Part shown: piece by piece, positions 1 through 64,000 of the stretch
Numbering within the stretch: position 1 is the first letter of the stretch
Layout: every line of letters starts with the position of its first letter
Assembly: GCA_025363555.1 (NCBI GenBank)
Contig: JANYDQ010000236.1
Coordinates: 3,741 to 67,740, forward strand
DNA length: 64,000 bases
Direction of reading: 5' to 3'
Source of the DNA: Bacteroidota bacterium
Lineage (GTDB): Bacteria > Bacteroidota > Bacteroidia > 2-12-FULL-35-15
Program-made: the position numbers and the translations under genes
Notes under the pieces: generated by a model
Databases searched by the model: none
The model's input: only the letters and a program-made list of their open reading frames with translations
Told to the model about the DNA's origin: nothing

Positions 1-61
1 TCATTTGATTTTTAAATTTAATTATTTGGTATTATTATGGCAACAACTGTGCCTGCAACTA

Positions 62-415
62 TTAATTATTCAAACCTCCCTGGATTATCCAGCAATGAAT
101 TCGATTTATATCGGCATCAGACAGGGGAGGGGATACAGGCATATTTTTTAAGATAACCACCCTGTTCAATAAAGAACCATTGTCCACTTTGGCTTTTAAT
201 CCTGAATAAGTCGTAAAATCTCCATTGCCTGTTCCTCCCGGTATATGACAGCCGGGAGTTGTAGAACAATTTTTCACAATAATAGAATCAATTACAGGGT
301 TGAGACGAACCAGAGAATCGCACTTGAAACCCTGTTGAGGAATTTCTCTTTTTTCGAAAGTACAGGAAGCCATAAATAATAAAATAACCGAGGTAATAAG
401 AAGTTTTTTTTTCAT
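62..415 (-). CDS. small exported lipoprotein, function unknown (Cys/His motifs in C-terminal half)
   Basis: 117-aa ORF; signal peptide ending in lipobox-like LFMASC; CSTTPGCH and HCW motifs; family not assignable by eye. Confidence 0.5.
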   Translation of the reverse strand: MKKKLLITSVILLFMASCTFEKREIPQQGFKCDSLVRLNPVIDSIIVKNCSTTPGCHIPGGTGNGDFTTYSGLKAKVDNGSLLNRVVILKNMPVSPPLSDADINRIHCWIIQGGLNN

Positions 416-480
416 TTGGGTATTAATCAGGGTGCAAATGTATCATCTTTTCGTTAAGGTAGATTAATACAGTAACTGAT

Positions 481-921
481 TTATTTTCTGTCATACTCTT
501 TGGTTTGAATCTCTTTCCCCTTCTCGTCCCAAAAAGTCCATTTGCCGGACTCTACATCATTGGTATAAAATCCATCATATCGCATTTGAGAATTTTCGTA
601 CCAGGTGGTGGTTTTTCCGTTTTTTTTTCCTTCTAAAAAAGTTGTTTCGCTCCATTTTGCTCCGTTCTCATAAAAACTTCTCCATAATCCTTCCCGCTTG
701 CCATTGTTCATAAACCCTTGAAATTTTAATTTGCCGTTATCATACTTTACCAGGTTTTCTCCTTCTTTAAATGGGATATCCTTCGGTTTTTCGGAAACAA
801 TTTCTTTTGAATTTAATTTTGCTGAATCTGGTTGTTCTTTTATTTTCTCATTGTTTTGTATTGTAGTATTGCAGGAAATTAATAAAAGAAAAGAAAAGCT
901 TAAAATGATAATTGATTTCAT
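481..921 (-). CDS. MORN-variant (YwqK-like) repeat lipoprotein
   Basis: 146 aa; signal peptide with LLISC lipobox; repeated G-x-W-x-x-(F/W)YENG units typical of MORN-variant repeats. Confidence 0.7.
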   Translation of the reverse strand: MKSIIILSFSFLLLISCNTTIQNNEKIKEQPDSAKLNSKEIVSEKPKDIPFKEGENLVKYDNGKLKFQGFMNNGKREGLWRSFYENGAKWSETTFLEGKKNGKTTTWYENSQMRYDGFYTNDVESGKWTFWDEKGKEIQTKEYDRK

Positions 922-932
922 ATTAATAATTA

Positions 933-1904
933 TTAATTTTTTCGTTCTGTTGTGTATTTCACTAATCCTATCAGAGATATTTTTGCATCCGATTCTGGAA
1001 AATCGGAAATGATTGCCAATGCCTTATTTTTAAATTCAATCATCTTTTCGGTTGCGTATTCAATGCCCCCGCTTTTTACCACAAAATCTATCACCTCTGC
1101 TACTTTTTTCGGATTGTTATTATTGTTTTTTACAATGTAAATTATTTTTCTTTTGTCAAAGAAAGACGCTTTATTTAAAGCATAAATCAAGGGCAAAGTC
1201 ATTTTCTTTTCTTTAATATCTATTCCTGTTGGTTTGCCAATGTTGGTTCCATCTCCATAATCAAACAAATCATCTTTTATTTGAAATGCCATTCCTACTG
1301 CTTGGCCAAAGGCACGCATTTTTTCTATTGCATCTTCATTGGTACTGACAGATGCTGCTCCGCAAGAACAACAGGAAGCAACTAACGATGCAGTTTTTTT
1401 TCGGATGATTTCATAATACACTTCCTCATCAATATCTAATTTCCTTGCTTTCTCTATTTGCAATAATTCTCCTTCGCTCATCTCTCTTACGGCATTGGAA
1501 ACTATCCCAAGCAAATGATAATCTTTATTATCTACAGAAAGAAGCAATCCTCTTGACAAAAGAAAATCTCCAACTAATACAGCTATTTTATTTTTCCAAA
1601 GTGCATTTACCGAAAAGAAACCTCTGCGCTCGTTACTATCATCCACCACATCATCATGAACTAATGTTGCGGTATGAAGCAATTCTATTAATGATGCAGC
1701 CCTATAAGTGGATTCATTCATTTCCCCGCAAACCTTTGCAGAAAGAAAAACAAACATGGGGCGCATCTGTTTGCCTTTTCTTTTTACAATGTATTGAGTT
1801 ATTTTATCGAGTAGCGGAACAGAACTTTTCATAGACGATTTGAACTTGTGCTCAAACTCCTCCATTTCTTTTTCTATCGGTGCTTTTATTTCTTTAACGG
1901 TCAT
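933..1904 (-). CDS. polyprenyl-diphosphate synthase (IspB/octaprenyl-type)
   Basis: 323 aa; both Asp-rich motifs present (LVHDDVVDD and IKDDLFD). Confidence 0.85.
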   Translation of the reverse strand: MTVKEIKAPIEKEMEEFEHKFKSSMKSSVPLLDKITQYIVKRKGKQMRPMFVFLSAKVCGEMNESTYRAASLIELLHTATLVHDDVVDDSNERRGFFSVNALWKNKIAVLVGDFLLSRGLLLSVDNKDYHLLGIVSNAVREMSEGELLQIEKARKLDIDEEVYYEIIRKKTASLVASCCSCGAASVSTNEDAIEKMRAFGQAVGMAFQIKDDLFDYGDGTNIGKPTGIDIKEKKMTLPLIYALNKASFFDKRKIIYIVKNNNNNPKKVAEVIDFVVKSGGIEYATEKMIEFKNKALAIISDFPESDAKISLIGLVKYTTERKN

Positions 1905-1928
1905 GCTTTTTTAGGCAACAGGCAATAG

Positions 1929-1962
1929 CGAAAAGGCAATAGAAAAGGTTGTACCCTATTGC
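1929..1962. terminator. hairpin GGCAATAG-N13-CTATTGCC between rlmN and the prenyl synthase gene
   Basis: 8-bp perfect stem; T-runs on both strands (TTTTT on plus, TTTT on minus). Confidence 0.4.
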
Positions 1963-1972
1963 CTTTTTGCTA

Positions 1973-3055
1973 TTAACTATTCGCTACTTTTTTCATTTTT
2001 CTTTTCTCAAACCCTTCTTTATTCTTATTAGCTAATTGTCCGCAGGCAGCATCTATGTCTTTTCCCCTGCTTCTTCGGATGTTTACTATTATGTTTTTAC
2101 TTTCTAAATATTTTGCAAAAGCATCCAGCCGTTCAGGAGTAGTTTGCTGAAACTCTCCTTGGTCTATCGGGTTGTACTCTATAATATTTACCTTGCAGGG
2201 AATGTGTTTACAAAACCTTGCCAAATCTTTAGCATCTTCCAGGCTATCATTAAAATCTTTAAATGCAATGTATTCGTACGTTACCCGCGTTCCGGTTTTT
2301 TCATAAAAATATTTTAATGCTTCTGCCAGTGCTTCCAGTGTATTACTTTCATTTATTGGCATAATCCTATTCCGCTTTACATCACTTGCCGCATGAAGCG
2401 ACAAAGCTAAATTAAATTTCACTCCGTCATCTCCTAATTTCTTTATCATCTTTGCCACTCCCGCAGTACTCACTGTAATGCGTTGAGGTGACATATTCAA
2501 CCCTTCGGGAGAAGTAATTTTTTGCACACTTTCCATCATGTTTGCATAATTAAGTAATGGCTCGCCCATACCCATATACACAATGTTGGTTAATGATGTA
2601 TTGTATTTTTCTTCTGCCTGTTTTTTTATAATCACCACCTGGTCGTATATTTCATCAGCATTCAGGTTTCGCAATCGTTCCAGTTTTCCTGTTGCACAAA
2701 ACTTACAGGTTAAACTGCATCCCACCTGTGAGGATATACAAGCTGTCATACGAGTTGTACTTGGAATCAGAACCCCTTCCACTATATTCCCATCGTACAA
2801 CTTAAAAGCATTTTTAATTGTACGGTCACTGCTCACCTGCATATCGTCCACTTTCACAGCATTAATAACAAAATGAGTATTCAGAAGTTCCCGTGTTTGT
2901 TTGCTAAGGTTAGTCATTTCATCAAATGTGCGGGCAGACTTTTTCCACAACCATTCATACACCTGCTTGGCACGAAATGCTTTATCCCCGTTTTCTGTAA
3001 AAATAGTTTTTAGTTCTTCTAAAGAAAGGGTGCGGATGTCTTTTTTGGTTAACAC
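1973..3055 (-). CDS. rlmN: 23S rRNA/tRNA (adenine-C2)-methyltransferase RlmN, radical SAM
   Basis: 360 aa; CSLTCKFCATG radical-SAM cluster motif, full-length family-like sequence; GTG start. Confidence 0.9.
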   Translation of the reverse strand: MLTKKDIRTLSLEELKTIFTENGDKAFRAKQVYEWLWKKSARTFDEMTNLSKQTRELLNTHFVINAVKVDDMQVSSDRTIKNAFKLYDGNIVEGVLIPSTTRMTACISSQVGCSLTCKFCATGKLERLRNLNADEIYDQVVIIKKQAEEKYNTSLTNIVYMGMGEPLLNYANMMESVQKITSPEGLNMSPQRITVSTAGVAKMIKKLGDDGVKFNLALSLHAASDVKRNRIMPINESNTLEALAEALKYFYEKTGTRVTYEYIAFKDFNDSLEDAKDLARFCKHIPCKVNIIEYNPIDQGEFQQTTPERLDAFAKYLESKNIIVNIRRSRGKDIDAACGQLANKNKEGFEKRKMKKVANS

Positions 3056-3311
3056 TACGAATTACGAATTTATGATTATAATAATAAATGCATATTTTTT
3101 CTACTAAACAAACACATAGACCTCGTTTTTAAATTTTCAATTTGTTTTTTCTATGCGCCTGTACTTTTATGTGGTGTTCAAACCTTTTAAATACAGGTCG
3201 CAAAATTACTAATATAATACGAGTTGCGAGGGTATTTTAAAACCCAGTTGGAGGAAATTCCAAAAGGACTTTAAACAATGATGTCAGTCCAGAGGTTATT
3301 TTGGGCGTGCC

Positions 3312-3405
3312 CCCCGATGAAGAATCGGGGGTCGGGCTTTCCGCTTCAATCTTTTTTGCCCCCCGCCATTTGCAACGCAACAAAAAAGGATTTTCGCTAC
3401 AATCC
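3312..3405. repeat. GC-rich islands in an AT-rich spacer (hairpin plus two TTTCSGCTWCAATC words)
   Basis: CCCCGAT-gaaga-ATCGGGG hairpin (3312-3330); GGGCTTTCCGCTTCAATC and GGATTTTCGCTACAATCC about 54 nt apart; resembles REP-like intergenic words common in Bacteroidota. Confidence 0.3.
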
Positions 3406-3482
3406 CTCACGCTGCGCATCGGGAAGTTCGTTCGTAATGCGTTTTTTGATTTTTAGTTCGCCACTATTGTTATCTAAGGCAA

Positions 3483-3580
3483 CCGGAAAAGTTATTTCCC
3501 GAATTATTGGAACAACTCCAATAGTTGTTGGAGCGGCTCCAATAGTTATAAAAATAGCTTCCCGGAGGGCAAAAATGCCT
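3483..3580. repeat. series of short palindromes phased about 21 nt apart
   Basis: GGAAAA-gtta-TTTCCC, ATTGGA-acaac-TCCAAT, TTGGAGC-g-GCTCCAA, GGCA-aaaa-TGCC; CTCCAATAGTT recurs exactly 21 nt apart (3516, 3537). Confidence 0.45.
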
Positions 3581-4018
3581 TTATAAAAGAAAAAAGCAAA
3601 GCCAATGACAGGTATATAAACATGATTAACAGTATTTTACAAATAAAAAGGAGTAATAACAATGTGATGTTGCCCGAGCGGGTCATTTGTTTTTTCAGGG
3701 AATGTACTTCAAGGTAATTAGAAGCGATAAACTTTCGTTTTAGCCCCGACCCGCGCGAAGTATCCTTTTTTTTTGCCATTGCCCCGCAGGGAAAAATAAT
3801 AAAAAAAAGATACCGCGTGTGGGCGGGAGGACTCTTTACTATGAAACGGAGATGTGCCTGCTCCAAAAAAACGGGATTTTTTAAAGTAAATATACTTCAT
3901 TTGCCAAAACCTGGAATGGGCAGAGGCGGAAAATAAAATTACCCCAAAATAGTTAACCTTATAGCCAAAAAGCCATTTTAAATATAAATTGTTTATTTTT
4001 GTGAAGAAGAAAAAAAAT

Positions 4019-5578
4019 ATGCAACGACTATTTAAGTTCATTTTTTTGTTTTTGCCTTTGGCAATGGTTGCTCAAACGGATAAAAAAACAAATCCAAACG
4101 GGTACAATAAGTTTTATTACGACAATGGCAAAGTTTCGAGCCAGGGAACTATGCGTGACGGCAAACCCGATGGATATTGGAAAACGTTTTCGGAAACAGG
4201 AGTAATAAAATCGGAAGGCAACCGGAAAAATTTTCAACTGGATAGTATCTGGAAATTTTATAATGAAAAAGGAAAGCTCGCGTTTGAATACAATTATAAA
4301 GAAGGCAAGAAAAACGGGTTGAGAAAAACCTACGACACTAAAGAAGGGTTTTTGATGATGTCGGAAAATTTTGTGAATGATGTGAAACAAGGCAATACTA
4401 TATATTATTATAAAAACGGAAAAGTAAAACAAACCATTCCTTTTGTTGCCGGAAAAGAAGAAGGTCCGGGATTTGAATTTGCACCCGACAGCACTATTAT
4501 TACGCTGACTCAATATAAAATGGGTTTTGTACAGAGGGAAGAAAAAATGAACAGAAGAGATGCCGATAGCTTGAAGCAGGGGGTTTGGAAACAATTTTAC
4601 CCGACAGGGATTATAAAAAATGAAGTGACGTATAGCGATGATAAGATGAATGGTTACTTTAAAGAATATTCTGCCACCGGAAGTTTACAGAACACTACTA
4701 AATACATAAACGGTGTGGTACAAAAAAATGCACCAGAACTTGCAAAACTGGATGTAAGAACGGAATATTACGAAGGGGGAATAGTAAAATTTACGGGAAC
4801 TTATAAAGACGGAGTAGCGGAAGGCATTCATCGGATATTTTCGAAAGAAGGAAAAGTGATAGCCGCCAAAGTGTATGCTGACGGGGTGTTGACAGGCGAA
4901 GGAATTTTAGATACAATAGGAAGACAGCAAGGACCATGGAAAGAATATCATGCAAACGGACAAATTAAAGCAGAAGGAGAATACTTAAACAGCAAACGAA
5001 TTGGCGAATGGGTGTTTTATTATCCGAACGGAAAAATAGAACAAAAAGGGAAATATGACAAAAAGGGAAAAGCCCAGGGACCCTGGAAATGGTATTACGA
5101 ATCGGGAAATTTGTGGCGGGAAGAAACCTATAGAAATAATTTGCAGGATGGGATAATGATTGATTATGAAGACAAAATGGCTGACAGCGCAAAAATAATT
5201 ACCAAAGGAGAACTGGTGGATGGTCAGAAAGAAGGACCCTGGGTGCTTGAACTTCCGGACTATAAAGAGCAAGGAAATTACAAAGCAGACCAGCTTGACG
5301 GAGAATGGAAACATTATTACACCAGTAACGGGAAATTGCGCTTTGTTGGAAAATTTGTGGATGGGGTGCCCGATGGAGAACATAAATTCTATTATCCAAA
5401 TGGCAGAGAAAAGCAAGTTGGAAAATATGCAGGTGGAAGTAAAGAAGGCGAATGGAAATTTTTTGATGAATCAGGTTATTTGTTTTTAACAATATTGTTT
5501 AATAACGACATTGAAGTTCGGTTTGACGGTATAAAAGTTATTCCTGAAACAGTGTCCTCGGAACCAAGTATAAAGTAA
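4019..5578 (+). CDS. MORN-variant (YwqK-like) repeat protein, secreted
   Basis: Start moved to the ATG at 4019 (signal peptide MQRLFKFIFLFLPLAMVAQ); about 20 G-x-W-x-x-YY-x-NG-type repeats. Confidence 0.75.
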   Translation: MQRLFKFIFLFLPLAMVAQTDKKTNPNGYNKFYYDNGKVSSQGTMRDGKPDGYWKTFSETGVIKSEGNRKNFQLDSIWKFYNEKGKLAFEYNYKEGKKNGLRKTYDTKEGFLMMSENFVNDVKQGNTIYYYKNGKVKQTIPFVAGKEEGPGFEFAPDSTIITLTQYKMGFVQREEKMNRRDADSLKQGVWKQFYPTGIIKNEVTYSDDKMNGYFKEYSATGSLQNTTKYINGVVQKNAPELAKLDVRTEYYEGGIVKFTGTYKDGVAEGIHRIFSKEGKVIAAKVYADGVLTGEGILDTIGRQQGPWKEYHANGQIKAEGEYLNSKRIGEWVFYYPNGKIEQKGKYDKKGKAQGPWKWYYESGNLWREETYRNNLQDGIMIDYEDKMADSAKIITKGELVDGQKEGPWVLELPDYKEQGNYKADQLDGEWKHYYTSNGKLRFVGKFVDGVPDGEHKFYYPNGREKQVGKYAGGSKEGEWKFFDESGYLFLTILFNNDIEVRFDGIKVIPETVSSEPSIK

Positions 5579-5586
5579 GTGCACTA

Positions 5587-8500
5587 ATGCCAACGTCTAA
5601 AAAAGCAACTACGAAAAAGCCAGCTGAAGTAAAAAAACTTCGGAGCAAATCAGATGTGCTTAAAAAAACACGAACAGAACAAAAATCAAAATCACCATTG
5701 CCTGCTAAGGAACCTAAATGGGATTCGTTTTTAAAATATTCTGACCACATCATCCTGCTACTTGACAAAAAAGGGAATATAATAGACAGCAATGAATATT
5801 TGAAAGGAGATAAAAATGAAAACATCCTTGGAACTTCTGCTTACCGTTTCTTTTCAAAAGTTTCGGAAAAAAAAATAAGAAATGCAATCGAAAATGTTTT
5901 CAAAAAAGGAAAGCCACAAAAATTTGAATTGATGAGCTGGGGCGATGATAATGGAATGGCTTATTATTCTGCCAGTGCTTCCCCTCATTTTGAAAACAAA
6001 GAAATAACAGCAGTGATTATCCATGCCATTGATACAACAGAAAAAAAAGAAACCAAAGACGCATTAAAATTAAGCGAAGAGAAATACCGGAAATTGTCGG
6101 ATGCTGCTTTTGAAGGAATAGCAATACATCAAAATGGCAAAGTGGTAGAAATAAACAAAGCGGTACATAAAATATGTGGATTTGAAGAAGATGAAATTAT
6201 CGGGCATTCCATTTTTGATTTTATTCATCCTGATTTTCACTCCACTGTAATCGAAAAAATAAAAAACGAAGATTCCAACCCTTACGAGATAAAGATGTTT
6301 CGAAAAGGGAATAAAGAATTTTGGGCAGAGATTTTAGGAACCCAAATTATTTACAATAGCTTTCCCGCAAGAGTTTCAGCTATACGTGACATCACTTTTC
6401 AAAAAGAATCGGAAAATAAAATTCACGAAAGCGAAAGAAAATTTTCTGTCTTATCCAATAATTTTCCCGGTATAGCCTATCGGTGCAATTTGGACCATAA
6501 CCTTACCATGCAGTTTTTAAGTAATGGATTTTTTAAACTCACAGGATATAATTCAGCAGATTTTGTGAACAATAAAAAAAGAGCATTCAATGATATTATC
6601 CATCCTGATGACAGGGGAAATAAAAAGTTGAAAAAGGCATTGCAAAATAAGGAAATTTACGAATTGGAATACCGAATTATTACGGCTGATAACAAAATAA
6701 AATGGGTTTGGGAGAAAGGGCAAGGAGTATTTGACACCAAGGGGAATCTTATGTTTTTAGAAGGATTTATTGCTGATATTAACGATAAAAAACAATATGA
6801 AATTGAATTAAATAATAGCCGGGAAAATTATAAAAGTTTGATAGATAATTCCCCGGATGGAATATTTATTCTTGTTGAAGGTATAATAGAATTTGCGAAC
6901 AAATCTGCATTGGAAATTTTAGAAGCGAAAACAGAAGAAGTGCAATTTAAGTCTGTTTTTAATTTTATTCCTATTGAATTTCATAATTTTGAAAGGAACC
7001 GCATTGCACGAATTCAGGATGGAGAGCAGGTTCCTTTTACTGAAATAAAAATGATAACGGTCAAAGGAAACATTGTAGATATAGAATCAAAACCAACTCT
7101 TTTTACCTACAATAACCTGAATGCCACCTTGGTAGTTTTGCATAATATCTCTACTCAAAAACAATTATTAAAACAACAATTATTAACACAGATAGCAGAA
7201 GAAACGAATAAAAAACTGGAGCATCAAATTGCGGAACGAAAAAATGCCGAGCGCATTTTACAAAGCAATCAAAACTACACCCGACTTTTAATTGAAAGTT
7301 CACTTGATATGATATGCGCTACTGATAAGAGCGGAAACATTACCGAGTTTAATACTGCCGCACAGAAAATATTCGGATATGAATTGGAAGAAGTGATGGG
7401 TAAATCGGTACAAATGCTGTATGCAAACCCAACCGACAGAACACACATTAAAGAAAATGAATTAGTAGGAAAAGGGATATATATAGGAGAAGTTGTAAAT
7501 ATCAAAAAGAACGGAGAAAAATTTATCTCCTTTCTTTCAGCATCAATATTACAAAATGAGGAAGGTGTAATTATCGGAGCAATGGGTGTGTCAAGGGACA
7601 TTTCAGAATCAAAAAAATCTGAACAGGAATTGCGGGCGAGTGAAGAAAGGTATAGGGCAATTTACAATCAGGCTTACATCGGAATTGCTAAAGTAAGTCT
7701 CAAAGGGCAATTTTTACAGGTGAACGAACAGTTATGTATTATCATGGGTTATTCAAATTCAGAACTTTGCCAAAAGGAATTCGCTGATACTACCGTACCT
7801 GAAGATGTTAAATTATCCATTGATTTCAGGGACAAATTAGTGAGTGGAGAAGTTGATAAAACCACTTTTGAGAAAAGATACTTTCATAAAAGCGGTAAGA
7901 TAGTACATGCCAATTTAACCATTTCGCTGGTAAAAGACGAAGCAGGAAATCCTTCTCATTTTATTTCTGTGTTTCAGGATATATCCGAACGAAAAAAAAT
8001 AGAAAGAGAACAACAGACACAAGCCGCAAAACTAAAAGCGGTTTTTGAGTCCGGATCTCATTTGGTGTGGACAGCAGATAAAGATTCTTGCTTAACATCA
8101 TTTAATCGCAACTTTAAAATTTTTATTAAACAGCAATATGGAGTGGAAATTCATATCGGAACATCGATGATGAAAGACTCCATGATTTCTACTGAAGAAT
8201 ATAATTCTTTCTGGATAAAAAAATATGATGTAACTTTGTCCGGAATTCCGCAGTATTTTGAAACAAATTTTGTGGATGCAGCAGGAAATAATTTTTGGTA
8301 CGAATTTTTTTTAAATCCTATTTTTGATGAAAATAATAAAGTAGTTGAAATATCAGGAATTGGACATGACATTACCGAGAAAATAAAAGCAAACGAAAAA
8401 ATTCATCAATCATTGCAAGAAAAAGAAGTGCTTTTGAAAGAAGTTCATCATCGCGTAAAGAACAATTTACAGGTTATTTCCAGTATTTTAAATCTTCAAT

Positions 8501-9045
8501 CTTCTTATGTAAAGGACCAAAACACGTTAAATATATTAAAAGAGAGCCAAAATAGAATTAAGTCAATGGCATTTATTCACGAAAGTTTATACCAAACAAA
8601 AGACTTTTCAAACATTAATTTTTCGGAATATGTTATCAATTTATCTCAAAATTTAATTCAAACGTATTCTAATTCTTATAGCGAAGTAAAATTGATTCTC
8701 GATATTCAAACAATTTTTCTTAATTTAGACCTTGCAATTCCAACGGGTTTAATCATAAATGAAATTGTTTCGAATGCAATTAAGTATGCATTTCCGGGAA
8801 AGGAAGATGATGAAAACACTATTACCATTAAGATGAACATAGAAGAAGAGAACTTAAAATTAATAATAGCAGACAACGGAATAGGGTTACCTGGCCATAT
8901 TGATTTTAGAAATACTGAATCATTAGGACTTCAATTGGTAATTACTTTAGTTAACCAGTTAAACGGTAACATACAAGTGGATAATAAAAACGGAACGAAA
9001 TACACAATAATTTTTAAAAATAATCAAACCAAAAATCGAATCTAA
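5587..9045 (+). CDS. multi-PAS sensor histidine kinase (HisKA_2-type phosphoacceptor plus HATPase)
   Basis: 1152 aa; several PAS/PAC-like blocks; EVHHRVKNNLQVISSIL H-box; NAIKYAF and DNGIGLP ATPase motifs. Confidence 0.85.
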   Translation: MPTSKKATTKKPAEVKKLRSKSDVLKKTRTEQKSKSPLPAKEPKWDSFLKYSDHIILLLDKKGNIIDSNEYLKGDKNENILGTSAYRFFSKVSEKKIRNAIENVFKKGKPQKFELMSWGDDNGMAYYSASASPHFENKEITAVIIHAIDTTEKKETKDALKLSEEKYRKLSDAAFEGIAIHQNGKVVEINKAVHKICGFEEDEIIGHSIFDFIHPDFHSTVIEKIKNEDSNPYEIKMFRKGNKEFWAEILGTQIIYNSFPARVSAIRDITFQKESENKIHESERKFSVLSNNFPGIAYRCNLDHNLTMQFLSNGFFKLTGYNSADFVNNKKRAFNDIIHPDDRGNKKLKKALQNKEIYELEYRIITADNKIKWVWEKGQGVFDTKGNLMFLEGFIADINDKKQYEIELNNSRENYKSLIDNSPDGIFILVEGIIEFANKSALEILEAKTEEVQFKSVFNFIPIEFHNFERNRIARIQDGEQVPFTEIKMITVKGNIVDIESKPTLFTYNNLNATLVVLHNISTQKQLLKQQLLTQIAEETNKKLEHQIAERKNAERILQSNQNYTRLLIESSLDMICATDKSGNITEFNTAAQKIFGYELEEVMGKSVQMLYANPTDRTHIKENELVGKGIYIGEVVNIKKNGEKFISFLSASILQNEEGVIIGAMGVSRDISESKKSEQELRASEERYRAIYNQAYIGIAKVSLKGQFLQVNEQLCIIMGYSNSELCQKEFADTTVPEDVKLSIDFRDKLVSGEVDKTTFEKRYFHKSGKIVHANLTISLVKDEAGNPSHFISVFQDISERKKIEREQQTQAAKLKAVFESGSHLVWTADKDSCLTSFNRNFKIFIKQQYGVEIHIGTSMMKDSMISTEEYNSFWIKKYDVTLSGIPQYFETNFVDAAGNNFWYEFFLNPIFDENNKVVEISGIGHDITEKIKANEKIHQSLQEKEVLLKEVHHRVKNNLQVISSILNLQSSYVKDQNTLNILKESQNRIKSMAFIHESLYQTKDFSNINFSEYVINLSQNLIQTYSNSYSEVKLILDIQTIFLNLDLAIPTGLIINEIVSNAIKYAFPGKEDDENTITIKMNIEEENLKLIIADNGIGLPGHIDFRNTESLGLQLVITLVNQLNGNIQVDNKNGTKYTIIFKNNQTKNRI

Positions 9046-9046
9046 A

Positions 9047-9805
9047 ATGTCAAAATCAAACATTCTTATTGTTGAAGACGAAAGCATAGTTGCTAAGGAT
9101 ATTCAACACAGTTTAAAAAAATTAGGATACACTGTTGTAGAAATTTGTTCTAACGGTGAAGATGCAATCCGGATTGTAGAAGAACTAAAACCTAACTTAG
9201 TTTTAATGGATATAATGCTAAAAGGCGATATGACTGGCATTGAAGCGGCTACTCAAATTCGGGAAAAATATAATATTCCGGTAATTTATCTGACTGCTTA
9301 TGCCGATGAAAGCACGTTGAGCAAAGCCAAAGTTTCCGAGCCCTATGGTTACATAATTAAGCCATTCAAAGAAATTGATTTGCATACTTCAATTGAAATG
9401 GCAATTTACAAACACGAAAAAGAAACGGATTTAAAAAAAGAAAGAGATTTTTTATATTCTATTGTTGAAAACAAAGAGTCGAAAGATAAAGATATGATTT
9501 TTGTTAAATCCAATTCACGATTAATAAAAGTTAATAGTACTGACGTTTATTTTGTGGAGGCACTGAAAGATTATGTGATCATTAATACAGAAACAGCAAA
9601 ATATACTATTCATTCTACGATGAAAGAAATAGAAAAAAAATTGTCGTCAGCGGATTTTATTCGTGTTCATCGTTCATTTATTGTTCGTTTGGATAAAATT
9701 GTTGCGATAGAGCAACCCAACTTAATTTTAGAAAACGATAAAAAATTAATTCCTATTGGCGGTTCATATAAAGATGAATTGACAAAACGGTTAAATTTGA
9801 TGTAA
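9047..9805 (+). CDS. response regulator, REC plus LytTR DNA-binding domain
   Basis: 252 aa; ILIVEDE...LVLMDI receiver; C-terminal FIRVHRSFIV LytTR signature; starts 1 nt after the kinase stop. Confidence 0.9.
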   Translation: MSKSNILIVEDESIVAKDIQHSLKKLGYTVVEICSNGEDAIRIVEELKPNLVLMDIMLKGDMTGIEAATQIREKYNIPVIYLTAYADESTLSKAKVSEPYGYIIKPFKEIDLHTSIEMAIYKHEKETDLKKERDFLYSIVENKESKDKDMIFVKSNSRLIKVNSTDVYFVEALKDYVIINTETAKYTIHSTMKEIEKKLSSADFIRVHRSFIVRLDKIVAIEQPNLILENDKKLIPIGGSYKDELTKRLNLM

Positions 9806-9843
9806 CCATTTTGATTAACGGAATAGCTAATAAAGTTTAAGTC

Positions 9844-9877
9844 AAAAAACTCTTTACATTTTTGTAAAGAGTTTTTT
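9844..9877. terminator. bidirectional rho-independent terminator
   Basis: AACTCTTTACA-tttt-TGTAAAGAGTT 11-bp stem flanked by an A-run and a T-run, between convergent genes. Confidence 0.65.
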
Positions 9878-9912
9878 GCTTTCTAATTGATTTTTTTCTG
9901 CAAAACAATATC

Positions 9913-12285
9913 TCATAATTCAAACCCCCATTCATCCTTAAATGATTTATCTGGTGAAGCAGGCTTGTCAGGAATTTCCTTTTCAGTTTTTGAAGAATCG
10001 CTTTTATTTTTTTTATTTTTTTGAGTTGCAGTTTTCATTTCTTCTTTAAAATTTTTCTTTTTGGAAATAATTTCTTTTTTTTCTTGATGTGAATTAGTTG
10101 AGCTATTTTTATCAACCACTTCAACTAATGCAAAGTCTAATTGTTTTTTTACCAAATCTGCACGTTTTATTTCAATCCGAACTTGATCTCCTAAAGTAAG
10201 CACCTTACCATATTTACGCCCACGTAAACAATAATTTTCTTCATCAAAATAAAAATTATCATCACGCAATTCACGAATTCGCACCATACCTTCACAATGG
10301 TTCTCTATCAATTCTACAAAAATTCCCCATTCTGTAACCCCCGAAATAATTCCGTCAAACTCCTCTCCGATTTTATCTTCAAGAAACTGAACTTGTTTAT
10401 ATTTGATAGAAGCCCGTTCTGCATCTGCTGCCAACTTTTCCATATCCGATGAATGTTTGCATTGCTCTTCTAATTTATCTACATCCGGATTCTTCCCTCC
10501 ATCCAGATAATGTTGCAATAAGCGATGTACCATTACATCGGGATATCGTCGGATGGGAGACGTGAAATGGGTGTAATAATCAAACCCTAATCCATAGTGT
10601 CCGATATTTTTCGTAGTGTAAACAGCTTTTGCCATGGTACGAATAGCCAGCATTTCAATCATTCCCGCTTCCTTTTTTTGATTCACCTCTTTTAATAAAT
10701 TGTTCAAGGAATCGGCAACTCCTCTTTCATTTTTTACATTTAACTTATACCCAAACTTAGCAACAAATTCCGCAAAACTATTCAGTTTGTCAGGATTGGG
10801 TTTGTCGTGAATTCGATAAACAAAAGGTCGTTGAGAATCTAATTTTTTATCTTCCTTCGTTCCTTGTCCCTCGTCTCCTTTTTTCTTACCAACAAATTCA
10901 GCAACTTTTCTATTTGCCAAAAGCATAAAATCTTCAATCAATTGATTGGAATCTTTTGAAACTTTAAAAAATACACCGGTTGGATTTCCAACTTCATCTA
11001 AATGAAATTTCACTTCCATTTTTTCGAAAGCAATGCTTCCTTTCCTGAATCTATTTGCTCTTAATATTTTTGCTAAACGGTCGAGGGTTAATATTTCTTC
11101 TTTAAACTCGCCTTGTTCGGTTTCAATTATGGTTTGAGCTTCTTCATAAGTAAATCTTCGGTCCGAGTTTATTATCGTTCTTCCAAACCATTCGCCTATA
11201 ACTTCTGCGGCATCCGTCATTTCAAAAACTGCAGAGAAGCATAATTTTTCTTCTTTAGGACGCAGTGAACACACATTGTTTGATAATACTTCAGGAAGCA
11301 TGGGTACCACCCTATCCACCAGGTAAACTGATGTTGCCCTGGAAACTGCTTCTTTATCTATCATTGAATCGGCTTTTACGTAATGGCTGACATCGGCAAT
11401 ATGAACCCCGATTTCCCAGTTCCCGTTTTTTAATTTTTGAATTGAAAGTGCGTCATCAAAATCTTTAGCATCCACAGGGTCGATGGTGAAGGTGGTAATG
11501 TTTCTGAAATCTTTTCTTTTTGCAATTTCTTCTTCCGTAATTTTTACAGGAATTAAATCTGCTGCCCGTTCCACATCTTTTGGAAATTCATACGGCAAAC
11601 CATATTCAGCTAATATGGCGTGCATCTCGGTAGTATTTTCCCCCACATTGCCAAGCACATCTATTATTTCCCCTATCGGATTCACCCCGTTTTTGGGCCA
11701 TTCTGTAATCCGTGCTATTGCTTTTTGCCTGTCTTTAGCTCCCTTCAGTTTTTCCAGCGGAATGTAAATATCAACATGCATTTTATTACTGCTTGGTACT
11801 AAAAAAGCAAACCGTTGTGAAAGCTGTATTGTTCCTACAAATTCTGTCTTGGCACGTTGAATAATTTCTAAAATTTCTCCTTCCTGTTTTCCTCTTTGTT
11901 TAGCGAATAAACGCACTTTCACAATATCTCCGTGCATGGCGTTGAGCGTTTTCTTTGGATTTATCAATACATCGTCTTCGGTTTCTTCAGAAACAATATA
12001 GGCTATTCCGCTGCTGGTCATATCTACTTTTCCTGAAATAAATTTATCGATTGTTTTTATTTTGAATTTACCTCTTTCGGGTTCTGAAATAGTATCGTTA
12101 TTCTTTAATTCCAAAAGAATATCAGAAATTAATAAACGTTGCGACTGTTCGGTAATATGCAGTTCTGCTGCAATCTGTTTGTAGTTAAGCGTTTTATTGG
12201 TGTTCTTGGAAAGCACTTTTAAAACCTCTTCGAAGAGAAAATTTTTCTTCACTCCTTTTTTTCTGCTGTGATATTTTTTTGTCAT
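9913..12285 (-). CDS. rnr: ribonuclease R
   Basis: 790 aa; RNB catalytic core, S1 domain (GIISGVTEWGIFVEL), Lys-rich tail. Confidence 0.9.
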   Translation of the reverse strand: MTKKYHSRKKGVKKNFLFEEVLKVLSKNTNKTLNYKQIAAELHITEQSQRLLISDILLELKNNDTISEPERGKFKIKTIDKFISGKVDMTSSGIAYIVSEETEDDVLINPKKTLNAMHGDIVKVRLFAKQRGKQEGEILEIIQRAKTEFVGTIQLSQRFAFLVPSSNKMHVDIYIPLEKLKGAKDRQKAIARITEWPKNGVNPIGEIIDVLGNVGENTTEMHAILAEYGLPYEFPKDVERAADLIPVKITEEEIAKRKDFRNITTFTIDPVDAKDFDDALSIQKLKNGNWEIGVHIADVSHYVKADSMIDKEAVSRATSVYLVDRVVPMLPEVLSNNVCSLRPKEEKLCFSAVFEMTDAAEVIGEWFGRTIINSDRRFTYEEAQTIIETEQGEFKEEILTLDRLAKILRANRFRKGSIAFEKMEVKFHLDEVGNPTGVFFKVSKDSNQLIEDFMLLANRKVAEFVGKKKGDEGQGTKEDKKLDSQRPFVYRIHDKPNPDKLNSFAEFVAKFGYKLNVKNERGVADSLNNLLKEVNQKKEAGMIEMLAIRTMAKAVYTTKNIGHYGLGFDYYTHFTSPIRRYPDVMVHRLLQHYLDGGKNPDVDKLEEQCKHSSDMEKLAADAERASIKYKQVQFLEDKIGEEFDGIISGVTEWGIFVELIENHCEGMVRIRELRDDNFYFDEENYCLRGRKYGKVLTLGDQVRIEIKRADLVKKQLDFALVEVVDKNSSTNSHQEKKEIISKKKNFKEEMKTATQKNKKNKSDSSKTEKEIPDKPASPDKSFKDEWGFEL

Positions 12286-12390
12286 GCCTCAAAATTGCTA
12301 TTGTTTTATGGAAAAATAAAATTTTGTTAATAAATAAATAAATAATTGTACCTTGGTGCAACCTTTTGACGCTACTTTGCGTCTTAATAA

Positions 12391-12927
12391 ATGAACACCC
12401 TTATGACCGATGAGGAAATAATAGAAGGCTGTATAAAAAAAAACGCACTGGCTCAAAAGGCACTGTACGATAAATTTGCCAAAAAAATGATGGGGGTATG
12501 TTTACGTTATTGCGATAGTCAGGAAGAAGGAGAAGATGTTTTGCAAAATGGTTTTATACACGTTTTCAATAAAATTGATTCTTTCAGAGCAACAGGTTCT
12601 TTAGAAGGGTGGATTAGAAAAATAATTGTAAACACAGCACTTACTAGTTTAAGAAAGGCAAAAAAGTTGGATGCAAATGTGGAGATTGACTCTGTTGAAA
12701 GCATGACAGAAGACCCTAATCGACTGGGCGAAACGTTTGCAGTGAAAGAGTTATTAAAGATAATACAGTCGTTACCAACAGGGTTCAGAACAGTTTTTAA
12801 CTTACATGCCATTGAAGGTTATTCGCATAAAGAAATAGGAGATATGTTAGGAATCACAGAAGGCACCTCTAAATCGCAGTATTCAAGGGCAAAAGCATAT
12901 TTACAGAAAATTATACCGCAATATTAA
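12391..12927 (+). CDS. ECF-type RNA polymerase sigma factor
   Basis: 178 aa; region 2 (EDVLQNGFIHVF) and region 4 (GYSHKEIGDMLGITEGTSKSQYSRAKAYL). Confidence 0.85.
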   Translation: MNTLMTDEEIIEGCIKKNALAQKALYDKFAKKMMGVCLRYCDSQEEGEDVLQNGFIHVFNKIDSFRATGSLEGWIRKIIVNTALTSLRKAKKLDANVEIDSVESMTEDPNRLGETFAVKELLKIIQSLPTGFRTVFNLHAIEGYSHKEIGDMLGITEGTSKSQYSRAKAYLQKIIPQY

Positions 12928-12932
12928 TATTT

Positions 12933-13961
12933 ATGAAAAAGAAAAGTATAGAAGATTTATTCAAGGATTCTTTTGAGAATTTTGAAGCGGAGGTAAGTAC
13001 CAGTGTGTGGACCAATATAAAAACCGGGTTGAAAGGCATTGGACTTGGTTTTTTCGGAAAAGCAATTATAAACAAAATTGGTACTAATACTATTGTTGCT
13101 ATTGTCTCATCAGTGGCTACAGTTATTGGAACTGTTGGGGTAATGCACTGGACTGGGAATTCAGCAAAAAAGGTGGAAACAGCTAATAGCCCCGGCAAAG
13201 TTGCAACAACTTCTACTGCAACTGAAAAAATGGTGGTGCAACCAATTGCTGAAAACACAACCGAAACCGCAAAAGCTTTGAAATCAGAAAGTCTGGCGAG
13301 TGAAACAAACAAGGAAATTCCAAAATCTTCTGCTACTATAGGTACTGTCGAACAAAAAATGCAGGAAACAAAAGTGACTATTCAGCCTTTTAATAAAGAC
13401 AAGAAAAAAAGACAATCCGTTATTAATACATTTTCAGGCGAGCCGATTGCTTCCATTTTTCCAAGTCCGGTGGGTGGAACAGTTCCTTTAATTGTAAATT
13501 TATCTAATACCGGAAAGGGAACGGTAAATAAATGGAAATACAGTGATGGCAAAAAAGAAGATAAGACCGCTAATCCTGTTCACGTTTTCGAAAACCCAGG
13601 AATATACACTGTAACGCTCACATCTATGGATGCAGAAGGGAAAATGCAAACGGATAGCGTAAAAATAGAAGTAACGGGCAATTCGTCCATGTCGGCAGTT
13701 CCCAGAGAATTGACGCCAAACGGTGATGGCTTAAACGACTTTTTTCCTTTTAATGGCAATAATCTTGTTAAAATGACCGGGCAAATATTTGATACCAAAG
13801 GACACATAATTTTCGAATGCGACAAAATTGGAGCAAAATGGGATGGAAAAGATAAGAACGGAAAAGATGCCAAGCAGGGAATTTATTACTATTATCAAAC
13901 TGCTGAAGGAAAAGATGGTAAAAGATATGAGTCTAAAGGAAAAATTAGTTTGATACGATAA
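12933..13961 (+). CDS. membrane-anchored PKD-domain protein with T9SS type-B (CHU_C) sorting domain; anti-sigma-like N-terminus
   Basis: 342 aa; starts 5 nt after the sigma stop; hydrophilic N-terminus then one TM (IVAIVSSVATVIGTVGV); PKD-like block; C-terminal LTPNGDGLNDFF...KGKISLIR. Confidence 0.7.
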   Translation: MKKKSIEDLFKDSFENFEAEVSTSVWTNIKTGLKGIGLGFFGKAIINKIGTNTIVAIVSSVATVIGTVGVMHWTGNSAKKVETANSPGKVATTSTATEKMVVQPIAENTTETAKALKSESLASETNKEIPKSSATIGTVEQKMQETKVTIQPFNKDKKKRQSVINTFSGEPIASIFPSPVGGTVPLIVNLSNTGKGTVNKWKYSDGKKEDKTANPVHVFENPGIYTVTLTSMDAEGKMQTDSVKIEVTGNSSMSAVPRELTPNGDGLNDFFPFNGNNLVKMTGQIFDTKGHIIFECDKIGAKWDGKDKNGKDAKQGIYYYYQTAEGKDGKRYESKGKISLIR

Positions 13962-13992
13962 TCCTGCCTAATAATTATAACATCAAAAGGAG

Positions 13993-14021
13993 CCCTTTCA
14001 TTAATTTGAAAGGGTTTTTTT
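13993..14021 (+). terminator. rho-independent terminator
   Basis: CCCTTTCA-ttaatt-TGAAAGGG followed by T7. Confidence 0.65.
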
Positions 14022-14086
14022 GTAATATATTGATATGTAATTTATTGTTTGGTTTTAATTACCTTTAAAAAGGTTTGTTAATTCCA

Positions 14087-14170
14087 AAATAACGTTTGTT
14101 TTTTACGAAATAACATTTGGTTTTTGATAAAAACCATTTGGTATTTGGCAAAAACCAACATTGTTATTTG
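14087..14170. repeat. four 21-nt-phased A-tract/T-tract units
   Basis: AAATAACGTTTGTTTTTTACG / AAATAACATTTGGTTTTTGAT / AAAAACCATTTGGTATTTGGC / AAAAACCAACATTGTTATTTG. Confidence 0.6.
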
Positions 14171-14664
14171 GTAATCGTAAGTTTTTTAATTGCCTTAATG
14201 GGGCCCGGGCAATGTTCAGAATGGCAACTAACACAAGAATTAATCACCGCATTGTAATTTTGGGTCAATTCTTCTTTCGGGGAATGATAAAGCGTGTTTA
14301 GATTATCCAGGTAATTGGCGGCAAACCCATCAAAACTTGCTTTTTTGGTTTCGGAATCAGTTGGTTTGGCAGTATGTATTTTCAAAAATTCTTCCGGAAA
14401 TTTATCAGGAAGCTTGCCTTGCTTTATCATTTCCTTTAAACTTGCAGATGATTGAAGCATTTTACGCATCAACAATGCAAGCTCGCTATCGCCATTGGGG
14501 TTTATTTTTTTGCTCGAGCAGGTGGCGGTATCTTTTTGGGTTGTTTCTTTGGATAGGTTCTTGTCTTTGTTACTGCATTGTGAGAGCAATACAACAAAAC
14601 ACAATAAAGTAATTATTACAAAAAACTTATTTTTTAATAATAACGCCATTTGCTTCGAAGCCAA
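14164..14664 (-). CDS. c-type cytochrome-like lipoprotein
   Basis: 166 aa; signal peptide with LLSQC lipobox; single CVSCH haem-binding motif near the C-terminus. Confidence 0.6.
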   Translation of the reverse strand: MASKQMALLLKNKFFVIITLLCFVVLLSQCSNKDKNLSKETTQKDTATCSSKKINPNGDSELALLMRKMLQSSASLKEMIKQGKLPDKFPEEFLKIHTAKPTDSETKKASFDGFAANYLDNLNTLYHSPKEELTQNYNAVINSCVSCHSEHCPGPIKAIKKLTITK

Positions 14665-15116
14665 TATTTATTTCCAGTTCAGTAATTTTTGCAATTTCTT
14701 CCTTCGATTTACCACCGTCTTCGGCATAATGTTTCAAAGCCGCCACCGAAGTGGTATCGGTTTTAGCAACGCCTTCTATAAAAACAGTTTTGCCTGAAGC
14801 ATCTTTAGGAACAAAAAAAGCATAGTCCTTAAAACGAACTTTCATTGTTTGGTTATTGCCAATTGCCATATCCATCCAGCAACCTTTTTTCTGGCAAACG
14901 GCTTCAATGGTTCCGGTAAGTTTCACTTTCATGGAGTCTTTTCCTTTCATCATAATTGAAAGCTGTTCAGCAGCCACAGCACCTTTCAGTGGTAATGCTG
15001 TCTCCAAAATATTGAAGAGTGGTGTCTTTTGATACTGTTGCGTTTTTTACTTCCCCTTTGTTATTTCCGCAAGAGGAAAACAAAGCTATGATGGGAATAA
15101 ATAATAATTTTTTCAT
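14627..15116 (-). pseudogene. DUF4920-like lipoprotein, reading frame broken by a 1-nt indel (or assembly error)
   Basis: ATG at 15116 gives MKKLLFIPIIALFSSCGNN...YFGDSITTE. The rest (GAVAAEQL...VCQKKGCWMDM) is in another frame. The switch is at ACTGAAAGGTGCT near 14985. Confidence 0.6.
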
Positions 15117-15166
15117 ATTACTACAAATTCTAAATTTTTTTGCGGAAACAACTAATGACTAATGAA

Positions 15167-16513
<1,347 letters not shown>

Positions 16514-16536
16514 GTTTTTTAATTAGAAGATTAGTA

Positions 16537-16585
16537 GATGTGCTGATGTGCTAATTTCAGAACGGAATCAGCACATCAGCACATC
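16537..16585 (-). promoter_or_regulatory. perfect 16-bp-stem hairpin in the accB-accC spacer
   Basis: GATGTGCTGATGTGCT-N17-AGCACATCAGCACATC; arms are themselves tandem AGCACATC words; no U-run follows on the coding strand. Confidence 0.5.
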
Positions 16586-16599
16586 AAAAAATTAGCACA

Positions 16600-17097
16600 T
16601 CAGGCAGGGTCCACTAAAAACAAAGGCGTGTCATACTCTACAGGAGTAGCATCGTTCACCAATACTTTCACAATTTTGCCTTTAATGTCTGATTCAATTT
16701 CGTTGAATAATTTCATCGCTTCAATAATACAAACCGTTTGTCCTGCTGTAATATCATCACCAACATTTACAAATGGTCCTTTATCTGCCGAAGGCGAACG
16801 ATAAAATGTTCCAATCATTGGAGATTTAATAGTAATATATTTTGCATCGTCTGCCGCAGCAGTTGGCTTTACTTCCGGAGCTTTAGTTTCTGTTGCCGGA
16901 GCAGCTACCTGGTGAATTACTGGTGTAGCAATAGTTTGCACCATGGGTGATGCCTGTTGTGCACCCGATTGTTCTTTTCCTTTTCCGGCTGGGGTTTTAA
17001 TAATAATCTTAAAATCTTTGATTTCAATTTCAACCTCGCTAACGCCTGATTTGGCAACGAACTTAATCAAGTCCTGAATTTCATTTAATTTCATCAT
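16600..17097 (-). CDS. accB: acetyl-CoA carboxylase biotin carboxyl carrier protein
   Basis: 165 aa; Ala/Pro-rich linker; biotinyl-Lys motif IIEAMKLFNEI. Confidence 0.9.
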   Translation of the reverse strand: MMKLNEIQDLIKFVAKSGVSEVEIEIKDFKIIIKTPAGKGKEQSGAQQASPMVQTIATPVIHQVAAPATETKAPEVKPTAAADDAKYITIKSPMIGTFYRSPSADKGPFVNVGDDITAGQTVCIIEAMKLFNEIESDIKGKIVKVLVNDATPVEYDTPLFLVDPA

Positions 17098-17173
17098 CTT
17101 ATATAGTTTTACGAATTACGAATAAATACGAATTTACAAATCGCTACTGCTCTTATTACTTATTAAATATTAC

Positions 17174-18169
17174 TTATTTGCTGTCATATCCCCACTTCAC
17201 ATAAACCGCTCCCCAGGTAAATCCTGCACCAAATGTAGAAATAATTACGTTATCTCCTTTTTTTAACTGATTTTCGTAATCCCATAAACAAAGCGGAATA
17301 GTTCCAGCCGTAGTATTTCCATACCGCTGAATATTCAACATTACCTTTTCTGATGGCAACCCCATTCGTTCGGCAGTAACGTCAATAATTCGTTTATTTG
17401 CCTGGTGAGGCACCAGCCAGTTTATATCTTCCGATTTCAAATTATTATTTTTCATTATTTCCGCAGAAACATCTGCCATACCCACCACCGCTCTTTTAAA
17501 TACCGGTTGCCCGTCCTGGAAAACAAAATGTTCTTTTGCGTCCACTGTTTCATGAGAAGGCGGTTTTACCGAACCACCAGCTTTTTGATGTAAGTATTTT
17601 CTACCCGAACCATCCACGCCAAGAATAGAATCAATGACTCCATATCCTTCAGTGTTTGGCTCTAACAATACCGCACCTGCTCCATCACCAAAAATAATAC
17701 AGGTGGAACGGTCGGTATAATCAAGTATAGCCGACATTTTATCAGCACCCACCACAATAACTTTTTTATATTTTCCTGTTTCAATAAACTGGGCACCGGT
17801 AACCAATCCGAAAACAAAACCCGAACAGGCAGCCGAAAGGTCGTAGCCCCAAGCATTAGTGGCACCCACCTTATCGCAAACCACATTGGAAGTGGCAGGA
17901 AACACAAAATCGGGAGTAACCGTGGCAACTATTATCATATCAATTTCGGTAGCAGCAATTCCTCTTTTTTTCAAAAGCAAATTAATTGCTTCCACACACA
18001 TATCAGATGTTCCCAGCCCTTTGCCTTTTAATATTCTTCGTTCTTTGATGCCAGTACGGGTTTCAATCCATTCGGAAGTAGTGGGAACTAATTTTTCCAA
18101 TTCAGAATTAGAAAGTATATAATCTGGCACATAACCCGCAACAGCGGTAATAGTAGCGGTAGTTTTCAT
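17174..18169 (-). CDS. fabH: 3-oxoacyl-ACP synthase III
   Basis: 331 aa; active-site AACSGF, HQAN and GNTTAGT motifs. Confidence 0.9.
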   Translation of the reverse strand: MKTTATITAVAGYVPDYILSNSELEKLVPTTSEWIETRTGIKERRILKGKGLGTSDMCVEAINLLLKKRGIAATEIDMIIVATVTPDFVFPATSNVVCDKVGATNAWGYDLSAACSGFVFGLVTGAQFIETGKYKKVIVVGADKMSAILDYTDRSTCIIFGDGAGAVLLEPNTEGYGVIDSILGVDGSGRKYLHQKAGGSVKPPSHETVDAKEHFVFQDGQPVFKRAVVGMADVSAEIMKNNNLKSEDINWLVPHQANKRIIDVTAERMGLPSEKVMLNIQRYGNTTAGTIPLCLWDYENQLKKGDNVIISTFGAGFTWGAVYVKWGYDSK

Positions 18170-18175
18170 AAATAA

Positions 18176-19114
18176 TTATTGAAATACTTTTTTTATTTTC
18201 TCCCCCAATTTTGCTTCCACCACACTTTTGGTAAGCACTATCATATTTTTTACTGCAAAATCGTTTGATATTCCATGTCCAATCATAACGGTGGAATTAA
18301 TTCCCAACACAGGAGTTCCGCCATATATTTCGTAATTAAATCGTTCGAAATATTCGTCTTTTATTCCTCTTCTTTTTATTAATTCGTAAAATGCTTCTTC
18401 TTGTTTCAATACCACATTTCCTGTAAACCCATCGCACACTATCACATCCGCTTTGTCGTTAAACACATCCCGCCCTTCCACATTGCCAATAAAATTAAAA
18501 TCTTTCGAATCTTTCATCAGGGTGTGTGCTGCCTGCGCCACCAGGTTTCCTTTTTCGGGCTCTTCGCCAATATTCAATAAACCTACTTTCGGATTTTTTA
18601 TTCCATACACATTTTCTGCAAGGATAGAACCCAGCACTCCGAACTGATACAACACATCGGGTTTGCAGTCGGCATTAATCCCTACATCCAGTATTAAACC
18701 TACTCCGCCATGCTCTTTTGGAAGGAGAGTGGTGATACACGGACGAATGATTCCTGCTATGGTTTTGATGCTGAACATGCAACCAATAAGCATTGCTCCG
18801 GTGTTTCCATTGCTGGCAAAAGCATCTATCTTTCCCTCTTTTAAAAGATGAAACCCAACTGCAATACTGGAGTTGGGTTTTTGAGAGAAAGCTTTGGTAG
18901 GGTGTTCGCCCATTCCTATTACTTCGGGCGCGTCCACAATATCAAAATTGTTCGCATCCGCATTGTGTTTGGCAAGTCCTTCTAAAATCAGTTTTTTATC
19001 ACCTATTAAAACTATTCTTGCCTCCCGGGGTAATTCGTTATAAGCCTGCACCGCGCCCGAAATAGTAGCTTCGGGTGCATAATCACCGCCCATAATATCT
19101 ATACCTATCTTCAT
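18176..19114 (-). CDS. plsX: phosphate acyltransferase PlsX
   Basis: Start set at the ATG giving MKIGIDIMGGDYAP (canonical PlsX N-terminus); the listed longer ORF begins at a TTG. Confidence 0.9.
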   Translation of the reverse strand: MKIGIDIMGGDYAPEATISGAVQAYNELPREARIVLIGDKKLILEGLAKHNADANNFDIVDAPEVIGMGEHPTKAFSQKPNSSIAVGFHLLKEGKIDAFASNGNTGAMLIGCMFSIKTIAGIIRPCITTLLPKEHGGVGLILDVGINADCKPDVLYQFGVLGSILAENVYGIKNPKVGLLNIGEEPEKGNLVAQAAHTLMKDSKDFNFIGNVEGRDVFNDKADVIVCDGFTGNVVLKQEEAFYELIKRRGIKDEYFERFNYEIYGGTPVLGINSTVMIGHGISNDFAVKNMIVLTKSVVEAKLGEKIKKVFQ

Positions 19115-19207
19115 ATTTACTACGAAATTTGAATAATTAATAAATTTCAAATCACAGATTTCTAGTTACTGAATCTGTAATTTGAAATCTGAAATTTGTA
19201 CTATAAA

Positions 19208-19390
19208 TTAAGCAGTTTTTTTCTCCATTGCAAGTTTTCCCCGGTAGTAACCGCACTCACCGCAAACACGGTGATATAAGGTTGGAGCTCCGCAATTAGA
19301 GCAGGTGGACATGGTAGATGCTACCGCTTTGTCCTGTCCTCTACGGCTATCTCTTCTGGATCTTGATAATTTTCGCTTGGGATGTGGCAT
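19208..19390 (-). CDS. rpmF: 50S ribosomal protein L32
   Basis: 60 aa; MPHPKRKLSRSRRDSRR and CxxC...CxxC zinc ribbon. Confidence 0.9.
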   Translation of the reverse strand: MPHPKRKLSRSRRDSRRGQDKAVASTMSTCSNCGAPTLYHRVCGECGYYRGKLAMEKKTA

Positions 19391-19393
19391 GAT

Positions 19394-19451
19394 TAAATTG
19401 TTTTATTGTTAATTGTTAAATTGTTGTATTCCTAGATTGTTTTATTGTTTG
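19394..19451 (-). repeat. 8-nt periodic AACAATWW leader directly upstream of rpmF
   Basis: Coding strand reads AACAATAA AACAATCT AGGAATAC AACAATTT AACAATT AACAATAA AACAATTT AATC-ATG. Confidence 0.6.
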
Positions 19452-19483
19452 CACTCTATTTACTAATTCCTATTCGCTATTGC

Positions 19484-20020
19484 CTAATTCAATTTTATAT
19501 CTTTCAAACCATCCCACCTCGGGTCGATTGGTTTTTCTTTTTTTTCTTCTTTGGTTAAAAATTTCTTTACCTTTTTCAGCATTTCCTTGTCGCAGGTTGG
19601 TTTTCCTTTTGCGTCAGGCGGATGTGTACGCTTGATGGGTAACGACAAAGTGATGTACTCATATATATATTGCGACAAATCCAGCTGGTGTTCGTTTGCT
19701 GCAATGGTAATAATATCATCATCCTCATTATCCTCGTCCGAACCGCCTACTTTTACTATCAGTTTTTGATTGCCATTGATGGGCATATCAAACTCGGTAG
19801 CGCATAAGTCGCACATCATTTTTACTGTTCCGGTAATTTCAAACTGCAGCACCATCATGGATGATTGCTTGAGCAGGTTGACAATTATGGTAATATCTCC
19901 TTGTTTTATTTCTGAATAATCCAGGGGCTCAAAGAACTTATCTTTTACTTCAAACTCAAACTTATGCTCTCCAAAGCCTAAGGCTACAAACTGAATAATG
20001 TACTCTTTTCTGGTTTGCAT
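19484..20020 (-). CDS. YceD/DUF177 family protein
   Basis: Conserved position upstream of rpmF-plsX; CDLC...C pattern; ATG at 20020 preferred because the TTG at 20050 lies inside the predicted promoter. Confidence 0.8.
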   Translation of the reverse strand: MQTRKEYIIQFVALGFGEHKFEFEVKDKFFEPLDYSEIKQGDITIIVNLLKQSSMMVLQFEITGTVKMMCDLCATEFDMPINGNQKLIVKVGGSDEDNEDDDIITIAANEHQLDLSQYIYEYITLSLPIKRTHPPDAKGKPTCDKEMLKKVKKFLTKEEKKEKPIDPRWDGLKDIKLN

Positions 20021-20047
20021 TTTATCTAAGTTTTTAAGAAAAGACCG

Positions 20048-20077
20048 CAAAGGTAAAAAAATAAGCTTTACGGCAAA
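20048..20077 (-). promoter_or_regulatory. Bacteroidota sigma-A type promoter for the yceD-rpmF-plsX-fabH operon
   Basis: Coding strand TTTG-N18-TACCTTTG (perfect TAnnTTTG) ending about 27 nt before the ATG at 20020. Confidence 0.55.
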
Positions 20078-20146
20078 ATTTAAAGAAAAATTTAATTTTG
20101 GGGGGTGATTTGAGGAAGTTTTTAGGTTTTTGGAGAAAAAAGCACC

Positions 20147-20463
20147 TCAACGAATGATTTTTATTTCCTGAAGAGTATCATTCAGACATTCATTTATTTT
20201 TGATACCAGATTTTTTAATACCTCATAAGTATTTATAGGGGCAATAATTATTATGACTTTGATTGGATAATTAGCGAAGTTTTGTTGATGTTCGATATTT
20301 TGGTCAAAAGTAAGGAATGCATTAAAATTATTTTCAAGCAAAGTTTTAATAGCTCACCATTTTTTCTGCTGTTCTATCCCATGTCTGAAACTGTAAATGC
20401 CTGATGAGGTATGAAATGCGTTTTTAGTTTTTTCGGCAAATTTTCATCAAGCAGCACTTTCAT
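20147..20463 (-). pseudogene. DUF5615 (PIN-like toxin-type partner of DUF433), disrupted
   Basis: ATG at 20463 overlaps the DUF433 stop. It reads MKVLLDENLPKKLKTHFIPHQAFTVSDMG then TAG where family members have Trp. A further 1-nt shift precedes LENNFNAFLTFDQNIEHQQN. Confidence 0.6.
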
Positions 20464-20686
20464 AAAGTTGAATTAATTCAGGCGAAGTAAATATTTTTTC
20501 TGAAAAAGTTAATAATTGAATAGCTTGTTCTTTTGCAACAGATGGGAAATCTTTCAAAAAATCATCAATACTTACTCCTGATTCGATATGCCAAAATAAA
20601 GATTGAACTGGTACACGTGTATTTTTAAATACAGGCGTTCCGTTTTGTATTTCTTTGTCTATTGTTATTAATTCCGAGATTTTCAT
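20447..20686 (-). CDS. DUF433 family protein (antitoxin-like)
   Basis: 79 aa; GTPVFKNTRVPVQSLFWHIESGVSIDDFLKDFP matches the DUF433 pattern. Confidence 0.75.
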   Translation of the reverse strand: MKISELITIDKEIQNGTPVFKNTRVPVQSLFWHIESGVSIDDFLKDFPSVAKEQAIQLLTFSEKIFTSPELIQLYESAA

Positions 20687-20720
20687 GCGACTTATTTTTT
20701 ACAAAGATAAGTTTTTTACT

Positions 20721-22292
20721 TTATTGCACTACCAGCTTACTGTTCATCACATTTTTATTTTCATCTTCTATTCTTACAAAATAAATTCCTTTTGAATAAC
20801 TGCTCATATCTATTGTTGCAGATTTTTGATTGTGGAGGATGGATTGTTGAATACTATTTCCTAAAACATCAGTTACTGTTAAAGAAGAGTTTTTTTGTTC
20901 TTCATTAAAAGTAACGGTGGTTTGGGAGGTGAAGGGGTTGGGGAAGATGGTGATTGAGGATTGTTGATTTCATTTATACCAGTATGGTGACACATCGGAA
21001 GTTCCTGACTCCCGCTTGTAGTATGAATCAAAGAATCTGCTATGGAATAAACAATCGCTCCGCTTCCAGTAATCGCAACAGGTGTTGTAATAGTTATTGA
21101 AGGGCTTCCAACAACAGTTACCGGATTTTGTTCCAAAAAATATCCGGTAGCACCATTTTCATCTGTTTTGATTAAGTAAATAGCATCCCCCAAAGCATAA
21201 TTCCTAATACTACCTGCAAGAATAAAACCTCCATCTGTTTTTGGTTGTCCAGATTGGACTTGGTCTATATACGTCCAACCATATGTTTTTGACCACACCA
21301 GGTTTCCAATAGAATCTGTTTTGATAGCATAAGGGTCATATATTTCAGCTATTGTTGGGCAAGTATATCCGCATAAAAAATACCCATGGTCGTTTGTTAT
21401 AGAAACAGAAAGTGCATAATTTTCAGAGCCGGTTCCAAAAGTTTTTGCAAAAACTACATTCCCATTTATATCTGTTTTCATTAACAAAACATCTGACCCA
21501 TAAACACCAAAACTATTGGTATAACCTGCAATTATGCCCCCGTCTGTAGTCAGTTTGATGGAAGATGCGGCATCAAATGAAGTGCCGCCATACGTTTTTG
21601 ACCAAAGCAAATTCCCGGTTGAATCTGTTTTGATTAAAATTAAATCACTACTACTTCCGCTGGTGTTATAATTATTGCCAACCACAATATATCCGTGATC
21701 ACTCGTTTGACAAACATCATAACCCCATCTGAAATAAGTGCCCCCAAAATTTCTTGTCCATAAAGTGTCTCCATTGGCATCTGTTTTTACCAGAAAAGCA
21801 TTTTCATTGATAGAGTCAAAACTTGCTTGTCCGGTAACAATAAAACCTCCATCAGAGGTTTGCTTTAGATTCATACCCCAACTTTTATAGGGGGCAGCAT
21901 AAATTTTTTCCCAAAAGAAATTTCCAAATGAATCGGTTTTCATCAAATTCATTTCATAATAATGATGAATATTAAAACTATTTGTTGCTCCAGTAATCGC
22001 ATAACCACCATCTGACGTTTGTTTTATACAATATGTAAAATCGGAATAATTTCCCTGGGCAATAATTTTTGTCCATAATGTATCACCATCAGAATTTGTT
22101 TTGACTAAGCAAATTCCATTTGCATATGTTGGGGAATTAGATTGTCCGGCAACAATAAACCCGCCATCTGTTGTTTGTTCCACAGAATAAGCTTCTTCTA
22201 TTCTTGAGTTTGCTCCTATTGTTTTTTGAAATGTGGTTTGTTGGGCAAAACCAAATTAAAACTAAAGTTATAGTACAACAATATATTTTCAT
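20721..22292 (-). pseudogene. T9SS type-A cargo with beta-propeller-type repeats, two apparent frameshifts
   Basis: The signal peptide (ATG 22292, MKIYCCTITLVLI) is out of frame with the 434-aa body. The C-terminal sorting domain (SSITIFPNPFTSQTTVTF...GIYFVRIEDENKNVMNSKLVVQ, stop at 20721) is in a third frame. Confidence 0.65.
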
Positions 22293-22526
22293 CAGTGTTT
22301 TGTTTTAATTCTTCGTAAAAGTAATCTATTTTTTAAACACAAAAAGTTTCCACCTTTTTAAAAGATGGAATCTTTAGTATTCCCAAAAACAATCCCGCTT
22401 TTTTTCAAAAGCGGGGGTAATTTCACAAAATTTTAAAGTACACTTATAAATAAGCGTTTTTCGTTCTTTGATTGAATAAATTAAATTATTTGCCTTTGTT
22501 TCAATGAAAATCCTGCTTGTAAAAGC

Positions 22527-22737
22527 CTGTTTTCAAAAAGGAAAAACTGTTTTCGGATAACAAAACAGTGTTTTCCGATTGGCAATGGGGTTTTTCTTAT
22601 CGGAAATAACATTTTCGTGATAGCAAAAAAGCCATTCCCGATTGGAAAAGAGATTTTTGCGATAGCAAAAAACGTTTTTGCTATCGCAAAAATCCTATTT
22701 CCGATTGGAAATGGAGCATTTCCGGCAGTGAGAACAA
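22527..22737. repeat. ten degenerate ~21-nt units, each a T-tract/A-tract palindrome
   Basis: Examples: TTTTGC-gata-GCAAAA, TTTTGC-tatc-GCAAAA, TTTCC-gatt-GGAAA. T-tract spacing is 20,21,21,20,21,22,21,21,21. Confidence 0.7.
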
Positions 22738-22876
22738 TTAAGAAGTGAGTATAAAAATTTGATATGTAAGAAGCAGAAGTAAAATGAAAGTCAATCCTAA
22801 AAAACTTAAATCGAAAAAAGATGAAAGCCAAATTAAAACTGGTTTTTCCAAGATGAAGGATAACGACCAAAAAGGA

Positions 22877-23209
22877 TTATCCTTTTTTTGCAATCAGGTT
22901 CATTTTTTCGCCAAAATGCTGGGCAAAACTTCTCATCTCTTTGGCGGCTTCGGTTTCGTTGGTGCCGCGTTCAAAAGTGTCTGCCATGGATAATAAACAT
23001 TGGTGATAAAATTGTTTCATTTCATCTGCCAGGAAATCTTTGGTCCATAAGTCGATGCGCAGGGTATTGTTTTCTTTTGCATCCCAAAGTGCTATCATTA
23101 CTGCTTTGCTGGTGCTTTGCTCGTTGGCATCGTCTGCGCTCCAGTCTATTTTTTCGGGCAAATTGTTTTCGTCAAGCGTTACTGTAAATTTAATTTCGGA
23201 TTGTTTCAT
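22877..23209 (-). CDS. gldC: gliding motility protein GldC
   Basis: 110 aa; LDENNLPEKIDWSA...DLWTKDF...FYHQCLLSMADTF resembles GldC as I recall it; immediately downstream of a GldB-like lipoprotein. Confidence 0.8.
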   Translation of the reverse strand: MKQSEIKFTVTLDENNLPEKIDWSADDANEQSTSKAVMIALWDAKENNTLRIDLWTKDFLADEMKQFYHQCLLSMADTFERGTNETEAAKEMRSFAQHFGEKMNLIAKKG

Positions 23210-23214
23210 CTGAT

Positions 23215-23255
23215 TTATTGTTAAATTGTTTTATTGTTAAATTGTTAAATTGTTT
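23215..23255 (-). repeat. 8-nt periodic AACAATWW leader directly upstream of gldC
   Basis: Coding strand AACAATTT AACAATTT AACAATAA AACAATTT AACAATAA ATCAG-ATG. Confidence 0.6.
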
Positions 23256-23261
23256 TTCTCC

Positions 23262-23288
23262 TTCGAAGAGGGGATTAAGGGTGAGGTT
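23262..23288. repeat. GC-rich hairpin plus GGGTGAGGT REP-like element
   Basis: CTTCGAAG palindrome followed by GGGGATTAAGGGTGAGGT; same family as 45249-45296 and 56770-56885. Confidence 0.45.
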
Positions 23289-24299
23289 TTATTTCACCGG
23301 TTTATATTTTGCCCTTGTTAATATTTTCTGTGCATCTTTTTCATCCATGAGTTGTTGTAAAGAAACTCCGGGATTGGTTTTCAGGTATTGTTTAATAATT
23401 TGTCTGCCTATCCAGAAGCCCACCCTGGGAGGGGCTTCTTTGCTGAAGGCGGAGGTAAAAGGTCCGTCCGTGGTAAATTTCATGATGTCTGCCTGGTTGG
23501 TGGTGTACAATAATTTTTGGGCAATAAAATAACTCCACATATTAAATTCGTTTTGTGTGGAGTATTGGGTTTGCCTGTTAGTGTACTGTGTTTTCAAGGT
23601 ATCTGGTAATGCCGGGGTAAGTGCATCGGTGAGGTACATTATTTTTCCCATGTAAATAATTTGGGAAAGAAAATCGTTTTTATTCATCATGTAGGGAAAC
23701 TCATCGAGCATCCATCCGCGCATGGCATCGGGCAAAATGTTTTCTTTGGTCATAAAATTTATTTTGTAAAGCGGCAATCCCAGCATGGGGTAAAATTTGT
23801 TTTTTGTGCCCAGGTACATTTCGAGGCCTATGCCCAGGGTGCTGTCCAGGGTAACGATGGAATAATTGAACCCCGACATCATGGTTACTACTTCAGGCAA
23901 ATGTTTAGCCGGAAAATAATGTTTGAAATATTTAAACGATTGGGAGAATTCTTCTTTTAAATTATCGGTAGAAGGAAATTCTTTCTGGCAATCGGCAAAA
24001 GCCTGGCGCATATCTTTGTCGGTAATAAAAAGTTTTAGTTTCATTGCTTTTGACGAATCGTGCATTCCCCCATTATTTAAAACACCGCTTATATAAGAAT
24101 TAAAAAAGCTGCCGTATTTCTTTTTTAAAGTTGATACAGCTGCATCGGGATGAAGGGTATCCATATTAAAGACATCCTGCTCCAGCCTGTTAATGGTTAT
24201 TTGGGGCACTTCCACGTTGGACACATCTACCTTTAAATTATCATGACCGCAGGAAATAAGCAGCAGGAGAATAGGGAGGTAAGCAAGAGATTTTTTCAT
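23289..24299 (-). CDS. gldB: gliding motility lipoprotein GldB
   Basis: 336 aa; lipobox LLISC; size and gldB-gldC adjacency with nadE nearby as in Flavobacterium; called mainly on synteny. Confidence 0.7.
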   Translation of the reverse strand: MKKSLAYLPILLLLISCGHDNLKVDVSNVEVPQITINRLEQDVFNMDTLHPDAAVSTLKKKYGSFFNSYISGVLNNGGMHDSSKAMKLKLFITDKDMRQAFADCQKEFPSTDNLKEEFSQSFKYFKHYFPAKHLPEVVTMMSGFNYSIVTLDSTLGIGLEMYLGTKNKFYPMLGLPLYKINFMTKENILPDAMRGWMLDEFPYMMNKNDFLSQIIYMGKIMYLTDALTPALPDTLKTQYTNRQTQYSTQNEFNMWSYFIAQKLLYTTNQADIMKFTTDGPFTSAFSKEAPPRVGFWIGRQIIKQYLKTNPGVSLQQLMDEKDAQKILTRAKYKPVK

Positions 24300-24382
24300 A
24301 GGTTAAAAATTATTCTTAATATTGTACCTGTAATTTTAAAAGCAAACAAATCATTTTTAAAAAATTCAAAATTAGAAAAAAT

Positions 24383-25276
24383 ATGAAGAAGATTTTAATA
24401 ATAACAACAATTGCATTGGCAGGTAACCTGGCTTTTGCGCAAGATAATTCTGAAAAGGAAATAAAAAATGTTCGTTTTGGATTGATAGTTACTCCTGCCA
24501 TAGATTGGTATAAGCCCGATGGAAAAATTATTTCTAAAAATGGAAATGGAGTAGCTAAAATAGGAGGGGGGTTAACTATTGAATTCCGGCTTGCAAAAGT
24601 GGCATCCATTGTAACAGGTATTGAAATCAATACTTCGGGCGGTAAAGTACAATATGCAAATACCGGCATACTTAGCCCGGGAACTAATACGGTAAGCTAC
24701 TGGTACTCCAAAACGGATGATGTAATTGTAGATTATTCTGCAAGTTCGTTTAATGACCTGCACCCGGATCCTGCGTTTGACAAAACGCATAATAAATATC
24801 AATTGAATGAAAGAGAATATAAAGCCACTTATGTTACTGTTCCGTTTGGTATCAAATTAAAAACAAAGGAAATAGGTATGATGACGTATTTTGGCCAGGT
24901 AGGTGTCAACAATTCATTCAGGTGGAAAGCAAAAGCCACGGACAGAGTAACAGAACTTAAAACTTCTGCCACCCAGGGTGGCGGTTCGGACACAAAATCA
25001 AATATAGATATATCTAAGGAAATGAATGTGTATGTAGGTTCGTTGCATCTTGGTGCAGGTGTTGAAATGAATCTTTCGGGCAGCACTTCTCTGTTAGTAG
25101 GGTTACATTATAATTTAGGATTTACTTCTGTTACCAAAAAAGATTCGCCAACATTGGAAAAACAAACCAACGGACCTACTCTTAACAGTAGTCAACAAGT
25201 TGATTATACCATAAGCCCATTGCCGCAAACAATAAAATCAAACGGAATAGTGCTTACAGTGGGTATTTTATTCTAA
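24383..25276 (+). CDS. outer-membrane beta-barrel protein
   Basis: 297 aa; signal peptide ...LAFAQ; alternating amphipathic strands; C-terminal ...LTVGILF. Confidence 0.6.
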   Translation: MKKILIITTIALAGNLAFAQDNSEKEIKNVRFGLIVTPAIDWYKPDGKIISKNGNGVAKIGGGLTIEFRLAKVASIVTGIEINTSGGKVQYANTGILSPGTNTVSYWYSKTDDVIVDYSASSFNDLHPDPAFDKTHNKYQLNEREYKATYVTVPFGIKLKTKEIGMMTYFGQVGVNNSFRWKAKATDRVTELKTSATQGGGSDTKSNIDISKEMNVYVGSLHLGAGVEMNLSGSTSLLVGLHYNLGFTSVTKKDSPTLEKQTNGPTLNSSQQVDYTISPLPQTIKSNGIVLTVGILF

Positions 25277-25298
25277 AAAAAAATAATGATTACTTTTA

Positions 25299-25334
25299 AT
25301 CCCGGTTTCAACAGTTGAAATCGGGATTTTTTTT
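25299..25334 (+). terminator. rho-independent terminator
   Basis: ATCCCGGTTTCAAC-ag-TTGAAATCGGGAT followed by T8. Confidence 0.65.
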
Positions 25335-25337
25335 ACA

Positions 25338-26117
25338 ATGAAAAAACAAGAAACAATACAACACATCGTTCACTGGCTGAAACATTATTCAGACCAGAGC
25401 GGCACCAATGGTTTTGTAATCGGCATTTCCGGGGGCATAGATTCTGCACTCACTTCCACCCTTTGCGCCATGACGGGCAAACAGGTGATGTGTTTGAACA
25501 TGCCCATTCATCAGCATAAAGCAGAATACGACAGAGGGCATGAACATAGTATCTGGCTGAAATTAAAATTTCCTAATGTTACTTCGCAGGAAGTGGAACT
25601 TACCGAACCGTTTCACTCCCTTAATGCTGCGTTGCCCGAAGAAACGCGCGACTGGCTGACAATGGCAAATACCCGGTCGCGTTTGCGAATGACAACTCTA
25701 TTTGCTTTTGCCTGTCATTACAAATTGCTGGTGGCGGGCACGGGCAATAAAATAGAAGATTTTGGAATTGGTTTTTTTACCAAGTATGGAGATGGCGGAG
25801 TAGATATAAGTCCGATTGCCGACTTGATGAAATCGGAAGTGTATGCACTGGCAAAAGAGGTAGGAGTTATTGATTCTATTCTTGTGGCGCCTCCTACCGA
25901 TGGCTTGTTTCACGATGGAAGAAGTGATGAAGACCAGATAGGAGCTACTTATGACGAGTTGGAATGGGCAATGAAATTTATTGCAAACCCTCACGATTTC
26001 TCTGTTTTGTCCGACAGGCAAAAAATAGTGTTGGATATTTTTACCCGGATGAATAAAGCAAATCAGCATAAAATGGTTCCTGTTCCGGTTTGTATCATTC
26101 CCGATGAATTGAAATAA
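25338..26117 (+). CDS. nadE: NH3-dependent NAD+ synthetase
   Basis: 259 aa; GISGGIDSALT PP-loop motif. Confidence 0.9.
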   Translation: MKKQETIQHIVHWLKHYSDQSGTNGFVIGISGGIDSALTSTLCAMTGKQVMCLNMPIHQHKAEYDRGHEHSIWLKLKFPNVTSQEVELTEPFHSLNAALPEETRDWLTMANTRSRLRMTTLFAFACHYKLLVAGTGNKIEDFGIGFFTKYGDGGVDISPIADLMKSEVYALAKEVGVIDSILVAPPTDGLFHDGRSDEDQIGATYDELEWAMKFIANPHDFSVLSDRQKIVLDIFTRMNKANQHKMVPVPVCIIPDELK

Positions 26118-26123
26118 TAAACC

Positions 26124-27449
26124 ATGATTGAAAAATTATACACTCACTTTCTGAAACACCCTCTTGTTTGCACCGACACCAGGAACATACAACCTGATTC
26201 TATTTTCTTTGCATTAAAAGGCGATAATTTTAATGCCAACAGATTTGCTGAACAGGCAATAAAAGCGGGATGTTCGTTAGCTGTAATAGACGAGGAAGAA
26301 TACCTGCCTGCCGCACAGGCAGGTAAATCAGATGAGCGATATTTGCTGGTGGATGATGTATTGATAGCGTTACAGGAATTAGCTAATTACCATCGAAGAC
26401 AATTAACCATTCCCGTTATTAGTATTACCGGGAGCAATGGTAAAACCACCTCAAAGGAATTGGTGAATGCAGTATTGAGCCGGAAATATAAAGTGCAGGC
26501 AACAAAAGGAAACCTCAATAATCATATCGGAGTTCCGCTTACTTTATTAAGTATTACCCGCGAACATGAAATGGCAATTGTAGAAATGGGAGCTAATCAC
26601 CAGGGTGAAATTGCGATGCTATGTAACATTGCTGAACCCGATTTTGGAATGATAACTAATATTGGAAAGGCGCATTTAGAAGGGTTTGGAGGATACGAAG
26701 GGGTGATAAAAGCGAAGAGCGAAATGTATCATTACATAAAAGATAAAAACGGGAAACTGTTTGTGAATACGGATAATGAGTTGCTGAAAAAACTTTCCAC
26801 CGGAATAACTCAAATTACTTATGGAACAAAAGGTGAGAATGATTTTATTGGAAAATGGATAGAAAGCAATCCGTTTGTAAAGTTGAAATATAAAACAAAG
26901 GATGACACAACAGCAATGGATGATAAGCCAACAATTACAACTCAATTAATAGGAAACTATAATTTTGAAAACATTTTAGCAGCAGCTTGTATTGGCAATT
27001 ATTTCCACCTGTCGGAAGCGCAAATACAAGCAGGACTGGAAAATTATGTTCCTTCCAATAATCGTTCGCAAGTAATGCAGACCACACATAACCTGTTATT
27101 GCTTGATGCTTATAATGCAAACCCTTCGAGCATGCAGGCAGCCATAGAAAACTTTGCTCAAATGGATAAACCAGGCAAAATGGTTATTTTAGGAGACATG
27201 TTGGAGTTAGGAGATGATAGTGCCAAAGAACACCATGCAATTGTGAGTTTATTAAAGGAAAAAAATATTGTGAATGTAATATTAGTGGGTTCGTTTTTTA
27301 TGGAAGCAGGAAAAAACACCACAGCAAAAACATTTGCAACCAGCGAAGAAGCAAAAGAGTATTTAAAGAAGGTTGATATTAAAAATTCTGCAATTTTAAT
27401 TAAAGGCTCAAGAGGAATTAAATTGGAGAAGGTTGTCGATGTTTTGTAG
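26124..27449 (+). CDS. murF: UDP-N-acetylmuramoyl-tripeptide--D-alanyl-D-alanine ligase
   Basis: 441 aa; ITGSNGKTTSKE P-loop, Mur ligase central and C-terminal blocks. Confidence 0.9.
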   Translation: MIEKLYTHFLKHPLVCTDTRNIQPDSIFFALKGDNFNANRFAEQAIKAGCSLAVIDEEEYLPAAQAGKSDERYLLVDDVLIALQELANYHRRQLTIPVISITGSNGKTTSKELVNAVLSRKYKVQATKGNLNNHIGVPLTLLSITREHEMAIVEMGANHQGEIAMLCNIAEPDFGMITNIGKAHLEGFGGYEGVIKAKSEMYHYIKDKNGKLFVNTDNELLKKLSTGITQITYGTKGENDFIGKWIESNPFVKLKYKTKDDTTAMDDKPTITTQLIGNYNFENILAAACIGNYFHLSEAQIQAGLENYVPSNNRSQVMQTTHNLLLLDAYNANPSSMQAAIENFAQMDKPGKMVILGDMLELGDDSAKEHHAIVSLLKEKNIVNVILVGSFFMEAGKNTTAKTFATSEEAKEYLKKVDIKNSAILIKGSRGIKLEKVVDVL

Positions 27450-28895
27450 TTATTTTAATTTTATACAAACATTCTTCGGCTCTGTAAAAAAGTTGAAAGC
27501 GTCAAAACCACCTTCGCGCCCAACACCCGAACTTTTTACTCCACCAAAGGGAGTGCGCAAATCGCGAAGCAACCAGCAATTAATCCAAACAATACCTGTA
27601 TGCAAATTATTGGCAATACGATGAGCGCGGGTTAGGTTTTCTGTCCAGAGAATAGAAGCCAAACCATATTGAGTGCTGTTGGCATACATCATTACCTCTT
27701 CTTCTGTTTCAAAAGGCATAATAGTTACCACCGGTCCGAATATCTCTTCCATATTGGTTCTGCAATTATACGTTAGTCCTTCAATAACGGTGGGAGCAAT
27801 GTAATATCCATCAGCAAATTCGCTATCCAGTTTCACCTGGTTGCCACCGCAAAGAATTGTTCCTCCTTCCTGTTTTGCTAATTCAATGTAAGATAACACC
27901 TTTTCCATGTGCGGCTTTGAAACAACAGCACCCAGCCGGCTTTCCGCATCCGAAGGATTGCCTACTTTCATTTTCTTCACCCGTTCCACAAAATCATTTT
28001 TGAATTTTTCATAAATAGATTTCTCAACAAATATACGTGAACCACAAAGGCAAATTTGTCCCTGGTTGGAAAACGAAGAATGTAATGTTGTCTTCATCAT
28101 GTTCTCATAATCACAATCAGCAAAAATGATATTGGGATTTTTTCCTCCCAGTTCTAAAGAAAGTTTTTTAAACATAGGGGCTGCCACTCTGGCTATTTCT
28201 GCACCTGTTTTTGTTCCTCCAGTAAATGAAATAAGCGGTATTTTTGGATGAGCTGAAATAGCTGCCCCTACTTTATGACCAAAGCCATGAACAATATTTA
28301 AAACCCCTTTTGGCAAACTGGCTTCGATGCATAATTCAGAAAGAAGATAAGAAGTCATTGGGGTAATCTCGGATGGTTTGGCTACCACGCAATTTCCAGA
28401 AGCCAGGGCAGGAGCAATTTTCCAGGTGAATAAATACAAAGGCAGGTTCCAGGGAGAAATACAACCTGCCACGCCCACGGGGCTCCGCAAAGTATAGTTA
28501 ATCACTGTATCTTCCATTGAATGACTTTCGGAAGCAAAATGCAAAATGCCGGTTGCGTAAAAATGAAAATTACTTGCTGCACGGGGAATGTCAATTAGTT
28601 TAGCCAATGCAACCGGCTTCCCATTATCCACCGATTCAGCAATAGCAAGCCTGTCTAAATTTTTTGTTATGAGGTCAGCTATCTTTAATAATATAGCTGA
28701 CCGCTCCTCTTTTGGTGTGGTGCTCCATTTTGGAAAAGCTTTTAATGCAGCGTCTGTAGCCAGTTCCACATCGCGCTCATCAGAATCAGGAATCAGGGAA
28801 TATACTTTTCCGATGGCTGGATTGTAATTATCGATATAGGTTTTGCCAATCGGTTCGATAAGTTCACCATTGATATAATTTTTTATTGTTTGCAT
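27450..28895 (-). CDS. NAD(P)-dependent aldehyde dehydrogenase
   Basis: 481 aa; ELGGKNP and catalytic-Cys block FSNQGQICLCGSR. Confidence 0.9.
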   Translation of the reverse strand: MQTIKNYINGELIEPIGKTYIDNYNPAIGKVYSLIPDSDERDVELATDAALKAFPKWSTTPKEERSAILLKIADLITKNLDRLAIAESVDNGKPVALAKLIDIPRAASNFHFYATGILHFASESHSMEDTVINYTLRSPVGVAGCISPWNLPLYLFTWKIAPALASGNCVVAKPSEITPMTSYLLSELCIEASLPKGVLNIVHGFGHKVGAAISAHPKIPLISFTGGTKTGAEIARVAAPMFKKLSLELGGKNPNIIFADCDYENMMKTTLHSSFSNQGQICLCGSRIFVEKSIYEKFKNDFVERVKKMKVGNPSDAESRLGAVVSKPHMEKVLSYIELAKQEGGTILCGGNQVKLDSEFADGYYIAPTVIEGLTYNCRTNMEEIFGPVVTIMPFETEEEVMMYANSTQYGLASILWTENLTRAHRIANNLHTGIVWINCWLLRDLRTPFGGVKSSGVGREGGFDAFNFFTEPKNVCIKLK

Positions 28896-28920
28896 AGTTT
28901 AATAGATTGTAACACGACCG

Positions 28921-28958
28921 AAAAAAATAAAAACCATTCCAAGAAGCAGAAATGGTTT
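28921..28958 (-). terminator. possible terminator after the lipoprotein gene
   Basis: AAACCATT-N12-AATGGTTT followed by a T-rich run on the minus strand. Confidence 0.4.
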
Positions 28959-28979
28959 CTATTCATAACGAAAATAAAA

Positions 28980-29495
28980 TCAGGAATTAGCTTTAGAAAC
29001 AGATGCCGTTAATGTTTTTGCAGCATCAATCATTGTCTGAATTCCTTTTTCATCATACATATCCCCTTTGATATCTTCTATTAAATAAGATGTCGTTCCT
29101 ATTTTATTAATCAAATAAAAATGAAATTCAGGAACTGTAATTTGTGATTCCCAAAACAATAATGCAGGCTCATCTTTAACAAAACGTTTAAATTTATTTA
29201 CGTCATTCCCTGCAATATCGCTTTTTGTAAGAGCAATGTCGCCCTCTGCTTCAGAAATAGAAATTTGAAAACCCTTTCCTACCTTAATCTCCGTTGCTCC
29301 CCAGGATTGTTCCACCACTTCCAATTTCCCTTTAGTATAATCAGGAACCATAACGGAAAGTTGGTTGCCATTAATTTTTAACTGAACCTCTCGCATTCCA
29401 GAAACACCAGGATTCGTTTCGTTTGTTTTAGAACCTCCGCAACTCATCAATAAACAAAAAGCAGGAGTGAATAATAATAAGATTATTTTTTTCAT
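28980..29495 (-). CDS. lipoprotein, function unknown
   Basis: 171 aa; signal peptide with LLMSC lipobox. Confidence 0.5.
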   Translation of the reverse strand: MKKIILLLFTPAFCLLMSCGGSKTNETNPGVSGMREVQLKINGNQLSVMVPDYTKGKLEVVEQSWGATEIKVGKGFQISISEAEGDIALTKSDIAGNDVNKFKRFVKDEPALLFWESQITVPEFHFYLINKIGTTSYLIEDIKGDMYDEKGIQTMIDAAKTLTASVSKANS

Positions 29496-29639
29496 ATTTA
29501 TGAATGTTTAATTTCCACGACAAAGATATAATATATATGTAATAGTTAACAGATTCTTATTTTCTTAAATAATCAACAATTGGAATATTATTTAAAGAAT
29601 CTGTTCAATATTCTGTTACTTTCGTTTTTTTAAAAAACT

Positions 29640-30662
29640 ATGAAACTAACTTTTGAACTCCATACTTTATATTTCAAACGTCCATTTAAAATTGCACATG
29701 GCGTTCGTACTTCCACTCCTATTGTATTAACACAACTGGAACATGAAGGAATTATTGCTTATGGAGAAGCGAGTATGCCACCATATTTAGGAGAGTCGCA
29801 TGAAACAGTTTTATCATTTTTAAATAAAGCATCTGTTTTATTAAGCAAGTTTCAACATCCATTTGAAATTGAATCTATTTTAAAAGAAGTAAATTTGATT
29901 GAAACTGCCAATACTGCTGCAAAAGCTTCTATAGATATTGCTTTGCATGATTTAAACGGGAGGTTGCAAAACCAACCTTGCTGGAAAATATTTGATTGCG
30001 ATAAAAACAAAACTCCATATACAACCTATACTTTAGGAATAGATGAACCGGAAATAATAAAACAAAAAATTGTGGAAGGCTCGGATTATAAATACTTCAA
30101 AGTAAAGCTAAACGGAGAAAACGATAAAGCAATTATTGAGAACATTCGAAATGTTACGGATAAACCGATAGCCATTGATGTAAACCAGGGATGGAGAGAT
30201 AAATATATTGCTTTGGAAATGATGGAATGGTTAGCAAACAAGAATGTTTTATTTGTTGAACAACCTTTAGCAAAAGTAAATTGGGATGATGCACGTTGGC
30301 TATATGAAAGGAGCCCCTTGCCATTATTTGCAGATGAAAGTGTACAGCGATATGCTGATATTGATAAAGTAAAAGATTGTTTTCACGGCATTAATATTAA
30401 ACTAATGAAATGCACCGGAATGTTTGAAGCAAATAAAATGATTAAACGGGCGAGAGAATTAAATTTGAAAATATTAATCGGTTGCATGAGTGAAACATCG
30501 TGCGCAATATCAGCCGCTGCACAACTTTCACCGCTGGTTGATTATGCAGATTTGGACGGATCTCTTTTAATTAAAAATAATTTATTTGATGGAATAACTT
30601 TTACTGAAGGGAAAATTACATTGAATGATTTACCTGGAATAGGTGTTGTTAAGAAGGTTTGA
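29640..30662 (+). CDS. dipeptide (L-Ala-D/L-Glu-type) epimerase, enolase superfamily
   Basis: 340 aa; KVKL, DVNQGW, VEQP, FADES, KLMKCTG blocks of the MLE/epimerase subgroup. Confidence 0.8.
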   Translation: MKLTFELHTLYFKRPFKIAHGVRTSTPIVLTQLEHEGIIAYGEASMPPYLGESHETVLSFLNKASVLLSKFQHPFEIESILKEVNLIETANTAAKASIDIALHDLNGRLQNQPCWKIFDCDKNKTPYTTYTLGIDEPEIIKQKIVEGSDYKYFKVKLNGENDKAIIENIRNVTDKPIAIDVNQGWRDKYIALEMMEWLANKNVLFVEQPLAKVNWDDARWLYERSPLPLFADESVQRYADIDKVKDCFHGINIKLMKCTGMFEANKMIKRARELNLKILIGCMSETSCAISAAAQLSPLVDYADLDGSLLIKNNLFDGITFTEGKITLNDLPGIGVVKKV

Positions 30663-30694
30663 TTGGAAAGTAATTGGAAGAGAAAATGGTGTGC

Positions 30695-30721
30695 AAAAAA
30701 AAAGGGCTCTTGCGAGCCCTT
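30695..30721. terminator. bidirectional rho-independent terminator
   Basis: AAGGGCTC-ttgc-GAGCCCTT flanked by A9 and a T-rich run, between convergent genes. Confidence 0.7.
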
Positions 30722-30725
30722 TTCT

Positions 30726-30827
30726 TTACTTTTTTCCTTTTTTAGCTGCTTTCTTAGCTGCTTTTTTAGGAGCTGATTTTTTCGCTGCTTTTTTAGGAGC
30801 TGCTTTTTTTGCTGCTTTTTTAGCCAT
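30726..30827 (-). CDS. 33-aa Lys/Ala-rich histone H1-like protein (not in the ORF track)
   Basis: ATG...TAA reads MAKKAAKKAAPKKAAKKSAPKKAAKKAAKKGKK; a strong terminator follows immediately; the listed plus-strand ORF is its antisense image. Confidence 0.6.
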   Translation of the reverse strand: MAKKAAKKAAPKKAAKKSAPKKAAKKAAKKGKK

Positions 30828-31236
30828 GGTTTTTTTGTTTTAATTATTATGACACGAAGTACGATAAAATATTAATGCAAAAATTATTTATACTCCTTAT
30901 TTTATTAACACAAATTTGTTGATAACAGTGGCTGTGGTTTCTTGCAGTTTTTTTTTTCAGTCATTATTTAATTTTTTTATTCCTTGCGATAAACCGTTTT
31001 TATTTTATTCACCCTTGTACATATTGATTTTACTTATAGTGCAGGGCATCGTTGTTTTTCAATTAAAATTATTTTTTATAACTGATATGAAGAAACAGAA
31101 TTATTTTTTTCATGCGATGAGAAAAATAATTATTAAAATTATTTTTTATTTTTCCCAGTTTAATTTTTAAAACAGAATTTTTTTTCTAAAAAATAATTTT
31201 TTTCAATAAAACAAAAAACAATTTATTCATGATAAT

Positions 31237-32472
31237 TTATTTCTTTCTTTCCAGGAGTGCCATGTAAAATCCATCTGCATGATACGCTTCGGGAGAATAT
31301 CTTTTTTCACCCTGCAAATCCCATTTGTCTCCAACTTGTTCTAAAAACCATTTTACCTGTTCTTCTCCTTCGCTTGGTAATATACTGCATGTGGCATACA
31401 CCATCTTTCCTCCCACTTTGGTTATGTCGGAAAAATTAGAGAGAATTTCTCTTTGAATTTTTTTCACTCGTTCAATCTCTTCCAGATTTAATTTCCATTT
31501 ACTATCCGGATTCCTGCGTAAGACGCCTAATCCAGAACAAGGAACATCTAACAATAATCTGTCAGCTGAATCTTTTAATCGTTTAACTACTTTTGAAGAA
31601 TCAATTGCTCTTGTTTCAACAATTCTCACATCAGCTCTTGCTGCCCGTTTTTTTAATTCAAGTAATTTTTTTTCTTTTACATCCAGAGCAATAATTCGTC
31701 CTTTGTTTTTCATTAATGCTGCCAGATGCAATGTTTTTCCTCCGGCACCTGCACAGGCATCTACCACACGCATTCCGGGTTGAACATTTAAAAATTCGGA
31801 AACCATTTGCGAAGAAGCATCCTGTACTTCAAATAACCCTTTATGAAATGCCTCCGTTCGAAATACATTCCTCGGAAATTTTAATTCGACAGCATCCGGG
31901 GACCACATAATAAGCGAAGCATCTGTTATTTTTTCTTCCTCTAACGTTTTTTGCAATTCCTTTGGATTTGTCTTTAATGAGTTTGCACGAAGAACAGTAG
32001 TTGGCTTTTGATTCAACGCACGAATGGTTTTATCCCAATCCTTACCTAATTCTTTTTCTCCCAGCTTATCCAACCAATCCGGAATGGACTCTCTTATTTT
32101 TCTAATCTTATGAAATTTCTCTAATTGAGAAACAATCTTCTTTTCATTTAAACCTTTGAAGTAATTACTTTCGGGCAAAGCATAACCATCAAAAACAAGA
32201 TAGGTTCCTAAAATCATCCAAAGGTTTCTATCTGAAAGTTTAGCTTCCGGTTCCAAACCGGATGATGTAAACAGCAATCTCCAGTTTCTAACCATATCAT
32301 ACGTAACATCTGAAACAAAGCCGCGCTCGCGCACATCCCAATACTTATTGGCACGCATTACTTTTTCAATTGCCTTGTCGGCATATTCGTTTCTTTCAAA
32401 AATATCTTTAAGGGCAATAAATATTGCTTTGATATGAAAGGTGTGGTGTTTTAAATAAAATTCTTTTGTCAT
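31237..32472 (-). CDS. rRNA cytosine-C5 methyltransferase (RsmB/RsmF, NOL1/NOP2/Sun family)
   Basis: 411 aa; DACAGAGGKT SAM motif, DVPCSGLG and YATCS catalytic Cys motifs. Confidence 0.85.
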   Translation of the reverse strand: MTKEFYLKHHTFHIKAIFIALKDIFERNEYADKAIEKVMRANKYWDVRERGFVSDVTYDMVRNWRLLFTSSGLEPEAKLSDRNLWMILGTYLVFDGYALPESNYFKGLNEKKIVSQLEKFHKIRKIRESIPDWLDKLGEKELGKDWDKTIRALNQKPTTVLRANSLKTNPKELQKTLEEEKITDASLIMWSPDAVELKFPRNVFRTEAFHKGLFEVQDASSQMVSEFLNVQPGMRVVDACAGAGGKTLHLAALMKNKGRIIALDVKEKKLLELKKRAARADVRIVETRAIDSSKVVKRLKDSADRLLLDVPCSGLGVLRRNPDSKWKLNLEEIERVKKIQREILSNFSDITKVGGKMVYATCSILPSEGEEQVKWFLEQVGDKWDLQGEKRYSPEAYHADGFYMALLERKK

Positions 32473-32553
32473 ACTGCAAAAGTAATATTATATAGTATAG
32501 GAATGACTTATATATATGTGCTGACTTTTTAAACAATTTATTATTTTTGCCGA

Positions 32554-33222
32554 ATGATTGACTACGCAAAAATTGATACTACTATAAATATTGGGGGAAT
32601 AGCAGTTCACCAACCCGTTACCAGCTTTACCGATTTAATTATTTCCGCTTTATGCTTTTATTTTTATTTCAGGCTAAAGCAAATCTCTTTGTCAAATCAA
32701 AGCATTGATAACTGGAAGCGGTTTTATTTATTCCTGAGCCTGGCACCCCTTTTCGGAAGTTGTTCCCACGCATTTTTTACTGTTCACGAAGGAATGGGTT
32801 ATAAATCATTTTGGTTCCCGATGCAATGGTTTAATATATTCTCCGCCTTTTGCGCTCAGCAGGCTACTCTCCATTCCGTTTTAAAAGATTCGCCAAACAA
32901 ACAAATTTGGAAAATGAGTTCTATTATACAGGTTATTCTTTTTTCAGTTGCGGTAATTGTATTTAGCAATTTTCTTGTTGTGGTTATTGATAGTGCAATT
33001 GCTTTAATACCGGTTATGGTTATTCATTTTAAATATAAAGAAAAAGAAAAAGGAAATGAGCTGGTTGGCTGGGGAATTGTTATTCTATTTATTACTGCCA
33101 TTATTAACGGAACCAAAGTTTCAATCAATGAATACTTTACCTATTTAGACATAGCCCACTTGTTTATTATTGCAAGCCTCTCTACTATGTTTGTGGGGAT
33201 AAAACGGAATGCTACTTCCTGA
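32554..33222 (+). CDS. multi-pass membrane protein, function unknown
   Basis: 222 aa; about six hydrophobic segments. Confidence 0.5.
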   Translation: MIDYAKIDTTINIGGIAVHQPVTSFTDLIISALCFYFYFRLKQISLSNQSIDNWKRFYLFLSLAPLFGSCSHAFFTVHEGMGYKSFWFPMQWFNIFSAFCAQQATLHSVLKDSPNKQIWKMSSIIQVILFSVAVIVFSNFLVVVIDSAIALIPVMVIHFKYKEKEKGNELVGWGIVILFITAIINGTKVSINEYFTYLDIAHLFIIASLSTMFVGIKRNATS

Positions 33223-34219
33223 AAATTGCTTTTAGCTCTTTGCCAATTCCAATAAAGGTAAAATGATTGAGGGGAAATTCAAAAAACACATGCAGCATAC
33301 TTAATAAGAATAAAGCATAAAACCCGACTTTGTAGCTTATTGCATATAATACCACCGAGGCAATCCATAATACTATAATTATTGTCATTCTTCTTTTTGA
33401 AACCTGGTTCCATTTAATTATTGTTGTTTTTGAAAACCAATTCAAATAATGGTAAGTGTATGCAAATGCAATAAAGCGCATTATTGCCACTGCCTTCGGA
33501 CTAATATATAATGCCACATCATCCCTTTCCAAAGTTCCAAAGCCAAATAGATTATATAATGAAGTATTTACAATTCTGAAAAACGAATACGCTTTTTTGC
33601 CATAATTAGTTACACTTATTCCGAAATTTTCGGGCATATAGATAAAGAAAGTAACGGCACAGCCAATAAAAACCAATAAAGAAATAACTCCCGATTTGCT
33701 TCTTGACTTTAATGCTCCATATAAAATGAATGCTCCTGTAAATATAAATACATGGATAATAGTTGGCATCCATACCGCAAACAGCATAAACGGGAAATCA
33801 GGATATTTATTAAAATTAAAGATAACCGAAACAAGGAACGTAAGAAAAACTAATCCTAATTTTATACTAAGTTTTTCTACAAATAAAATAATGAGTGCAT
33901 ACACAAACCCTGAAAAAATTAAACTACCCAGAAAAGCATTGGTTTTTGATTTATCATCGAACATGCCTATGGTAATAATACAAACAAGGATGACAAAAAT
34001 CCAAATGTCTTTTTTAGATTTTACAAAATAATTTTTTTTGTCCAGCCACGAAATTTCCGTGAGGTAATGCAACGGTCCAAGAACAGCATAGGAAAACAAA
34101 AACACTTCGAATGGTAAAATGTAGGCAGCAACTAAACTGATTAACATCAAACCAATGTTAGTGTAATTTATCCCATCGCTGGAAGTAAGTTTGGAAGTAA
34201 AGCCTGTAGTTGTGCTCAT
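33212..34219 (-). CDS. multi-pass membrane protein, function unknown
   Basis: 335 aa; eight or more hydrophobic segments; His-containing motifs GPLHYLTEISW and HVFFEFPLNH. Confidence 0.5.
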   Translation of the reverse strand: MSTTTGFTSKLTSSDGINYTNIGLMLISLVAAYILPFEVFLFSYAVLGPLHYLTEISWLDKKNYFVKSKKDIWIFVILVCIITIGMFDDKSKTNAFLGSLIFSGFVYALIILFVEKLSIKLGLVFLTFLVSVIFNFNKYPDFPFMLFAVWMPTIIHVFIFTGAFILYGALKSRSKSGVISLLVFIGCAVTFFIYMPENFGISVTNYGKKAYSFFRIVNTSLYNLFGFGTLERDDVALYISPKAVAIMRFIAFAYTYHYLNWFSKTTIIKWNQVSKRRMTIIIVLWIASVVLYAISYKVGFYALFLLSMLHVFFEFPLNHFTFIGIGKELKAIFRK

Positions 34220-34243
34220 ATTATTATTGCGAACAAATATAAC

Positions 34244-35455
34244 TTAAACTATTTTAATTAAGTTTTTCTTTGTAAATAATCTTACCGGGTACCAGGCAGC
34301 AAAAAAACCAATAAGCAGTACTATAAATATAATAAGGAGTATATCCAATGAATGTATTTTTATCGGATAGGCATCTACCACATAACCCTGCGAAAGATTA
34401 ACCAATGAAAATTTTATTTGTAACCAGCACACTAGCATACCTAACACTAATCCAAGAAATGCACCTATTGTAGTAATCAATATCCCTTCCACTAAAAATA
34501 TTCTCCTTATCAATTTTACATCCGCTCCCATATTATTCAGGATTACAATGTCTTTCTTCTTTTCGATAATCAGCATGGTTAACGAACCTATGACATTGAA
34601 AGTGGCAATGATTAAAATAAACACAAGGATAATAAACACCCATAGTTTTTCCGATTTCATGGTTTTGTAAAGCATTTCATTTTGTTGCTCCCTGTTTTTT
34701 ACCACATAGTTATTGCCAAGAATGGAAATAATATGTTGCTGCACTTCTTCTTTATTTGCAGTTGGTGAAAGCTTTAATTCCATAGCAGTTACTTCATTGG
34801 TATAATCCAGCAACTGACGGGCTTTATCAATATCCATAATAACATATTTATAATCGAACTCGTCATTCACTGTAAACGCCCCTGCCGGATAGGCTTTCAT
34901 TTCGTTCATTCCATCCTCAGGATTTAATGAATTAGTATTCCCTCTCTTTGGAGCATAAATAGAAATAGGTTTAAACAATTCTTTGGGGCTTGCTTCCAGG
35001 ATATTGGCTATTCCTTTACCAATGATAATATTATTCTTCTCCAAACTAAAACTTCCTTCTCTTATCAACGTATCGAAACCACTCATTTTCCGAAAGCTAT
35101 TGCTCACTCCTTTAATAGTGGCAATACATTGTTTGTCATTAAACTTTAACAACGCATTGCCTTCCATCACTTCAGTATAATAAGCTATGTCTTCCATTGT
35201 TTTTAACGATTGAATTTCATTTGCAGAAGGATTGAATGTTTTTCCATGTTTTATAGTTACGGAAATATCAGGAGAGAACGAATTATAAAGTGATTGCACC
35301 AAATCGGTAAGCCCATTAAAAGCAGAAAGAACAATAACCAATGCCATGGTACCAATGCAGACACCAATAACCGAAACACCGGATATAATATTAATAGCAT
35401 TGTGCGATTTCTTAGAAATCAGGTATCGCCTGGCTATGAAGAAGGGGAGATTCAA
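34244..35455 (-). CDS. FtsX-like ABC transporter permease (LolC/E-type)
   Basis: 403 aa; N-terminal TM, large periplasmic domain, three C-terminal TMs; TTG start. Confidence 0.8.
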   Translation of the reverse strand: MNLPFFIARRYLISKKSHNAINIISGVSVIGVCIGTMALVIVLSAFNGLTDLVQSLYNSFSPDISVTIKHGKTFNPSANEIQSLKTMEDIAYYTEVMEGNALLKFNDKQCIATIKGVSNSFRKMSGFDTLIREGSFSLEKNNIIIGKGIANILEASPKELFKPISIYAPKRGNTNSLNPEDGMNEMKAYPAGAFTVNDEFDYKYVIMDIDKARQLLDYTNEVTAMELKLSPTANKEEVQQHIISILGNNYVVKNREQQNEMLYKTMKSEKLWVFIILVFILIIATFNVIGSLTMLIIEKKKDIVILNNMGADVKLIRRIFLVEGILITTIGAFLGLVLGMLVCWLQIKFSLVNLSQGYVVDAYPIKIHSLDILLIIFIVLLIGFFAAWYPVRLFTKKNLIKIV

Positions 35456-35495
35456 TTGCTATATTGTTGTATTGTTATATTGTTTTTGTTTCTTT
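35456..35495 (-). repeat. 8-nt periodic ACAATAYA leader directly upstream of the permease gene
   Basis: Coding strand AAACAAAA ACAATATA ACAATACA ACAATATA GCAA-TTG. Confidence 0.5.
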
Positions 35496-35598
35496 AAAAA
35501 GGAAATAAAAAGCATATTCATTATAGACAAGAAGAAATAGAGGTTAACAATACAAACATATAACCAAATAACAATTTAGCCATTTAACAATAAAATAA

Positions 35599-35937
35599 TT
35601 ATTTTTTAAGCAGTTCATCTATCCTCATCGCATAATCGAGCGAATCGTCCAAAAAGAAAACAAGATTAGGGATGATGCGAACCTGTTTTCTTATCCTGTC
35701 CGAAAGTTTCATCCGTATTTCCTTGGTATGTTCCTGTATTAGTTTCAACAGGGCTTTGGTGTCGGGTACATTAAAGAGGCTGACATACACTTTTGCTACC
35801 CCAAGGTCGGGGCTGACGCGCACCTGTGTAACGGTTATTAATGCTTTGCCAAAAAGAATTTTTGTTTCTTTCTGAAATATATCTCCCAGTTCTTTTTGTA
35901 TCAGTCGTGATACTTTTAATTGTCGTTTCGTGTCCAT
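35599..35937 (-). CDS. rbfA: ribosome-binding factor A
   Basis: 112 aa; VTVTQVRVSPDLGVAKVYVS family pattern. Confidence 0.9.
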   Translation of the reverse strand: MDTKRQLKVSRLIQKELGDIFQKETKILFGKALITVTQVRVSPDLGVAKVYVSLFNVPDTKALLKLIQEHTKEIRMKLSDRIRKQVRIIPNLVFFLDDSLDYAMRIDELLKK

Positions 35938-35998
35938 TTATATTTATTTAGGAATTCAAAATTAACAATTAAATAGCTGCAAAGCGTATATTTGCGGA

Positions 35999-37843
35999 AT
36001 GAAAAAATTCTTTGGGGTTCTTCGTTACGTAAAAGGATATTGGAGATACGGTATTTTAAATATTGTTTTCAATTTATTTTCGGTTGTGTTTTCTACTTTT
36101 TCCATCTTCCTGGTTATCCCTTTTCTTCAACTACTTTTCTCTGAAGACAATTCGAAGATGGAATACATTGTAAGAGGCGGGAAAAGTCATTTTGGATTTT
36201 CTACCACAGAAATCCTTGATGCTATTAATTATATGCTCGCAAAACAGACTATTGAAGTAGGTAAAATGCCGGTACTTATTTGGATTTGTTTATTTATCAT
36301 CATTACTTTCTTTCTAAAAAACCTGACAAGATACATGGCTATGTATTTTATTTCTCCAATCCGTAATGGAGTCGTGCGCGATATGCGAAATAAAATATTT
36401 GATAAAACCATGGATTTATCCTTATCTTATTATTCAGAAGAACGAAAAGGCGATATTATGTCGCTGATGACAACGGACGTGAACGAAATAGAATGGAGCA
36501 TAATGGCATCGCTGGAAATGATATTCCGGGAGCCCATCACCATTGTTGGCTTTTTATTTATGATGGTTGCATTCAGTATAAAGCTTACTATCATTTCTTT
36601 TATTTTACTTCCCGTTGTTGGAATCCTGATAGGAAGAATAGGAAAAAGTTTGAGACGAAACGCAACTGTGAGTAAAGAAAAAATGGGAGTATTGCTTTCC
36701 ATCATGGAAGAAACGCTTGGAGGATTGCGCATCATCAAAGGATTTAATGCCGAGAAAAAAATAGGCGACAGGTTTAGAAATGAAAACAATCAATACACTT
36801 CCATTTCTACAAAGGTGTTGCGCAAAGTAGATTTGGCTTCGCCTCTTTCCGAGTTCCTGGGGGTTACTGTTTTTGTGGTTATTCTTTATGTGGGCGGATT
36901 GATGGTTTTGTCAGAAAAATCAATGGAAGGCGCTATATTTATTACCTATCTTATTATGTTCTCGCAACTACTTCCCCCTGCCAAATCTTTTACTTCTGCT
37001 TATTACAGCGTACAAAAAGGGTTAGCATCTGCCGAACGGATTGATAAAATATTAAATGCCGAAGTAACTATTAAAGATGTTCCTGATCCGAAATCGTTAA
37101 AAGGATTTGAAAAAGAAATAGAATACCGCAATGTTTCGTTTGCTTACCGCGAAGGCGAAGTGGGATGGGTGCTCAATAAAATTAATTTGAAAATACAAAA
37201 AGGAAAAACCATTGCATTGGTAGGACAATCAGGTTCGGGAAAAACTACACTGGCAGATATGCTTCCCCGATTTTATGATACTACGGAAGGGGAAATACTA
37301 ATTGACGGAGTAGAAATAAAACAGGCACGCATAAAAGATGTGCGCTCCATTATGGGCATCGTTACCCAGGAATCTATTTTGTTTAACGACACTGTATATA
37401 ATAACATAGCATTCGGAATTGAAAACGTAACCGAACAACAAGTGATAGAAGCTGCCACGATTGCTAATGCCCACCAGTTTATTATGGAAATGCAAAATGG
37501 TTATCATACCAACATTGGCGACAGGGGTAGTAAAATGAGCGGGGGACAACGCCAGCGGATAAGCATAGCTCGCGCAGTTTTAAAAAACCCTCCTATCTTA
37601 ATTCTTGATGAAGCTACTTCTGCCTTGGATACGGAAAGTGAACGTTTGGTTCAGGATGCTCTTTATAAATTAATGAAAAACAGAACTTCGCTGGTTATTG
37701 CTCACCGGCTTTCCACCATTCAACATGCTGATGAAATTATTGTGATGCAGCAGGGCGAAATTATTGAGCGCGGAACACATGCTGCCTTACTTGCCAATTA
37801 CAATGTGTATAAAAAGCTCTACGACTTGCAGGCATTTGTTTAA
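35999..37843 (+). CDS. ABC transporter, fused permease/ATPase (MsbA-like exporter)
   Basis: 614 aa; six-TM domain; Walker A GQSGSGKTT, signature MSGGQRQR, Walker B ILILDEATSALD. Confidence 0.9.
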   Translation: MKKFFGVLRYVKGYWRYGILNIVFNLFSVVFSTFSIFLVIPFLQLLFSEDNSKMEYIVRGGKSHFGFSTTEILDAINYMLAKQTIEVGKMPVLIWICLFIIITFFLKNLTRYMAMYFISPIRNGVVRDMRNKIFDKTMDLSLSYYSEERKGDIMSLMTTDVNEIEWSIMASLEMIFREPITIVGFLFMMVAFSIKLTIISFILLPVVGILIGRIGKSLRRNATVSKEKMGVLLSIMEETLGGLRIIKGFNAEKKIGDRFRNENNQYTSISTKVLRKVDLASPLSEFLGVTVFVVILYVGGLMVLSEKSMEGAIFITYLIMFSQLLPPAKSFTSAYYSVQKGLASAERIDKILNAEVTIKDVPDPKSLKGFEKEIEYRNVSFAYREGEVGWVLNKINLKIQKGKTIALVGQSGSGKTTLADMLPRFYDTTEGEILIDGVEIKQARIKDVRSIMGIVTQESILFNDTVYNNIAFGIENVTEQQVIEAATIANAHQFIMEMQNGYHTNIGDRGSKMSGGQRQRISIARAVLKNPPILILDEATSALDTESERLVQDALYKLMKNRTSLVIAHRLSTIQHADEIIVMQQGEIIERGTHAALLANYNVYKKLYDLQAFV

Positions 37844-37854
37844 ATATAAACACA

Positions 37855-38214
37855 ATGAACTTTAATGATCTTTCTCCATACATTAATAAACTCGATTTGA
37901 TTAAGGAAACCGCTCAACAAATCATCAAAGATTTTGAAATGTTCGGAATGGAAATAAAGTTTTCGGGCAGCGGATACAATGCTTACGAAGAATTATTTGA
38001 ACAAATAGAACCTCACATCAATGAACTCCTCGTTGCAAACCAACAAAAGTTTATGTGCATTTTATATCGAATAGATGTGAGTGATGTACAAATAAAAAAC
38101 GCAGTAGCCGAAAATTCTTCTGAACCATTTTCCTCTATCATTACAGATTTAATACTAAAACGCGAATTACAAAAAGTGGTTATTCGCAATTATTACAAAA
38201 ACTCAAACAAATAA
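37855..38214 (+). CDS. hypothetical protein
   Basis: 119-aa ORF 11 nt after the transporter stop; no recognisable motif. Confidence 0.4.
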   Translation: MNFNDLSPYINKLDLIKETAQQIIKDFEMFGMEIKFSGSGYNAYEELFEQIEPHINELLVANQQKFMCILYRIDVSDVQIKNAVAENSSEPFSSIITDLILKRELQKVVIRNYYKNSNK

Positions 38215-38270
38215 GTTGCTTACCAGGAATGAACAAATTGGTTGAAATAGAATTTCATTCAGTTCAGTCT

Positions 38271-41200
38271 TTATTCCCCTTCCTCTACTTCCAGCTCTTC
38301 TTCCACATTCGCCACACTCACATCTTTTCCTAAAAAATAATCTTCAATATAATCCCATCGTTCTGTATTGTTTAACGTGCTCGTGAAAAAATAATTCATC
38401 GTATCCATAGACAGGTGGTGTCTGCGCTCAATGTCGGTTACTACATTGTTAATGTATTTTTCTTTCACCAGCGTTGCTACTTTCACCGGGTCGTTAATGC
38501 GAATCATTAATTGTGGCGACTCCCCGCCCGATATTTCGTAAAGCGAAAGGTCGAATATTTCTAATAAAAAAATAAGTTTCACTTTTTCTTTTGCCTTTTC
38601 CATATCTGCCGGGATAAAACCGATGTACTCCAAAGAGCCTTCGCTGATGGCATCAAACGAAATTTGAAAGGTACGAAGCAACTGTGTTTTTACTTTGCTG
38701 AACGCAATGGCATCGAAACGGAACGACTGCATGGCACCAAAAGATTTGGCTTGTAAAAAGTTTCCGGTGCTCATCCCGGGCTTGCCGGTGCCTCCAAAAC
38801 CATCTTTCTCTGCAAACGAGCCAAGCAGCAATTCGCATAGTTTAATGCAGGTAATTTCGTTTTTTATTCGTGTCTGAAACTGCCGTTTCAAATCTTCCTG
38901 TCGAAACATTTTTCCTCCCAGTGCAGCAAACACTCCGCCTATAAAATTAATTCCGTTTTCAAGTTTGGTAAATGTTGTCTCCACAGGAGCATTAAACGAA
39001 ACCCTTAATTTCTTTAGTGGTTCCGCATAGGTAAACAATCGTTTGTCAAAAAACTTTTTTCTTACATCCGGAAAACTTTCTTCCGGAAAATGATTTTCCC
39101 ACAGTTTATCAAGTGTTATTTTTACATTCTTTTTATTTTCTTTTTCTTCCCGCATCACTATCGCACCGTTTTTTAATTTAGTACCTGCCCGTCCGTATTT
39201 TGTTTTTTTTATTTCCTGAACAAATGCTCCGTATTTTTCTTTCAGCGTATCAAACCCTTCATCATCCACCGAACCATACACCGTGGAGAACATGCTTTTG
39301 GGTTTTATCATCAATACATTGTAACCGTATCTGGCTGATAAATCTTTTTCTATTAACAGCATGGCACTTTTTACTTTCTGCTCCGGGTCACTGTCGCGGC
39401 TGAATATCCATTTAAAATCTTCGATGGAAACAAGCAGGTTTCTTTTTTTAAGAAGAAGAAATAATTTGTTTACTTTTTTTAATACCAAATCTACCTGGTA
39501 CTGTTTTAAAGAAGAAAGCCCGAACAATGCTTTGGTGTATTTCAAATCTTTGGGATTAAAGTCGAGCATTGCCATGCCTTTCATACCGGGTATGCGGGCA
39601 CCTCTTCCTATTTCCTGAACATAATCTGCCAGGGAACCCGAAGGTGCATGATGATAGATAATTTCAATGTCGGAAATGTCGACACCCATACCAAATGCCT
39701 TGGTAGCTAACACTATTTTTACTTTCCCTGACTTAAAATCTTTTATGGTTTCGGCTCTTTCGGTAGCATTCACATCTCCATAATATCTTCTCACTTTCTG
39801 CTTTATATCCGGGTTCAATGAGGTGATCAGGTGGCGTATCTGGCTTACCCATGGAAAATAAACAATGGATTTTTTGTTCTCATTTACAAATTCTTTAATA
39901 CGCGCCATTGTTTTTACTTCCTTGTCAATATCATGCTTACCTGTTTCCAGTTTGGTATATACAAAATTAATTTCTTCTCGTTTTATTCTGCCTATATACG
40001 TTCTGCAATTTTGCATGTTCAGGGTTCGGATGGTATCAAACACCATATCGTCTTTGCCATTATACACCGCAGTGGCAGTAAGCGCCACTACCGGGAAACG
40101 GTAGGTTTTAAATTTGTTTTTTGTTTTGCCTTTCAGCGTGCCTGCACTGCGCAGTTTGCGAATATAGTTTCCTAAAAACCAGTAATCAATGCGGAAGTCG
40201 CGCCCCCAGGTGGTGACCAAATGCGCTTCGTCAATAATCAATAATCCTAATTCGCGGGAACCGATGAACATTTGAATCTCGTATGCCAGCAGCAATTCGG
40301 GCGACATGTATAAAATAGAAAACTCTCCATTTAATGTTTTATCAATTATTTCCTGTCGCTCCACCAGCGAAAGGTCGGAGTTTACAAACGCTACTTTATC
40401 AAAATGGCGGTCATTTTTCAAGGCATTTACCTGGTCGTACATCAGCGCTTTTAAAGGAGAAATAACAATGGTAACAGAGTTTAATTTTTTATTTTCTGAA
40501 AGATAAATGGCAGGCAACTGAAACAGCAAAGACTTGCCGGCACCGGTGGGGGCAGTTAAAAAAACGTCTTCAAACAACAAATCCTGCTGTGCTTTTTCCA
40601 CCTGCTGAATGATGTGCTCTACAATAGCTCCCTGGGAATGTTCGACCAACTCTTTGGAAGTATCAGGGCTTTTATAAATATTAAGTTTTTTAAATTCCGC
40701 TTTTTCGCCCCAATGTGTTTTCAGCATAGTAGTTAATTCGGGGCGACAATAATCATCGTATTTTTTTTGCTGGCGGTACAGCGAAATGGCACAACCGCTT
40801 TCAGAAAGAATTTTGTACAGCATTTTTAATTCTGCCAGGTCGTTTGGCAGGTGGTCAATGCTTTCATCCACCAGTATATTTGCTTCTTTGGGCACATCGT
40901 GAGTAAACAATCCAAACTTTAAATCGAAATAAGAACTATCAGAAGCCTGGAACTGAATGGTGTTTTTTGCTGTGGAAACATCTGTTTTGAAATCGGGAAG
41001 CTGAACGGCATCGGCATCAAAAAATGGAATAGTTTCAATACGCGCTGCACTTACATCCAGTTCATGGTCCAGGTACTGAATGCAGTTGCAACCTGCTATT
41101 TCGCGACAATCTGCATAAAACCGGATAAAGGTTTCGTTTTCTTCTATTTCTATTTCGCTATTCAGGCTGCTTTCAATGTCGGGAAACTGCTGACTGGTTT

Positions 41201-41546
41201 GATTAGGATAAAAGTCGTAAAAATTATTGTGGATGATGGTAAACGTAACGGGATATTCGGAAAGAACGGCAGCAGGCAGCAGCAGAAATTCTTCGAAAAT
41301 AATAAACACTTTATCCAGCTTCATTTTTTTGAGTTTGGATAATGTGCTCCCTGCATTTGCATTTATTTTTTTCAGGTCGATAAGAGAAGAAGCATCGAGA
41401 CCATTCAAATTATCAAGGTGAGGAATACTGGTGGCTAAGTGTTTTAAAAAAGGAACGGAAAACCCTTTGTACACATATACCATTGGTTTTTTGCTTTTTG
41501 TTTTATTAAGCAGCAAAAGGTGTTCTTTGAGCAGATATTTATTCAT
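38271..41546 (-). CDS. RecQ-family SF2 helicase with long unassigned N- and C-terminal regions
   Basis: 1091 aa; motif I TAPTGAGKS, motif II IIDEAH, motif III ALTATA, motif VI QEIGRGAR; I see no RQC/HRDC-like sequence. Confidence 0.8.
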   Translation of the reverse strand: MNKYLLKEHLLLLNKTKSKKPMVYVYKGFSVPFLKHLATSIPHLDNLNGLDASSLIDLKKINANAGSTLSKLKKMKLDKVFIIFEEFLLLPAAVLSEYPVTFTIIHNNFYDFYPNQTSQQFPDIESSLNSEIEIEENETFIRFYADCREIAGCNCIQYLDHELDVSAARIETIPFFDADAVQLPDFKTDVSTAKNTIQFQASDSSYFDLKFGLFTHDVPKEANILVDESIDHLPNDLAELKMLYKILSESGCAISLYRQQKKYDDYCRPELTTMLKTHWGEKAEFKKLNIYKSPDTSKELVEHSQGAIVEHIIQQVEKAQQDLLFEDVFLTAPTGAGKSLLFQLPAIYLSENKKLNSVTIVISPLKALMYDQVNALKNDRHFDKVAFVNSDLSLVERQEIIDKTLNGEFSILYMSPELLLAYEIQMFIGSRELGLLIIDEAHLVTTWGRDFRIDYWFLGNYIRKLRSAGTLKGKTKNKFKTYRFPVVALTATAVYNGKDDMVFDTIRTLNMQNCRTYIGRIKREEINFVYTKLETGKHDIDKEVKTMARIKEFVNENKKSIVYFPWVSQIRHLITSLNPDIKQKVRRYYGDVNATERAETIKDFKSGKVKIVLATKAFGMGVDISDIEIIYHHAPSGSLADYVQEIGRGARIPGMKGMAMLDFNPKDLKYTKALFGLSSLKQYQVDLVLKKVNKLFLLLKKRNLLVSIEDFKWIFSRDSDPEQKVKSAMLLIEKDLSARYGYNVLMIKPKSMFSTVYGSVDDEGFDTLKEKYGAFVQEIKKTKYGRAGTKLKNGAIVMREEKENKKNVKITLDKLWENHFPEESFPDVRKKFFDKRLFTYAEPLKKLRVSFNAPVETTFTKLENGINFIGGVFAALGGKMFRQEDLKRQFQTRIKNEITCIKLCELLLGSFAEKDGFGGTGKPGMSTGNFLQAKSFGAMQSFRFDAIAFSKVKTQLLRTFQISFDAISEGSLEYIGFIPADMEKAKEKVKLIFLLEIFDLSLYEISGGESPQLMIRINDPVKVATLVKEKYINNVVTDIERRHHLSMDTMNYFFTSTLNNTERWDYIEDYFLGKDVSVANVEEELEVEEGE

Positions 41547-41621
41547 CAGGAAATCTTATTTTGAATTAGTTTACAAATGTAATTTGTTTTCTGACACAAA
41601 GCACCCCTCCCCCTCCCCTCC

Positions 41622-41830
41622 CGAAAGCAATGTCATTAAGTTAAGGATGTTAAAATTGTTCTGTATTCATTGCCGTTGGCATTAGCCAACGGATATTGTG
41701 AAAGGTTTTATTAAATGGCTTTAGCCAAACTATTTAATTTGGCTAAAGCCACTATATATGCTTAATTGTTAACCGTTGGCTAAAGTTAAGGGCAATGAAA
41801 TAAATCCTTAACTTAATGACATTCCTTTCG
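41622..41830. mobile_element. MITE-like element bounded by 26-nt inverted repeats
   Basis: CGAAAGCAATGTCATTAAGTTAAGGA (left) versus its reverse complement with one mismatch (right); internal hairpins CCGTTGGC-atta-GCCAACGG and TGGCTTTAGCCAAA-N7-TTTGGCTAAAGCCA. Confidence 0.45.
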
Positions 41831-41990
41831 CCCCTACATATATAACAAGCGCCAAAACAATTGTAATTACTTTCTTCCTCTTTCTATTTTTATTTCTCCC
41901 GCATATCTAAAATTAATTTTACTATCTAACCTTATCTTCATTAAAAAAAATAAAAACCACAGCTCCTGTTTGATTTGATTTATCAACTTT

Positions 41991-42116
41991 GGAATCGGAG
42001 ACCTCATTTCGGGAATCGGAGACCTCTTTTGGCGAATGTAAGAGCTTATCCTTGGAAAGAGCTCTTGCAAACAAGGAATGTAAGAGCTTATTCGGGGAAA
42101 GAGCTCTTGCATGTAC
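41991..42116. repeat. six 21-nt phases: 2 x 21-nt unit plus 2 x 42-nt unit
   Basis: GGAATCGGAGACCTCNTTTNG x2, then (C/G)GAATGTAAGAGCTTAT...GGAAAGAGCTCTTGCA x2. Every phase begins GGAAT/GGAAA/CGAAT. The 42-mers contain an AAGAGCT/AGCTCTT hairpin. Confidence 0.6.
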
Positions 42117-42245
42117 TAAATGTGAAATAAAATACTTAAATAATTCAAGTTGCTAGTCTCATTTTCCACTTCATTTAGGGCTACAGTCCCGTAGGGACGA
42201 AATAACGGAAACCATTGTATTTATTACTATATATCGTCCCTACGG

Positions 42246-42266
42246 GCAATGTCATTAAGTTAAGGA
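42246..42266 (+). repeat. second direct copy of the 21-mer GCAATGTCATTAAGTTAAGGA
   Basis: Identical to 41627-41647; preceded by GTCCCGTAGGGAC / CGTCCCTACGGG hairpin words. Confidence 0.6.
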
Positions 42267-42425
42267 TTTTGTTTTAAAATCCTGTAGGGATTGAATGTGA
42301 ATAGCCCCCAATGAAATTGGTGGTTGGAAGAACACCCATCTTTTACAACTCTGAAAGAGTTGAACTTGGTATATTCAACTCCTGTCGGAGTAACCGTCAG
42401 GAAGCGTAACCCTCTCCTTTCGGGA

Positions 42426-42446
42426 GCAATGTCATTAAGTTAAGGA
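42426..42446 (+). repeat. third direct copy of the 21-mer GCAATGTCATTAAGTTAAGGA
   Basis: Identical 21-mer; preceded by the CTCCTTTCGGGAG hairpin; abuts the truncated end of the transposase remnant. Confidence 0.6.
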
Positions 42447-42885
42447 ATACTGATTTTTTGTGTTCAAAAACAAGTTCTTGTTTTTCAAGAATCTGAACTG
42501 CAAAACTTTTAATTAAAAATGAAGTAGTTTCGTTATTGCGTGACGATACACTACTTTTTGATTTGTTAATAAGGCTTTGTGTTTTGTCATTATCTACGTG
42601 ATTAATTTTACTTAGTTGTTCGGGTTTTAATTTGGCTACGTGCTTTACTGATGGATATTTTTTCCAACACTTCTAAAACCCAAACACGGACACCACTTTT
42701 GCAATAGCGCATTAGTTCGTGGAAATGCACTGTACAACTCAGCTTTTAATTAATTGACTAATTGTGTTTGTTGTTTCTTTTGAAGATTGATGTGCTTATG
42801 CAAACTGCGATATACTTGGGCGGGCAACCATCTGCCTCTTCTCAAAATATCTCCCTGCCTTCACGTATCTTTTTAGCTTTATTTT
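42447..42885 (-). pseudogene. IS110-family transposase remnant (central part only, multiple frame breaks)
   Basis: Minus-strand fragments ...LHKHINLQKKQQTQLVN*LKAELYSAFP / ELMRYCKSGVRVWVLEVLEK / YPSVKHVAKLKPEQLSKINHVDNDKTQSLINKSKSSV...FLIKSFAVQILEKQELV resemble the inter-domain region of IS110 transposases. No intact ORF. Confidence 0.45.
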
Positions 42886-42907
42886 TTTCCTTAATAATGA
42901 TTGAGAT

Positions 42908-44602
42908 TTACGTTTTTACTACTTTAATTGTTTTGACGCCTGCTTTTCCGATTAACTGTATGAGATAAAGACCTTTTGGGAAGTCGTTTTTGTTGGTGGT
43001 GATAGTGATGGTGTGTGTTCCGATGGTGTTGACAGTGGTGGTGGAAAGGATTGCGGGTACTGGTTGTCCCATGCTATTGAGGATATTGATGGTGAATTTT
43101 TCGTTTGTCTGTAAGTTGATGGTGAGTGTGAGGTTGTCTGTAAAAGGGTTTGGAAAGGTGGTAATGGAGGAGTTGAAAAAGTTTTGGGTGATGCCTACAT
43201 TTGGAGTTCCATCGGAAAAAAGGTGATGTGCATAGATGTCGGAAATATTAGACGGGTAGCGGTAATCCTGCCAGGCATAGATGGCACCGCCATTTCCGTC
43301 AGAAACGCTTTTGGGACTGGTTTGATGTCCGGTGGCTGTGGATATATCTACACCATTAACAGCCCAAAGCGGGATACCATTAGTATTAATGTGTTGAGAT
43401 TTTATATTCCAGTCAACAAAGCTGGAATCTTGCCAGGTAATGATAGCACCACCTGCAAGGTCGTCTCCAAGGTTAGGATTGAGTTGGTCGTTAATGGAAT
43501 TGCAGATGGGGATGCCATTTGTGGTCCATTGTGGTACACCCGAAGGGTCTAACTTTTGGGCATATATATCGGAGTTTACTGAACGAAGGTCTTTCCATGC
43601 TACAATAACACCATTTATTAACCCGGTACTCATAATATCTTGTGCGCTTTGGGTGCCGGAGGCGGTGCAAACGGGAACACCGTTGTTAGCCCATAAAATA
43701 GTGCCGGTTGAATCTATACGTTGGGCATAGAGGTCGAAATCAATACCGTTGCGAAAGTCTGCCCACACAAGGTAAATACCTCCTGAAGCGGAGTCTTTGT
43801 CTATTTTAGGGCTATCCTGGTTTCCGGGCGCGTTACAAATTTCAATACCATTGCTACCCCATAAAAGTGCACCGGAAGGACTTATTCGCTGGGCATAAAT
43901 ATTATAATCGGTACCGTTGCGAAAATCCTGCCAGGCGAGATATGCACCACCTTTGCCATCTTTTTTTATTTTTGGATTTATTCGATTTGCGTTAAGGGTG
44001 CATATTGGAATGCCTCCGTTTGCCCACATAGTAACCCCAGCATGATTGATGCGTTGCGCCCATGCGTCCCATTGCCCGGTTGCGCTTTGCTGTTCCCAAA
44101 CCAGGATAGCACCACCCACTCCATCTGTTATTATTTTTTCGTCATGCTCTCTTTCCGGTTTATTGGTAACCACTACACCATCCACTGTCCATTGAACGAC
44201 ACCTGAAGAATCAATACGTTGTGCATATATATCGCGTTCGATGCCGCTTCGCCAATCGGAAAAGGCTACAATAGCCCCACCTGCCATATCTCCTACAATG
44301 GAAGGAGTGCTTTGATCGGCAGGGTTGGTGCATATTGAAACTCCGGCAGTATCCCATAAACGGTTTCCGGTAGCATCTAAGTATTGAATGTAAATATCGG
44401 GCAAGCCTGCTCTGTAATCTCTCCAGGTAACAAAGCTGCCACCTTTACCATCTGAACTCATTCGAAAAGCTATTTGATTTCCGCTGTTTCTGATAACAGG
44501 GGTGTTTATGGAGGTGTTGTAATTCCATTGCGCAAGGGTTATTTGGGCAGAGAAAAGTGTTACTATTAATAAAATGAAAACGGGAGTAGAGTTTTTGTTC
44601 AT
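42908..44602 (-). CDS. T9SS type-A cargo, ~57-aa repeat (propeller-like) protein
   Basis: 564 aa; signal peptide; about nine repeats with DIYAQRI...G...W..NG(V/I)..C; C-terminal TTFPNPFTDNLTLT...GLYLIQL...IKVVKT sorting domain. Confidence 0.8.
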   Translation of the reverse strand: MNKNSTPVFILLIVTLFSAQITLAQWNYNTSINTPVIRNSGNQIAFRMSSDGKGGSFVTWRDYRAGLPDIYIQYLDATGNRLWDTAGVSICTNPADQSTPSIVGDMAGGAIVAFSDWRSGIERDIYAQRIDSSGVVQWTVDGVVVTNKPEREHDEKIITDGVGGAILVWEQQSATGQWDAWAQRINHAGVTMWANGGIPICTLNANRINPKIKKDGKGGAYLAWQDFRNGTDYNIYAQRISPSGALLWGSNGIEICNAPGNQDSPKIDKDSASGGIYLVWADFRNGIDFDLYAQRIDSTGTILWANNGVPVCTASGTQSAQDIMSTGLINGVIVAWKDLRSVNSDIYAQKLDPSGVPQWTTNGIPICNSINDQLNPNLGDDLAGGAIITWQDSSFVDWNIKSQHINTNGIPLWAVNGVDISTATGHQTSPKSVSDGNGGAIYAWQDYRYPSNISDIYAHHLFSDGTPNVGITQNFFNSSITTFPNPFTDNLTLTINLQTNEKFTINILNSMGQPVPAILSTTTVNTIGTHTITITTNKNDFPKGLYLIQLIGKAGVKTIKVVKT

Positions 44603-44684
44603 GATTATGAATGTTAAGGTTAGGTTAAGAATGTAAACTTAGTGTAAATGTAAATGTTTTTTTAATGAGGAAACAAAATACTTA

Positions 44685-45239
44685 TTAATTTTTTATTCTT
44701 CCTCCTTTATAAAAATACTTTTTATAATAGGGTTCGTCCAAATCGTCAATCATTACGCCTTTTTTGGTGCTTGCATGAACAAATTTATTGTTTTGCAAAT
44801 AGACTCCAATGTGTGTAACATTATCGTTATCTATTTTAAAAAACACTAAATCGCCTTCGTCTAAATTATTTTTTGAAACAGGTTTGCATTGATAAAAAAT
44901 ACTGGCGGCAGTTCCGTTTAAGGGTTTGTTATAAACATTATTATATAACTCGGATGTGAATGCAGAACAGTCAATTCCTTTTTTTGTTTTACCACCATAT
45001 TTATATTTAACGCCATACCAATCGTTGATAAATGTGTAAAGTTTTATATTGTCAATTTTATTTTCTTTTACATTTAAGAGTTCCGCATATTTTGTTTTTA
45101 TTTTTGTTGAAGATGAATTGTTTTCTTTTTCGGAGAAAGAAGAGACTTTTTTAGTGCTGCCACAGGAAGAAATAAAAATAGCTAACGAAATAAGGAGAAT
45201 GAAATAAGAAAAATAAAATTTATTTTTATGAAGATTCAT
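44685..45239 (-). CDS. NlpC/P60 (C40) peptidoglycan endopeptidase lipoprotein
   Basis: 184 aa; lipobox FISSC; catalytic GIDCSAFT and THIGVY. Confidence 0.85.
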   Translation of the reverse strand: MNLHKNKFYFSYFILLISLAIFISSCGSTKKVSSFSEKENNSSSTKIKTKYAELLNVKENKIDNIKLYTFINDWYGVKYKYGGKTKKGIDCSAFTSELYNNVYNKPLNGTAASIFYQCKPVSKNNLDEGDLVFFKIDNDNVTHIGVYLQNNKFVHASTKKGVMIDDLDEPYYKKYFYKGGRIKN

Positions 45240-45248
45240 TTTGTCTGT

Positions 45249-45296
45249 TAGACCTCACCCCTAGTCCCTCCCCTTGAAAAAAAGGGAGGGGAGCCG
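45249..45296. repeat. GC-rich hairpin plus ACCTCACCC REP-like element (inverted orientation)
   Basis: GACCTCACCCCTAGTCCCTCCCCTTGAAAAAAAGGGAGGGGAGCC; reverse complement matches the 56770 copy. Confidence 0.5.
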
Positions 45297-45443
45297 TTAT
45301 ATGAAGTACTATATTTTTTTATGGTGCTTTGTTTTGAAAGAGAATAAAAAATCGTTTCATCAAAATTACAATACAAAAAGGGTTTTCAGGAAGAAGAAAA
45401 GAAAAGGTTATTAAAGATGGGGTGTTAATATGTATGCAGGAAA

Positions 45444-46823
45444 CTATTTTTGGTCAGCGTTTTTAATTTGATTGTTGCTGTCCAGATTTATTTGGAGATG
45501 GTAGGTAGCGGATATTGATTTTCCGTTGCTGTTTGCAGGAATCCAAATTGGCAAACTATTTACAACCCGCAGTGCTTCGTTATTTAGTTCGGTATTTATC
45601 CCTTTATTGATTTTCGGGTTTTTCACCTTGCCTGTTTTGTCTACTGTAAATTCAAGAGTTATTTTGTTTTGGTCGGTTGATTTAAAACTGTAATAACCGG
45701 AAGGATAATTGAAATGGTTTTTAATAAACCTGTTTAATGAATCTTTGCCACCGGGAAATTGAGGTTGTGGTTCAGCAGCTACTGAAAGAGAATCGGGCAT
45801 TAAAACAGAAGCGGAAGAAATGGTGAAAGGAGAAGAAGGGGGTTGCTCATATCCGCCTGTTGCTGCCTGCGGAGCAGCAGTTGCGGTTTGGGAAGCTGCC
45901 ATTTGTTTTTCTTCCCTTTTATTTGATTTGTCTTTTTTGCCTTGGGTTTGGTAACGGGCATTTCGACTTGTTTCTTGATTGGCTTCGCGTTTTTTGGCAT
46001 CTGCCATTGTTACTCTATTTTCCTTATCGTTTTGACGCGGAGGGGCAGCAGGTAACGAAGGTGAAGTATAGTTGTTAGCATTTTTACTTGCGTTTTGCGA
46101 ATTTTCTTCACTGGGAGCACTATTTTTATCGGTTTCGAGCAAGACAGTTTCGTCATTGGTAGAATGAAGAGGAATGTTTTCCGCGTTTTTTTCGTCTTTC
46201 GATTTTGTTATCATTTCCTGTTTTAAATTATCGCCTGCATTTTTTTCTGCTTCTGCAAGTGAAGTTTTAAAATCAGGTTTTGGTTTTTCTTCTTTGGTAA
46301 GGGTAAGTTGATTTTGTTGTTTTGTTTTGCCGGGTTTTAATTTGCTTATTTCATCTTTCCCTGTTGTAGTGGTAATTTCTTCAGAATCGGTTATTGTTTT
46401 TTCGGGAGCAGGAGAAACTACCGGAGGGAGTTGCTTAAACTCTGCAATATCATTTTGTTTTATTTCTTTATCTATAAAATTGTTGAAGAAAAACACACCT
46501 CCTACAAGCAACAACAAACCTGCGGCAATACCTGAAATCATCCGGTAATTTATAAAAATGACTTTAACTTCTTTTTTAATTACAGGGGCAATCCGTTCAT
46601 TTATTTTTTGATTAATGAAGTCTATTCTTTTTCTGTCTTTTAACATTTCCAAACCTTCCATAGCATCGCTGCACATTTCGCAACTGAGCAAATTTTTTTC
46701 AACAAGGTGGCGTTCTTTGGGAGTAAGTTTGTTATCAATATAATCAAACATTATCCCTTCGGAAAGACAATCTGTAGGTGAAAACATTTTATGGTTTAAT
46801 TCCTTGCTCATGTATTTTTGCAT
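45444..46823 (-). CDS. anti-sigma factor (zf-HC2) with Lys/Pro/Gln-rich linker and TonB-C-like domain
   Basis: 459 aa; HLVEKNLLSCEMCSDAMEG; one TM; C-terminal PQFPGGKDSLNRFIKNHFNYP...GKVKNPKI; ATG overlaps the sigma stop (TAATG). Confidence 0.75.
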   Translation of the reverse strand: MQKYMSKELNHKMFSPTDCLSEGIMFDYIDNKLTPKERHLVEKNLLSCEMCSDAMEGLEMLKDRKRIDFINQKINERIAPVIKKEVKVIFINYRMISGIAAGLLLLVGGVFFFNNFIDKEIKQNDIAEFKQLPPVVSPAPEKTITDSEEITTTTGKDEISKLKPGKTKQQNQLTLTKEEKPKPDFKTSLAEAEKNAGDNLKQEMITKSKDEKNAENIPLHSTNDETVLLETDKNSAPSEENSQNASKNANNYTSPSLPAAPPRQNDKENRVTMADAKKREANQETSRNARYQTQGKKDKSNKREEKQMAASQTATAAPQAATGGYEQPPSSPFTISSASVLMPDSLSVAAEPQPQFPGGKDSLNRFIKNHFNYPSGYYSFKSTDQNKITLEFTVDKTGKVKNPKINKGINTELNNEALRVVNSLPIWIPANSNGKSISATYHLQINLDSNNQIKNADQK

Positions 46824-47396
46824 TATACCATTTTTGATTCCATACAGTTTTTTAAATTTCTTTTTCCGTTTTGTATATGGCTTTTAACATTATATCATTG
46901 TCAGGCTTGTTTCCTCTGTTACTTCCTGGTAGCTTTTTTCTTTCAGGAAGAAAAATTCAAGGCATACACGCTGGTCTTTATTTAAACCTTCCATACATTC
47001 TTCCATGTAGGCAAGGTGAGTTTCATTATCTTCTTCTGTTAATAGATGCAGTTTTATGTCCAATTCCATAATTTCTTCTAAATTATTTTCTATTTTGTTG
47101 TCTATTTTATATTTTGAAGAAGCGGAACGCAAGTGCATTAAACAAAAAGATTTGCAGAAAGAATAGAGCCAGGTTTTAAAATTCAGTATTTCGTATTTAG
47201 GAATATCCACCAGTAGTTTTTCAAATATGAGTATGCTTGAATCCTGCGCATCTTCTTCATTTTTCAAATATTTGATACAAAGTCCTAATATGAGGTGAGT
47301 ATATCTCTGAAAGAGAATACCAACGATAGTATTGTTATTGGTTTGCTTATATAATTTCACCAATTCTAAATCATCCAATGTGTTTATTTCTTTCAT
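46823..47396 (-). pseudogene. ECF-type sigma factor, region 4.2 displaced by a 1-nt insertion (or assembly error)
   Basis: The listed ORF stops at ...EETSLTMI*. The next frame continues YNVKSHIQNGKRNLKNCMESKMV*, a typical region 4.2, ending in TAATG coupling with the anti-sigma gene. Probable start is MKEINTLDD at 47396. Confidence 0.65.
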
Positions 47397-47585
47397 TTTT
47401 GTTTCGCGACAGCAAAAGTAGATAATTTTTATTGTTTGTAGGGTGTACATAAAGCTGCGGTAGAATTAAATAAACTAATTGAACGGGGCATTTGTTACCT
47501 TTAATTTTGATATAAAGCGGTAAATATTTTCTATATTTGCAAACTTAGGCTATCGGTATTAAAATTACCGCAGGCAATTTGGTTA

Positions 47586-48107
47586 ATGAAGAAACTTTTA
47601 TTCATATTATTACCTTTCCTTTTTCTTTGCTCTTGGGTGGTTCTTCCCGACCAGTCGGAGGAAACTGTTGCCAGAACTAAAGTATTTTATCTTTATAATT
47701 TTACCAAGTTAATAGATTGGCCAAGTGATAGCAAACAAGGCAATTTTGTAGTTGGTATACTTGGAACTAATATTACTTTAATAAACGAGTTGAACAAAAT
47801 GGCGACAAAAAAAATGGTAGAAGCGCAGAAAATTGAAATCAAAAACATTTCGTCCTCCGCTGATGCCGCACAATGCCAAATTGTTTATATCCTTCCCGAA
47901 AATTCCGCTCAACTGGGCGAGGTGGTAAACAAAGTAAAAAGCAGCAGTACTTTAATAATAACAGAAAAGCAAGGATTGGTCAAACAGGGTGCAGGGATAA
48001 ACTTTGTGGTTATAGAGAACAAATTACAATACGAATTGAATAAACAAAATATTGAAAACCATAAATTGAAGGTAGGTTCACTGCTGGAAACAATGGCGGT
48101 TCATTAA
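47586..48107 (+). CDS. YfiR/DUF4154 family periplasmic protein
   Basis: 173 aa; signal peptide; VFYLYNFTKLIDWP...FVVGILG...GINFVVIENKLQYELN pattern. Confidence 0.75.
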   Translation: MKKLLFILLPFLFLCSWVVLPDQSEETVARTKVFYLYNFTKLIDWPSDSKQGNFVVGILGTNITLINELNKMATKKMVEAQKIEIKNISSSADAAQCQIVYILPENSAQLGEVVNKVKSSSTLIITEKQGLVKQGAGINFVVIENKLQYELNKQNIENHKLKVGSLLETMAVH

Positions 48108-48129
48108 AAAATAGTTGAAAGAAAACAGA

Positions 48130-49017
48130 ATGTTACAATATAAGAAAACAATAATCCTGGTTATATTGCTGTTACAAGCAGTACTTTCTGTTGCCCAACA
48201 GGACAAGATTATTGTTGCTTATAACTTCCTTCAGCAAGGTAACCTGGACAGCGCGAAAATTATTATAGATAAGGCTGTTGTAGATTCAGAGTCTGTTAAT
48301 GATGGGGAAGCATGGTACTTAAGAGGATTTATTTATAAATCCATTTATATTAAAAGCGAAAAGGGAAACAGGCAGTCTCCTTGCAGATTAGAGGCATTAA
48401 ATTCTTTTAAAAGGTCTTTTTTAATAGATACTTCAAGGGAAAACATTCAAAAAAATACTCAAAATATTAAGTACCTGTCTTCCACACTTTATAATGATGT
48501 AGCAACAAGTTTAGATTCTATTAATTACAAAATCGCCATAGATAATTTTGATAAATTCAGATTATTCTATATGTTAATTGATACCTCTCAAACAAGCTTC
48601 AGGAAAAGAGACATTGAATTTTTGAAAGCATTAGCTTCTGTTTATACTCAAATTTATGAAACAGACAGAAAAGGGAAAACTGAATTTTTAAATCTTGCAA
48701 AAACCACCTATTTAAAGGTGCTCCAAATAGATAAAAATAATTATACGGCAAATTACAATATGGGTATTTTATACTATAATCAAGCAGTAAATCTCATTAA
48801 TCAATCAGATTACGATATAGATATTGTAGCCTTAAATGATATACAGGATAATTCAATTAAATTATTTAAGGAAGCTCTGCCATTTATGGAAAAAGCGAAT
48901 GAAATTGAACCAAAAAGAAGAGAAACTTTATTAGGTATGTCAGGAATTTACTTTAGTTTGAATGAAAAAGAAAAATCCGATCTTTACAAACAAAAATTAC
49001 AGGAAATTGGAAATTAA
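48130..49017 (+). CDS. TPR-like repeat protein, secreted
   Basis: ATG at 48130 gives signal peptide MLQYKKTIILVILLLQAVLSVAQQ; helical repeat content (NYTANYNMGILYYNQA). Confidence 0.6.
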   Translation: MLQYKKTIILVILLLQAVLSVAQQDKIIVAYNFLQQGNLDSAKIIIDKAVVDSESVNDGEAWYLRGFIYKSIYIKSEKGNRQSPCRLEALNSFKRSFLIDTSRENIQKNTQNIKYLSSTLYNDVATSLDSINYKIAIDNFDKFRLFYMLIDTSQTSFRKRDIEFLKALASVYTQIYETDRKGKTEFLNLAKTTYLKVLQIDKNNYTANYNMGILYYNQAVNLINQSDYDIDIVALNDIQDNSIKLFKEALPFMEKANEIEPKRRETLLGMSGIYFSLNEKEKSDLYKQKLQEIGN

Positions 49018-49040
49018 ATTTTCAATGAACAGATAGATTT

Positions 49041-50825
49041 ATGAAATTAAGATTTACCATTGGAAGAAAAATAGGATTAGGATTTGGTATTATTCTGTTT
49101 TTATTTATTGTTGCTTCTCTTCTTACTAATGTTACATTGACTGACAGCCGTCAAAAAACTGACCAGGTAACTGAAATTTACAATCCATCAGTTTCTTCTC
49201 TCAAGGAATTAAATTATCTTCTTATTCAATCCAAATTATTTATTACGACATGGTTTTATGTTCAAACCGGGGATGAAGCCCACGACAAAAAAAAATTACG
49301 CACTTTAATAGGTGAAGACTACCCCCAGTTAAAAGACAAAATAAAAAAATATTCAATACACTGGAATAATAACGAACAGAAAAGTATTGATTCTATTTTC
49401 GTTTTGGTGGAGCAAATGTTCAAAAGCTACCAGGATGATGTAATGACACAACTTAATTCATTTGACACCTATAATGATGCAAGTATTAAATTTCTTGCAC
49501 AAATTCCATTTGAAGAACTGGAAACAAAATTTAAAGTTATTAATTCAAAACTTAGTTTATTAATTGACAAACAAAATTCCAACGCATTCGACAATTCAAA
49601 TGAAATGCTTCATTCATTTAGTTTTTTACAAAAAATTGTTATCTGGTTGGGTATTATTTTGGTGTTTGGAGGAATTTTAATTGCAGTATTTACAGTTCGT
49701 TCCATTGTCCGTCCCATTCATCAGTTAAAAAAAATATTATTAATGATGGGTAAAGGGGTTTTGCCCCAGGAAAGAATTAAAGACAGAAATGATGAAATCG
49801 GGGAAATGTCTATTGCGTTAAATGGGTTAGTTGATGGCATGGCTCGAACAACTGAATTTGCAAGGGAAATAGGTGCGGGTAATTTTATTTCTCATTATCA
49901 ACCTCTGAGTAATGAAGATACTTTAGGAGCTGCCTTACTGAAGATGAGAGAAGATTTACGAGAAAATGAAAGAGTGTTGGAAGCAAAAGTTATTGAAAGA
50001 ACAGAGCAAGTAGTGCGACAAAAAGAAGAAATAGAAACACAAAATCAGGAGTTGGAAGTACTTTACAAGCACGTTACAGATAGTATTAAGTATGCAAAAA
50101 GAATCCAGGAAGCTATACTGCCACCGGATAGTTTGATGAAGCGATTACTTCCAAACTCTTTTGTATTATATAAGCCTAAAGATATTGTAAGTGGAGATTT
50201 TTACTGGATAGATGAAAAGGATGGGAAAACAATGTTTGCTGCTGTGGATTGCACGGGGCATGGCGTTCCGGGAGCATTTATGTCAATTGTAGGTTACAAC
50301 CTATTAAAACATGTTGTTAACAATAATAATTTTACAAAACCATCTTTAATTTTGGATGGGTTAAATGACGGAGTGAGTGAAACTTTACACCACGGTCACG
50401 AAGAATCTCAAGCCAAAGATGGAATGGATTTATCACTTTGCACTATAGATTTTAAAACGCTGGAATTGCAATATGCAGGTGCTTACAATCCATTGTACAT
50501 TATTAGACAAGGCGAACTATTACAAACAAAAGCCGATAAATTTCCCATTGGTTTATTTGTTGGAAAGGAAAGAAAAAAATTTACTAATCATGTTATTCAA
50601 CTTCAGAAAGGAGACTGTGTCTATATTTTTTCTGATGGTTATGCCGATCAGTTTGGTGGCGTTAGCGGCAAAAAATTTATGGCAAAACATTTCAGAGACT
50701 TACTGTTAAACGTTCATCAAAATCCAATAAATAATCAAAAAGAAATTTTAAACAATACCATTGAAGAATGGCGTGGTCATCTTGATCAGGTAGATGATAT
50801 TTTAGTTATTGGAATGAAAATATAA
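49041..50825 (+). CDS. membrane HAMP-domain PP2C/SpoIIE-type serine phosphatase
   Basis: 594 aa; two TMs flanking a sensor domain, HAMP, coiled coil, SGDFYW...DCTGHGVPGA...FSDGYADQFG. Confidence 0.85.
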   Translation: MKLRFTIGRKIGLGFGIILFLFIVASLLTNVTLTDSRQKTDQVTEIYNPSVSSLKELNYLLIQSKLFITTWFYVQTGDEAHDKKKLRTLIGEDYPQLKDKIKKYSIHWNNNEQKSIDSIFVLVEQMFKSYQDDVMTQLNSFDTYNDASIKFLAQIPFEELETKFKVINSKLSLLIDKQNSNAFDNSNEMLHSFSFLQKIVIWLGIILVFGGILIAVFTVRSIVRPIHQLKKILLMMGKGVLPQERIKDRNDEIGEMSIALNGLVDGMARTTEFAREIGAGNFISHYQPLSNEDTLGAALLKMREDLRENERVLEAKVIERTEQVVRQKEEIETQNQELEVLYKHVTDSIKYAKRIQEAILPPDSLMKRLLPNSFVLYKPKDIVSGDFYWIDEKDGKTMFAAVDCTGHGVPGAFMSIVGYNLLKHVVNNNNFTKPSLILDGLNDGVSETLHHGHEESQAKDGMDLSLCTIDFKTLELQYAGAYNPLYIIRQGELLQTKADKFPIGLFVGKERKKFTNHVIQLQKGDCVYIFSDGYADQFGGVSGKKFMAKHFRDLLLNVHQNPINNQKEILNNTIEEWRGHLDQVDDILVIGMKI

Positions 50826-51096
50826 TGCTTTTATTTTTTAAAAATTATCCACCAACCCCTCTTTTTTTGAACAATCCTGGTTGTTATTCAACAAAATAAC
50901 CTTATTTTTATAACCTAAAACAAAAAGGGTATAATATATCTTTTTTTAGAAATCGTTTAAAATGTGCAACATTCCTTAATACAAATGCATCTTAAGGGGT
51001 AAATGGATACAAAGAGCAGTTTTAAAAAACAACCTATCAATTGTTGAAACCTTTATTTATAGAATATAAGTATAATAATCTTAAAAAATCTTAGTC

Positions 51097-54000
51097 ATGA
51101 AAAAACTTTTACTACTACTAATCGTATTAACCACTTTATCAATTAAAACATTTGCACAAGCTTCACCCGAAGGAATAAATTACCAGGCTGTAGCCAGAAA
51201 TATTTCAGGCAACGCAATGTCCTTAACTCCCCTTACTGTTCGTTTTTCTGTGCACGATTTAACAGTTGGTGGAGCTATTGTTTACCAGGAAACGCATGGA
51301 ACCACCACAAATGTATATGGATTATTTACACTTGTTATTGGAAATGGTACTGTTATTACAGGTTCTTTTCCAACCATAAATTGGGGAGTTGGAAATAAAT
51401 TCCTGGAAGTTGAGGTGAATGATGGAGGCGGATATATCTCTATGGGAACAACTCAAATGATGAGTGTTCCTTATGCATTGTATGCAAAAACGGCAGGTGC
51501 CGTTGCAGGTGGAGTTAATGGACCAACTGGTGCTACCGGAGCAACCGGAATAGTTGGTATTACCGGAGCAACCGGGAATAATGGAACGAACGGAACTAAC
51601 GGAATTGCAGGAGTTACTGGTGCAACGGGTACTAATGGAACAAACGGAATAGCAGGAGCTACTGGTGCAACAGGTTCTAATGGTACAAACGGAACTAATG
51701 GTGTAGCAGGAAATACGGGTGTAACCGGAGCAACAGGTACAAATGGTATCAACGGAACAAATGGAACAGCAGGTGCTACTGGAGCCACAGGGATTGATGG
51801 TAGTACCGGAGCAACTGGTACCAACGGAACTAACGGAATTGCAGGAGCAACAGGAGTTACTGGTGCCACAGGTTCTATCGGAGCAACGGGAATAGGTGGA
51901 GCAACGGGTTCTGATGGAGCAACTGGTTCAATTGGTGCAACAGGGATAGCAGGAGCAACGGGTTCTGTTGGAGCAACGGGTTCAATAGGGGCAACAGGAA
52001 TAGATGGAGCAACCGGTTCTGTTGGAGCAACAGGTTCAATAGGTGCAACAGGGGTAGCAGGAACAACGGGTTCTGTTGGAGCTACTGGTTCAATAGGGGC
52101 AACTGGAATAGATGGTGCAACGGGTTCTGTTGGAGCAACAGGTTCAATAGGAGCTACTGGAATAGATGGCGCAACTGGTTCAATTGGCCCTACAGGTGCA
52201 ATAGGGGCAACTGGAATAGATGGTGCAACAGGGATAGCAGGAGCAACAGGTTCTGTTGGAGCAACTGGTTCAATAGGTGCAACAGGAGTAGCAGGTGCTA
52301 CAGGTTCTGTTGGTGCAACTGGTTCAACAGGTGTTGCAGGAGCAACGGGTTCTGTTGGAGCTACTGGTTCAATAGGTGCAACAGGAGTAGCGGGAGCAAC
52401 TGGTTCTGTTGGAGCTACTGGTTCTGTTGGTGCAACAGGAGTAGCAGGAGCAACGGGTTCAACAGGTGCAACAGGAGTAGCGGGAGCTACAGGTTCTGTT
52501 GGAGCAACTGGTTCAATAGGTGCAACAGGGGTAGCGGGAGCTACAGGTTCTGTTGGAGCAACTGGTTCAATTGGTGCAACTGGAGTGGCAGGCGCAACAG
52601 GAGTAGCCGGTGCTACAGGTTCTGTTGGAGCTACTGGTTCAATAGGAGCAACAGGGGTAGCTGGTGCAACAGGTTCTGTTGGAGCTACAGGTTCTGTTGG
52701 AGCAACTGGTTCAATTGGTGCAACAGGGATAGCAGGTGCTACTGGTTCAATAGGTGCAACAGGTGTTGCAGGATCAACGGGTTCTGTTGGGTCAACAGGA
52801 ACTACTGGGGTAACTGGTGCAACCGGCACCAACGGAACCAACGGAACCAACGGAACCAATGGTATAGCAGGAACTACGGGAGTAACTGGTGCAACAGGAG
52901 CAACTGGTGCAACTGGCGTAGGTCTATTAGGGTTAACTGGAGTTACTGGGGCAACCGGAGCAACCGGAACAAATGGAACTAATGGTTCTACAGGAGCAAC
53001 AGGTGCTGCTAATATCAATGGTACTATAAACAATGTTATTAAGTTTACTGCGGCAACAACAGGAGGTAATTCTCAAATTTTCGATAACGGAACAAATGTG
53101 GGTATTGGAGTACCTGCATATACCCCATCAAGTTTGCTTGAATTAAATCAAAATAATAACACCTCTACCGATGGTACATTACTTTCTATCACCAATACAA
53201 ACGGAGCAGATAATACAATTTCAGGAATTAGATTCAAATCTTCCACAGTAACTGGCAATCAAACTTATAAAGGAGGGTTATTTTTCCAAACTACAGCCAC
53301 AGCTGGCAATGGAAGGGGGGATATGATTTTGGCACTAAATACAAGTGGAGGTGCGGGAAATAATGTTAATGCTGCTGATGCAGTAATGATAATTAAAAAT
53401 TCAGGCAATGTTGGTATTGGAACTACTTCGCCAAATATTACCGGAATGACAAAAGCATTAACTGTATCTTCTGCCGAAACTTATATTAATAATGCACCTG
53501 TAGGTTTAGAATTAAAAGGTTCTACTCAAACCGGAAATGCTAAATTAGGACAAATCAGTTTTATTTCTGCTTTTGCATCCACCGAAAATGCAAGAATTGA
53601 AACAAGGACAAGTAATTCTGATGTAAGGGATGGTCAGTTAGCGTTTTATACAAGAAATACCTCTGTTGGTAATATTTTTGAAAGAATGACAATTGATGAA
53701 AACGGTAAAGTAGGTATTGGTACTTCTGCCCCTTCTGCTACTCTTCACGTTGTTGGAGGTGCACGGATTACCGGATTAGGTGGCTCTGGAATTGTTTCTG
53801 CTGATGCGCTTGGTAATTTAAGTGCTGGTGCAATTTCTGGTACCTTAAGCGGAGGCACTACCAACTATGTTCCAAAATGGTCTTCTGCTACTGCCTTATC
53901 TTCCACTTCTAATATTTATGATAATGGAACAGGTGTGGGCATTGGTACTACTGCTCCTACCACTACTCTTTCGGTGGGTAATGGTGCAACAGAAAAATTT

Positions 54001-55386
54001 CAGGTTGACGGTGCCACAGGCGATGTCAACTTCCTCGATCCACAGGGTTCTGTTACTTTCCCTGAACTTCCGGCAGGTTCAGGAGTTGCTGCTCCTATGA
54101 TTCAAATGTTTGCAAACGGGACTAATAACCTTGACAGAATGGTCATTGCACACAGTGCGGCTTTTCCAACGTATGGTTTGCAATACCAGGATGCATCTGA
54201 TAAATTTAATTTCCTTAGTAACGGCAATAATGTGATGACAGTAGATTTATCAGGTTCTAAGGTAGGGATTGGTATTTCAACTCCCGCCTCCTTATTGCAT
54301 GTTAACGGTGCTGCCCAATTGGGTTTGGCAGCTAACACCACAGGGCAGTTAATATTCAGCAACTCTCAAACAGCTAATTCTGTTACTATTCTTTCGGGGT
54401 TTACTAATGCTGCATCAGGAGGTCCTTACACCATTACATTACCTGTTTCCAATCCTACAGTTGCTAATTCGGCTTTAATAAGCACAACTTCAGGAGCTAA
54501 TGCTACCTTGGCTTGGGCTGCTCCGGGCGCTGCAGGTGCAGGACTGCCAGCAGGTACAAAATGGAAAACAATGGTATTCGACTCTGCAACCTCTTTATGG
54601 CAAGCCTCCAGTAATATTTATAATACAGGAACAAATGTGGGAATAGGTATTACATCGGGTATTACTTCAAAATTAGATGTTGCCAATAATCTTGTAACCT
54701 GGTCGCAAGGTGCAACCACTTATTCTAATGCCATCCAGGGAACAACAACTGGTTCTGCTTTTTCAAACAGAGGAACCATGGGGGTAAGTTTTGCAACCGG
54801 GACAAATGGTATCGGGATTTATGGAGCTTCTAACGGTTCAGCTACCAATAATATGGGTGTTTACGGTGATGCGCAATTTGGAACAAATAATTATGCAGGG
54901 TATTTTGACCATGGAAATGTGCTAATTAAAAATAATTTGCAGGTAAATGGAATGGTGCGATTGGGTTCTGAATCAGGTACTGCTCAACCTCCTACATATT
55001 CTTCCGCCCCTTCTTCCACCGGTCTAGTTGTCAGAAGAGTATATTCTACTGTTCAAACTGCGGGATCTGTTGTTGCTTTAACTGACCAAATAAGTCTTGA
55101 ACGCGATGGTACTTCTGGTGGCTGGAGAATAAACAGGACAGGTGCCGGTACAAATATGGTTTGCAATGTTATAGCACTCAATTCATCGGGTACAAGTGTT
55201 AATATATCTAACAGTGCACTTGCAGCAGGCATAACTACTCTATATACCAATGCTCAAAATATAGTTTTCATCCACATTATGTTTGGCGACCCTTACAATG
55301 GAGGAAATACAACAGAGGTTACCCTTACGCGTAATTCAACCGATTATTTCTGGATGGGAACTATGACTTCTACTTTTAATCAATAA
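51097..55386 (+). CDS. collagen-like (Gly-X-Y) surface protein with tail-fibre-like C-terminal region
   Basis: 1429 aa; signal peptide ...KTFAQ; about 490 aa of G-X-Y; C-terminal half has five or more (N/K)VGIG(T/I) motifs; no T9SS sorting domain seen. Confidence 0.85.
51520..53010 (+). repeat. coding tandem repeat (GATGS[VI][10 protein letters not shown][VI][AD] units)
   Basis: Near-identical 27/54-nt units; one register break (GVGLLG); generates a spurious 520-aa antisense ORF. Confidence 0.9.
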
Positions 55387-55425
55387 AAATAAACAATAAA
55401 TAACTAACCCCAAAAATAAAAAACA

Positions 55426-55534
55426 ATGAACAAAATCACAAAAACTATTTCAATTTATGAAAGGTATGTACTTTGTAAGATTAATAGATATAGATAATAA
55501 CGTGCTTCATACTGAAAGGTTAATAAAACAATAG
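55426..55534 (+). pseudogene. orphan 3-prime fragment of a T9SS type-A sorting domain
   Basis: Reads ...KTISIYE then, after a 1-nt shift at GAAAGG, KGMYFVRLIDIDNNVLHTERLIKQ*. There is no upstream body. Confidence 0.5.
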
Positions 55535-55641
55535 AGCATTATTAACAACTCGAAGAACAAAAGAATTTAATTGATATGATGATTAAAAAGTAAAAGATTG
55601 CTTTGTTTACAAAGGAACGAATGATACATACAAAGGAGCAT

Positions 55642-55893
55642 ACAACATGTTTGTTGTAAAGCACAAGATGTTTGTTGTATCATACAACATGTTTGTTGTA
55701 TCACACAACATGTTTGTTGTATCACACAACATGTTTGTTGTATCACACAACATGTTTGTTGCATAGCACAACATGTTTGTTGCATAGCACAACATGTTTG
55801 TTGTATCACACAACATGTTTGTTGCATTACACAACATGTTTGTTGTATCACACAACATGTTTGTTGTATAGCACAACATGTTTGTTGTAACAT
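55642..55893. repeat. 12 x 21-bp perfect-phase tandem array
   Basis: ACAACATGTTTGTTG core plus 6-nt variable linker; no spacers; ends 43 nt before the ATG at 55937. Confidence 0.95.
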
Positions 55894-55936
55894 ACAAGAA
55901 TGATGAATAAGTGGTGTATAATACTTAAAAAAACGA

Positions 55937-56689
55937 ATGATTATTAAAAAACACATACTAATTACCTTAATAATAGCTTTGAGTTCAGGCATTTACGCCC
56001 AAATTCAAAATAATCCTCCCATGAGGCAGGTTTTGGGTACCACAGGCGGAACACATACCTCCGCCACCATGAGTTTGGATTATACCGTGGGCGAACCGAT
56101 GGTGGAAACGTTTACTCCCGGAAGTCCGTTTTTGGTTAAAACCATTACCCAGGGATTTCAGCAGCCTTATAATAATGCGTTAAACATTCATGTCATTCAT
56201 ACCAACTCCACCTGCATCGGTGCCAACAATGGTTCTGCATCCATTGCAGTGCTCACCAGCACCGGCACAGTTCATTATTACTGGTTTTCGCCTTTGGCAG
56301 ATAGCAGCAGCACGGTTTCTAACCTGGTGCAGGGGGTGTATCATTATTGGGTGTTTGACGGAACTTTTACCATTACCGATTCGTTGGTAATTAACGAAGA
56401 TGCAGTTCCCTGCCAGTCTCCCCTGGTGTTTTACACCGGCATAACGCCAAACGGAGACGGCAATAACGACACCTGGTGGATTACCCATATTGAGGAATAT
56501 CCTGAAAATACGGTTTCCATTTTCAACCGTTGGGGAAGTTTGGTGTGGAAAAAATCGGGGTATGACAATTCGAGCACAATTTGGGACGGGACCAATAATA
56601 ATGGTGTTTCATTGCCCGATGCCACTTATTTTTATGTAGTGGAAATTCCCAGTGGCACCTGGAAAGGCTGGGTTCAGTTAACGCATTAG
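55937..56689 (+). CDS. T9SS type-B (CHU_C) cargo protein
   Basis: 250 aa; signal peptide; C-terminal YTGITPNGDGNNDTWWI...FNRWGSLVW...YFYVVEI...GWVQLTH. Confidence 0.8.
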   Translation: MIIKKHILITLIIALSSGIYAQIQNNPPMRQVLGTTGGTHTSATMSLDYTVGEPMVETFTPGSPFLVKTITQGFQQPYNNALNIHVIHTNSTCIGANNGSASIAVLTSTGTVHYYWFSPLADSSSTVSNLVQGVYHYWVFDGTFTITDSLVINEDAVPCQSPLVFYTGITPNGDGNNDTWWITHIEEYPENTVSIFNRWGSLVWKKSGYDNSSTIWDGTNNNGVSLPDATYFYVVEIPSGTWKGWVQLTH

Positions 56690-56769
56690 GGAAGTAGGGA
56701 TTTAGAGAATTGGAGATTTAGAGAATTAATTAGGAATTAGAATTTTAAATATAGTACTTCACGCTTCGG

Positions 56770-56885
56770 CTCCCTCCCCTTTCTTCAAGGGGAGGGGTTG
56801 GGGGTGAGGTCTTCAAAGATAGAACTAATAATACAAGTATTCACACCGGCTCCCCTCTCCTTTTGGAGAGAAGTCGGGGTTAAAA
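56770..56885 (+). repeat. two tandem GC-rich hairpin REP-like elements
   Basis: CTCCCCTT-tcttc-AAGGGGAG + GGGTTGGGGGTGAGGTC; then CTCTCC-tttt-GGAGAG + AAGTCGGGGTTAAAAC. Confidence 0.55.
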
Positions 56886-56893
56886 CACAACCG

Positions 56894-57838
56894 ATGAAAA
56901 AATTAATTATTCTTTTTACCATCATCATCTCCCTCCTTTATGGAAAGGGCTGGGGTGGGATGTTGTTTGCGCAGCAAGACCCGCAATACAGCCAGTACAT
57001 GTTTAACCAAATGGCTATTAACCCTGCCTATGCCGGAAGCAAGGAAGCCATTTGCGCTGCAACTTTTCTTCGCACCCAATGGACCGGAATAGAAGGCGCG
57101 CCCAAAACGGAAACCATTACCGTTCACGGTCCGTTTGCAAAACGAAAAGTAGGTTTGGGCGGTGCCATTATTGCCGACCAGGTAGGACCCACCAAAAGCA
57201 TTGGCGTTATGGGTTCATACGCCTACCGCATAAAAATTAAAAACGGTAAATTATCTTTTGGCTTGCGTGCCGGTATTTATAACTATACCTATAACTGGGA
57301 TGCCATAACCTATAAAGACCAGGCAGACGTGTATAACACCCACACACAAACTTCGAAAATAGTGCCTACGGCAGATGCCGGCATTTATTATTATACCCGG
57401 TCAGAATACATTGGGTTAAGTGCCACTCATCTTTACAATGGAAGATTAACCACCGTTTCCAATTTTAGCGGAGACGATGTTCGCTTTTCGCGCCACTATT
57501 TTTTAACTGCGGGAAAAGCCTGGGCGTTTGGCGACAATTTTGTTTTTAACCCATCCGTTTGTGTAAAAGGTGCTAAAGGTTCGCCCTTTAATCTGGATGT
57601 AAATTTGAGTTTTTATTTGGATAAAAAATTATGGATTGGAGTTTCCGGTCGTTCCAATAAGGATTTCGTAATCTATGCCCAGGTTAATCTTACCGAAAAA
57701 TTAAAATTAGGATATGCTTTCGATTCCGGGTTTGGTCAAATTGCAAAACTGGGAAGAGGAACTCACGAACTGATGTTGAGTTACGACTTTAATGTGTTTA
57801 AATCAAAAATGCTTTCACCTCGACATTTATATTTTTAA
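56894..57838 (+). CDS. T9SS membrane protein PorP/SprF family
   Basis: Start moved to MKKLIILF at 56894 (the listed N-terminus is translated REP element); AQQDPQYSQYMFNQMAINPAYAGS signature. Confidence 0.85.
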   Translation: MKKLIILFTIIISLLYGKGWGGMLFAQQDPQYSQYMFNQMAINPAYAGSKEAICAATFLRTQWTGIEGAPKTETITVHGPFAKRKVGLGGAIIADQVGPTKSIGVMGSYAYRIKIKNGKLSFGLRAGIYNYTYNWDAITYKDQADVYNTHTQTSKIVPTADAGIYYYTRSEYIGLSATHLYNGRLTTVSNFSGDDVRFSRHYFLTAGKAWAFGDNFVFNPSVCVKGAKGSPFNLDVNLSFYLDKKLWIGVSGRSNKDFVIYAQVNLTEKLKLGYAFDSGFGQIAKLGRGTHELMLSYDFNVFKSKMLSPRHLYF

Positions 57839-57869
57839 TATCAACAAAAAACGATTGCGTACAATTGAT

Positions 57870-60617
57870 ATGAAAAAAATAAAATCAGCTGGTTTATTAT
57901 TCTTAATTATTATTTCTACTACGGCTTTTGCTCAACTAAAACGTGCCAATAAATTTTACGACCATTATGATTATGCCCGGGCAATAGAGCTTTATAAAAA
58001 ACTATTGAACAAAGAGGAAGATGCTGAAGCGTTAGAAAAAATTGCCAACTGCTATCGTTTAACCAGAAATTATGCTAAAGCTGAACAGTTTTATTCCCGC
58101 CTCATTACTATTCCCGGTATCAATCCTGTTAATCATTTTTATTATGGCGAAGTACTGAAAAATCAAAACAAACCGGACGAAGCCAAGCAGCAGTTTAATT
58201 TGTATTTGAATACCGTGCCCAACGACAGGGAAGTGCAGGAGTCGGTAAAATCGTGCGACAATGTTAAAATCTGGGTAAAAAAAACACAGCAATTCGACAT
58301 TACACCCGTTGCTGGTTTAAATACCTCTCATTCCGAATTCAGTCCATCTATTGTAAAAGATAAATTAATTTTTACATCCGACCGCACACAAGACCTGGTA
58401 AATAACTTTAACTATTCATGGAACAAGCAACCGTTTCTGAACGAATACTATGTCACCATTCTTGGTAAAAAAGACAGTAATTTGGTTTTGTCAAAAACTC
58501 CTAAATTAATGCCATGGCCCGTAAATACTGCTTTTCACGATGGACCCATGTGTTTTGATGAAAAAACAAATACCATGTATATTACCCGCGTAGATTATGA
58601 AGTAAAAAAAAGAAATCTAAAATTTATTAATCGTCCCAAATTGTTTTCTGCCACCATGGTGGGAAATAACTGGGAAGACATGAAGCCCTTTAAATATAAC
58701 AGCGATGATTATTCTGTTGCTCACCCCAGTGTTTCTTCTGATGGTCAGTGGTTATTTTTCGCTTCCGATATGCCGGGCGGAAAAGGCGGATTTGATATTT
58801 ACAGATGCCACAAAGAAACGGATGGCTGGGGAATTCCCGAAAACCTGGGCGATGAGGTAAACAGTGCGAACGAAGAATTGTTTCCATTTATTCGCAAAGA
58901 TGGCACATTGTACTTTGCCTCCGACCGCCATACCGGTTTTGGCGGATTAGATGTTTTTTCTGCAACCATGGTAAATAATAAATATAGCGGGGTTTCTAAT
59001 CTTGGCGCTCCGCTCAATTCCTCTACCGATGATTTCGGAATTATTTTTACAGACGATTTTACAAGGGGTTATTTTTCGTCCGACAGGGCTTCGGGCAAAG
59101 GTGCAGACGATATATATAGTTTTATAGCGCTCAATAAATACATCCAAATTGAAGGGAAATTATTATTGAGCCAAAATATAAATGACCCGTTGAAAAATAT
59201 GCAGATTAAATTATTAACCGAAGATGGAAAATTAATTAATTCAACTGTCACCGATAGCATCGGGCATTTTAAATTCGAAAACCTGAATCCCGATATTAAA
59301 TATTTAGTACAACTGGACGAAACCAACCCTCAACTGGTGGACAAAGACAAAGTGTATATGGCAAACACGAATGATAAAATTGTCAGAGTAATAGTGATAA
59401 ACGACAGAGGAGGGAAATTTATTTTCAACGATTTGCCTCTTGACCCCAATGAAATGGAATTGATACCCGTAGCTAATGATGCCACTTTTGCTGGTAATTT
59501 ACTATACGGAACTGACCCTTCCAAACCATTAGCAAATCAGAAAGTTAATTTAGTAAACGATAAAGGGGAAATAATAGCCACTACTACTACTAATAGTAAA
59601 GGAGCTTTTGTGTTCCGTAATTTACCTGCTGACCAGAATTTTCTTGTAAAGGTGGATGAATCAAATCCTAAACTGGAAGCAAATACCAAAATAACAATTA
59701 CCAATAAAAAAGGGGAAGAAATGCAAACTACCAATGCGGGAGACAAAGGGCAGTTTAAATTCACGTTTTTATCTTCAGACAAAGTTACTATGAAAGAAAT
59801 GTCGGTGGAAGACAGTGAACTTAAATTTGATTTTAAAGGAAGATTAGCCAATGAATACAAATCTCCGCTAATAAATTCGGTGGTTAATTTGGTAAACGAA
59901 AAAGGAGAGATTTTGAAAACCACCCGCACCGATGCAAAAGGCGGTTTTCAGTTTGTTAACCTGCCAAGCGACAAAAGTATGTTATTTGCTCTTGAAGAAG
60001 AAAATGACAGCAAAATACAATCAAGTAACAAATTATTTTTAACGGATTCTAATGGTAAAATTATAAAAGAATTTACTCGGAATAAAAACGGCAAATTCGA
60101 TTTCACACTTTTGCCCAGCGACCTGAAAAAATTAGGAGAATTATATGTAGATGATACGCAGCTTTCGTTTACTCATAAAAAAACAACTCCAAAAGCAGGA
60201 ATAAAAACGGAACCAAAAACGGAACCCAAAACAAATGAGACAATAGCAACCATCGAAAATCTGTATTACGATTTTGACGAGTATTTAATATTACCCCAAT
60301 CCATTAAAACACTTTATAAGATAACAGATATTATGCAAAAAAATCCTGACTATTTTATTGAGTTCTCTTCCTATTCTGATGCCCGGGGCACTGCCGATTA
60401 CAATTTGAAATTATCCATGCGCAGAGCAAAATCGGCAAAGGACTTTTTAATTGTGGAAGGAATTGATGCTAAAAGAATTTCAGCAAAAGGCTATGGTGAA
60501 ACTAATTTAGTGAATAGTTGCGGGGATAATAAGGAATGTTCGGAAGAACAACACCAGGAAAACAGGCGAACGGAGGTAAAAATATTTAAAAAACAGGAAG
60601 TATTAAGCAGGAAGTAA
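57870..60617 (+). CDS. OmpA-family peptidoglycan-associated protein with TPR, propeller-like and CarboxypepD_reg-like repeats
   Basis: Start at MKKIKSAGLLFL (57870); C-terminal OmpA block NLKLSMRRAKSAKDFL...NRRTEVKI; usual partner of PorP/SprF operons. Confidence 0.8.
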   Translation: MKKIKSAGLLFLIIISTTAFAQLKRANKFYDHYDYARAIELYKKLLNKEEDAEALEKIANCYRLTRNYAKAEQFYSRLITIPGINPVNHFYYGEVLKNQNKPDEAKQQFNLYLNTVPNDREVQESVKSCDNVKIWVKKTQQFDITPVAGLNTSHSEFSPSIVKDKLIFTSDRTQDLVNNFNYSWNKQPFLNEYYVTILGKKDSNLVLSKTPKLMPWPVNTAFHDGPMCFDEKTNTMYITRVDYEVKKRNLKFINRPKLFSATMVGNNWEDMKPFKYNSDDYSVAHPSVSSDGQWLFFASDMPGGKGGFDIYRCHKETDGWGIPENLGDEVNSANEELFPFIRKDGTLYFASDRHTGFGGLDVFSATMVNNKYSGVSNLGAPLNSSTDDFGIIFTDDFTRGYFSSDRASGKGADDIYSFIALNKYIQIEGKLLLSQNINDPLKNMQIKLLTEDGKLINSTVTDSIGHFKFENLNPDIKYLVQLDETNPQLVDKDKVYMANTNDKIVRVIVINDRGGKFIFNDLPLDPNEMELIPVANDATFAGNLLYGTDPSKPLANQKVNLVNDKGEIIATTTTNSKGAFVFRNLPADQNFLVKVDESNPKLEANTKITITNKKGEEMQTTNAGDKGQFKFTFLSSDKVTMKEMSVEDSELKFDFKGRLANEYKSPLINSVVNLVNEKGEILKTTRTDAKGGFQFVNLPSDKSMLFALEEENDSKIQSSNKLFLTDSNGKIIKEFTRNKNGKFDFTLLPSDLKKLGELYVDDTQLSFTHKKTTPKAGIKTEPKTEPKTNETIATIENLYYDFDEYLILPQSIKTLYKITDIMQKNPDYFIEFSSYSDARGTADYNLKLSMRRAKSAKDFLIVEGIDAKRISAKGYGETNLVNSCGDNKECSEEQHQENRRTEVKIFKKQEVLSRK

Positions 60618-60630
60618 AAAGCATTAAGAT

Positions 60631-60668
60631 AAAAAAATCCGCTACGTTTTAACCTAGCGGATTTTTTA
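60631..60668. terminator. bidirectional rho-independent terminator
   Basis: ATCCGCTA-N10-TAGCGGAT flanked by A7 and T6. Confidence 0.65.
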
Positions 60669-60694
60669 TTCCATCTGAATTCTTTGTACTTTGC

Positions 60695-61132
60695 TTATTT
60701 ATCTAAATCTTCAAAGTTCACATCCGTAAAACTATTATCCGTTTTAGGAATTTCATTTTCCTGTTTCGTATCCACAAAAGGCGTTTCACTTCTTTCGTGA
60801 TATTGACGTGGTTCAATTTCAGGAGAGTTTGTTTTGATATGTGCCAATGTTTCCGTTAGCCCTTCCACAAATCTTTCAAAATCTTCTTTATATAGAAACA
60901 ATTTATGTTTCTCATAAATAAATTTCCCATCATCATTCATTCTTTTTTTGCTTTCGGTAATAGTTAAGTAGAGTTCATTTTGCCTGGTGTTTTTCACATC
61001 AAAAAAATAAGTCCTTTTACCTGCTCTTACTGATTTTGAAAAAATTTCATCTCTTTCAATTCCGTTTTTTTCTTTTCCTTCTTCCATCGTTTTTTTAATA
61101 TTGTTTATCGTTGTTAAATCTTCGGTCGGCAA
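60695..61132 (-). CDS. DUF3276 (PUR-alpha-like nucleic-acid-binding) protein
   Basis: 145 aa; SKSVRAGKRTYFFDVKNTRQNELYLTITESKK pattern. Confidence 0.8.
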   Translation of the reverse strand: MPTEDLTTINNIKKTMEEGKEKNGIERDEIFSKSVRAGKRTYFFDVKNTRQNELYLTITESKKRMNDDGKFIYEKHKLFLYKEDFERFVEGLTETLAHIKTNSPEIEPRQYHERSETPFVDTKQENEIPKTDNSFTDVNFEDLDK

Positions 61133-61205
61133 ATGTTTACATAATATTCAGCATAACCAAATCTTGTTAATAAATATTTTGTTAATAAATCACAAAACGG
61201 CAATT

Positions 61206-64000
61206 CTATTTCACCAACATTACGCTTCCCTGCTCTTTCGCTATTTCACCATTACAGAAGGTAACTTCCAGTTTATACACAAATTCATTATTGTTCATGG
61301 GCAGACCATGCAATGTCCCATCCCAGCCTTCAAGCAAATCCGATGTTTCAAAAACTTTTTCACCCACACGGTCAAATATTTTCAGGTTGATGAAATCAAT
61401 ACCTCTGCCCTGCACAAGAAGAATATCATTATTTCCATCACCATTTGGAGAAAATCCTGTCGGCATAAAATAAGTATAACGAGCAGTAACGTTTACCACT
61501 GTAGTATCCGTATTAACGCAACCGTTCACATCCTGGTAGGTAACATAATATTGTTGACTTAGGTTAGGAGAAACAGTGGCTGTTTGGCACGTGCCACAAG
61601 CAAGGTGAATGTTTGGTCCCCACAAATAAGAAAGTCCTGTAGGTTGAGCCGTCAGGTCCGTACTTTCACAGGCATTGATACTCGTATTTCCCGTAATGGT
61701 AACAGGTATAGGTGTTACAATATGTATGTAACCGGTTCTTATCATCGTATCCGTCCCTCCCGAATTGCTCACAATTAATGTTACAGTATAGTTTCCCGGG
61801 GCGGAATAACACACATTAATAGGTCCGCTGGTGATGGCAGTAGCAGGTGTCCCCCCCGGAAATGACCAACTCCAGGTCGTTGGTGGTCCTATACTCAAAT
61901 TAGTAAAGTTAACACAACCGCTGTTGCAAAGCAATGTGTCATTTGCCACAAAGTTGGCAGTTGGCGGGGTACAACTGTTTACGGTAACTGTGGCAACAGC
62001 CGTATTCGAACAACCGTTTGTGGTTCCAGTTACCGTGTAAGTAATAGTTCCTAAAGTGCCAGGTGTGGCCGTGGCAGTGCTCACTCCAGTTGAAGTGGCT
62101 CCTGCACTCCAATTATAGGTAGTTCCACCTGTTGCCGTTAAAGTAGCAGCAGTTCCTAAACAAATAGATGGCGAATTAACTGTTACTACCGGAATCGGGT
62201 TGGCAGTAATAGTTACCTGAGAAGTGGTTGGCGCACATGGCGAACTGGTAATGGTCCATTGAAAAACATTCGCTCCGGTTCCCAATCCCGTGAGCCCCGA
62301 TGTGGGTGAGGTGGATGCGGTAATGGTTCCCGCTCCGCTTATTAATGTCCAAAGTCCTGAACCTATACTTGCGGTATTCCCGGCAAGTGTGGCAGTCGTT
62401 CCGCAAATAGTTTGGTTAAGTCCTGCTGCCGCTATGGTTGGTGCCGGGTTAACTGTTATCGTTACCTGCGAAGAGGAAGACGGGCAGGGAGCGTTCGATA
62501 TGGTCCATTGAAACACATTGGCTCCTGCCCCCAGGGCAGTAACCGTTGATGTCGGAGATGTCGGAGTAGTAATGGTTCCCGCTCCTGAAATTAATGTCCA
62601 TAACCCTGTGCCGGCAATAGCTGTATTTCCTGACAAAGTAGCCGAAGGGGTACAGATAGATTGATTTGCCCCCGCAACCGATACTGTTGGTGTAAGGGAT
62701 GATGTTATTGTTACCTGTGATGTAGAGGCAGGACAAGGCAGATTATCTATTTCCCATTGAAACACATTGGCTCCTGCACCCATCCCGGTAATGGTTGTGG
62801 TTGGAGAAGTTGGGGTTGTAATGGTTCCTGTTCCACTTATTAATGTCCAAAGTCCTGTTCCCACCACAGAAGTATTTGCTGCCATTGTTGCATTTGCTCC
62901 GCAAACGGTTTGGTTAGGTCCGGCTGCTGCTGTGGTTGGTCCTCCTGTATTGGTAATGGTTACCTGCGAGGAGGAAGAAGCACAAGGAGCATTGGAAATT
63001 GTCCATTGAAAAACATTAGCTCCTGCTCCTAAACCTGTAACTATTGATGTTTCTGATGTAGGTGTAGTTATTGTTCCTGTTCCGCTTACCAATGTCCATA
63101 AACCTGTTCCAAAGGTTGCAACGTTTCCGGCAAAGGTTGCCGATGTGGAACAAATGATTTGGTTCGCTCCCGCTGCCGCTAAGGTTGGAGTAGCTACTGA
63201 TGTTATAGTAACCTGCGATGTACTTGCCGGGCAGGGAAGATTATCTATTTCCCATTGAAACACATTGGCTCCTGCACCCATCCCGGTAATGGTTGTGGTT
63301 GGAAAAGTTGGAGTGGTGATTATTCCTGTTCCGCTTATTAACGTCCAAAGTCCTGTTCCTACAACAGGAGTATTTCCAGCCATTGTTGCATTCGCTCCGC
63401 AAACCATTTGGTTAGGCCCTGCAACTGCTGTGGTTGGTCCCCCTGTGTTGGTAATGGTTACCTGAGATGAAGAAGAAGGACAAGGCGCATTGGAAATTGT
63501 CCATTGAAAAACATTAGCTCCAACTCCTAAGCCTGTTAAGCCTGATGTTTCTGATGCAGTTGTGGTTATTGTTCCTGTTCCGCTTACCAATATCCATAAA
63601 CCTGTTCCAACGAGTGCCGTATTTCCTGCTAAGGTTGCTGTGGCTGAACAAATGGTCTGGTTAGGTCCTGCCGTGGCTAATGTTGGAGTAGCCACTGATG
63701 TGATGGTTACCTGTGATGTGCTTGGAGCGCAAGGGAGATTATCTATTTCCCATTGAAATACATTTGTTCCCAAGCCTAAGCCTGTTATTCCTGTTGTTGG
63801 AGATGTTGGTGTTGTAATTGTTCCGGTTCCACTAATTAAGGTCCAAAGTCCTGTTCCCACCATAGGAGTATTTGCTGCCATAGTTGCATTCGCTCCGCAA
63901 ACCGTTTGGTTAGGTCCTGCAACTGCTGTGGTTGGCCCTCCTGTGTTGGTAATTGTTACCTGGGATGAGGAGGAAGGACAAGGAGCATTGGAAATTGTCC
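61206..64000 (-). CDS. giant modular T9SS type-B (CHU_C) adhesin, 5-prime end beyond the window
   Basis: The frame stays open to position 64000. About 83-aa modules alternate (..VFQWEIDNLPC.. / ..VFQWTISNAPC..). PKD-like region; C-terminal FSPNGDGNNDILLV...GSVMLVK. Confidence 0.85.
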   Translation of the reverse strand, partial: TISNAPCPSSSSQVTITNTGGPTTAVAGPNQTVCGANATMAANTPMVGTGLWTLISGTGTITTPTSPTTGITGLGLGTNVFQWEIDNLPCAPSTSQVTITSVATPTLATAGPNQTICSATATLAGNTALVGTGLWILVSGTGTITTTASETSGLTGLGVGANVFQWTISNAPCPSSSSQVTITNTGGPTTAVAGPNQMVCGANATMAGNTPVVGTGLWTLISGTGIITTPTFPTTTITGMGAGANVFQWEIDNLPCPASTSQVTITSVATPTLAAAGANQIICSTSATFAGNVATFGTGLWTLVSGTGTITTPTSETSIVTGLGAGANVFQWTISNAPCASSSSQVTITNTGGPTTAAAGPNQTVCGANATMAANTSVVGTGLWTLISGTGTITTPTSPTTTITGMGAGANVFQWEIDNLPCPASTSQVTITSSLTPTVSVAGANQSICTPSATLSGNTAIAGTGLWTLISGAGTITTPTSPTSTVTALGAGANVFQWTISNAPCPSSSSQVTITVNPAPTIAAAGLNQTICGTTATLAGNTASIGSGLWTLISGAGTITASTSPTSGLTGLGTGANVFQWTITSSPCAPTTSQVTITANPIPVVTVNSPSICLGTAATLTATGGTTYNWSAGATSTGVSTATATPGTLGTITYTVTGTTNGCSNTAVATVTVNSCTPPTANFVANDTLLCNSGCVNFTNLSIGPPTTWSWSFPGGTPATAITSGPINVCYSAPGNYTVTLIVSNSGGTDTMIRTGYIHIVTPIPVTITGNTSINACESTDLTAQPTGLSYLWGPNIHLACGTCQTATVSPNLSQQYYVTYQDVNGCVNTDTTVVNVTARYTYFMPTGFSPNGDGNNDILLVQGRGIDFINLKIFDRVGEKVFETSDLLEGWDGTLHGLPMNNNEFVYKLEVTFCNGEIAKEQGSVMLVK

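Follow-up and report, generated by a model that had tools for sequence, protein, structure and literature searches.

Introduction

REP/BIME elements are extragenic repeats whose imperfect palindromic units alternate in orientation and lie in intercistronic regions or at 3' ends. They have been proposed to act in mRNA 3' protection and in the binding of gyrase and IHF. REPs form one genome-wide family of about 35 nt, which occupies hundreds of sites and is mobilised by RAYT transposases. Short palindromic sites are also found in helically phased operators. The ARG-box pairs of ArgR are 18-bp palindromes placed about 21 bp from centre to centre, the type I K-box of ComK has the form A4N5T4-N8-A4N5T4 with a period of 21, and the heptad arrays of the omega repressor are helically phased tandem operators. 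Known phased operators comprise 2-10 short sites at promoters, and their motif is conserved regulon-wide. In ToxI loci, tandem repeats are followed by a terminator and then by a gene. Bacterial VNTRs and eukaryotic satellites are shaped by slippage or unequal exchange and show unit turnover between strains, and satellites conserve the length of the unit while its sequence drifts. The plasmid centromere sopC of F consists of 12 units of 43 bp, each with a 16-bp inverted repeat that is bound by SopB (PMC3177203). Intergenic tandem repeats are common and continuously replaced, and their function is mostly unexplained (PMC12418385; PMC6344855).

The window analysed here is a stretch of 64,000 nt (64 kb) of ordinary chromosomal DNA with 37% G+C from an uncultured Bacteroidota bacterium, and it contains a tandem array, W1, and two sister arrays, W2 and W3 (Table 1). 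W1 resembles each of the above systems in part. Its units are imperfect palindromes in extragenic DNA that occur in both orientations, as in REP/BIME elements. Like sopC and the parC sites of pSK41 and R1, which are built from about 10-12 tandem units, it carries a 16-bp dyad in each unit and has a period of whole helical turns. In plasmid centromere arrays a protein coats one face, as may be the case for W1. W1 is literally (T4-N8-A4-N5)n, which is the period and the A/T-tract geometry of the K-box, with sites in either orientation, and the succession of tandem repeats, terminator and gene at W1 is that of ToxI. As in satellites, the length of the unit is conserved in the 21-bp arrays while the sequence drifts. 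They differ from VNTRs and satellites in the quantisation of the period at 21, 42 or 63 bp, in the make-up of the unit, with its palindromic core and hypervariable linker, and in the persistence of array positions across species. Intergenic tandem repeats as such are already known; the literature searched holds no description of this combination of features for bacterial intergenic repeats and none of 21-nt dyad arrays in Bacteroidota, so that the combination of strict 21-bp quantisation, palindromic core with hypervariable linker, and conserved position and period appears to be new.

Structure and position of the W1 array

A previous sequence-only reading of this locus described a degenerate array of ten units with a phase of about 21 nt. 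The phased array is real, and it consists of eight good units (u2-u9) with a decayed unit at either end (u1 and u10). The consensus TTTYSCGATWGSRAAA is matched with at most two mismatches at positions 22550, 22571, 22592, 22613, 22634, 22655, 22676 and 22697, and the spacing of these eight matches is exactly 21 nt without phase slip. The window as a whole has 14 matches, compared with 3.1 ± 1.9 in shuffles. Beyond W1, four matches with one or two mismatches occur in the 64 kb where about three are expected, which is the chance level. The identity of W1 with itself at lag 21 is 0.584, and that of the core array 0.627, as against 0.266 ± 0.037 in 1000 dinucleotide shuffles (z about 9; reached by 0 of 1000), and no shuffle equals it at any lag from 5 to 63. 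The periodicity claimed previously is thus borne out against shuffled controls. At lag 63 the identity rises to 0.71, above that at lag 21, indicating a 63-bp super-repeat of the A-B-A type.

Two of the units, u4 and u8, run in the opposite orientation to the rest. In u5 there is an internal shift of 1 nt, which is compensated inside the unit and accounts for the spacings of 20 and 22 nt in the previous description. The eight units diverge from their consensus by about 27% (46 of 168 cells) without any net indel across them; the Poisson probability of zero indels is about 0.05 if about three are expected. The units follow one another head to tail in non-coding DNA, as in minisatellites. W1 is a genuine, old and phase-perfect 21-bp minisatellite of quasi-palindromic units.

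Table 1 Coordinates of W1, its sister arrays and the surrounding features in the window
Feature	Position	Strand	Description
W1 core array	22548..22715	.	Eight units, u2-u9, each exactly 21 bp
W1 unit			16-bp quasi-palindrome TTTYSC-GATW-GSRAAA plus 5-bp linker
u1	22527..22547	.	Decayed terminal unit, CTGTTTTCAAAAAGGAAAAAC
u10	22716..22737	.	Decayed terminal unit, GCATTTCCGGCAGTGAGAACA
u7+u8 palindrome	22652..22694	-	Mirror-image units; 43 nt, 20-bp stem
gldB	23289..24299	-	Lipoprotein gene, upstream of gldC
gldC	22877..23209	-	GldC-like (PF19937); W1 lies 139 nt downstream of the stop codon
Terminator-like hairpin	22394..22415	-	CCCGCTTTT-GAAA-AAAAGCGGG plus T-run; between W1 and cargo gene
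Second terminator-like hairpin	22348..22370	-	Between W1 and cargo gene
T9SS type-A cargo gene	20690..22292	-	ATG at 22292, 235 nt from W1
W2	55642..55897	.	12 x ACAACATGTTTGTTGT plus variable 5-nt linker
W3	14073..14157	.	4 units of 21 nt, dyad GTTATTT-GCA-AAATAAC

The genes near W1 include plsX, fabH, yceD, rpmF, gldB, gldC, nadE and a Mur ligase gene. On the minus strand, gldB is followed by gldC, W1, two terminator-like hairpins and a gene for a T9SS type-A cargo protein. The signal peptide, the TxDGG-repeat body and the Por_Secre_tail CTD of this cargo protein are encoded in three different frames, which implies at least two frameshifts; the gene is either a pseudogene or affected by sequencing errors. 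Pfam scans of the ORFs around W1 show no adjoining regulator gene. In scans for sigma-70-type and Bacteroidetes-type (TTTG...TAnnTTTG) promoters, none was placed at the arrays, and a reading of the arrays as promoters is rejected. The sequence near W1 likewise gave no match of the Bacteroidetes type.

Dyad symmetry and conserved columns

When G-T is counted, 80% of the arm cells of W1 pair with their partners, compared with 50-63% when the partner is slid, indicating that dyad symmetry is present at the level of the consensus. It had been proposed that the two arms of each unit are kept complementary by compensatory changes. However, dealing the 3' arms randomly among the units still gives a pairing of 76.2 ± 3.9%, and 110 of 500 such shuffles reach the observed value. 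Compensation is not supported by this result, and arm covariation loses its force as evidence for selection on hairpins, the RNA hairpins of single units being weak as well. Strict Watson-Crick pairing is seen in 42 of 60 cells, and perfect arms occur only in u7, u8 and u9, that is, in three of the ten units. The exchange of C-G for G-C is confined to one column pair, in related units, and there are effectively two types of arm, A (TTTTGC/GCAAAA) and B (ATTTCC/GGAAAT).

The invariant columns of W1 are placed symmetrically about the dyad centre, with TT at 4-5, AT at 10-11 and AA at 16-17. The 8-nt centre CCGATTGG is identical in the B-units u3, u6 and u9, whereas 8 of the 13 other columns vary among them (hypergeometric P = 0.006). 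What is conserved in W1 is the centre together with the TT, AT and AA columns, and not just the potential to pair.

Sister arrays and turnover in relatives

W1 and W2 have the layout 6+4+6+5 in common, as was correctly noted before, and it is W2 that supplies the most telling comparison between species. W2 ends 39 nt before the start of a CHU_C gene, within a conserved module in which a giant collagen-like gene is followed by CHU_C, PorP/SprF and an OmpA-like gene. W3 lies in a convergent spacer, after a terminator. In two other species, L295 (ERZ28613009 scaffold_51) and L298 (ERZ27313323 k141_483389), whose CHU_C proteins are 71-72% identical, 21-nt arrays are found at the spot of W2 with unrelated units, namely 8 x AATGATTCTAACAGTTGGTAA in L295 and about 7 x TTCTTAGGAAGTTTAAGAAGC in L298. 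A further array of L298, L298b, occupies a convergent spacer and comprises 8.7 x AAAGATTTATCTTTATTGACC, in which a super-repeat of 63 nt is seen. At 54-58% identity, the more remote CHU_C orthologues have spacers of 15-69 nt that lack arrays, suggesting that the phenomenon is limited to a close clade.

Variation within the units is concentrated in the linkers. In contigs of the window's own species from other samples (L305 and L306), the 15-nt dyad of W2 is found without any change while 7 of 10 comparable linkers differ, which demonstrates unit polymorphism between strains for W2. Within W2, 1 of 180 core cells is variant as against 16 of 72 linker cells (P about 3e-4), and within L298b the corresponding figures are 3 of 120 and 15 of 48.

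A total of 160 gldC loci, 80 from genomes and 80 from metagenomes, were compared. In the closest relatives, GldC is 91-95% identical and the DNA about 78-85% identical, and nucleotide homology does not extend past the gldC stop codon. None of the 80 genome loci scanned contains the W1 motif, and among the 160 loci a periodic array after gldC is seen only in L001 (contig CANJYB010000017), the closest relative, and weakly in L057. The array of L001 lies 280 nt after gldC, consists of 13 x ACATTGCGATAACTATACTCC, a different 21-nt unit, and likewise shows a super-repeat of 63 nt; a hairpin and then a convergent gene come next. The weak 21-nt array of L057 is at the same place. The comparison with related genomes that had been suggested for this spacer therefore gave a divided answer: the sequence of W1 is not preserved, and a 21-nt array recurs after gldC in L001 and weakly in L057. 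In view of these arrays, the association appears to be with the spacer after gldC rather than with a cargo gene, the link to which is weak. The only other contig found with W1, L081, is identical but ends inside the array.

The motif TTSSGATARC, considered as a link between the W1 and L001 arrays, has 30 matches in 1 Mb where about 16-20 are expected. It is not enriched beyond the arrays and gives a weak hint only.

Related DNA of about 1.1 Mb was examined for arrays outside coding sequence that have units of 16 nt or more in three or more copies. Their periods are 21 or 42, once 41 and once 57; periods of 16-20, 22-26 and 28-40 nt do not occur in this DNA. The close clade has about 10 arrays in about 122 kb, compared with three in about 940 kb and none in another 58 kb from relatives at a greater distance. 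In six of ten independent arrays the arms match perfectly over 6 nt or more (individual P 0.0005 to 0.07), and a dyad is absent from three of the ten (L001a, L057 and L295b). Twelve arrays are distributed over co-directional (7), convergent (3) and divergent (2) spacers. The array of L002 (CANIQT010000004) precedes a gene for an OmpR-type regulator, and L001b precedes one for an ECF sigma factor. Repeats of 7-8 nt are likewise abundant in this lineage.

W1 thus belongs to a clade-specific family of arrays that keep their period and their position although their sequence is replaced over time. The arrays of this family combine a core of about 15-16 bp, which is conserved and in most cases quasi-palindromic, with a free linker of about 5-6 bp. 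Each has a private core sequence, and any type of intergenic spacer can host one. Between strains of the window species the units are reshuffled. Between species, as the loci compared show, an array can persist in the same spacer with the same 21-bp period after complete replacement of its unit sequence.

Comparison with coding sequences and known element classes

The 129-aa ORF 22481-22870 stays open across W1, and the order of repeat, terminator and gene superficially resembles ToxIN. W1 might on these grounds be a gene for a heptad-repeat peptide, a CRISPR-like locus or a type III toxin-antitoxin RNA repeat locus, and we consider all of this highly improbable. The ORF has no Pfam match. The opposite strand is likewise open because of the palindromy of the array, and the variation of the units by codon position (14/13/19) is not 3-periodic. 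The coding interpretation is rejected for these three reasons, in agreement with the earlier view of the ORF as a frame artefact. In addition, linker variants of W2 close one frame, and the unit variants of L295a would be Leu/Pro/Arg changes. With regard to toxin-antitoxin loci, ToxI units measure about 34-45 nt and precede an endoribonuclease toxin, whereas the units of W1 measure 21 nt and the next gene is the frameshifted T9SS cargo gene with its Por_Secre_tail, not an endoribonuclease. CRISPR repeats are about 23-55 and their spacers about 25-60 nt in length, as opposed to the 16-nt core and the 5-nt linkers of few recurring variants in W1; these 5-nt 'spacers', together with the absence of cas genes near W1 in Pfam scans of the neighbouring ORFs, exclude a CRISPR locus.

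An Rfam 15 scan of W1 returned nothing at gathering score and gave sub-threshold, miRNA-like hairpin matches only, so that membership of an RNA family is rejected. Neither these scans nor the literature searched yielded a described class that fits the array, in line with the original statement to that effect. The only Rfam match at gathering score in the window is Flavo-1, at 3326-3417.

Dispersal is a hallmark of REP/BIME elements that is missing here. The W1 motif is at chance level elsewhere in the 64 kb, it is not enriched in 1 Mb of related loci, and the window has no gene for a RAYT (Y1 transposase). Unlike REPs, the 21-bp arrays each have a private unit and keep a strict head-to-tail phase. 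The dyad-bearing units of W1, predicted sites with a 16-bp dyad and a 21-bp period, are spaced by whole helical turns as in iterons and centromeres. However, no rep or par gene is adjacent, and the array lies in a chromosomal housekeeping region of gldB, gldC, nadE and fatty-acid-synthesis genes. In addition, a single stretch of 64 kb contains several arrays that differ in sequence, which again distinguishes them from plasmid centromeres. Scans of viral contigs for both exact dyads gave single chance matches only, arguing against an origin from a phage or plasmid.

Operators deserve separate consideration. W1 has palindromic sites within the 14-18-bp range that are phased by helical turns, and 16-bp dyads at 21-bp spacing resemble tandem operators, so that the array could be bound by a transcription factor dedicated to the control of the T9SS cargo gene downstream, as the previous reading implied. 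The distance of W2 from the cargo gene that follows it, and the arrays ahead of the OmpR-type regulator and ECF sigma genes, are consistent with such control. Nevertheless, two terminator-like hairpins separate W1 from a cargo gene that is itself frameshifted, and three arrays of the family are in convergent spacers. The W1 motif is kept neither at orthologous loci nor regulon-wide, is no more frequent than by chance elsewhere in the window and in related loci, and orthologous arrays share no motif. Moreover, 8-13 sites far exceed known operators, and the 8-10 sites of W1 are away from any predicted promoter. We consider such an operator array for the cargo gene unlikely. The position upstream of a T9SS cargo gene, which had been given weight as context, loses it in view of the intervening distance (Table 1), the two hairpins, the frameshifts, the convergent gene in L001 and the mixture of spacer classes among the 12 arrays.

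Curvature and RNA folding

Tracts of T4-5 and A4-6 alternate every 10-11 bp in W1, as is characteristic of phased A-tracts. In two wedge models, with provisional parameters, the predicted curvature of W1 falls in the top 0.8-1.5% of 168-nt segments of the window. The original observation of T- and A-tracts alternating about every 10.5 bp, and the intrinsic curvature predicted from it, hold within these models. Curvature is consistently predicted for W1 only and not for W2, W3, L001a and L002, and was rejected as the common denominator of all arrays.

As RNA, single W1 units form weak hairpins of -0.1 to -5.9 kcal/mol, half of which are no better than shuffles. The folding of the whole array, in which helices form between units, is much stronger than that of shuffles (z = -7 to -9). 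The mirror-image units u7 and u8 form a stem that, on the gldC-sense strand, is followed by TCTTTTCC, a U-rich tail, and is terminator-like. W1 could be an RNA-level element, in which the identical palindromic cores would pair with one another as long imperfect duplexes, with the linkers as internal loops, and act as a terminator, an exonuclease block or an RNase III site in the manner of REPs. Transcripts would include the arrays as part of 3' UTRs or of intercistronic spacers, and W1 would stabilise or terminate the gldBC transcript. The position of W1 between the gldC stop codon and a terminator on the gldC strand, and the same layout in L001a, fit this reading, as do the inter-unit folding and the terminator-like hairpin of u7 and u8. 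It would also account for private sequences, homogeneous cores and free linkers. Consistently, W2, L295a and L298a lie at a junction between genes that is tight and operon-like in distant relatives, which have the spacers of 15-69 nt given above, and the T/C alternation opposite G in L295a is compatible with U-G pairing on the sense strand. However, pairing between RNA units offers no reason for a strict 21-nt period. Hairpins of single units are marginal, and the wobble asymmetry of W1 is not significant (6 G-T as against 3 A-C cells). The loop or centre (GAT), which should be free, is the most conserved part of W1. Furthermore, L001a is not palindromic, two arrays are in divergent spacers, and there is no match to an Rfam family. 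We consider an RNA-level element rather unlikely.

Neutral turnover and a DNA-level platform as possible explanations

The arrays may also be neutral or selfish. W1 would then be a minisatellite that arose by slippage in the long spacers of a duplication-prone lineage and is now a decaying copy. Its palindromic cores would be a mutational by-product, with slippage favoured by hairpins and arms 'corrected' through template switching at quasi-palindromes, and the 21-nt period would be inherited or imposed by a mechanistic ruler. This account agrees with the degeneracy of W1 and its decayed ends, with the lack of sequence conservation in relatives, and with arm covariation that is not significant. 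It also agrees with the occurrence of arrays in all spacer classes in roughly random proportions, with their private cores, with strains that differ by reshuffled units, and with the richness of the lineage in 7-8-nt repeats. The literature, in which intergenic tandem repeats are common and continuously replaced, points in the same direction (PMC12418385; PMC6344855). However, neutrality leaves three observations unexplained: the period of 21 or 42 nt in unrelated, independent arrays, the confinement of variation to linkers (P about 3e-4 for W2), and the exact phase of W1 through about 27% divergence (Poisson P about 0.05). A neutral origin is a possibility that we place second.

We tentatively place first a DNA-level model, in which W1 would be a slippage-renewed minisatellite kept as a platform with a repeat of two helical turns, for protein assembly or for curvature. 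The differences between strains and the 63-nt blocks suggest slipped-strand or unequal exchange, frequently in blocks of 63 bp, as the process that generates and renews the arrays. They may be retained because identical cores at every second turn of B-DNA face one side of the helix. On such a platform a DNA-binding protein, dimeric or of the nucleoid type, could form a cooperative coat, and W1 would add intrinsic curvature from its phased T/A tracts. The presence of units in both orientations (u4 and u8) is as expected for sites read by a symmetric dimer. In the spacer 3' of gldC, W1 would accordingly have a structural or barrier role rather than act as an operator of the cargo gene, an RNA gene or a coding sequence.

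Of the explanations considered, the DNA-level model best explains the strictness of the period, the partition into core and linker, the symmetry of the invariant columns and the occurrence of sites in either orientation. In its favour we also count the exact 21-bp phase through about 27% divergence and the predicted curvature of W1, the near-exclusive periods of 21 or 42 nt, and the recurrence of 21-nt arrays in orthologous spacers upstream of CHU_C. Further points in favour are the confinement of variation to linkers (W2, L298b and strains), arms of at least 6 nt in six of ten arrays, the concentration of arrays in the close clade and the constancy of CCGATTGG in B-units. Several observations count against it. 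Pfam scans of the neighbourhood pointed to no binding protein, and no regulator gene adjoins W1. Private cores and wholly different orthologous arrays are hard to reconcile with one sequence-specific reader, whereas a non-specific reader leaves the conservation of the cores unexplained. The curvature prediction is not common to W2, W3, L001a and L002, and L001a, L057 and L295b are without dyads. W1 is not conserved in gldC loci (80 scanned for the motif, 160 for periodic arrays). In addition, the 21-bp period could be inherited by descent instead of selected. RNA self-pairing is ranked third, after the DNA-level model and the neutral satellite; it and the neutral satellite are both serious rivals.

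A more far-reaching proposal, speculative at present, is that the arrays constitute an undescribed class of bacterial cis-elements whose function derives from two-turn periodicity and unit identity rather than from sequence, as in centromeric satellites. They would serve as assembly sites for an architectural protein specific to the lineage or for an enzyme of the topoisomerase type, and would undergo concerted evolution at fixed intergenic positions, with W1 in decay. If selection acts on period and unit identity and not on sequence, the arrays would be a bacterial counterpart of satellite DNA. They would also point to a DNA-architectural factor in an uncultured lineage of freshwater and soil Bacteroidota. 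If the arrays are neutral, they would still reveal a lineage-specific mutational ruler. Strict quantisation, the contrast between core and linker, and the persistence of position through complete replacement of sequence make them a tractable case.

The arrays also leave traces in assemblies and annotations. The contigs of L081, L305 and L306 all end inside arrays, where short-read assemblies break, and gene prediction across the arrays gives false ORFs and extended N termini, an example being the 308-aa gene call P0004.

Arrays of 21, 41 and 42 nt beyond the gldC spacer

The sister array W2 lies on the upstream side of a module encoding CHU_C, PorP-SprF and OmpA proteins, and both this position and the 21-nt period are kept in three species, among which the unit sequences are unrelated. 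In strains of the window's own species, differences within the array are confined to the 5-6-nt linkers and the 15-nt dyad is invariant. The other sister array, W3, is placed in a convergent spacer, past the terminator belonging to a PKD/CHU_C cargo gene; an ECF sigma gene precedes that cargo gene. The half-sites TTCGGATAAC and GCAAAA/TTTTGC are common to units of W1, the decayed array after gldC, and to the arrays of the related loci L001 and L002, with marginal significance. Array units of more distant relatives contain strong hairpins, namely CCTACCTGC-N8-GCAGGTAGG in L065/L120 and ATTTCGG-TG-CCGAAAT in L056.

Coordinates of arrays, repeats and other features
Feature	Location	Strand	Details
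Array upstream of CHU_C module (W2)	window 55642-55897		
Counterpart, related species	L295 9979-10150		
Counterpart, related species	L298 9824-9962		
Counterpart, window's species	L305/L306 1-214		
Third 21-nt array (W3)	window 14073-14157		4 units, dyad GTTATTT-GCA-AAATAAC
42-nt array	L001 6531-6652		contains TTCGGATAACGAA; 17 nt upstream of ECF sigma gene
21/22-nt array	L002 6554-6788		TTGCAAAA-CTGT-TTTTGCAA; 136 nt upstream of OmpR-type response regulator gene
42-nt array	L065 5240-5412 (= L120)		distant relative
41-nt array	L056 1832-2049		distant relative
Collagen-triple-helix-repeat protein gene	window 51097-55386		giant; 9/54/72-nt coding repeats
PKD/CHU_C cargo gene	window 62320-64000		498-nt coding repeats
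Octamer repeat ATTGTTAA	window 23217-23254		tandem
Octamer repeat ATTGTTTT	window 19397-19450		tandem
Octamer repeat ATTGTTAT	window 35455-35484		tandem
33-aa ORF MAKKAAKKAAPKKAAKKSAPKKAAKKAAKKGKK	window 30726-30827	-	
Flavo-1 RNA (RF01705)	window 3326-3417	-	56.9 bits vs gathering score 42

Arrays in gene calls and assemblies

Public gene calls extend across the 21-nt arrays of two related loci. The call at L295 10001-10927 (protein P0004) gives the CHU_C protein a false 58-aa N-terminal extension that comes from the array, and the call at L298 14610-14795 is a 61-aa ORF wholly within an array. Short-read contigs (L081, L305 and L306) terminate inside arrays as well.

Other repeats and genes of the window

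Each of the octamer repeats ATTGTTAA, ATTGTTTT and ATTGTTAT stands directly 5' of a start codon, belonging respectively to gldC, rpmF (L32) and a gene for an FtsX-like permease; on the sense strand they read as N-AACAAT-type. The gldB-gldC spacer of many related loci carries 7-nt repeats whose sequences differ from these octamers. In this lineage, which lacks Shine-Dalgarno sequences, such repeats may act in the leader or in the initiation of translation.

In the T9SS type-A cargo gene at 20690-22292 (minus strand), the signal peptide, repeat body and Por_Secre_tail C-terminal domain occupy three different frames; the gene is either a pseudogene or affected by homopolymer sequencing errors. 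T9SS modules adjoin both the collagen-repeat gene and the PKD/CHU_C cargo gene at 62320-64000.

The 27-nt DNA repeat at 30744-30836 is underlain by the 33-aa ORF, whose predicted product looks like a small basic, lysine/alanine-rich, histone-H1-like protein and could be a nucleoid-associated protein. Flavo-1 is the sole Rfam family above threshold within the window.

What the first reader, a model, noticed from the sequence alone, without database searches (positions are those of the whole stretch)
51097..55386. 1429-aa proline-free collagen-like protein with a tail-fibre-like C-terminal half and no recognisable T9SS tag
Seen: after a signal peptide and a roughly 120-aa head come about 490 residues of Gly-X-Y. 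These are built almost only from Ala/Thr/Ser/Val/Ile/Asn/Asp ([18 protein letters not shown]...), with no Pro and one register break (GVGLLG). The nucleotide units are near-identical 27/54-mers, so the tract should be recombination-prone and length-variable. The C-terminal 790 aa carry five or more copies of (N/K)VGIG(T/I)-x-x-P-x-x-x-L-(H/S/D)V. From memory I associate this motif with phage tail-fibre-like and Bacteroidota surface-fibre proteins. Unlike its neighbours it has no type-A or type-B sorting domain. A detached type-A domain fragment lies 40 nt downstream.
Basis: partly seen in the sequence, partly recalled or inferred. Interest (0 to 1): 0.6.

Follow-up and report, generated by a model that had tools for sequence, protein, structure and literature searches.

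The report
Collagen-stalked phage-like surface fibre
This gene encodes a long, probably three-stranded cell-surface fibre of the 'mosaic adhesive trimer' (MAT) class known from Bdellovibrio, here in an uncultured Bacteroidota bacterium with an almost proline-free collagen stalk, an undescribed end domain and a conserved link to a type IX secretion anchor operon.

Summary
The 1429-aa ORF is real and largely as described. It has a Sec signal peptide and a 118-aa head. A 500-residue Gly-X-Y tract follows, with 2 Pro and one register break. Then comes a tail-fibre-like half with six xVGIG capping motifs. There is no T9SS sorting domain. The DNA repeats are not near-identical: the longest exact repeat is 44 nt.

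The head matches NCBIfam Bdello_MAT_N (E 2.7e-12). The repeat motif is the published MAT capping loop, and it matches solved Bdellovibrio fibres. So this is a non-S74 MAT-type fibre, not a new kind.

The last ~147 residues have no Pfam or NCBIfam model. They form a family of 340 clusters that is always at the extreme C-terminus, in Bacteroidota and Verrucomicrobiota. The fold resembles phage fibre tips only weakly. The gene is therefore complete, and the type-A fragment downstream is an unrelated relic.

Fibre, small 'QG' type-B T9SS substrate, PorP/SprF and a PorE-like OmpA protein form an operon conserved in eight or more lineages. Tips, heads and collagen length vary between them. In 46 of 80 loci found through the QG motif alone, a head-bearing fibre gene lies nearby. 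I infer that the fibre is mounted by this T9SS module. Read-level length polymorphism and expression could not be tested.

The parts
51097..51156 (+). Sec (SPI-type) signal peptide, residues 1-20 (…KTFA|QA). No lipobox Cys.
   Evidence: Read from the translation. Homologues carry the same head directly after a comparable leader.
51157..51510 (+). N-terminal 'head' or base domain, residues 21-138. An Ig-like beta-sandwich homologous to the MAT N-terminal domain.
   Evidence: NCBIfam NF053851 Bdello_MAT_N scores E 2.7e-12 (46.8 bits, below the subfamily cut-off of 60). My own HMM finds it in 71 of 151 family proteins, in many phyla, and in a Bdellovibrio sp. ORF (E 8e-9). AF2 gives pLDDT 89.5 with 7 strands. 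PDB shows only generic Ig-like matches, E >= 5e-3.
51511..53010 (+). Collagen-like Gly-X-Y stalk, residues 139-638. It has 166 triplets, one G-X-G break at residues 607-612, 0.6% Pro, 31% Thr and 1.9% charged residues in X/Y. As a triple helix it would be about 143 nm long.
   Evidence: Pro-free, Thr-rich tracts are shared by orthologous loci L092, L096, L098 and L100.
53011..54939 (+). Tail-fibre/MAT-like beta-helix region, residues 639-1281, with six capping-loop motifs (xVGIG-x-x-P-x-x-x-L-x-V).
   Evidence: phmmer matches PDB 8OND (Bd2133, E 1.7e-7), 8OJN (E 1.3e-5) and 8OML (E 1.5e-3). PHROG tail-fibre families score 5e-7. 328 homologues were found, many carrying PF13884 or PF26696 PTL_trimer.
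54940..55386 (+). Conserved C-terminal domain of about 147 aa (residues 1282-1429, plus the stop codon), ending …GTMTSTFNQ. Probably the distal knob or trimer-registering end.
   Evidence: 340 clusters at 50% identity match it (281 at E <= 1e-10), and the match always reaches the protein's end. No Pfam or NCBIfam model covers it. AF2 gives pLDDT 84.5, with a core near 95 and 10 strands. No PDB fold match (best E 0.06). BFVD phage collagen-like and tail-fibre proteins match at E about 1e-4, TM about 0.5. No tblastn hit in 50,697 phage genomes.
55427..55535 (+). Decayed tail of a T9SS type-A sorting domain (…KTISIYE / 1-nt shift / FMKGMYFVRLIDIDNNVLHTERLIKQ*). A relic, not part of the fibre gene.
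55642..55897 (.). Array of 12.2 copies of a 21-nt dyad-symmetric unit between the fibre gene and the QG/type-B gene.
   Evidence: TRF gives 90% matches. A 21-nt periodic array occupies the same place in orthologous locus L092.
55937..56689 (+). 250-aa secreted protein: N-terminal 'QG' domain (…TITQGFQQPY), one SprB repeat and a type-B T9SS sorting domain. Candidate surface mount for the fibre.
   Evidence: PF13585 CHU_C scores 2.4e-25 and TIGR04131 scores 3.9e-16. Orthologues lie directly downstream of fibre genes in L090 and L092-L100. QG-fibre adjacency was seen in 46 of 80 loci.
56798..57838 (+). PorP/SprF-family shuttle or anchor for the type-B substrate.
   Evidence: PF11751 scores 3e-70. 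It is 42-79% identical in syntenic loci.
57792..60617 (+). PorE-like protein (TPR, PD40 beta-propeller, CarboxypepD_reg domains, OmpA). A peptidoglycan-binding anchor.
   Evidence: Pfam. The operon type matches the Fjoh_3952/3951/3950 operon described in PMC12618676.

Best explanation
The ORF encodes a Sec-exported, most likely homotrimeric cell-surface fibre of the MAT (mosaic adhesive trimer) / phage-tail-fibre-like class. It belongs to the non-S74 subclass.

Order of parts from the cell outwards:
- an Ig-like N-terminal base domain (MAT_N);
- a stalk of about 500 residues, almost proline-free and threonine-rich, collagen-like (about 140 nm if it is a triple helix);
- an intertwined beta-helix of about 640 residues, punctuated by six capping loops;
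- a 147-residue beta-sandwich end domain.

The end domain belongs to a large, so far unmodelled family. I read it as the distal, ligand-binding and/or trimer-registering knob.

The fibre has no T9SS tag of its own. It is the first gene of a conserved operon. The other genes encode a small QG-domain type-B T9SS substrate, its PorP/SprF shuttle and a PorE-like peptidoglycan anchor.

I infer that this T9SS-delivered, wall-anchored complex holds the fibre on the surface through its N-terminal base domain, and possibly helps it across the outer membrane. The tip would then mediate adhesion to a surface or to another cell.

Shown: domain homologies, family distribution, synteny and QG-fibre gene linkage.
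Inferred: trimer state, collagen triple helix, surface location, base-QG docking and adhesive function.
For: - Head: NF053851 Bdello_MAT_N scores E 2.7e-12. My head HMM hits a Bdellovibrio sp. ORF at residues 29-164 (E 8e-9) and fibre ORFs of many phyla.
- Capping motif: phmmer hits solved MAT fibres 8OND and 8OJN. The motif is defined in PMC10769870.
- No S74 domain and no T9SS CTD.
- C-terminal domain: 340 clusters, and 149 of 151 members end at the last residue. The AF2 model is confident and resembles tips of phage collagen-like and tail-fibre proteins.
- Synteny: L090 carries HAMP-PP2C, two head fibres, a QG/SprB/CHU_C gene (12 nt after the fibre), PorP/SprF and TPR-OmpA. These are 36-54% identical to the window's genes. 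L092-L100 are arranged likewise.
- Reciprocal test: loci fetched with the QG motif alone hold a same-strand head-domain ORF in 46 of 80 cases. 34 of 48 QG-head pairs lie within 300 nt.
- Small Por_Secre_tail genes sit directly upstream of the closest collagen-type relatives.
- Type-B substrate / SprF-like / PorE-like operons are proposed to form static wall-anchored surface complexes (PMC12618676).
Against: - There is no expression or localisation evidence. No RNA run holds the gene.
- The score to Bdello_MAT_N is below that model's curated cut-off.
- A triple helix with 0.6% Pro and 1.9% charged residues would be unusually poorly stabilised by the known rules. This rests on my own knowledge and was not tested.
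- Base-QG docking rests on gene linkage only.
- The same fibre family occurs in phyla that, to my knowledge, lack a T9SS (Verrucomicrobiota, Bdellovibrionota). Export therefore cannot depend on T9SS in general.
- Some orthologous loci carry fibres with a different N-terminal domain next to the same QG gene.
- In this window the fibre and the QG gene are 550 nt apart, not abutting.
- The tract length is unverified, because short-read contigs break there.
Confidence: 0.75

Rival explanations
1. The 147-aa C-terminal domain is not an adhesive tip. It would be a sorting, export or anchoring signal (a third kind of C-terminal secretion domain), or a non-cleaving folding nucleus that plays the role of the S74 chaperone.
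For: The domain is strictly C-terminal in 149 of 151 proteins, with a conserved free end [ST][FY][ND]Q. The passengers vary widely: collagen, YadA-like repeats, FG-GAP and LVIVD repeats, in proteins of 135-2218 aa. In the closest relative's orthologous locus, an S74 chaperone occupies the same position.
Against: Orthologous loci exchange it for several unrelated ends, as expected of swappable tips. Its nearest fold matches are ends of phage fibre proteins. It also occurs in Verrucomicrobiota, so it cannot be a T9SS-specific tag. At 147 aa and 10 strands it is larger than known T9SS CTDs. The registering-nucleus role is compatible with the main explanation.
Confidence: 0.2
2. The Gly-X-Y tract does not form a collagen triple helix. 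It would be a flexible Gly-rich spacer or another glycine-based fold (polyglycine-II type).
For: Imino acids are almost absent (0.6% Pro) and charged residues are very few. No structural evidence is available.
Against: 157 triplets run in perfect register, and the one break is a typical G-X-G interruption. The tract is flanked by domains that trimerise in solved relatives (PMC10769870). Pro-free, Thr-rich tracts are conserved in register in four orthologous lineages, up to 1017 residues long. The peptide repeat is conserved while the DNA has diverged at synonymous sites.
Confidence: 0.15
3. The gene is a leftover phage tail-fibre gene (cryptic prophage or recent transfer) with no cellular role.
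For: PHROG tail-fibre and collagen-like minor-tail families match. The tip fold resembles phage proteins.
Against: It has a Sec signal peptide. There are no phage genes within 10 kb on either side. The chromosomal operon is syntenic in eight or more lineages. Head and tip have no tblastn match in 50,697 phage genomes.
Confidence: 0.03

Closest known systems
Mosaic adhesive trimer (MAT) fibres of Bdellovibrio bacteriovorus, non-S74 subgroup (Bd2133, Bd1334, Bd2734, Bd2740; Caulton et al. 2024, PMC10769870; PDB 8OND, 8OJN, 8OML)
   Same: A signal peptide followed at once by a conserved beta-rich N-terminal domain. A long beta-helical stalk with the V-G-G/N-pi-x-x-P-x-x-x-L capping loops. A variable, swappable C-terminal tip. 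A chromosomal, non-phage gene.
   Different: - The phylum is Bacteroidota.
- A 500-residue collagen-like stalk lies between base and beta-helix. Collagen is not mentioned in that paper.
- The tip is a different, unmodelled domain.
- The gene is linked to a T9SS type-B substrate / PorP / PorE-like operon.
- The organism is not known to be a predator.
Phage tail fibres and tailspikes with a Peptidase_S74 intramolecular chaperone (T5 pb1, K1F endosialidase), and collagen-like phage tail fibres
   Same: The beta-helix repeat with capping loops, collagen-like segments (PHROG 1806, 6320 and others) and a C-terminal knob of similar predicted fold.
   Different: There is no S74 domain here, although the orthologue in L092 has one. 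The protein has a Sec signal peptide and a cellular base domain. There is no phage context.
BclA / Scl-type bacterial collagen-like surface proteins
   Same: A tripartite layout of N-terminal domain, Gly-X-Y stalk and C-terminal globular end. Threonine-rich triplets, as in BclA.
   Different: Almost no proline. No LPXTG anchor. NCBIfam Scl and Lcl models score far below their cut-offs. The end domain gave no TNF/C1q-like match in the PDB. A 640-residue beta-helix is inserted.
Type-B T9SS substrate / SprF-like shuttle / PorE-like operons of Flavobacterium johnsoniae (Fjoh_3952-3950; PMC12618676) and PG1035-PorP-PorE of Porphyromonas gingivalis
   Same: The three downstream genes have this composition and order.
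   Different: Here the type-B substrate is only 250 aa, carries a QG domain and is preceded by one or more CTD-less fibre genes.

Membership tests
MAT (mosaic adhesive trimer) fibre family | A conserved beta-rich N-terminal domain of about 130 aa immediately after the signal peptide | tested here: met
   NF053851 Bdello_MAT_N scores E 2.7e-12 (46.8 bits, below the Bdellovibrio-subfamily cut-off of 60). My own HMM matches a Bdellovibrio sp. HCB-162 ORF at residues 29-164, E 8e-9.
MAT (mosaic adhesive trimer) fibre family | A beta-helical stalk with repeated capping-loop motif V-G-G/N-pi-x-x-P-x-x-x-L | tested here: met
   Six motifs. phmmer alignments place them on the capping loops of 8OND, 8OJN and 8OML.
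MAT (mosaic adhesive trimer) fibre family | Homotrimeric, intertwined fibre | not testable with these tools
   Only single-chain AF2 prediction was available.
MAT (mosaic adhesive trimer) fibre family | The C-terminus is either an S74 chaperone-protease (SDxxxK) or a variable non-S74 tip | tested here: met
   There is no PF13884 match. The end is a different conserved domain, so this is the non-S74 class. Tips differ in orthologous loci.
MAT (mosaic adhesive trimer) fibre family | Display on the cell surface | not testable with these tools
   No proteomic or RNA data.
Bacterial collagen-like proteins (PF01391; Scl/Lcl/BclA type) | A long uninterrupted Gly-X-Y tract | tested here: met
   166 triplets with one break. 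PF01391 scores E 4e-67.
Bacterial collagen-like proteins (PF01391; Scl/Lcl/BclA type) | Triple helix stabilised by proline and/or charged pairs | tested here: not met
   0.6% Pro and 1.9% D/E/K/R in X/Y positions. Whether a helix forms anyway was not testable.
Bacterial collagen-like proteins (PF01391; Scl/Lcl/BclA type) | Equivalog-level match to Scl1, Scl2 or Lcl, with an LPXTG anchor | tested here: not met
   Scores are 163-204 bits against cut-offs of 325-500. There is no LPXTG motif.
T9SS cargo protein | A C-terminal type-A (TIGR04183/PF18962) or type-B (TIGR04131/PF13585) sorting domain | tested here: not met
   Neither is found in the whole protein or in its last 152 aa. The neighbours at 42908-44602 and 55937-56689 score clearly.
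Peptidase_S74 tail-fibre proteins | A C-terminal intramolecular chaperone-protease domain | tested here: not met
   There is no PF13884 match. Many homologues, and the L092 orthologue, have one.

The most novel reading that the evidence does not exclude
In Bacteroidota, MAT-type fibres that carry no sorting tag form a two-part display system with small QG-domain T9SS substrates.

The QG protein would bind the fibre's N-terminal base domain. It carries a type-A or type-B CTD; here it is type-B, with its own PorP/SprF shuttle and PorE-like wall anchor. It would either carry the folded trimer through the T9SS translocon or dock it on the surface afterwards.

In addition, the stalk would be a true collagen triple helix with essentially no proline, kept stable by threonine (possibly glycosylated) and by the trimeric end domains.
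Probability: 0.3. Interest if true: 0.75.

Novelty: new variant of a known kind. Interest (0 to 1): 0.5.

Why it matters
MAT fibres were described only in 2024, in a bacterial predator, and how they reach and hold on to the cell surface is still unknown. This locus and its relatives show three things.

- The same base domain and beta-helix are used widely in non-predatory Bacteroidota.
- They are combined with very long collagen-like stalks that break the usual sequence rules for collagen stability.
- They are consistently encoded beside small T9SS substrates. That gives a concrete, testable candidate for the missing mounting or export factor.

The 147-residue end domain is a large family (340 clusters at 50% identity, in at least two phyla) with no model in the Pfam-A and NCBIfam copies searched here. 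None of this is established function. The gene itself is one member of a broad and recurrent class.

Tried and rejected
The window holds only this one copy of head and tip.
- Repeat-length polymorphism in reads: four DNA metagenome runs hold the flanks exactly, but Logan contigs break inside the tract. The result is uninformative.
- RNA runs: none.
- The search for related loci with the broad C-terminal alignment failed because no stretch was conserved enough. With the single protein it found nothing. A narrow alignment found only 5 loci.
- The C-terminal domain as a C1q/TNF-like (BclA-type) head: Foldseek found no PDB match.
- The head domain against the PDB gave only generic Ig-like sandwiches. 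This agrees with the statement in PMC10769870 that it has no structural homologue.
- The fragment downstream as the lost sorting tail of this protein: rejected, because the family always ends at ...NQ.
- Bacteroidota O-glycosylation motif D-[ST]-[ALIVMT]: 1 site against 3.9 +/- 1.9 expected, so no enrichment.
- The antisense 520-aa ORF at 51471-53033 is a mirror image of the Gly-X-Y repeat (PVAPVEP…), not a gene.
- A literature search for 'PTL_trimer' (PF26696) found nothing.
Full report
**Observation**

The ORF at 51097-55386 (+) is open and encodes 1429 aa. It starts with a typical Sec signal peptide (…KTFA|QA) with no lipobox cysteine.

Residues 139-638 are Gly-X-Y: 157 triplets, then a G-V-G-L-L-G register break, then 9 more triplets. 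X is mostly Ala/Ser/Val/Thr/Ile. Y is mostly Thr (86 of 166), then Ala/Asn/Val/Ile. There are 2 prolines and 6 aspartates. Pfam Collagen scores E 4e-67.

- The 54-nt period shows 75% matches.
- In-register 54-mers average 57% identity.
- The longest exact repeat is 44 nt.
- So the peptide repeat is conserved while synonymous sites have drifted.

Six xVGIG-x-x-P-x-x-x-L motifs lie at residues 667-1180. Neither Pfam nor NCBIfam finds a T9SS sorting domain, although both find them clearly in the neighbouring genes.

Forty nucleotides downstream lies a 109-nt relic of a type-A sorting tail. Joined across a 1-nt shift, it scores TIGR04183 E 0.0024.

**What the parts are**

*The repeat motif.* phmmer against PDB sequences hits the crystallised C-terminal parts of Bdellovibrio bacteriovorus fibre proteins: 8OND (Bd2133, E 1.7e-7), 8OJN (E 1.3e-5) and 8OML. 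The alignments centre on …ERM(R/T)ID..G.VG(I/L)GT.AP...LHV. Caulton et al. 2024 (PMC10769870) define exactly this as the capping loop of an intertwined trimeric beta-helix, with consensus V-G-G/N-pi-x-x-P-x-x-x-L. The loop is shared with S74-type phage tail fibres.

[quoted passage not shown] The window's head (residues 21-138) matches NCBIfam NF053851 'Bdello_MAT_N' at E 2.7e-12. At 46.8 bits this is below that subfamily model's cut-off of 60.

An HMM I built from family members finds the domain in three places:
- at the N-terminus of 71 of 151 proteins that share the window's C-terminal domain;
- in fibre ORFs from Acidobacteriota, Gemmatimonadota, Planctomycetota, Nitrospirota, Ignavibacteria, Cloacimonadota, Patescibacteria and others;
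- in a Bdellovibrio sp. HCB-162 ORF at residues 29-164, E 8e-9.

AF2 models it confidently as a seven-strand sandwich (pLDDT 89.5). It has only generic Ig-like neighbours in the PDB. There is no S74 domain, so the protein is a non-S74 MAT-type fibre.

**The C-terminal domain**

The last ~147 residues have no Pfam or NCBIfam model.

A full HMMER scan of 1.84 billion representative proteins found 340 clusters at E <= 0.001, 281 of them at E <= 1e-10. In every listed hit the match reaches the protein's last residue. In my local re-analysis, 149 of 151 proteins end exactly at the domain's end, with terminal consensus [ST][FY][ND]Q.

The carrier proteins are 135-2218 aa long. They combine the domain with collagen tracts, YadA-like repeats, FG-GAP and LVIVD repeats and others. 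Named members are 'hypothetical proteins' of Verrucomicrobiota and Bacteroidota MAGs.

The consequence is that the window's gene is complete, and the type-A relic downstream is not its lost tail.

AF2, with a 46-sequence alignment, gives a confident ten-strand beta structure (mean pLDDT 84.5, core about 95).
- There is no PDB fold match (best E 0.06).
- Among predicted viral structures, the best matches are E 1e-4 to 5e-4 with TM about 0.5. They include a collagen-like protein of an Escherichia phage, a tail-fibre protein of an Aeromonas phage, and uncharacterised Tenacibaculum phage proteins.
- At sequence level, neither the tip nor the head occurs in 50,697 phage genomes.

A conserved Cys pair present in most homologues is replaced in the window's copy.

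**Context and relatives**

There are no phage genes nearby.
- Upstream lie an anti-sigma/ECF sigma pair, YfiR-like, TPR and HAMP-PP2C genes.
- Downstream lie a 250-aa protein with a type-B sorting domain, then PorP/SprF, then a TPR-PD40-CarboxypepD_reg-OmpA protein.
- The last three match the 'type-B substrate / SprF-like shuttle / PorE-like' operons of Flavobacterium johnsoniae. Those are proposed to form static, wall-anchored surface complexes (PMC12618676).

*Synteny in L090.* The contig of homologue P0051 (L090) carries HAMP-PP2C, a CHU_C protein, two head-bearing fibres (828 and 971 aa), a 244-aa QG/SprB/CHU_C gene starting 12 nt after the fibre, PorP/SprF and TPR-OmpA. These are 36-54% identical to the window's proteins. 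Its fibres have different C-terminal ends.

*Synteny in L092-L100.* These loci were found through the 250-aa protein's N-terminus and show the same operon.
- In the closest one, L092 (250-aa protein 72% identical, PorP 79%), the fibre ends in an S74 chaperone. A 21-nt array again lies between the fibre and the QG gene.
- Other loci have two or three tandem fibres with another N-terminal type and further tips.
- Their collagen tracts are also proline-free and Thr-rich, and range from 132 aa or more up to 1017 residues.
- Two close homologues, 85-93% identical in the flanks, differ by 150 versus 39 collagen residues (the 39-residue run is).

So tips, heads and stalk length are all swapped or resized at a conserved locus. 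This is the 'mosaic' behaviour.

**The QG link**

Earlier notes of this scan suggested that CTD-less fibres pair with small T9SS proteins. I treated this as a lead and tested it here.

The 250-aa protein and the 165-aa type-A-tagged protein directly upstream of the collagen fibre in L006 share an N-terminal motif, …TQG(F/V)QQP.

I then scanned 185,579 species' genomes with only that motif.
- 46 of the 80 hold a head-domain ORF on the same strand.
- 34 of 48 QG-head pairs lie within 300 nt.
- Of 81 QG proteins in these loci, 39 carry a type-A domain, 28 a type-B domain, and 14 neither detectably. The latter are possibly cut short by contig ends or too divergent. They fall into size classes of about 160, 245 and 457 aa.
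- Small Por_Secre_tail genes also abut the fibres P0128 and P0018.
- P0004, which lacks the head, has no such neighbour.

This is gene linkage, not proof of binding.

**Mechanism**

The most likely reading is as follows.
- The protein is exported by Sec.
- It trimerises from its C-terminal end, as in phage fibres and MATs.
- It forms a rod of roughly 190 nm. About 143 nm would be collagen, at the 0.286 nm rise per residue I assumed. The remainder is the beta-helix, scaled from Bd3182.
- It is held at its base by the QG / PorP-like / PorE-like complex, with the 147-aa knob at the far end as the binding element.

The trimer state, the triple helix, the surface location, the docking and the adhesive role are all inferred.

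Two points argue for caution. The family also exists in phyla that, to my knowledge, lack a T9SS, so crossing the outer membrane cannot depend on T9SS everywhere. And a collagen with 0.6% Pro and 1.9% charged residues lacks the stabilisers described for bacterial collagens (my own knowledge). Its conservation in register across lineages argues that the tract is structured, but this needs biophysics.

**Limits**
- Short-read contigs break in the tract, so neither its true length nor polymorphism within a population could be checked.
- No RNA data exist.
- No multimer prediction was available.

**Verdict**

The thing is a Bacteroidota member of the MAT / phage-like fibre class, not a new kind. 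Three features have not been described in the literature I could search: the near proline-free collagen stalk, the widespread unmodelled C-terminal domain, and the conserved operon with a QG-type T9SS substrate. It is a new variant of a known kind and of moderate interest.

Noticed in passing
window 55642-55897: 12.2 tandem copies of a 21-nt dyad-symmetric unit (ACAACATGTTTGTTGTATCAC, 90% matches) lie between the fibre gene and the QG/type-B gene. An array with the same 21-nt period but a different sequence sits at the same place in orthologous locus L092 (about 5610-5830).
   Followed up: partly
window 55427-55535: A decayed type-A T9SS sorting tail with a 1-nt frameshift and no gene body. 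In relatives, small QG + type-A genes sit next to fibre genes, so this may be the relic of such a partner gene.
   Followed up: partly
loci L092-L171 (QG-motif search): Small secreted proteins with the N-terminal motif …TQG(F/V)QQP fall into three size classes: about 160 aa with a type-A CTD, about 245 aa with a SprB repeat and a type-B CTD, and about 457 aa with a type-A CTD. Most are adjacent to MAT-type fibre genes. In the pairs I looked at, the fibre mostly lies downstream of the ~160-aa class and upstream of the ~245-aa class, with exceptions.
   Followed up: partly
L093, L094, L095, L098, L100 (fibre ORFs upstream of the QG gene): Fibres in orthologous operons start with a different N-terminal domain (…AQVEIVS(T/S)G.G.AY.LN.P…) that my MAT_N head model does not detect. 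They end in S74 domains or in other tips (…KVLLK, …ITYTVTNAD).
   Followed up: no
window 51471-53033 (- strand): A 520-aa antisense ORF ([10 protein letters not shown]…) is the reverse-complement reading of the Gly-X-Y repeat. It is an artefact of composition, not a gene.
   Followed up: yes
window residues 1356-1400 of the fibre (about 55160-55300): Most homologues of the C-terminal domain have conserved cysteines (…C.C.G… and …HC.FG…). The window's copy keeps only Cys1356 and has Val/Ile at the other positions, so any disulfide is lost here.
   Followed up: no
L002/L003/L007 about 7144-8764 and L008 8471-12211: The fibre sharing both head and tip with the window's protein (P0017 type) is followed by a second head-bearing fibre gene in tandem. 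It is preceded by an ABM-monooxygenase-like 108-aa gene rather than a T9SS partner. The contigs end before more can be seen.
   Followed up: no
window 61206-63998 (- strand): A large repetitive adhesin with alternating modules of about 83 aa and a C-terminus that looks like a type-B sorting domain, running off the window's end.
   Followed up: no

What the first reader, a model, noticed from the sequence alone, without database searches (positions are those of the whole stretch)
55642..55893. Twelve head-to-tail 21-bp dyad-symmetric units directly upstream of a T9SS type-B cargo / PorP / OmpA operon
Seen: 12 contiguous 21-nt units without spacers (ACAACATGTTTGTTG plus a 6-nt linker). The 15-nt core is identical in 11 of 12 units (unit 2 has ACAAGATG). 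Nearly all variation is in the linker: TATCAC x5, CATAGC x2, CATTAC, TATAGC, TAAAGC, TATCAT, TAACAT. The core contains the perfect palindrome AACATGTT and the hexamers ACAACA / TGTTGT. The two hexamer orientations therefore alternate every 10-11 bp, giving about 24 half-sites on one helical face over 252 bp. As RNA, either strand could fold into strings of 6-bp hairpins in two competing registers. The array ends 43 nt before the ATG at 55937. The three listed ORFs here (QQTCCVI, TNMLCDT, TTCLLYH heptads) are the repeat read in different frames. Inference: a cooperative operator or silencer array, a copy-number switch for the downstream surface-protein operon, or a structured RNA. Established context: LytTR regulators use 9-bp repeats with 12-13-bp spacers, which is a 21-22-bp phase, and a LytTR response regulator is encoded at 9047-9805. 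The unit matches that consensus only 7/9 (CATGTTTGT).
Basis: partly seen in the sequence, partly recalled or inferred. Interest (0 to 1): 0.78.

Follow-up and report, generated by a model that had tools for sequence, protein, structure and literature searches.

The report
Recurrent 21-bp intergenic repeat arrays
The twelve 21-base repeats are real and belong to a set of fast-evolving arrays, all with a 21-bp period (about two turns of the DNA helix), found between genes in one group of freshwater Bacteroidia; one such array has been kept in front of this surface-protein secretion operon in at least four lineages while its sequence turned over, which hints at a function that is still unproven.

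Summary
There are 12 spacerless 21-bp units at 55642-55893. The 15-nt core is identical in 11 of 12 units, and almost all variation lies in the 6-nt linker. The array ends 43 nt before the ATG of a T9SS type-B cargo / PorP / PorE-like operon.

The unit sequence is private to this lineage. It was not found in GTDB genomes, JGI metagenomes, viral contigs, plasmids or phages.

The comparative picture is the new result:
- Four related lineages carry a 21-bp-period array at the same place, with mostly unrelated unit sequences.
- More distant relatives have only 25-58 bp there.
- A second site, downstream of gldC, behaves the same way.
- In 127 kb from four genomes of the clade, 9 of 12-13 non-coding arrays have period 21, 42 or 63. 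None of 5 do in outgroup loci.
- A sister array differs by exactly 7 units between strains.

No Bacteroidetes-type promoter, terminator, known RNA, flanking terminal inverted repeats or coding signal was found.

Best reading: a variable-number minisatellite whose units all lie on one face of the helix. It most likely acts at the DNA level as a row of identical protein-binding sites in the spacer before the cargo operon. A function-less slippage product is nearly as likely. The proposed link to the LytTR regulator at 9047-9805 is not supported for this unit. Moderately interesting; a new variant of a known kind.

The parts
55642..55893 (.). Twelve head-to-tail 21-bp units: a 15-nt core ACAACATGTTTGTTG followed by a 6-nt variable linker. 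TRF extends the match to 55897.
55608..55641 (.). About one and a half older, degenerate 21-bp units of a different subtype (TACAAAGGAACGAATGATACA, then the start of TACAAAGGAGCAT...). They lie immediately 5' of the homogeneous array. The second copy runs into array unit 1.
   Evidence: exact 9-mer TACAAAGGA recurs at lag 21; sequence
55601..55614 (.). Short palindrome CTTTGT-TT-ACAAAG in the left flank. Its half-sites resemble those of the array.
   Evidence: read directly
55546..55593 (+). Remnant of the last 15 codons and the stop of the ancestral upstream gene (QLEEQKNLIDMMIKK*, the tail of a Peptidase_S74 chaperone domain). It marks the ancestral gene end, 48 bp before the array.
   Evidence: the block is conserved in L005 and L010, and in L010 it is still the in-frame C-terminus of an S74-containing protein
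55457..55534 (+). Remnant resembling the end of a T9SS type-A C-terminal sorting domain (MKGMYFVRLIDIDNNVLHTERLIKQ*).
   Evidence: translation; assigned by resemblance only, not tested with a profile
55894..55936 (+). 43-nt spacer between the array and the cargo ATG. It starts with a degenerate 13th unit (ACAAGAATGATG...), contains TATAAT at 55917-55922, and has an A-rich stretch before the ATG. No Bacteroidetes -7 motif.
51097..55386 (+). Upstream collagen-repeat giant protein (1429 aa). It has lost the S74 C-terminus that its L010 ortholog keeps.
55937..56689 (+). 250-aa T9SS type-B cargo (signal peptide; CHU_C / TIGR04131).
56798..57838 (+). PorP/SprF-family membrane protein. Coordinates are the longest ORF; orthologs are 314 aa, so the true start is probably further downstream.
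57792..60617 (+). PorE / CHU_0125-like TPR + beta-propeller + CarboxypepD_reg + OmpA protein.
22542..22711 (.). Sister array: about 8 degenerate units of roughly 21 bp (TRF period 63/21), with TTTTGCGATAGCAAAA-type palindromes, downstream of gldB and a gldC-like gene. The same position in relative L100 holds a 12.7-copy 21-bp array.
14073..14157 (.). Sister array: about 4 degenerate 21-bp units between convergent genes, one of them a PKD/CHU_C cargo.
3507..3547 (.). Two 21-bp units (TTGGA-N5-TCCAA palindrome). They lie in the spacer upstream of the genes for a MORN protein, a PAS kinase and the LytTR regulator.
41991..42110 (.). A 21-bp unit repeated 2.2 times, followed by a 42-bp unit repeated twice (palindrome AAGAGCTCTT), in a 1.36-kb spacer.
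9047..9805 (+). Receiver + LytTR response regulator, with a PAS/HisKA_2 kinase at 5587-9045.

Best explanation
Shown: this is a lineage-private, rapidly evolving 21-bp minisatellite of the variable-number type. It is one member of a clade-wide set of intergenic arrays that share a 21-bp period (two helical turns) but not their sequence. It fills the spacer between the decayed 3' end of a collagen-like adhesin gene and a T9SS type-B cargo / PorP / PorE-like operon. A 21-bp array has been kept at that spot in at least four lineages.

Inferred mechanism: the array works at the DNA level. Because 21 bp is two helical turns, every copy of the conserved 15-bp, partly dyad-symmetric core faces the same side of the helix. 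A sequence-specific DNA-binding protein, not yet identified, could therefore occupy the cores side by side and polymerise cooperatively along about 250 bp. The geometry is that of iterons, of LytTR sites (9+12), of AraC/XylS sites (15+6) or of tandem ArgR boxes (18+3); the last two are from my own knowledge. The 6-bp linkers would not be contacted and are free to vary. Such a filament would act as a roadblock or silencer, or less likely as an enhancer-like platform, for transcription entering the cargo operon from upstream.

Gain or loss of whole units by slippage keeps the helical phase but changes the number of sites, and so would tune expression between strains. The arrays probably arose by slippage-driven expansion of ordinary two-copy operator pairs spaced 21 bp apart. 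Such pairs are also seen in these genomes.

The confidence given applies to the whole statement including the inferred mechanism; the descriptive part alone is close to certain.
For: Reality and anatomy.

Unit private to the lineage.

Same site, same period, different unit in relatives:
- L010 has 8.2 copies of AACAGTTGGTAAAATGRTTCY.
- L005 has 8 degenerate units at 9807-9974 in perfect register with no indels.
- L099 starts inside an array whose unit matches individual L005 units at 18/21 and 15/21, in register, and the L005 consensus at 16/21. This holds even though the two cargo proteins are only 62% identical.
- More distant orthologs have 58 and 25 bp and no array.

Second conserved site, downstream of gldC: the window array at 22542-22711 corresponds to L100 11807-12073, which has 12.7 copies.

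Period census: 9 of 12-13 non-coding arrays in 126.7 kb of the clade have period 21, 42 or 63, against 0 of 5 in about 432 kb of outgroup loci. Fisher one-sided p is 0.009 on the 9-of-12 count and about 0.015, computed by hand, if a 13th array at 60587-60635 that partly overlaps coding sequence is counted.

Core constrained relative to linker: across 22 units from two strains that are 96.5% identical, there are 9 linker haplotypes but only one core substitution. At least 7 of 8 distinct variant states fall in 6 of the 21 columns (binomial p about 1e-3, computed by hand). The same pattern of conserved core and variable remainder is seen in L005d, L010 and L100.

Unit-wise length change: strain L007 lacks exactly 147 bp (7 units) of the L005 array at 14626, with SNPs in the flanks.

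No coding, RNA-family, promoter or terminator signal competes with a DNA-level reading.

LytTR sites are direct repeats separated mostly by 12 bp (PMC6193735). BldC is a precedent for cooperative multimers on variable numbers of direct repeats (PMC5859096).
Against: No binding protein has been identified and no regulator gene is linked to the locus.

Units differ between arrays, so each array would need its own binder, or else a sequence-blind one.

Sister arrays also lie where there is nothing obvious to regulate. L005 14626 sits between convergent genes, and window 14073 likewise.

The oldest array (L005 upstream) shows no column-specific conservation (p = 0.5), as expected for neutral decay.

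The conservative event-count test on the window array alone is not significant (longest invariant run, p = 0.11).

Dyad symmetry is not universal: the L010 and L100 units lack it.

The L010-type array is identical in five assemblies, so it is not visibly hypervariable there.

The total copy number in the second strain of this species is unknown, because its contigs end inside the array.
Confidence: 0.4

Rival explanations
1. A function-less minisatellite. Slipped-strand mispairing or unequal recombination keeps expanding and contracting a local duplication. The period is inherited simply because existing units template new ones. Persistence at the site reflects a slippage-prone spacer, not selection.
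For: The unit has no counterpart anywhere else. Array edges are degenerate while the centre is homogeneous, as in neutral satellites. The old L005 upstream array decays evenly across its columns. Arrays appear and disappear at other sites and even between strains. Some lie between convergent genes. Non-coding satellites are documented in prokaryotes (PMC6749651).
Against: It does not explain why unrelated arrays at many loci share exactly 21, 42 or 63 bp. It does not explain why variation concentrates in the linker while the core stays identical across strains that are 96.5% identical. It does not explain why two separate sites keep an array across lineages whose orthologous proteins are only 62-78% identical, nor why 168 bp of diverged units have kept their register without a single indel.
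Confidence: 0.3
2. An RNA-level element. The array is transcribed within a polycistronic mRNA running from the collagen-like gene into the cargo operon. Its string of 6-bp hairpins (ACAACA/UGUUGU, in two registers) would modulate processing, stability or translational coupling, as REP/BIME or MIRU-type intercistronic repeats do.
For: The location is intercistronic, with no promoter or terminator predicted. Outgroup spacers are only 25-58 bp, which suggests an operon. In three arrays the variable positions fall in the loops of the junction-spanning hairpins. In L010 the C/T variation is compatible with a G-U pair on the + strand. The residual state of the L005 14626 array in strain L007 is a hairpin with a 14-bp stem.
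Against: Folding of the + strand RNA is no better than shuffled sequence (z = -0.86); only the antisense strand scores (z = -4.2). The stems are 5-6 A/U-rich pairs. The T-to-C change at unit position 16 is wobble-compatible only on the minus strand, the opposite of L010. No covariation is possible because the stems are invariant. There is no Rfam match. An exact 21-nt period has no RNA rationale. Sister arrays between convergent genes and units without dyad symmetry (L100) do not fit.
Confidence: 0.12
3. An operator array for the LytTR response regulator encoded at 9047-9805.
For: The 21-bp phase equals the LytTR 9+12 geometry (PMC6193735). The regulator is real. The orthologous L010 array contains ACAGTTGGT, which matches the LytTR consensus 9/9, every 21 bp. 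A two-copy 21-bp repeat lies upstream of the regulator's own gene cluster.
Against: The best match in this unit is 7/9. A 9/9 match in one of about 8 arrays is expected by chance roughly 15% of the time (own estimate). LytTR sites normally come as two copies about 10 bp upstream of a -35 element, whereas here there are 12 copies and no promoter. The regulator is 46 kb away. No LytTR gene is seen near the orthologous loci.
Confidence: 0.06
4. Iterons or a partition centromere of an integrated plasmid or phage replicon. Twelve contiguous two-turn direct repeats, each with a conserved core, resemble R6K or pPS10 iterons, or sopC.
For: The anatomy alone: spacerless direct repeats at two-turn spacing with conserved cores, and an AT-rich flank.
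Against: There is no rep, par or integrase gene. The neighbours are ordinary chromosomal genes in synteny conserved across lineages. There is no match in plasmids, phages or viral contigs. Several unrelated arrays occur per genome.
Confidence: 0.02

Closest known systems
BrickBuilt, the 23-nt spacerless minisatellite inside a MITE of Porphyromonas gingivalis (PMC4596501)
   Same: Same phylum. Spacerless tandem unit of about two helical turns. Always intergenic. Up to about 23 copies. Conserved and non-conserved positions within the unit. Many copies lie next to T9SS-cargo genes. Gene callers sometimes predict spurious ORFs across it.
   Different: BrickBuilt is one unit sequence dispersed at 19 loci, with leader and tail segments ending in terminal inverted repeats. 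Here each array has its own unit. No inverted repeats flank the array. The core is absent from the rest of the 64 kb. The period is 21, not 23. Promoter activity was measured for BrickBuilt and has not been measured here.
MIRU-type intercistronic minisatellites of mycobacteria, and VNTR loci used for MLVA typing (own knowledge)
   Same: Tandem units of tens of bp lying between genes of an operon, with copy number varying between strains.
   Different: MIRUs are 40-100 bp and carry small ORFs that overlap the flanking genes for translational coupling. No such ORF exists here: the cargo reading frame is closed by stop codons before the ATG. The shared two-turn period across unrelated arrays is not a MIRU feature.
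Plasmid iterons (R6K, pPS10) and the partition sites sopC and parC (own knowledge)
   Same: Contiguous direct repeats at about two-turn spacing, each with a conserved core that binds one protein unit on one face of the helix. sopC also has 12 copies, each with an internal dyad.
   Different: No Rep or Par gene, a chromosomal syntenic context, and no similarity to plasmid or phage DNA.
LytTR direct-repeat operators (PMC6193735; PMC4227749)
   Same: Direct repeats with a 12 (11-13) bp spacer, giving a 21-22-bp phase. LytTR regulators are present in this genome.
   Different: These operators are normally two copies just upstream of a -35 element. Here there are 12 copies and no promoter, the consensus match is 7/9, and the conserved core is 15 nt, not 9.
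Promoter-proximal repeat tracts that tune adhesin expression, such as the 7-bp repeats upstream of Haemophilus influenzae hmw1A/hmw2A (own knowledge)
   Same: A repeat tract between the upstream region and a surface-protein operon, with copy number as a heritable expression dial.
   Different: The unit is 21 bp rather than 1-7 bp, so changes preserve the helical phase. No promoter has been mapped and no expression data exist here.
BldC, a small MerR-like protein that binds variable numbers of direct repeats as head-to-tail cooperative multimers (PMC5859096)
   Same: A precedent for a protein filament forming on an array of direct repeats whose number differs between targets.
   Different: A different phylum and repeat length. 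No BldC-like gene has been identified here. Cited only as a mechanistic analogue (abstract only).

Membership tests
Bacterial minisatellite / VNTR | Head-to-tail tandem copies of a 10-100-bp unit in non-coding DNA | tested here: met
   12.2 copies, period 21, no indels. No frame is both open and conserved.
Bacterial minisatellite / VNTR | Copy number or unit composition differs between strains | tested here: inconclusive
   The linker series differs between the window and L014/L015, but those contigs end inside the array, so total copy number is unknown. A sister array (L005 14626) differs by exactly 7 units in strain L007. The L010-type array is identical in 5 assemblies.
BrickBuilt-like MITE minisatellite | Leader and tail segments ending in terminal inverted repeats | tested here: not met
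   The only inverted repeats found lie inside the array.
BrickBuilt-like MITE minisatellite | The same unit dispersed at many loci of the genome | tested here: inconclusive
   The core is absent from the other 63.7 kb. Units of the other arrays are unrelated. The rest of the genome could not be read.
LytTR operator | 9-bp direct repeat matching [TA][AC][CA]GTTN[AG][TG] | tested here: not met
   The best 9-mer in the unit, CATGTTTGT, matches 7/9 (checked by hand on the sequence). The consensus is taken from the finding and from memory.
LytTR operator | Repeats separated by 11-13 bp, giving a 21-22-bp phase | tested here: met
   The period is exactly 21. Spacing rule from PMC6193735.
LytTR operator | A pair of repeats about 10 bp upstream of a promoter -35 element, usually next to the regulator gene | tested here: not met
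   12 copies. No TAnnTTTG promoter on the + strand and no sigma-70-type promoter-like site between the array and the cargo ATG (the one + strand consensus hit, 55654-55683, lies inside the array and hits are no more frequent than in shuffles). The regulator is 46 kb away.
Iteron origin / partition centromere | Adjacent rep or par genes and a mobile-element context | tested here: not met
   The neighbours are T9SS, SpoIIE/HAMP, DUF4154 and housekeeping genes in conserved synteny. No plasmid or phage similarity.
CRISPR array | Repeats separated by unique spacers of about 26-72 bp | tested here: not met
   The variable segment is 6 nt and is drawn from a few recurring variants.
Known structured RNA (Rfam) | Match to a curated covariance model | tested here: not met
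   The only hit in the window is Flavo-1 at 3326-3417.
MIRU-like intercistronic repeat | Small ORF in the repeat that overlaps the stop and start of the flanking genes | tested here: not met
   The cargo-frame reading has no ATG and ends in TGA TGA before the cargo ATG. The frame that does contain an ATG is closed by TAG in the CATAGC and TATAGC linkers (and sequence).

The most novel reading that the evidence does not exclude
The clade possesses a dedicated trans-acting system that reads or writes two-helical-turn arrays more or less regardless of their sequence. This could be an uncharacterised DNA-binding or nucleoid protein, or a repeat-generating activity. In that case the 21-bp arrays would be a managed genome feature, a bacterial 'satellite' layer of regulation, and not accidents. 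The array in front of the T9SS cargo operon would be its best-conserved target.
Probability: 0.12. Interest if true: 0.8.

Novelty: new variant of a known kind. Interest (0 to 1): 0.45.

Why it matters
Intergenic minisatellites in bacteria are usually treated as typing markers or junk. Here unrelated arrays share one exact period equal to two turns of the helix. Two sites have kept an array through lineages whose orthologous proteins are only about 60-80% identical. The conserved part of the unit is shielded from the variation that hits the linker. If a protein reads these arrays, they would be a heritable dial that changes site number without changing helical phase, controlling surface-adhesin and type IX secretion operons in abundant freshwater Bacteroidia. 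They would also be an easy bait for finding the regulator. If no protein reads them, the sharp preference for 21 bp still points to an unknown mutational mechanism. Either outcome can be tested with a genome-wide census and a pull-down.

Tried and rejected
- Exact scans for a two-unit pattern (ACATGTTTGTTG-N6-ACAACATG). GTDB genomes gave three single chance hits in unrelated organisms and no arrays. JGI metagenomes gave none. Viral contigs gave none.
- BLASTN of the array plus flanks against plasmids and phages found nothing. The iteron/centromere reading is dropped.
- Rfam on the whole window hit only Flavo-1, elsewhere in the window.
- RNA folding: the + strand is no better than shuffles; the - strand has z = -4.2, but there is no reason to think it is transcribed.
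- Promoter and terminator scans: no terminator between the collagen-like gene and the cargo; sigma-70-type hits are not enriched; no TAnnTTTG motif on the + strand in any of the three array-bearing spacers.
- MITE test: no flanking inverted repeats.
- Common-origin test: pairwise comparison of 12 unit consensus sequences over all rotations and both strands. Only L005-upstream and L099 are related. The apparent TTGCGATARC similarity between window 22542 and L100 11807 is not above chance.
- Coding test: the linker variants introduce TAG in the only frame that contains an ATG; variation is not 3-periodic; frames differ between lineages. Only in L010 is the array in frame with the cargo, and there it precedes the signal peptide.
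- Intrinsic curvature, using wedge-model parameters recalled from memory: about 15 degrees per unit here, and 9-28 degrees across arrays. None differs from shuffled units, so the units do not appear optimised for bending. Coherent curvature remains a generic consequence of a 21-bp period.
- Column-heterogeneity tests are significant when mismatches are counted, but weak when only distinct events are counted.
- L096, the closest relative by cargo identity (78%), has an unrelated sequence upstream of codon ~15 on a 1.3-kb contig and was uninformative.
- P0005 (68%) had no DNA available; its gene table shows a 243-bp spacer.
- Literature searches for 21-bp intergenic repeats in Bacteroidetes found nothing specific.
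Full report

Yes. Tandem Repeats Finder reports one outstanding non-coding array at 55642-55897: period 21, 12.2 copies, 90% matches, no indels, score 393.

Cut into 21-mers from 55642, it gives 12 units. The 15-nt core ACAACATGTTTGTTG is exact in 11 of them; unit 2 has a C-to-G change. The core occurs nowhere else in the 64 kb on either strand. The array stops 43 nt before the ATG at 55937.

The three ORFs that cover the array are the repeat read in different frames. In the frame of the downstream gene the array reads QHVCCIT repeats without any ATG and is closed by TGA TGA. The only frame with an ATG is closed by TAG wherever the linker is CATAGC or TATAGC.

Independent short-read assemblies also contain the array and break inside it. 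L001 is from the same strain. L014 and L015 are from a sister strain that is 96.5% identical in the cargo gene.

**2. Gene context**

- 55937-56689: a 250-aa protein with a signal peptide and a T9SS type-B sorting domain (CHU_C / TIGR04131).
- 56798-57838: a PorP/SprF-family protein.
- 57792-60617: a TPR + beta-propeller + CarboxypepD_reg + OmpA protein most similar to PorE / CHU_0125.

Upstream lies a 1429-aa collagen-repeat protein (51097-55386), preceded by SpoIIE/HAMP, TPR and DUF4154 genes. The rest of the window is ordinary chromosome: fatty-acid synthesis genes, RNase R, RlmN, gldB, ECF sigma factors. A Flavo-1 RNA and gldB with a gldC-like gene place the organism in the Bacteroidia. 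The nearest database relatives come from lake metagenomes and are labelled only 'Bacteroidia bacterium'.

Between the collagen-like gene's stop and the array lie two gene remnants. One resembles the tail of a type-A sorting domain (55457-55534). The other is the last 15 codons plus the stop of a Peptidase_S74 chaperone domain (55546-55593). In relative L010 this second block is still the in-frame C-terminus of an S74-containing protein. In the window and in L005 the S74 domain has been lost. The array therefore starts 48 bp after the ancestral stop codon and, with its degenerate edges, fills nearly the whole ancestral spacer.

**3. The unit has no relatives elsewhere**

A two-unit pattern gave only three single chance hits in 185,579 species genomes. 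It gave none in JGI metagenome contigs and none in viral contigs. BLASTN against plasmids and phages found nothing.

**4. The position and the period do have relatives**

This is the main new result. I found homologs of the cargo protein and read their contigs. Three further lineages have the same synteny (SpoIIE, giant collagen-like gene, cargo, PorP, PorE-like) and also a 21-bp-period array directly upstream of the cargo ATG.

| Lineage | Cargo identity to window | Array upstream of the cargo ATG |
|---|---|---|
| L010 | 72% | 8.2 copies of AACAGTTGGTAAAATGRTTCY, identical in five assemblies |
| L005 | 71% | 8 diverged units in perfect register at 9807-9974; 38 mismatches to consensus, no indels |
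| L099 | 64% | contig begins inside an array of AGTTCCAGAGAGTTCTGGGAA |

The L099 unit matches individual L005 units at 18/21 and 15/21, in register, and the L005 consensus at 16/21. This is far above the null, even though the two cargo proteins are only 62% identical. At least that pair of arrays is therefore inherited from a common ancestor.

The window and L010 units are not demonstrably related to each other or to the L005/L099 unit. More distant orthologs (58% and 53% identity) have only 58 and 25 bp between the giant gene and the cargo ATG, and no array.

**5. The array is one of a family**

In the window itself there are further arrays with a 21-bp period:
- 14073-14157: about 4 units.
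- 22542-22711: about 8 degenerate units.
- 3507-3547: 2 units.
- 41991-42110: a 21-bp unit repeated 2.2 times, then a 42-bp unit repeated twice.

L005 has a second array of 8.7 copies, AAAGATTTATCTTT plus a 7-nt variable linker, between the convergent PorE-like and DUF3276 genes. L010 has a 2.5-copy array upstream of DUF3276.

To test a second site I fetched the gldB region of a relative whose GldB is 78% identical (L100). Downstream of its gldC gene, at the position of the window's 22542 array, it carries 12.7 copies of ACATTGCGATAACTATACTCC. It also has a 42-bp array of 2.9 copies just upstream of an ECF sigma gene, and a 21-bp-spaced pair of ACTGAAATTCAGT palindromes. A second assembly breaks at the first unit of the gldC-side array.

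I then counted non-coding arrays with period of at least 10 and at least 2.5 copies.

| Sequence set | Arrays with period 21, 42 or 63 |
|---|---|
| Clade: 126.7 kb from window, L005, L010, L100 | 9 of 12-13 |
| Outgroup: about 432 kb | 0 of 5 |

Fisher one-sided p is 0.009 on the 9-of-12 count. It is about 0.015, computed by hand, if a 13th array at 60587-60635 that partly overlaps coding sequence is counted.

The units are unrelated to one another beyond chance. This is therefore not one mobile element. No inverted repeats flank the window array.

**6. How the arrays evolve**

Arrays change by whole units. Strain L007 differs from L005 by four SNPs in the flanks and lacks exactly 147 bp (7 units) of the 14626 array. 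What remains is a hairpin with a 14-bp stem and a 7-nt loop.

In the window species, the sister strain has at least 10 units with a different order of linkers and two linker variants not seen in the window (AATAGC, TATTAC). All of its cores are identical to the window's.

Across the 22 units there are 9 linker haplotypes but one core substitution. At least 7 of 8 distinct variant states fall in 6 of the 21 columns (binomial p about 1e-3, computed by hand). A haplotype-tree count gives 9 of 10 events in the linker (p about 1e-4, also by hand).

The mismatch-based heterogeneity test is significant for all young arrays. The stricter event-count test is significant only for some of them. The old L005 upstream array shows no column preference at all. 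So there is evidence for constraint on the core, or for hypermutation of the linker, but it is not overwhelming.

**7. What it is not**

- *Not coding.* Stop codons appear in every usable frame, variation is not 3-periodic, and frames are not conserved. Only in L010 does the array read (M[IV][LPR]TVGK) x8 in frame with the cargo. That explains the 308- and 315-aa gene calls, but the extension precedes the signal peptide and is absent elsewhere.
- *Not a known RNA*. The sense-strand fold is no better than shuffled sequence.
- *Not a recognisable promoter or terminator.* There is no TAnnTTTG motif on the + strand in any of the three spacers, sigma-70-like hits are no more frequent than in shuffles, and no intrinsic terminator follows the collagen-like gene.
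- *Not a plasmid or phage origin or centromere*, on grounds of context and searches.
- *Not optimised for intrinsic curvature.* A wedge model gives about 15 degrees per unit, no different from shuffled units (parameters recalled from memory). Any 21-bp array will nonetheless add its bends coherently.

**8. Most likely mechanism (inferred)**

The one property shared by all these arrays is a period of exactly two helical turns, together with a conserved core of 12-16 bp and a freer remainder. That is the geometry of proteins that bind one protomer, or one dimer, per two turns on one face of the DNA:
- LytTR sites, which are direct repeats separated mostly by 12 bp (PMC6193735).
- AraC/XylS sites (15-17 + 4-6 bp), tandem ArgR boxes (18 + 3 bp) and plasmid iterons (own knowledge).
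- BldC, which shows that a small protein can multimerise on variable numbers of direct repeats (PMC5859096).

I therefore think the array is most likely a row of identical binding sites for an unidentified protein. Bound cooperatively, it would impede or modulate transcription entering the cargo operon. The number of sites would be adjustable in phase-preserving steps of 21 bp.

The arrays plausibly arose by slippage between ordinary two-copy operators spaced 21 bp apart. Such pairs occur in these genomes.

I give the functional part of this reading roughly 0.35-0.4. The descriptive part (a variable-number minisatellite belonging to a clade-wide family with a two-turn period) is close to certain.

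A function-less slippage product is the main rival, at about 0.3. It explains the even decay of the L005 array and the arrays between convergent genes. It does not explain the shared period or the conservation of the sites.

**9.

The regulator at 9047-9805 is real and the phase fits. But this unit matches the consensus at only 7 of 9 positions, there are 12 copies without a promoter, and the gene is 46 kb away.

The L010 array does match 9/9 (ACAGTTGGT every 21 bp). With about 8 arrays examined, such a match is expected by chance about 15% of the time (own estimate). A LytTR-type binder remains one candidate among several. The specific link to this regulator is unsupported.

**10. Comparison with what is known, and novelty**

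The closest described element is BrickBuilt of Porphyromonas gingivalis. It is a spacerless 23-nt minisatellite, always intergenic, often next to T9SS cargo genes, and has conserved and variable halves. However, it is a single unit sequence dispersed at 19 loci inside a MITE with terminal inverted repeats, and its promoter activity has been measured (PMC4596501).

Prokaryotic non-coding satellites in general are documented (PMC6749651). I found no report of a family of unrelated arrays locked to a 21-bp period, or of arrays conserved in position while their sequence turns over.

I file this as a new variant of a known kind. Interest is 0.45: the regularity is surprising and testable, but no function has been shown.

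Noticed in passing
window 3326-3417 (-): Flavo-1 RNA (RF01705), 56.9 bits against a gathering score of 42. It is the only Rfam hit in the window and lies about 100 nt from a two-copy 21-bp repeat at 3507-3547.
   Followed up: no
window 41547-42907: A 1.36-kb gene-free spacer packed with repeats. A dispersed ~21-nt element, GCAATGTCATTAAGTTAAGGA, occurs three times directly and once inverted. There are also 21-bp and 42-bp tandem pairs with the palindrome AAGAGCTCTT, and several long hairpins.
   Followed up: partly
window 30726-30827 (-); L100 3415-3522: A 33-aa Lys/Ala-rich ORF (MAKKAAKKAAPKKAAKKSAPKKAAKKAAKKGKK). It looks like a histone-H1-like nucleoid protein and is conserved as a 35-aa ORF in relative L100. 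Its coding repeats account for the 12/15/27-bp TRF rows there.
   Followed up: partly
window 55457-55593: Two gene remnants after the collagen-like gene's stop: one resembling a T9SS type-A sorting-domain tail, and a Peptidase_S74 chaperone tail. The upstream adhesin gene has lost its C-terminus here and in L005, but not in L010.
   Followed up: yes
window 60695-61132 (-): A DUF3276 protein is conserved immediately downstream of the operon in all lineages. Its sequence matches the Borrelia burgdorferi entries 3NM7/3N8B, deposited as 'Uncharacterized protein' (E = 8.5e-10); from memory these are the Pur-alpha-like nucleic-acid-binding fold. In L005 and L010 a 21-bp array lies next to this gene. 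No link to the arrays has been shown.
   Followed up: partly
L010 9980-10176 (also L098, L011-L013): The array reads as eight Met-initiated heptads, M[IV][LPR]TVGK, in frame with the cargo's signal peptide. Public gene calls therefore give 308- and 315-aa products. Each unit repeats the A-rich start-codon context AAAATGATT of the true start.
   Followed up: yes
L007 8684-9075 compared with L005 14512-15050: A strain-level deletion or expansion of exactly 7 x 21 bp. The short allele is a perfect hairpin with a 14-bp stem and a 7-nt loop, followed by a T-run. This array therefore seems to have grown from one arm plus the loop of a terminator-like hairpin.
   Followed up: yes
L100 13728-13849 and 14303-14343: A 42-bp array of 2.9 copies directly upstream of an ECF sigma-factor gene, and a 21-bp-spaced pair of ACTGAAATTCAGT palindromes upstream of a PKD / type-A T9SS cargo gene.
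   Followed up: no
window 61206-63881 (-) and 62320-64000: A PKD-repeat protein with a type-B sorting domain, built of 249/498-bp coding repeats. It runs to the end of the window.
   Followed up: no
window 12391-13961: An ECF sigma-factor gene is immediately followed by a PKD/CHU_C type-B cargo gene. The degenerate 21-bp array at 14073-14157 lies just downstream of that cargo gene's terminator hairpin.
   Followed up: no
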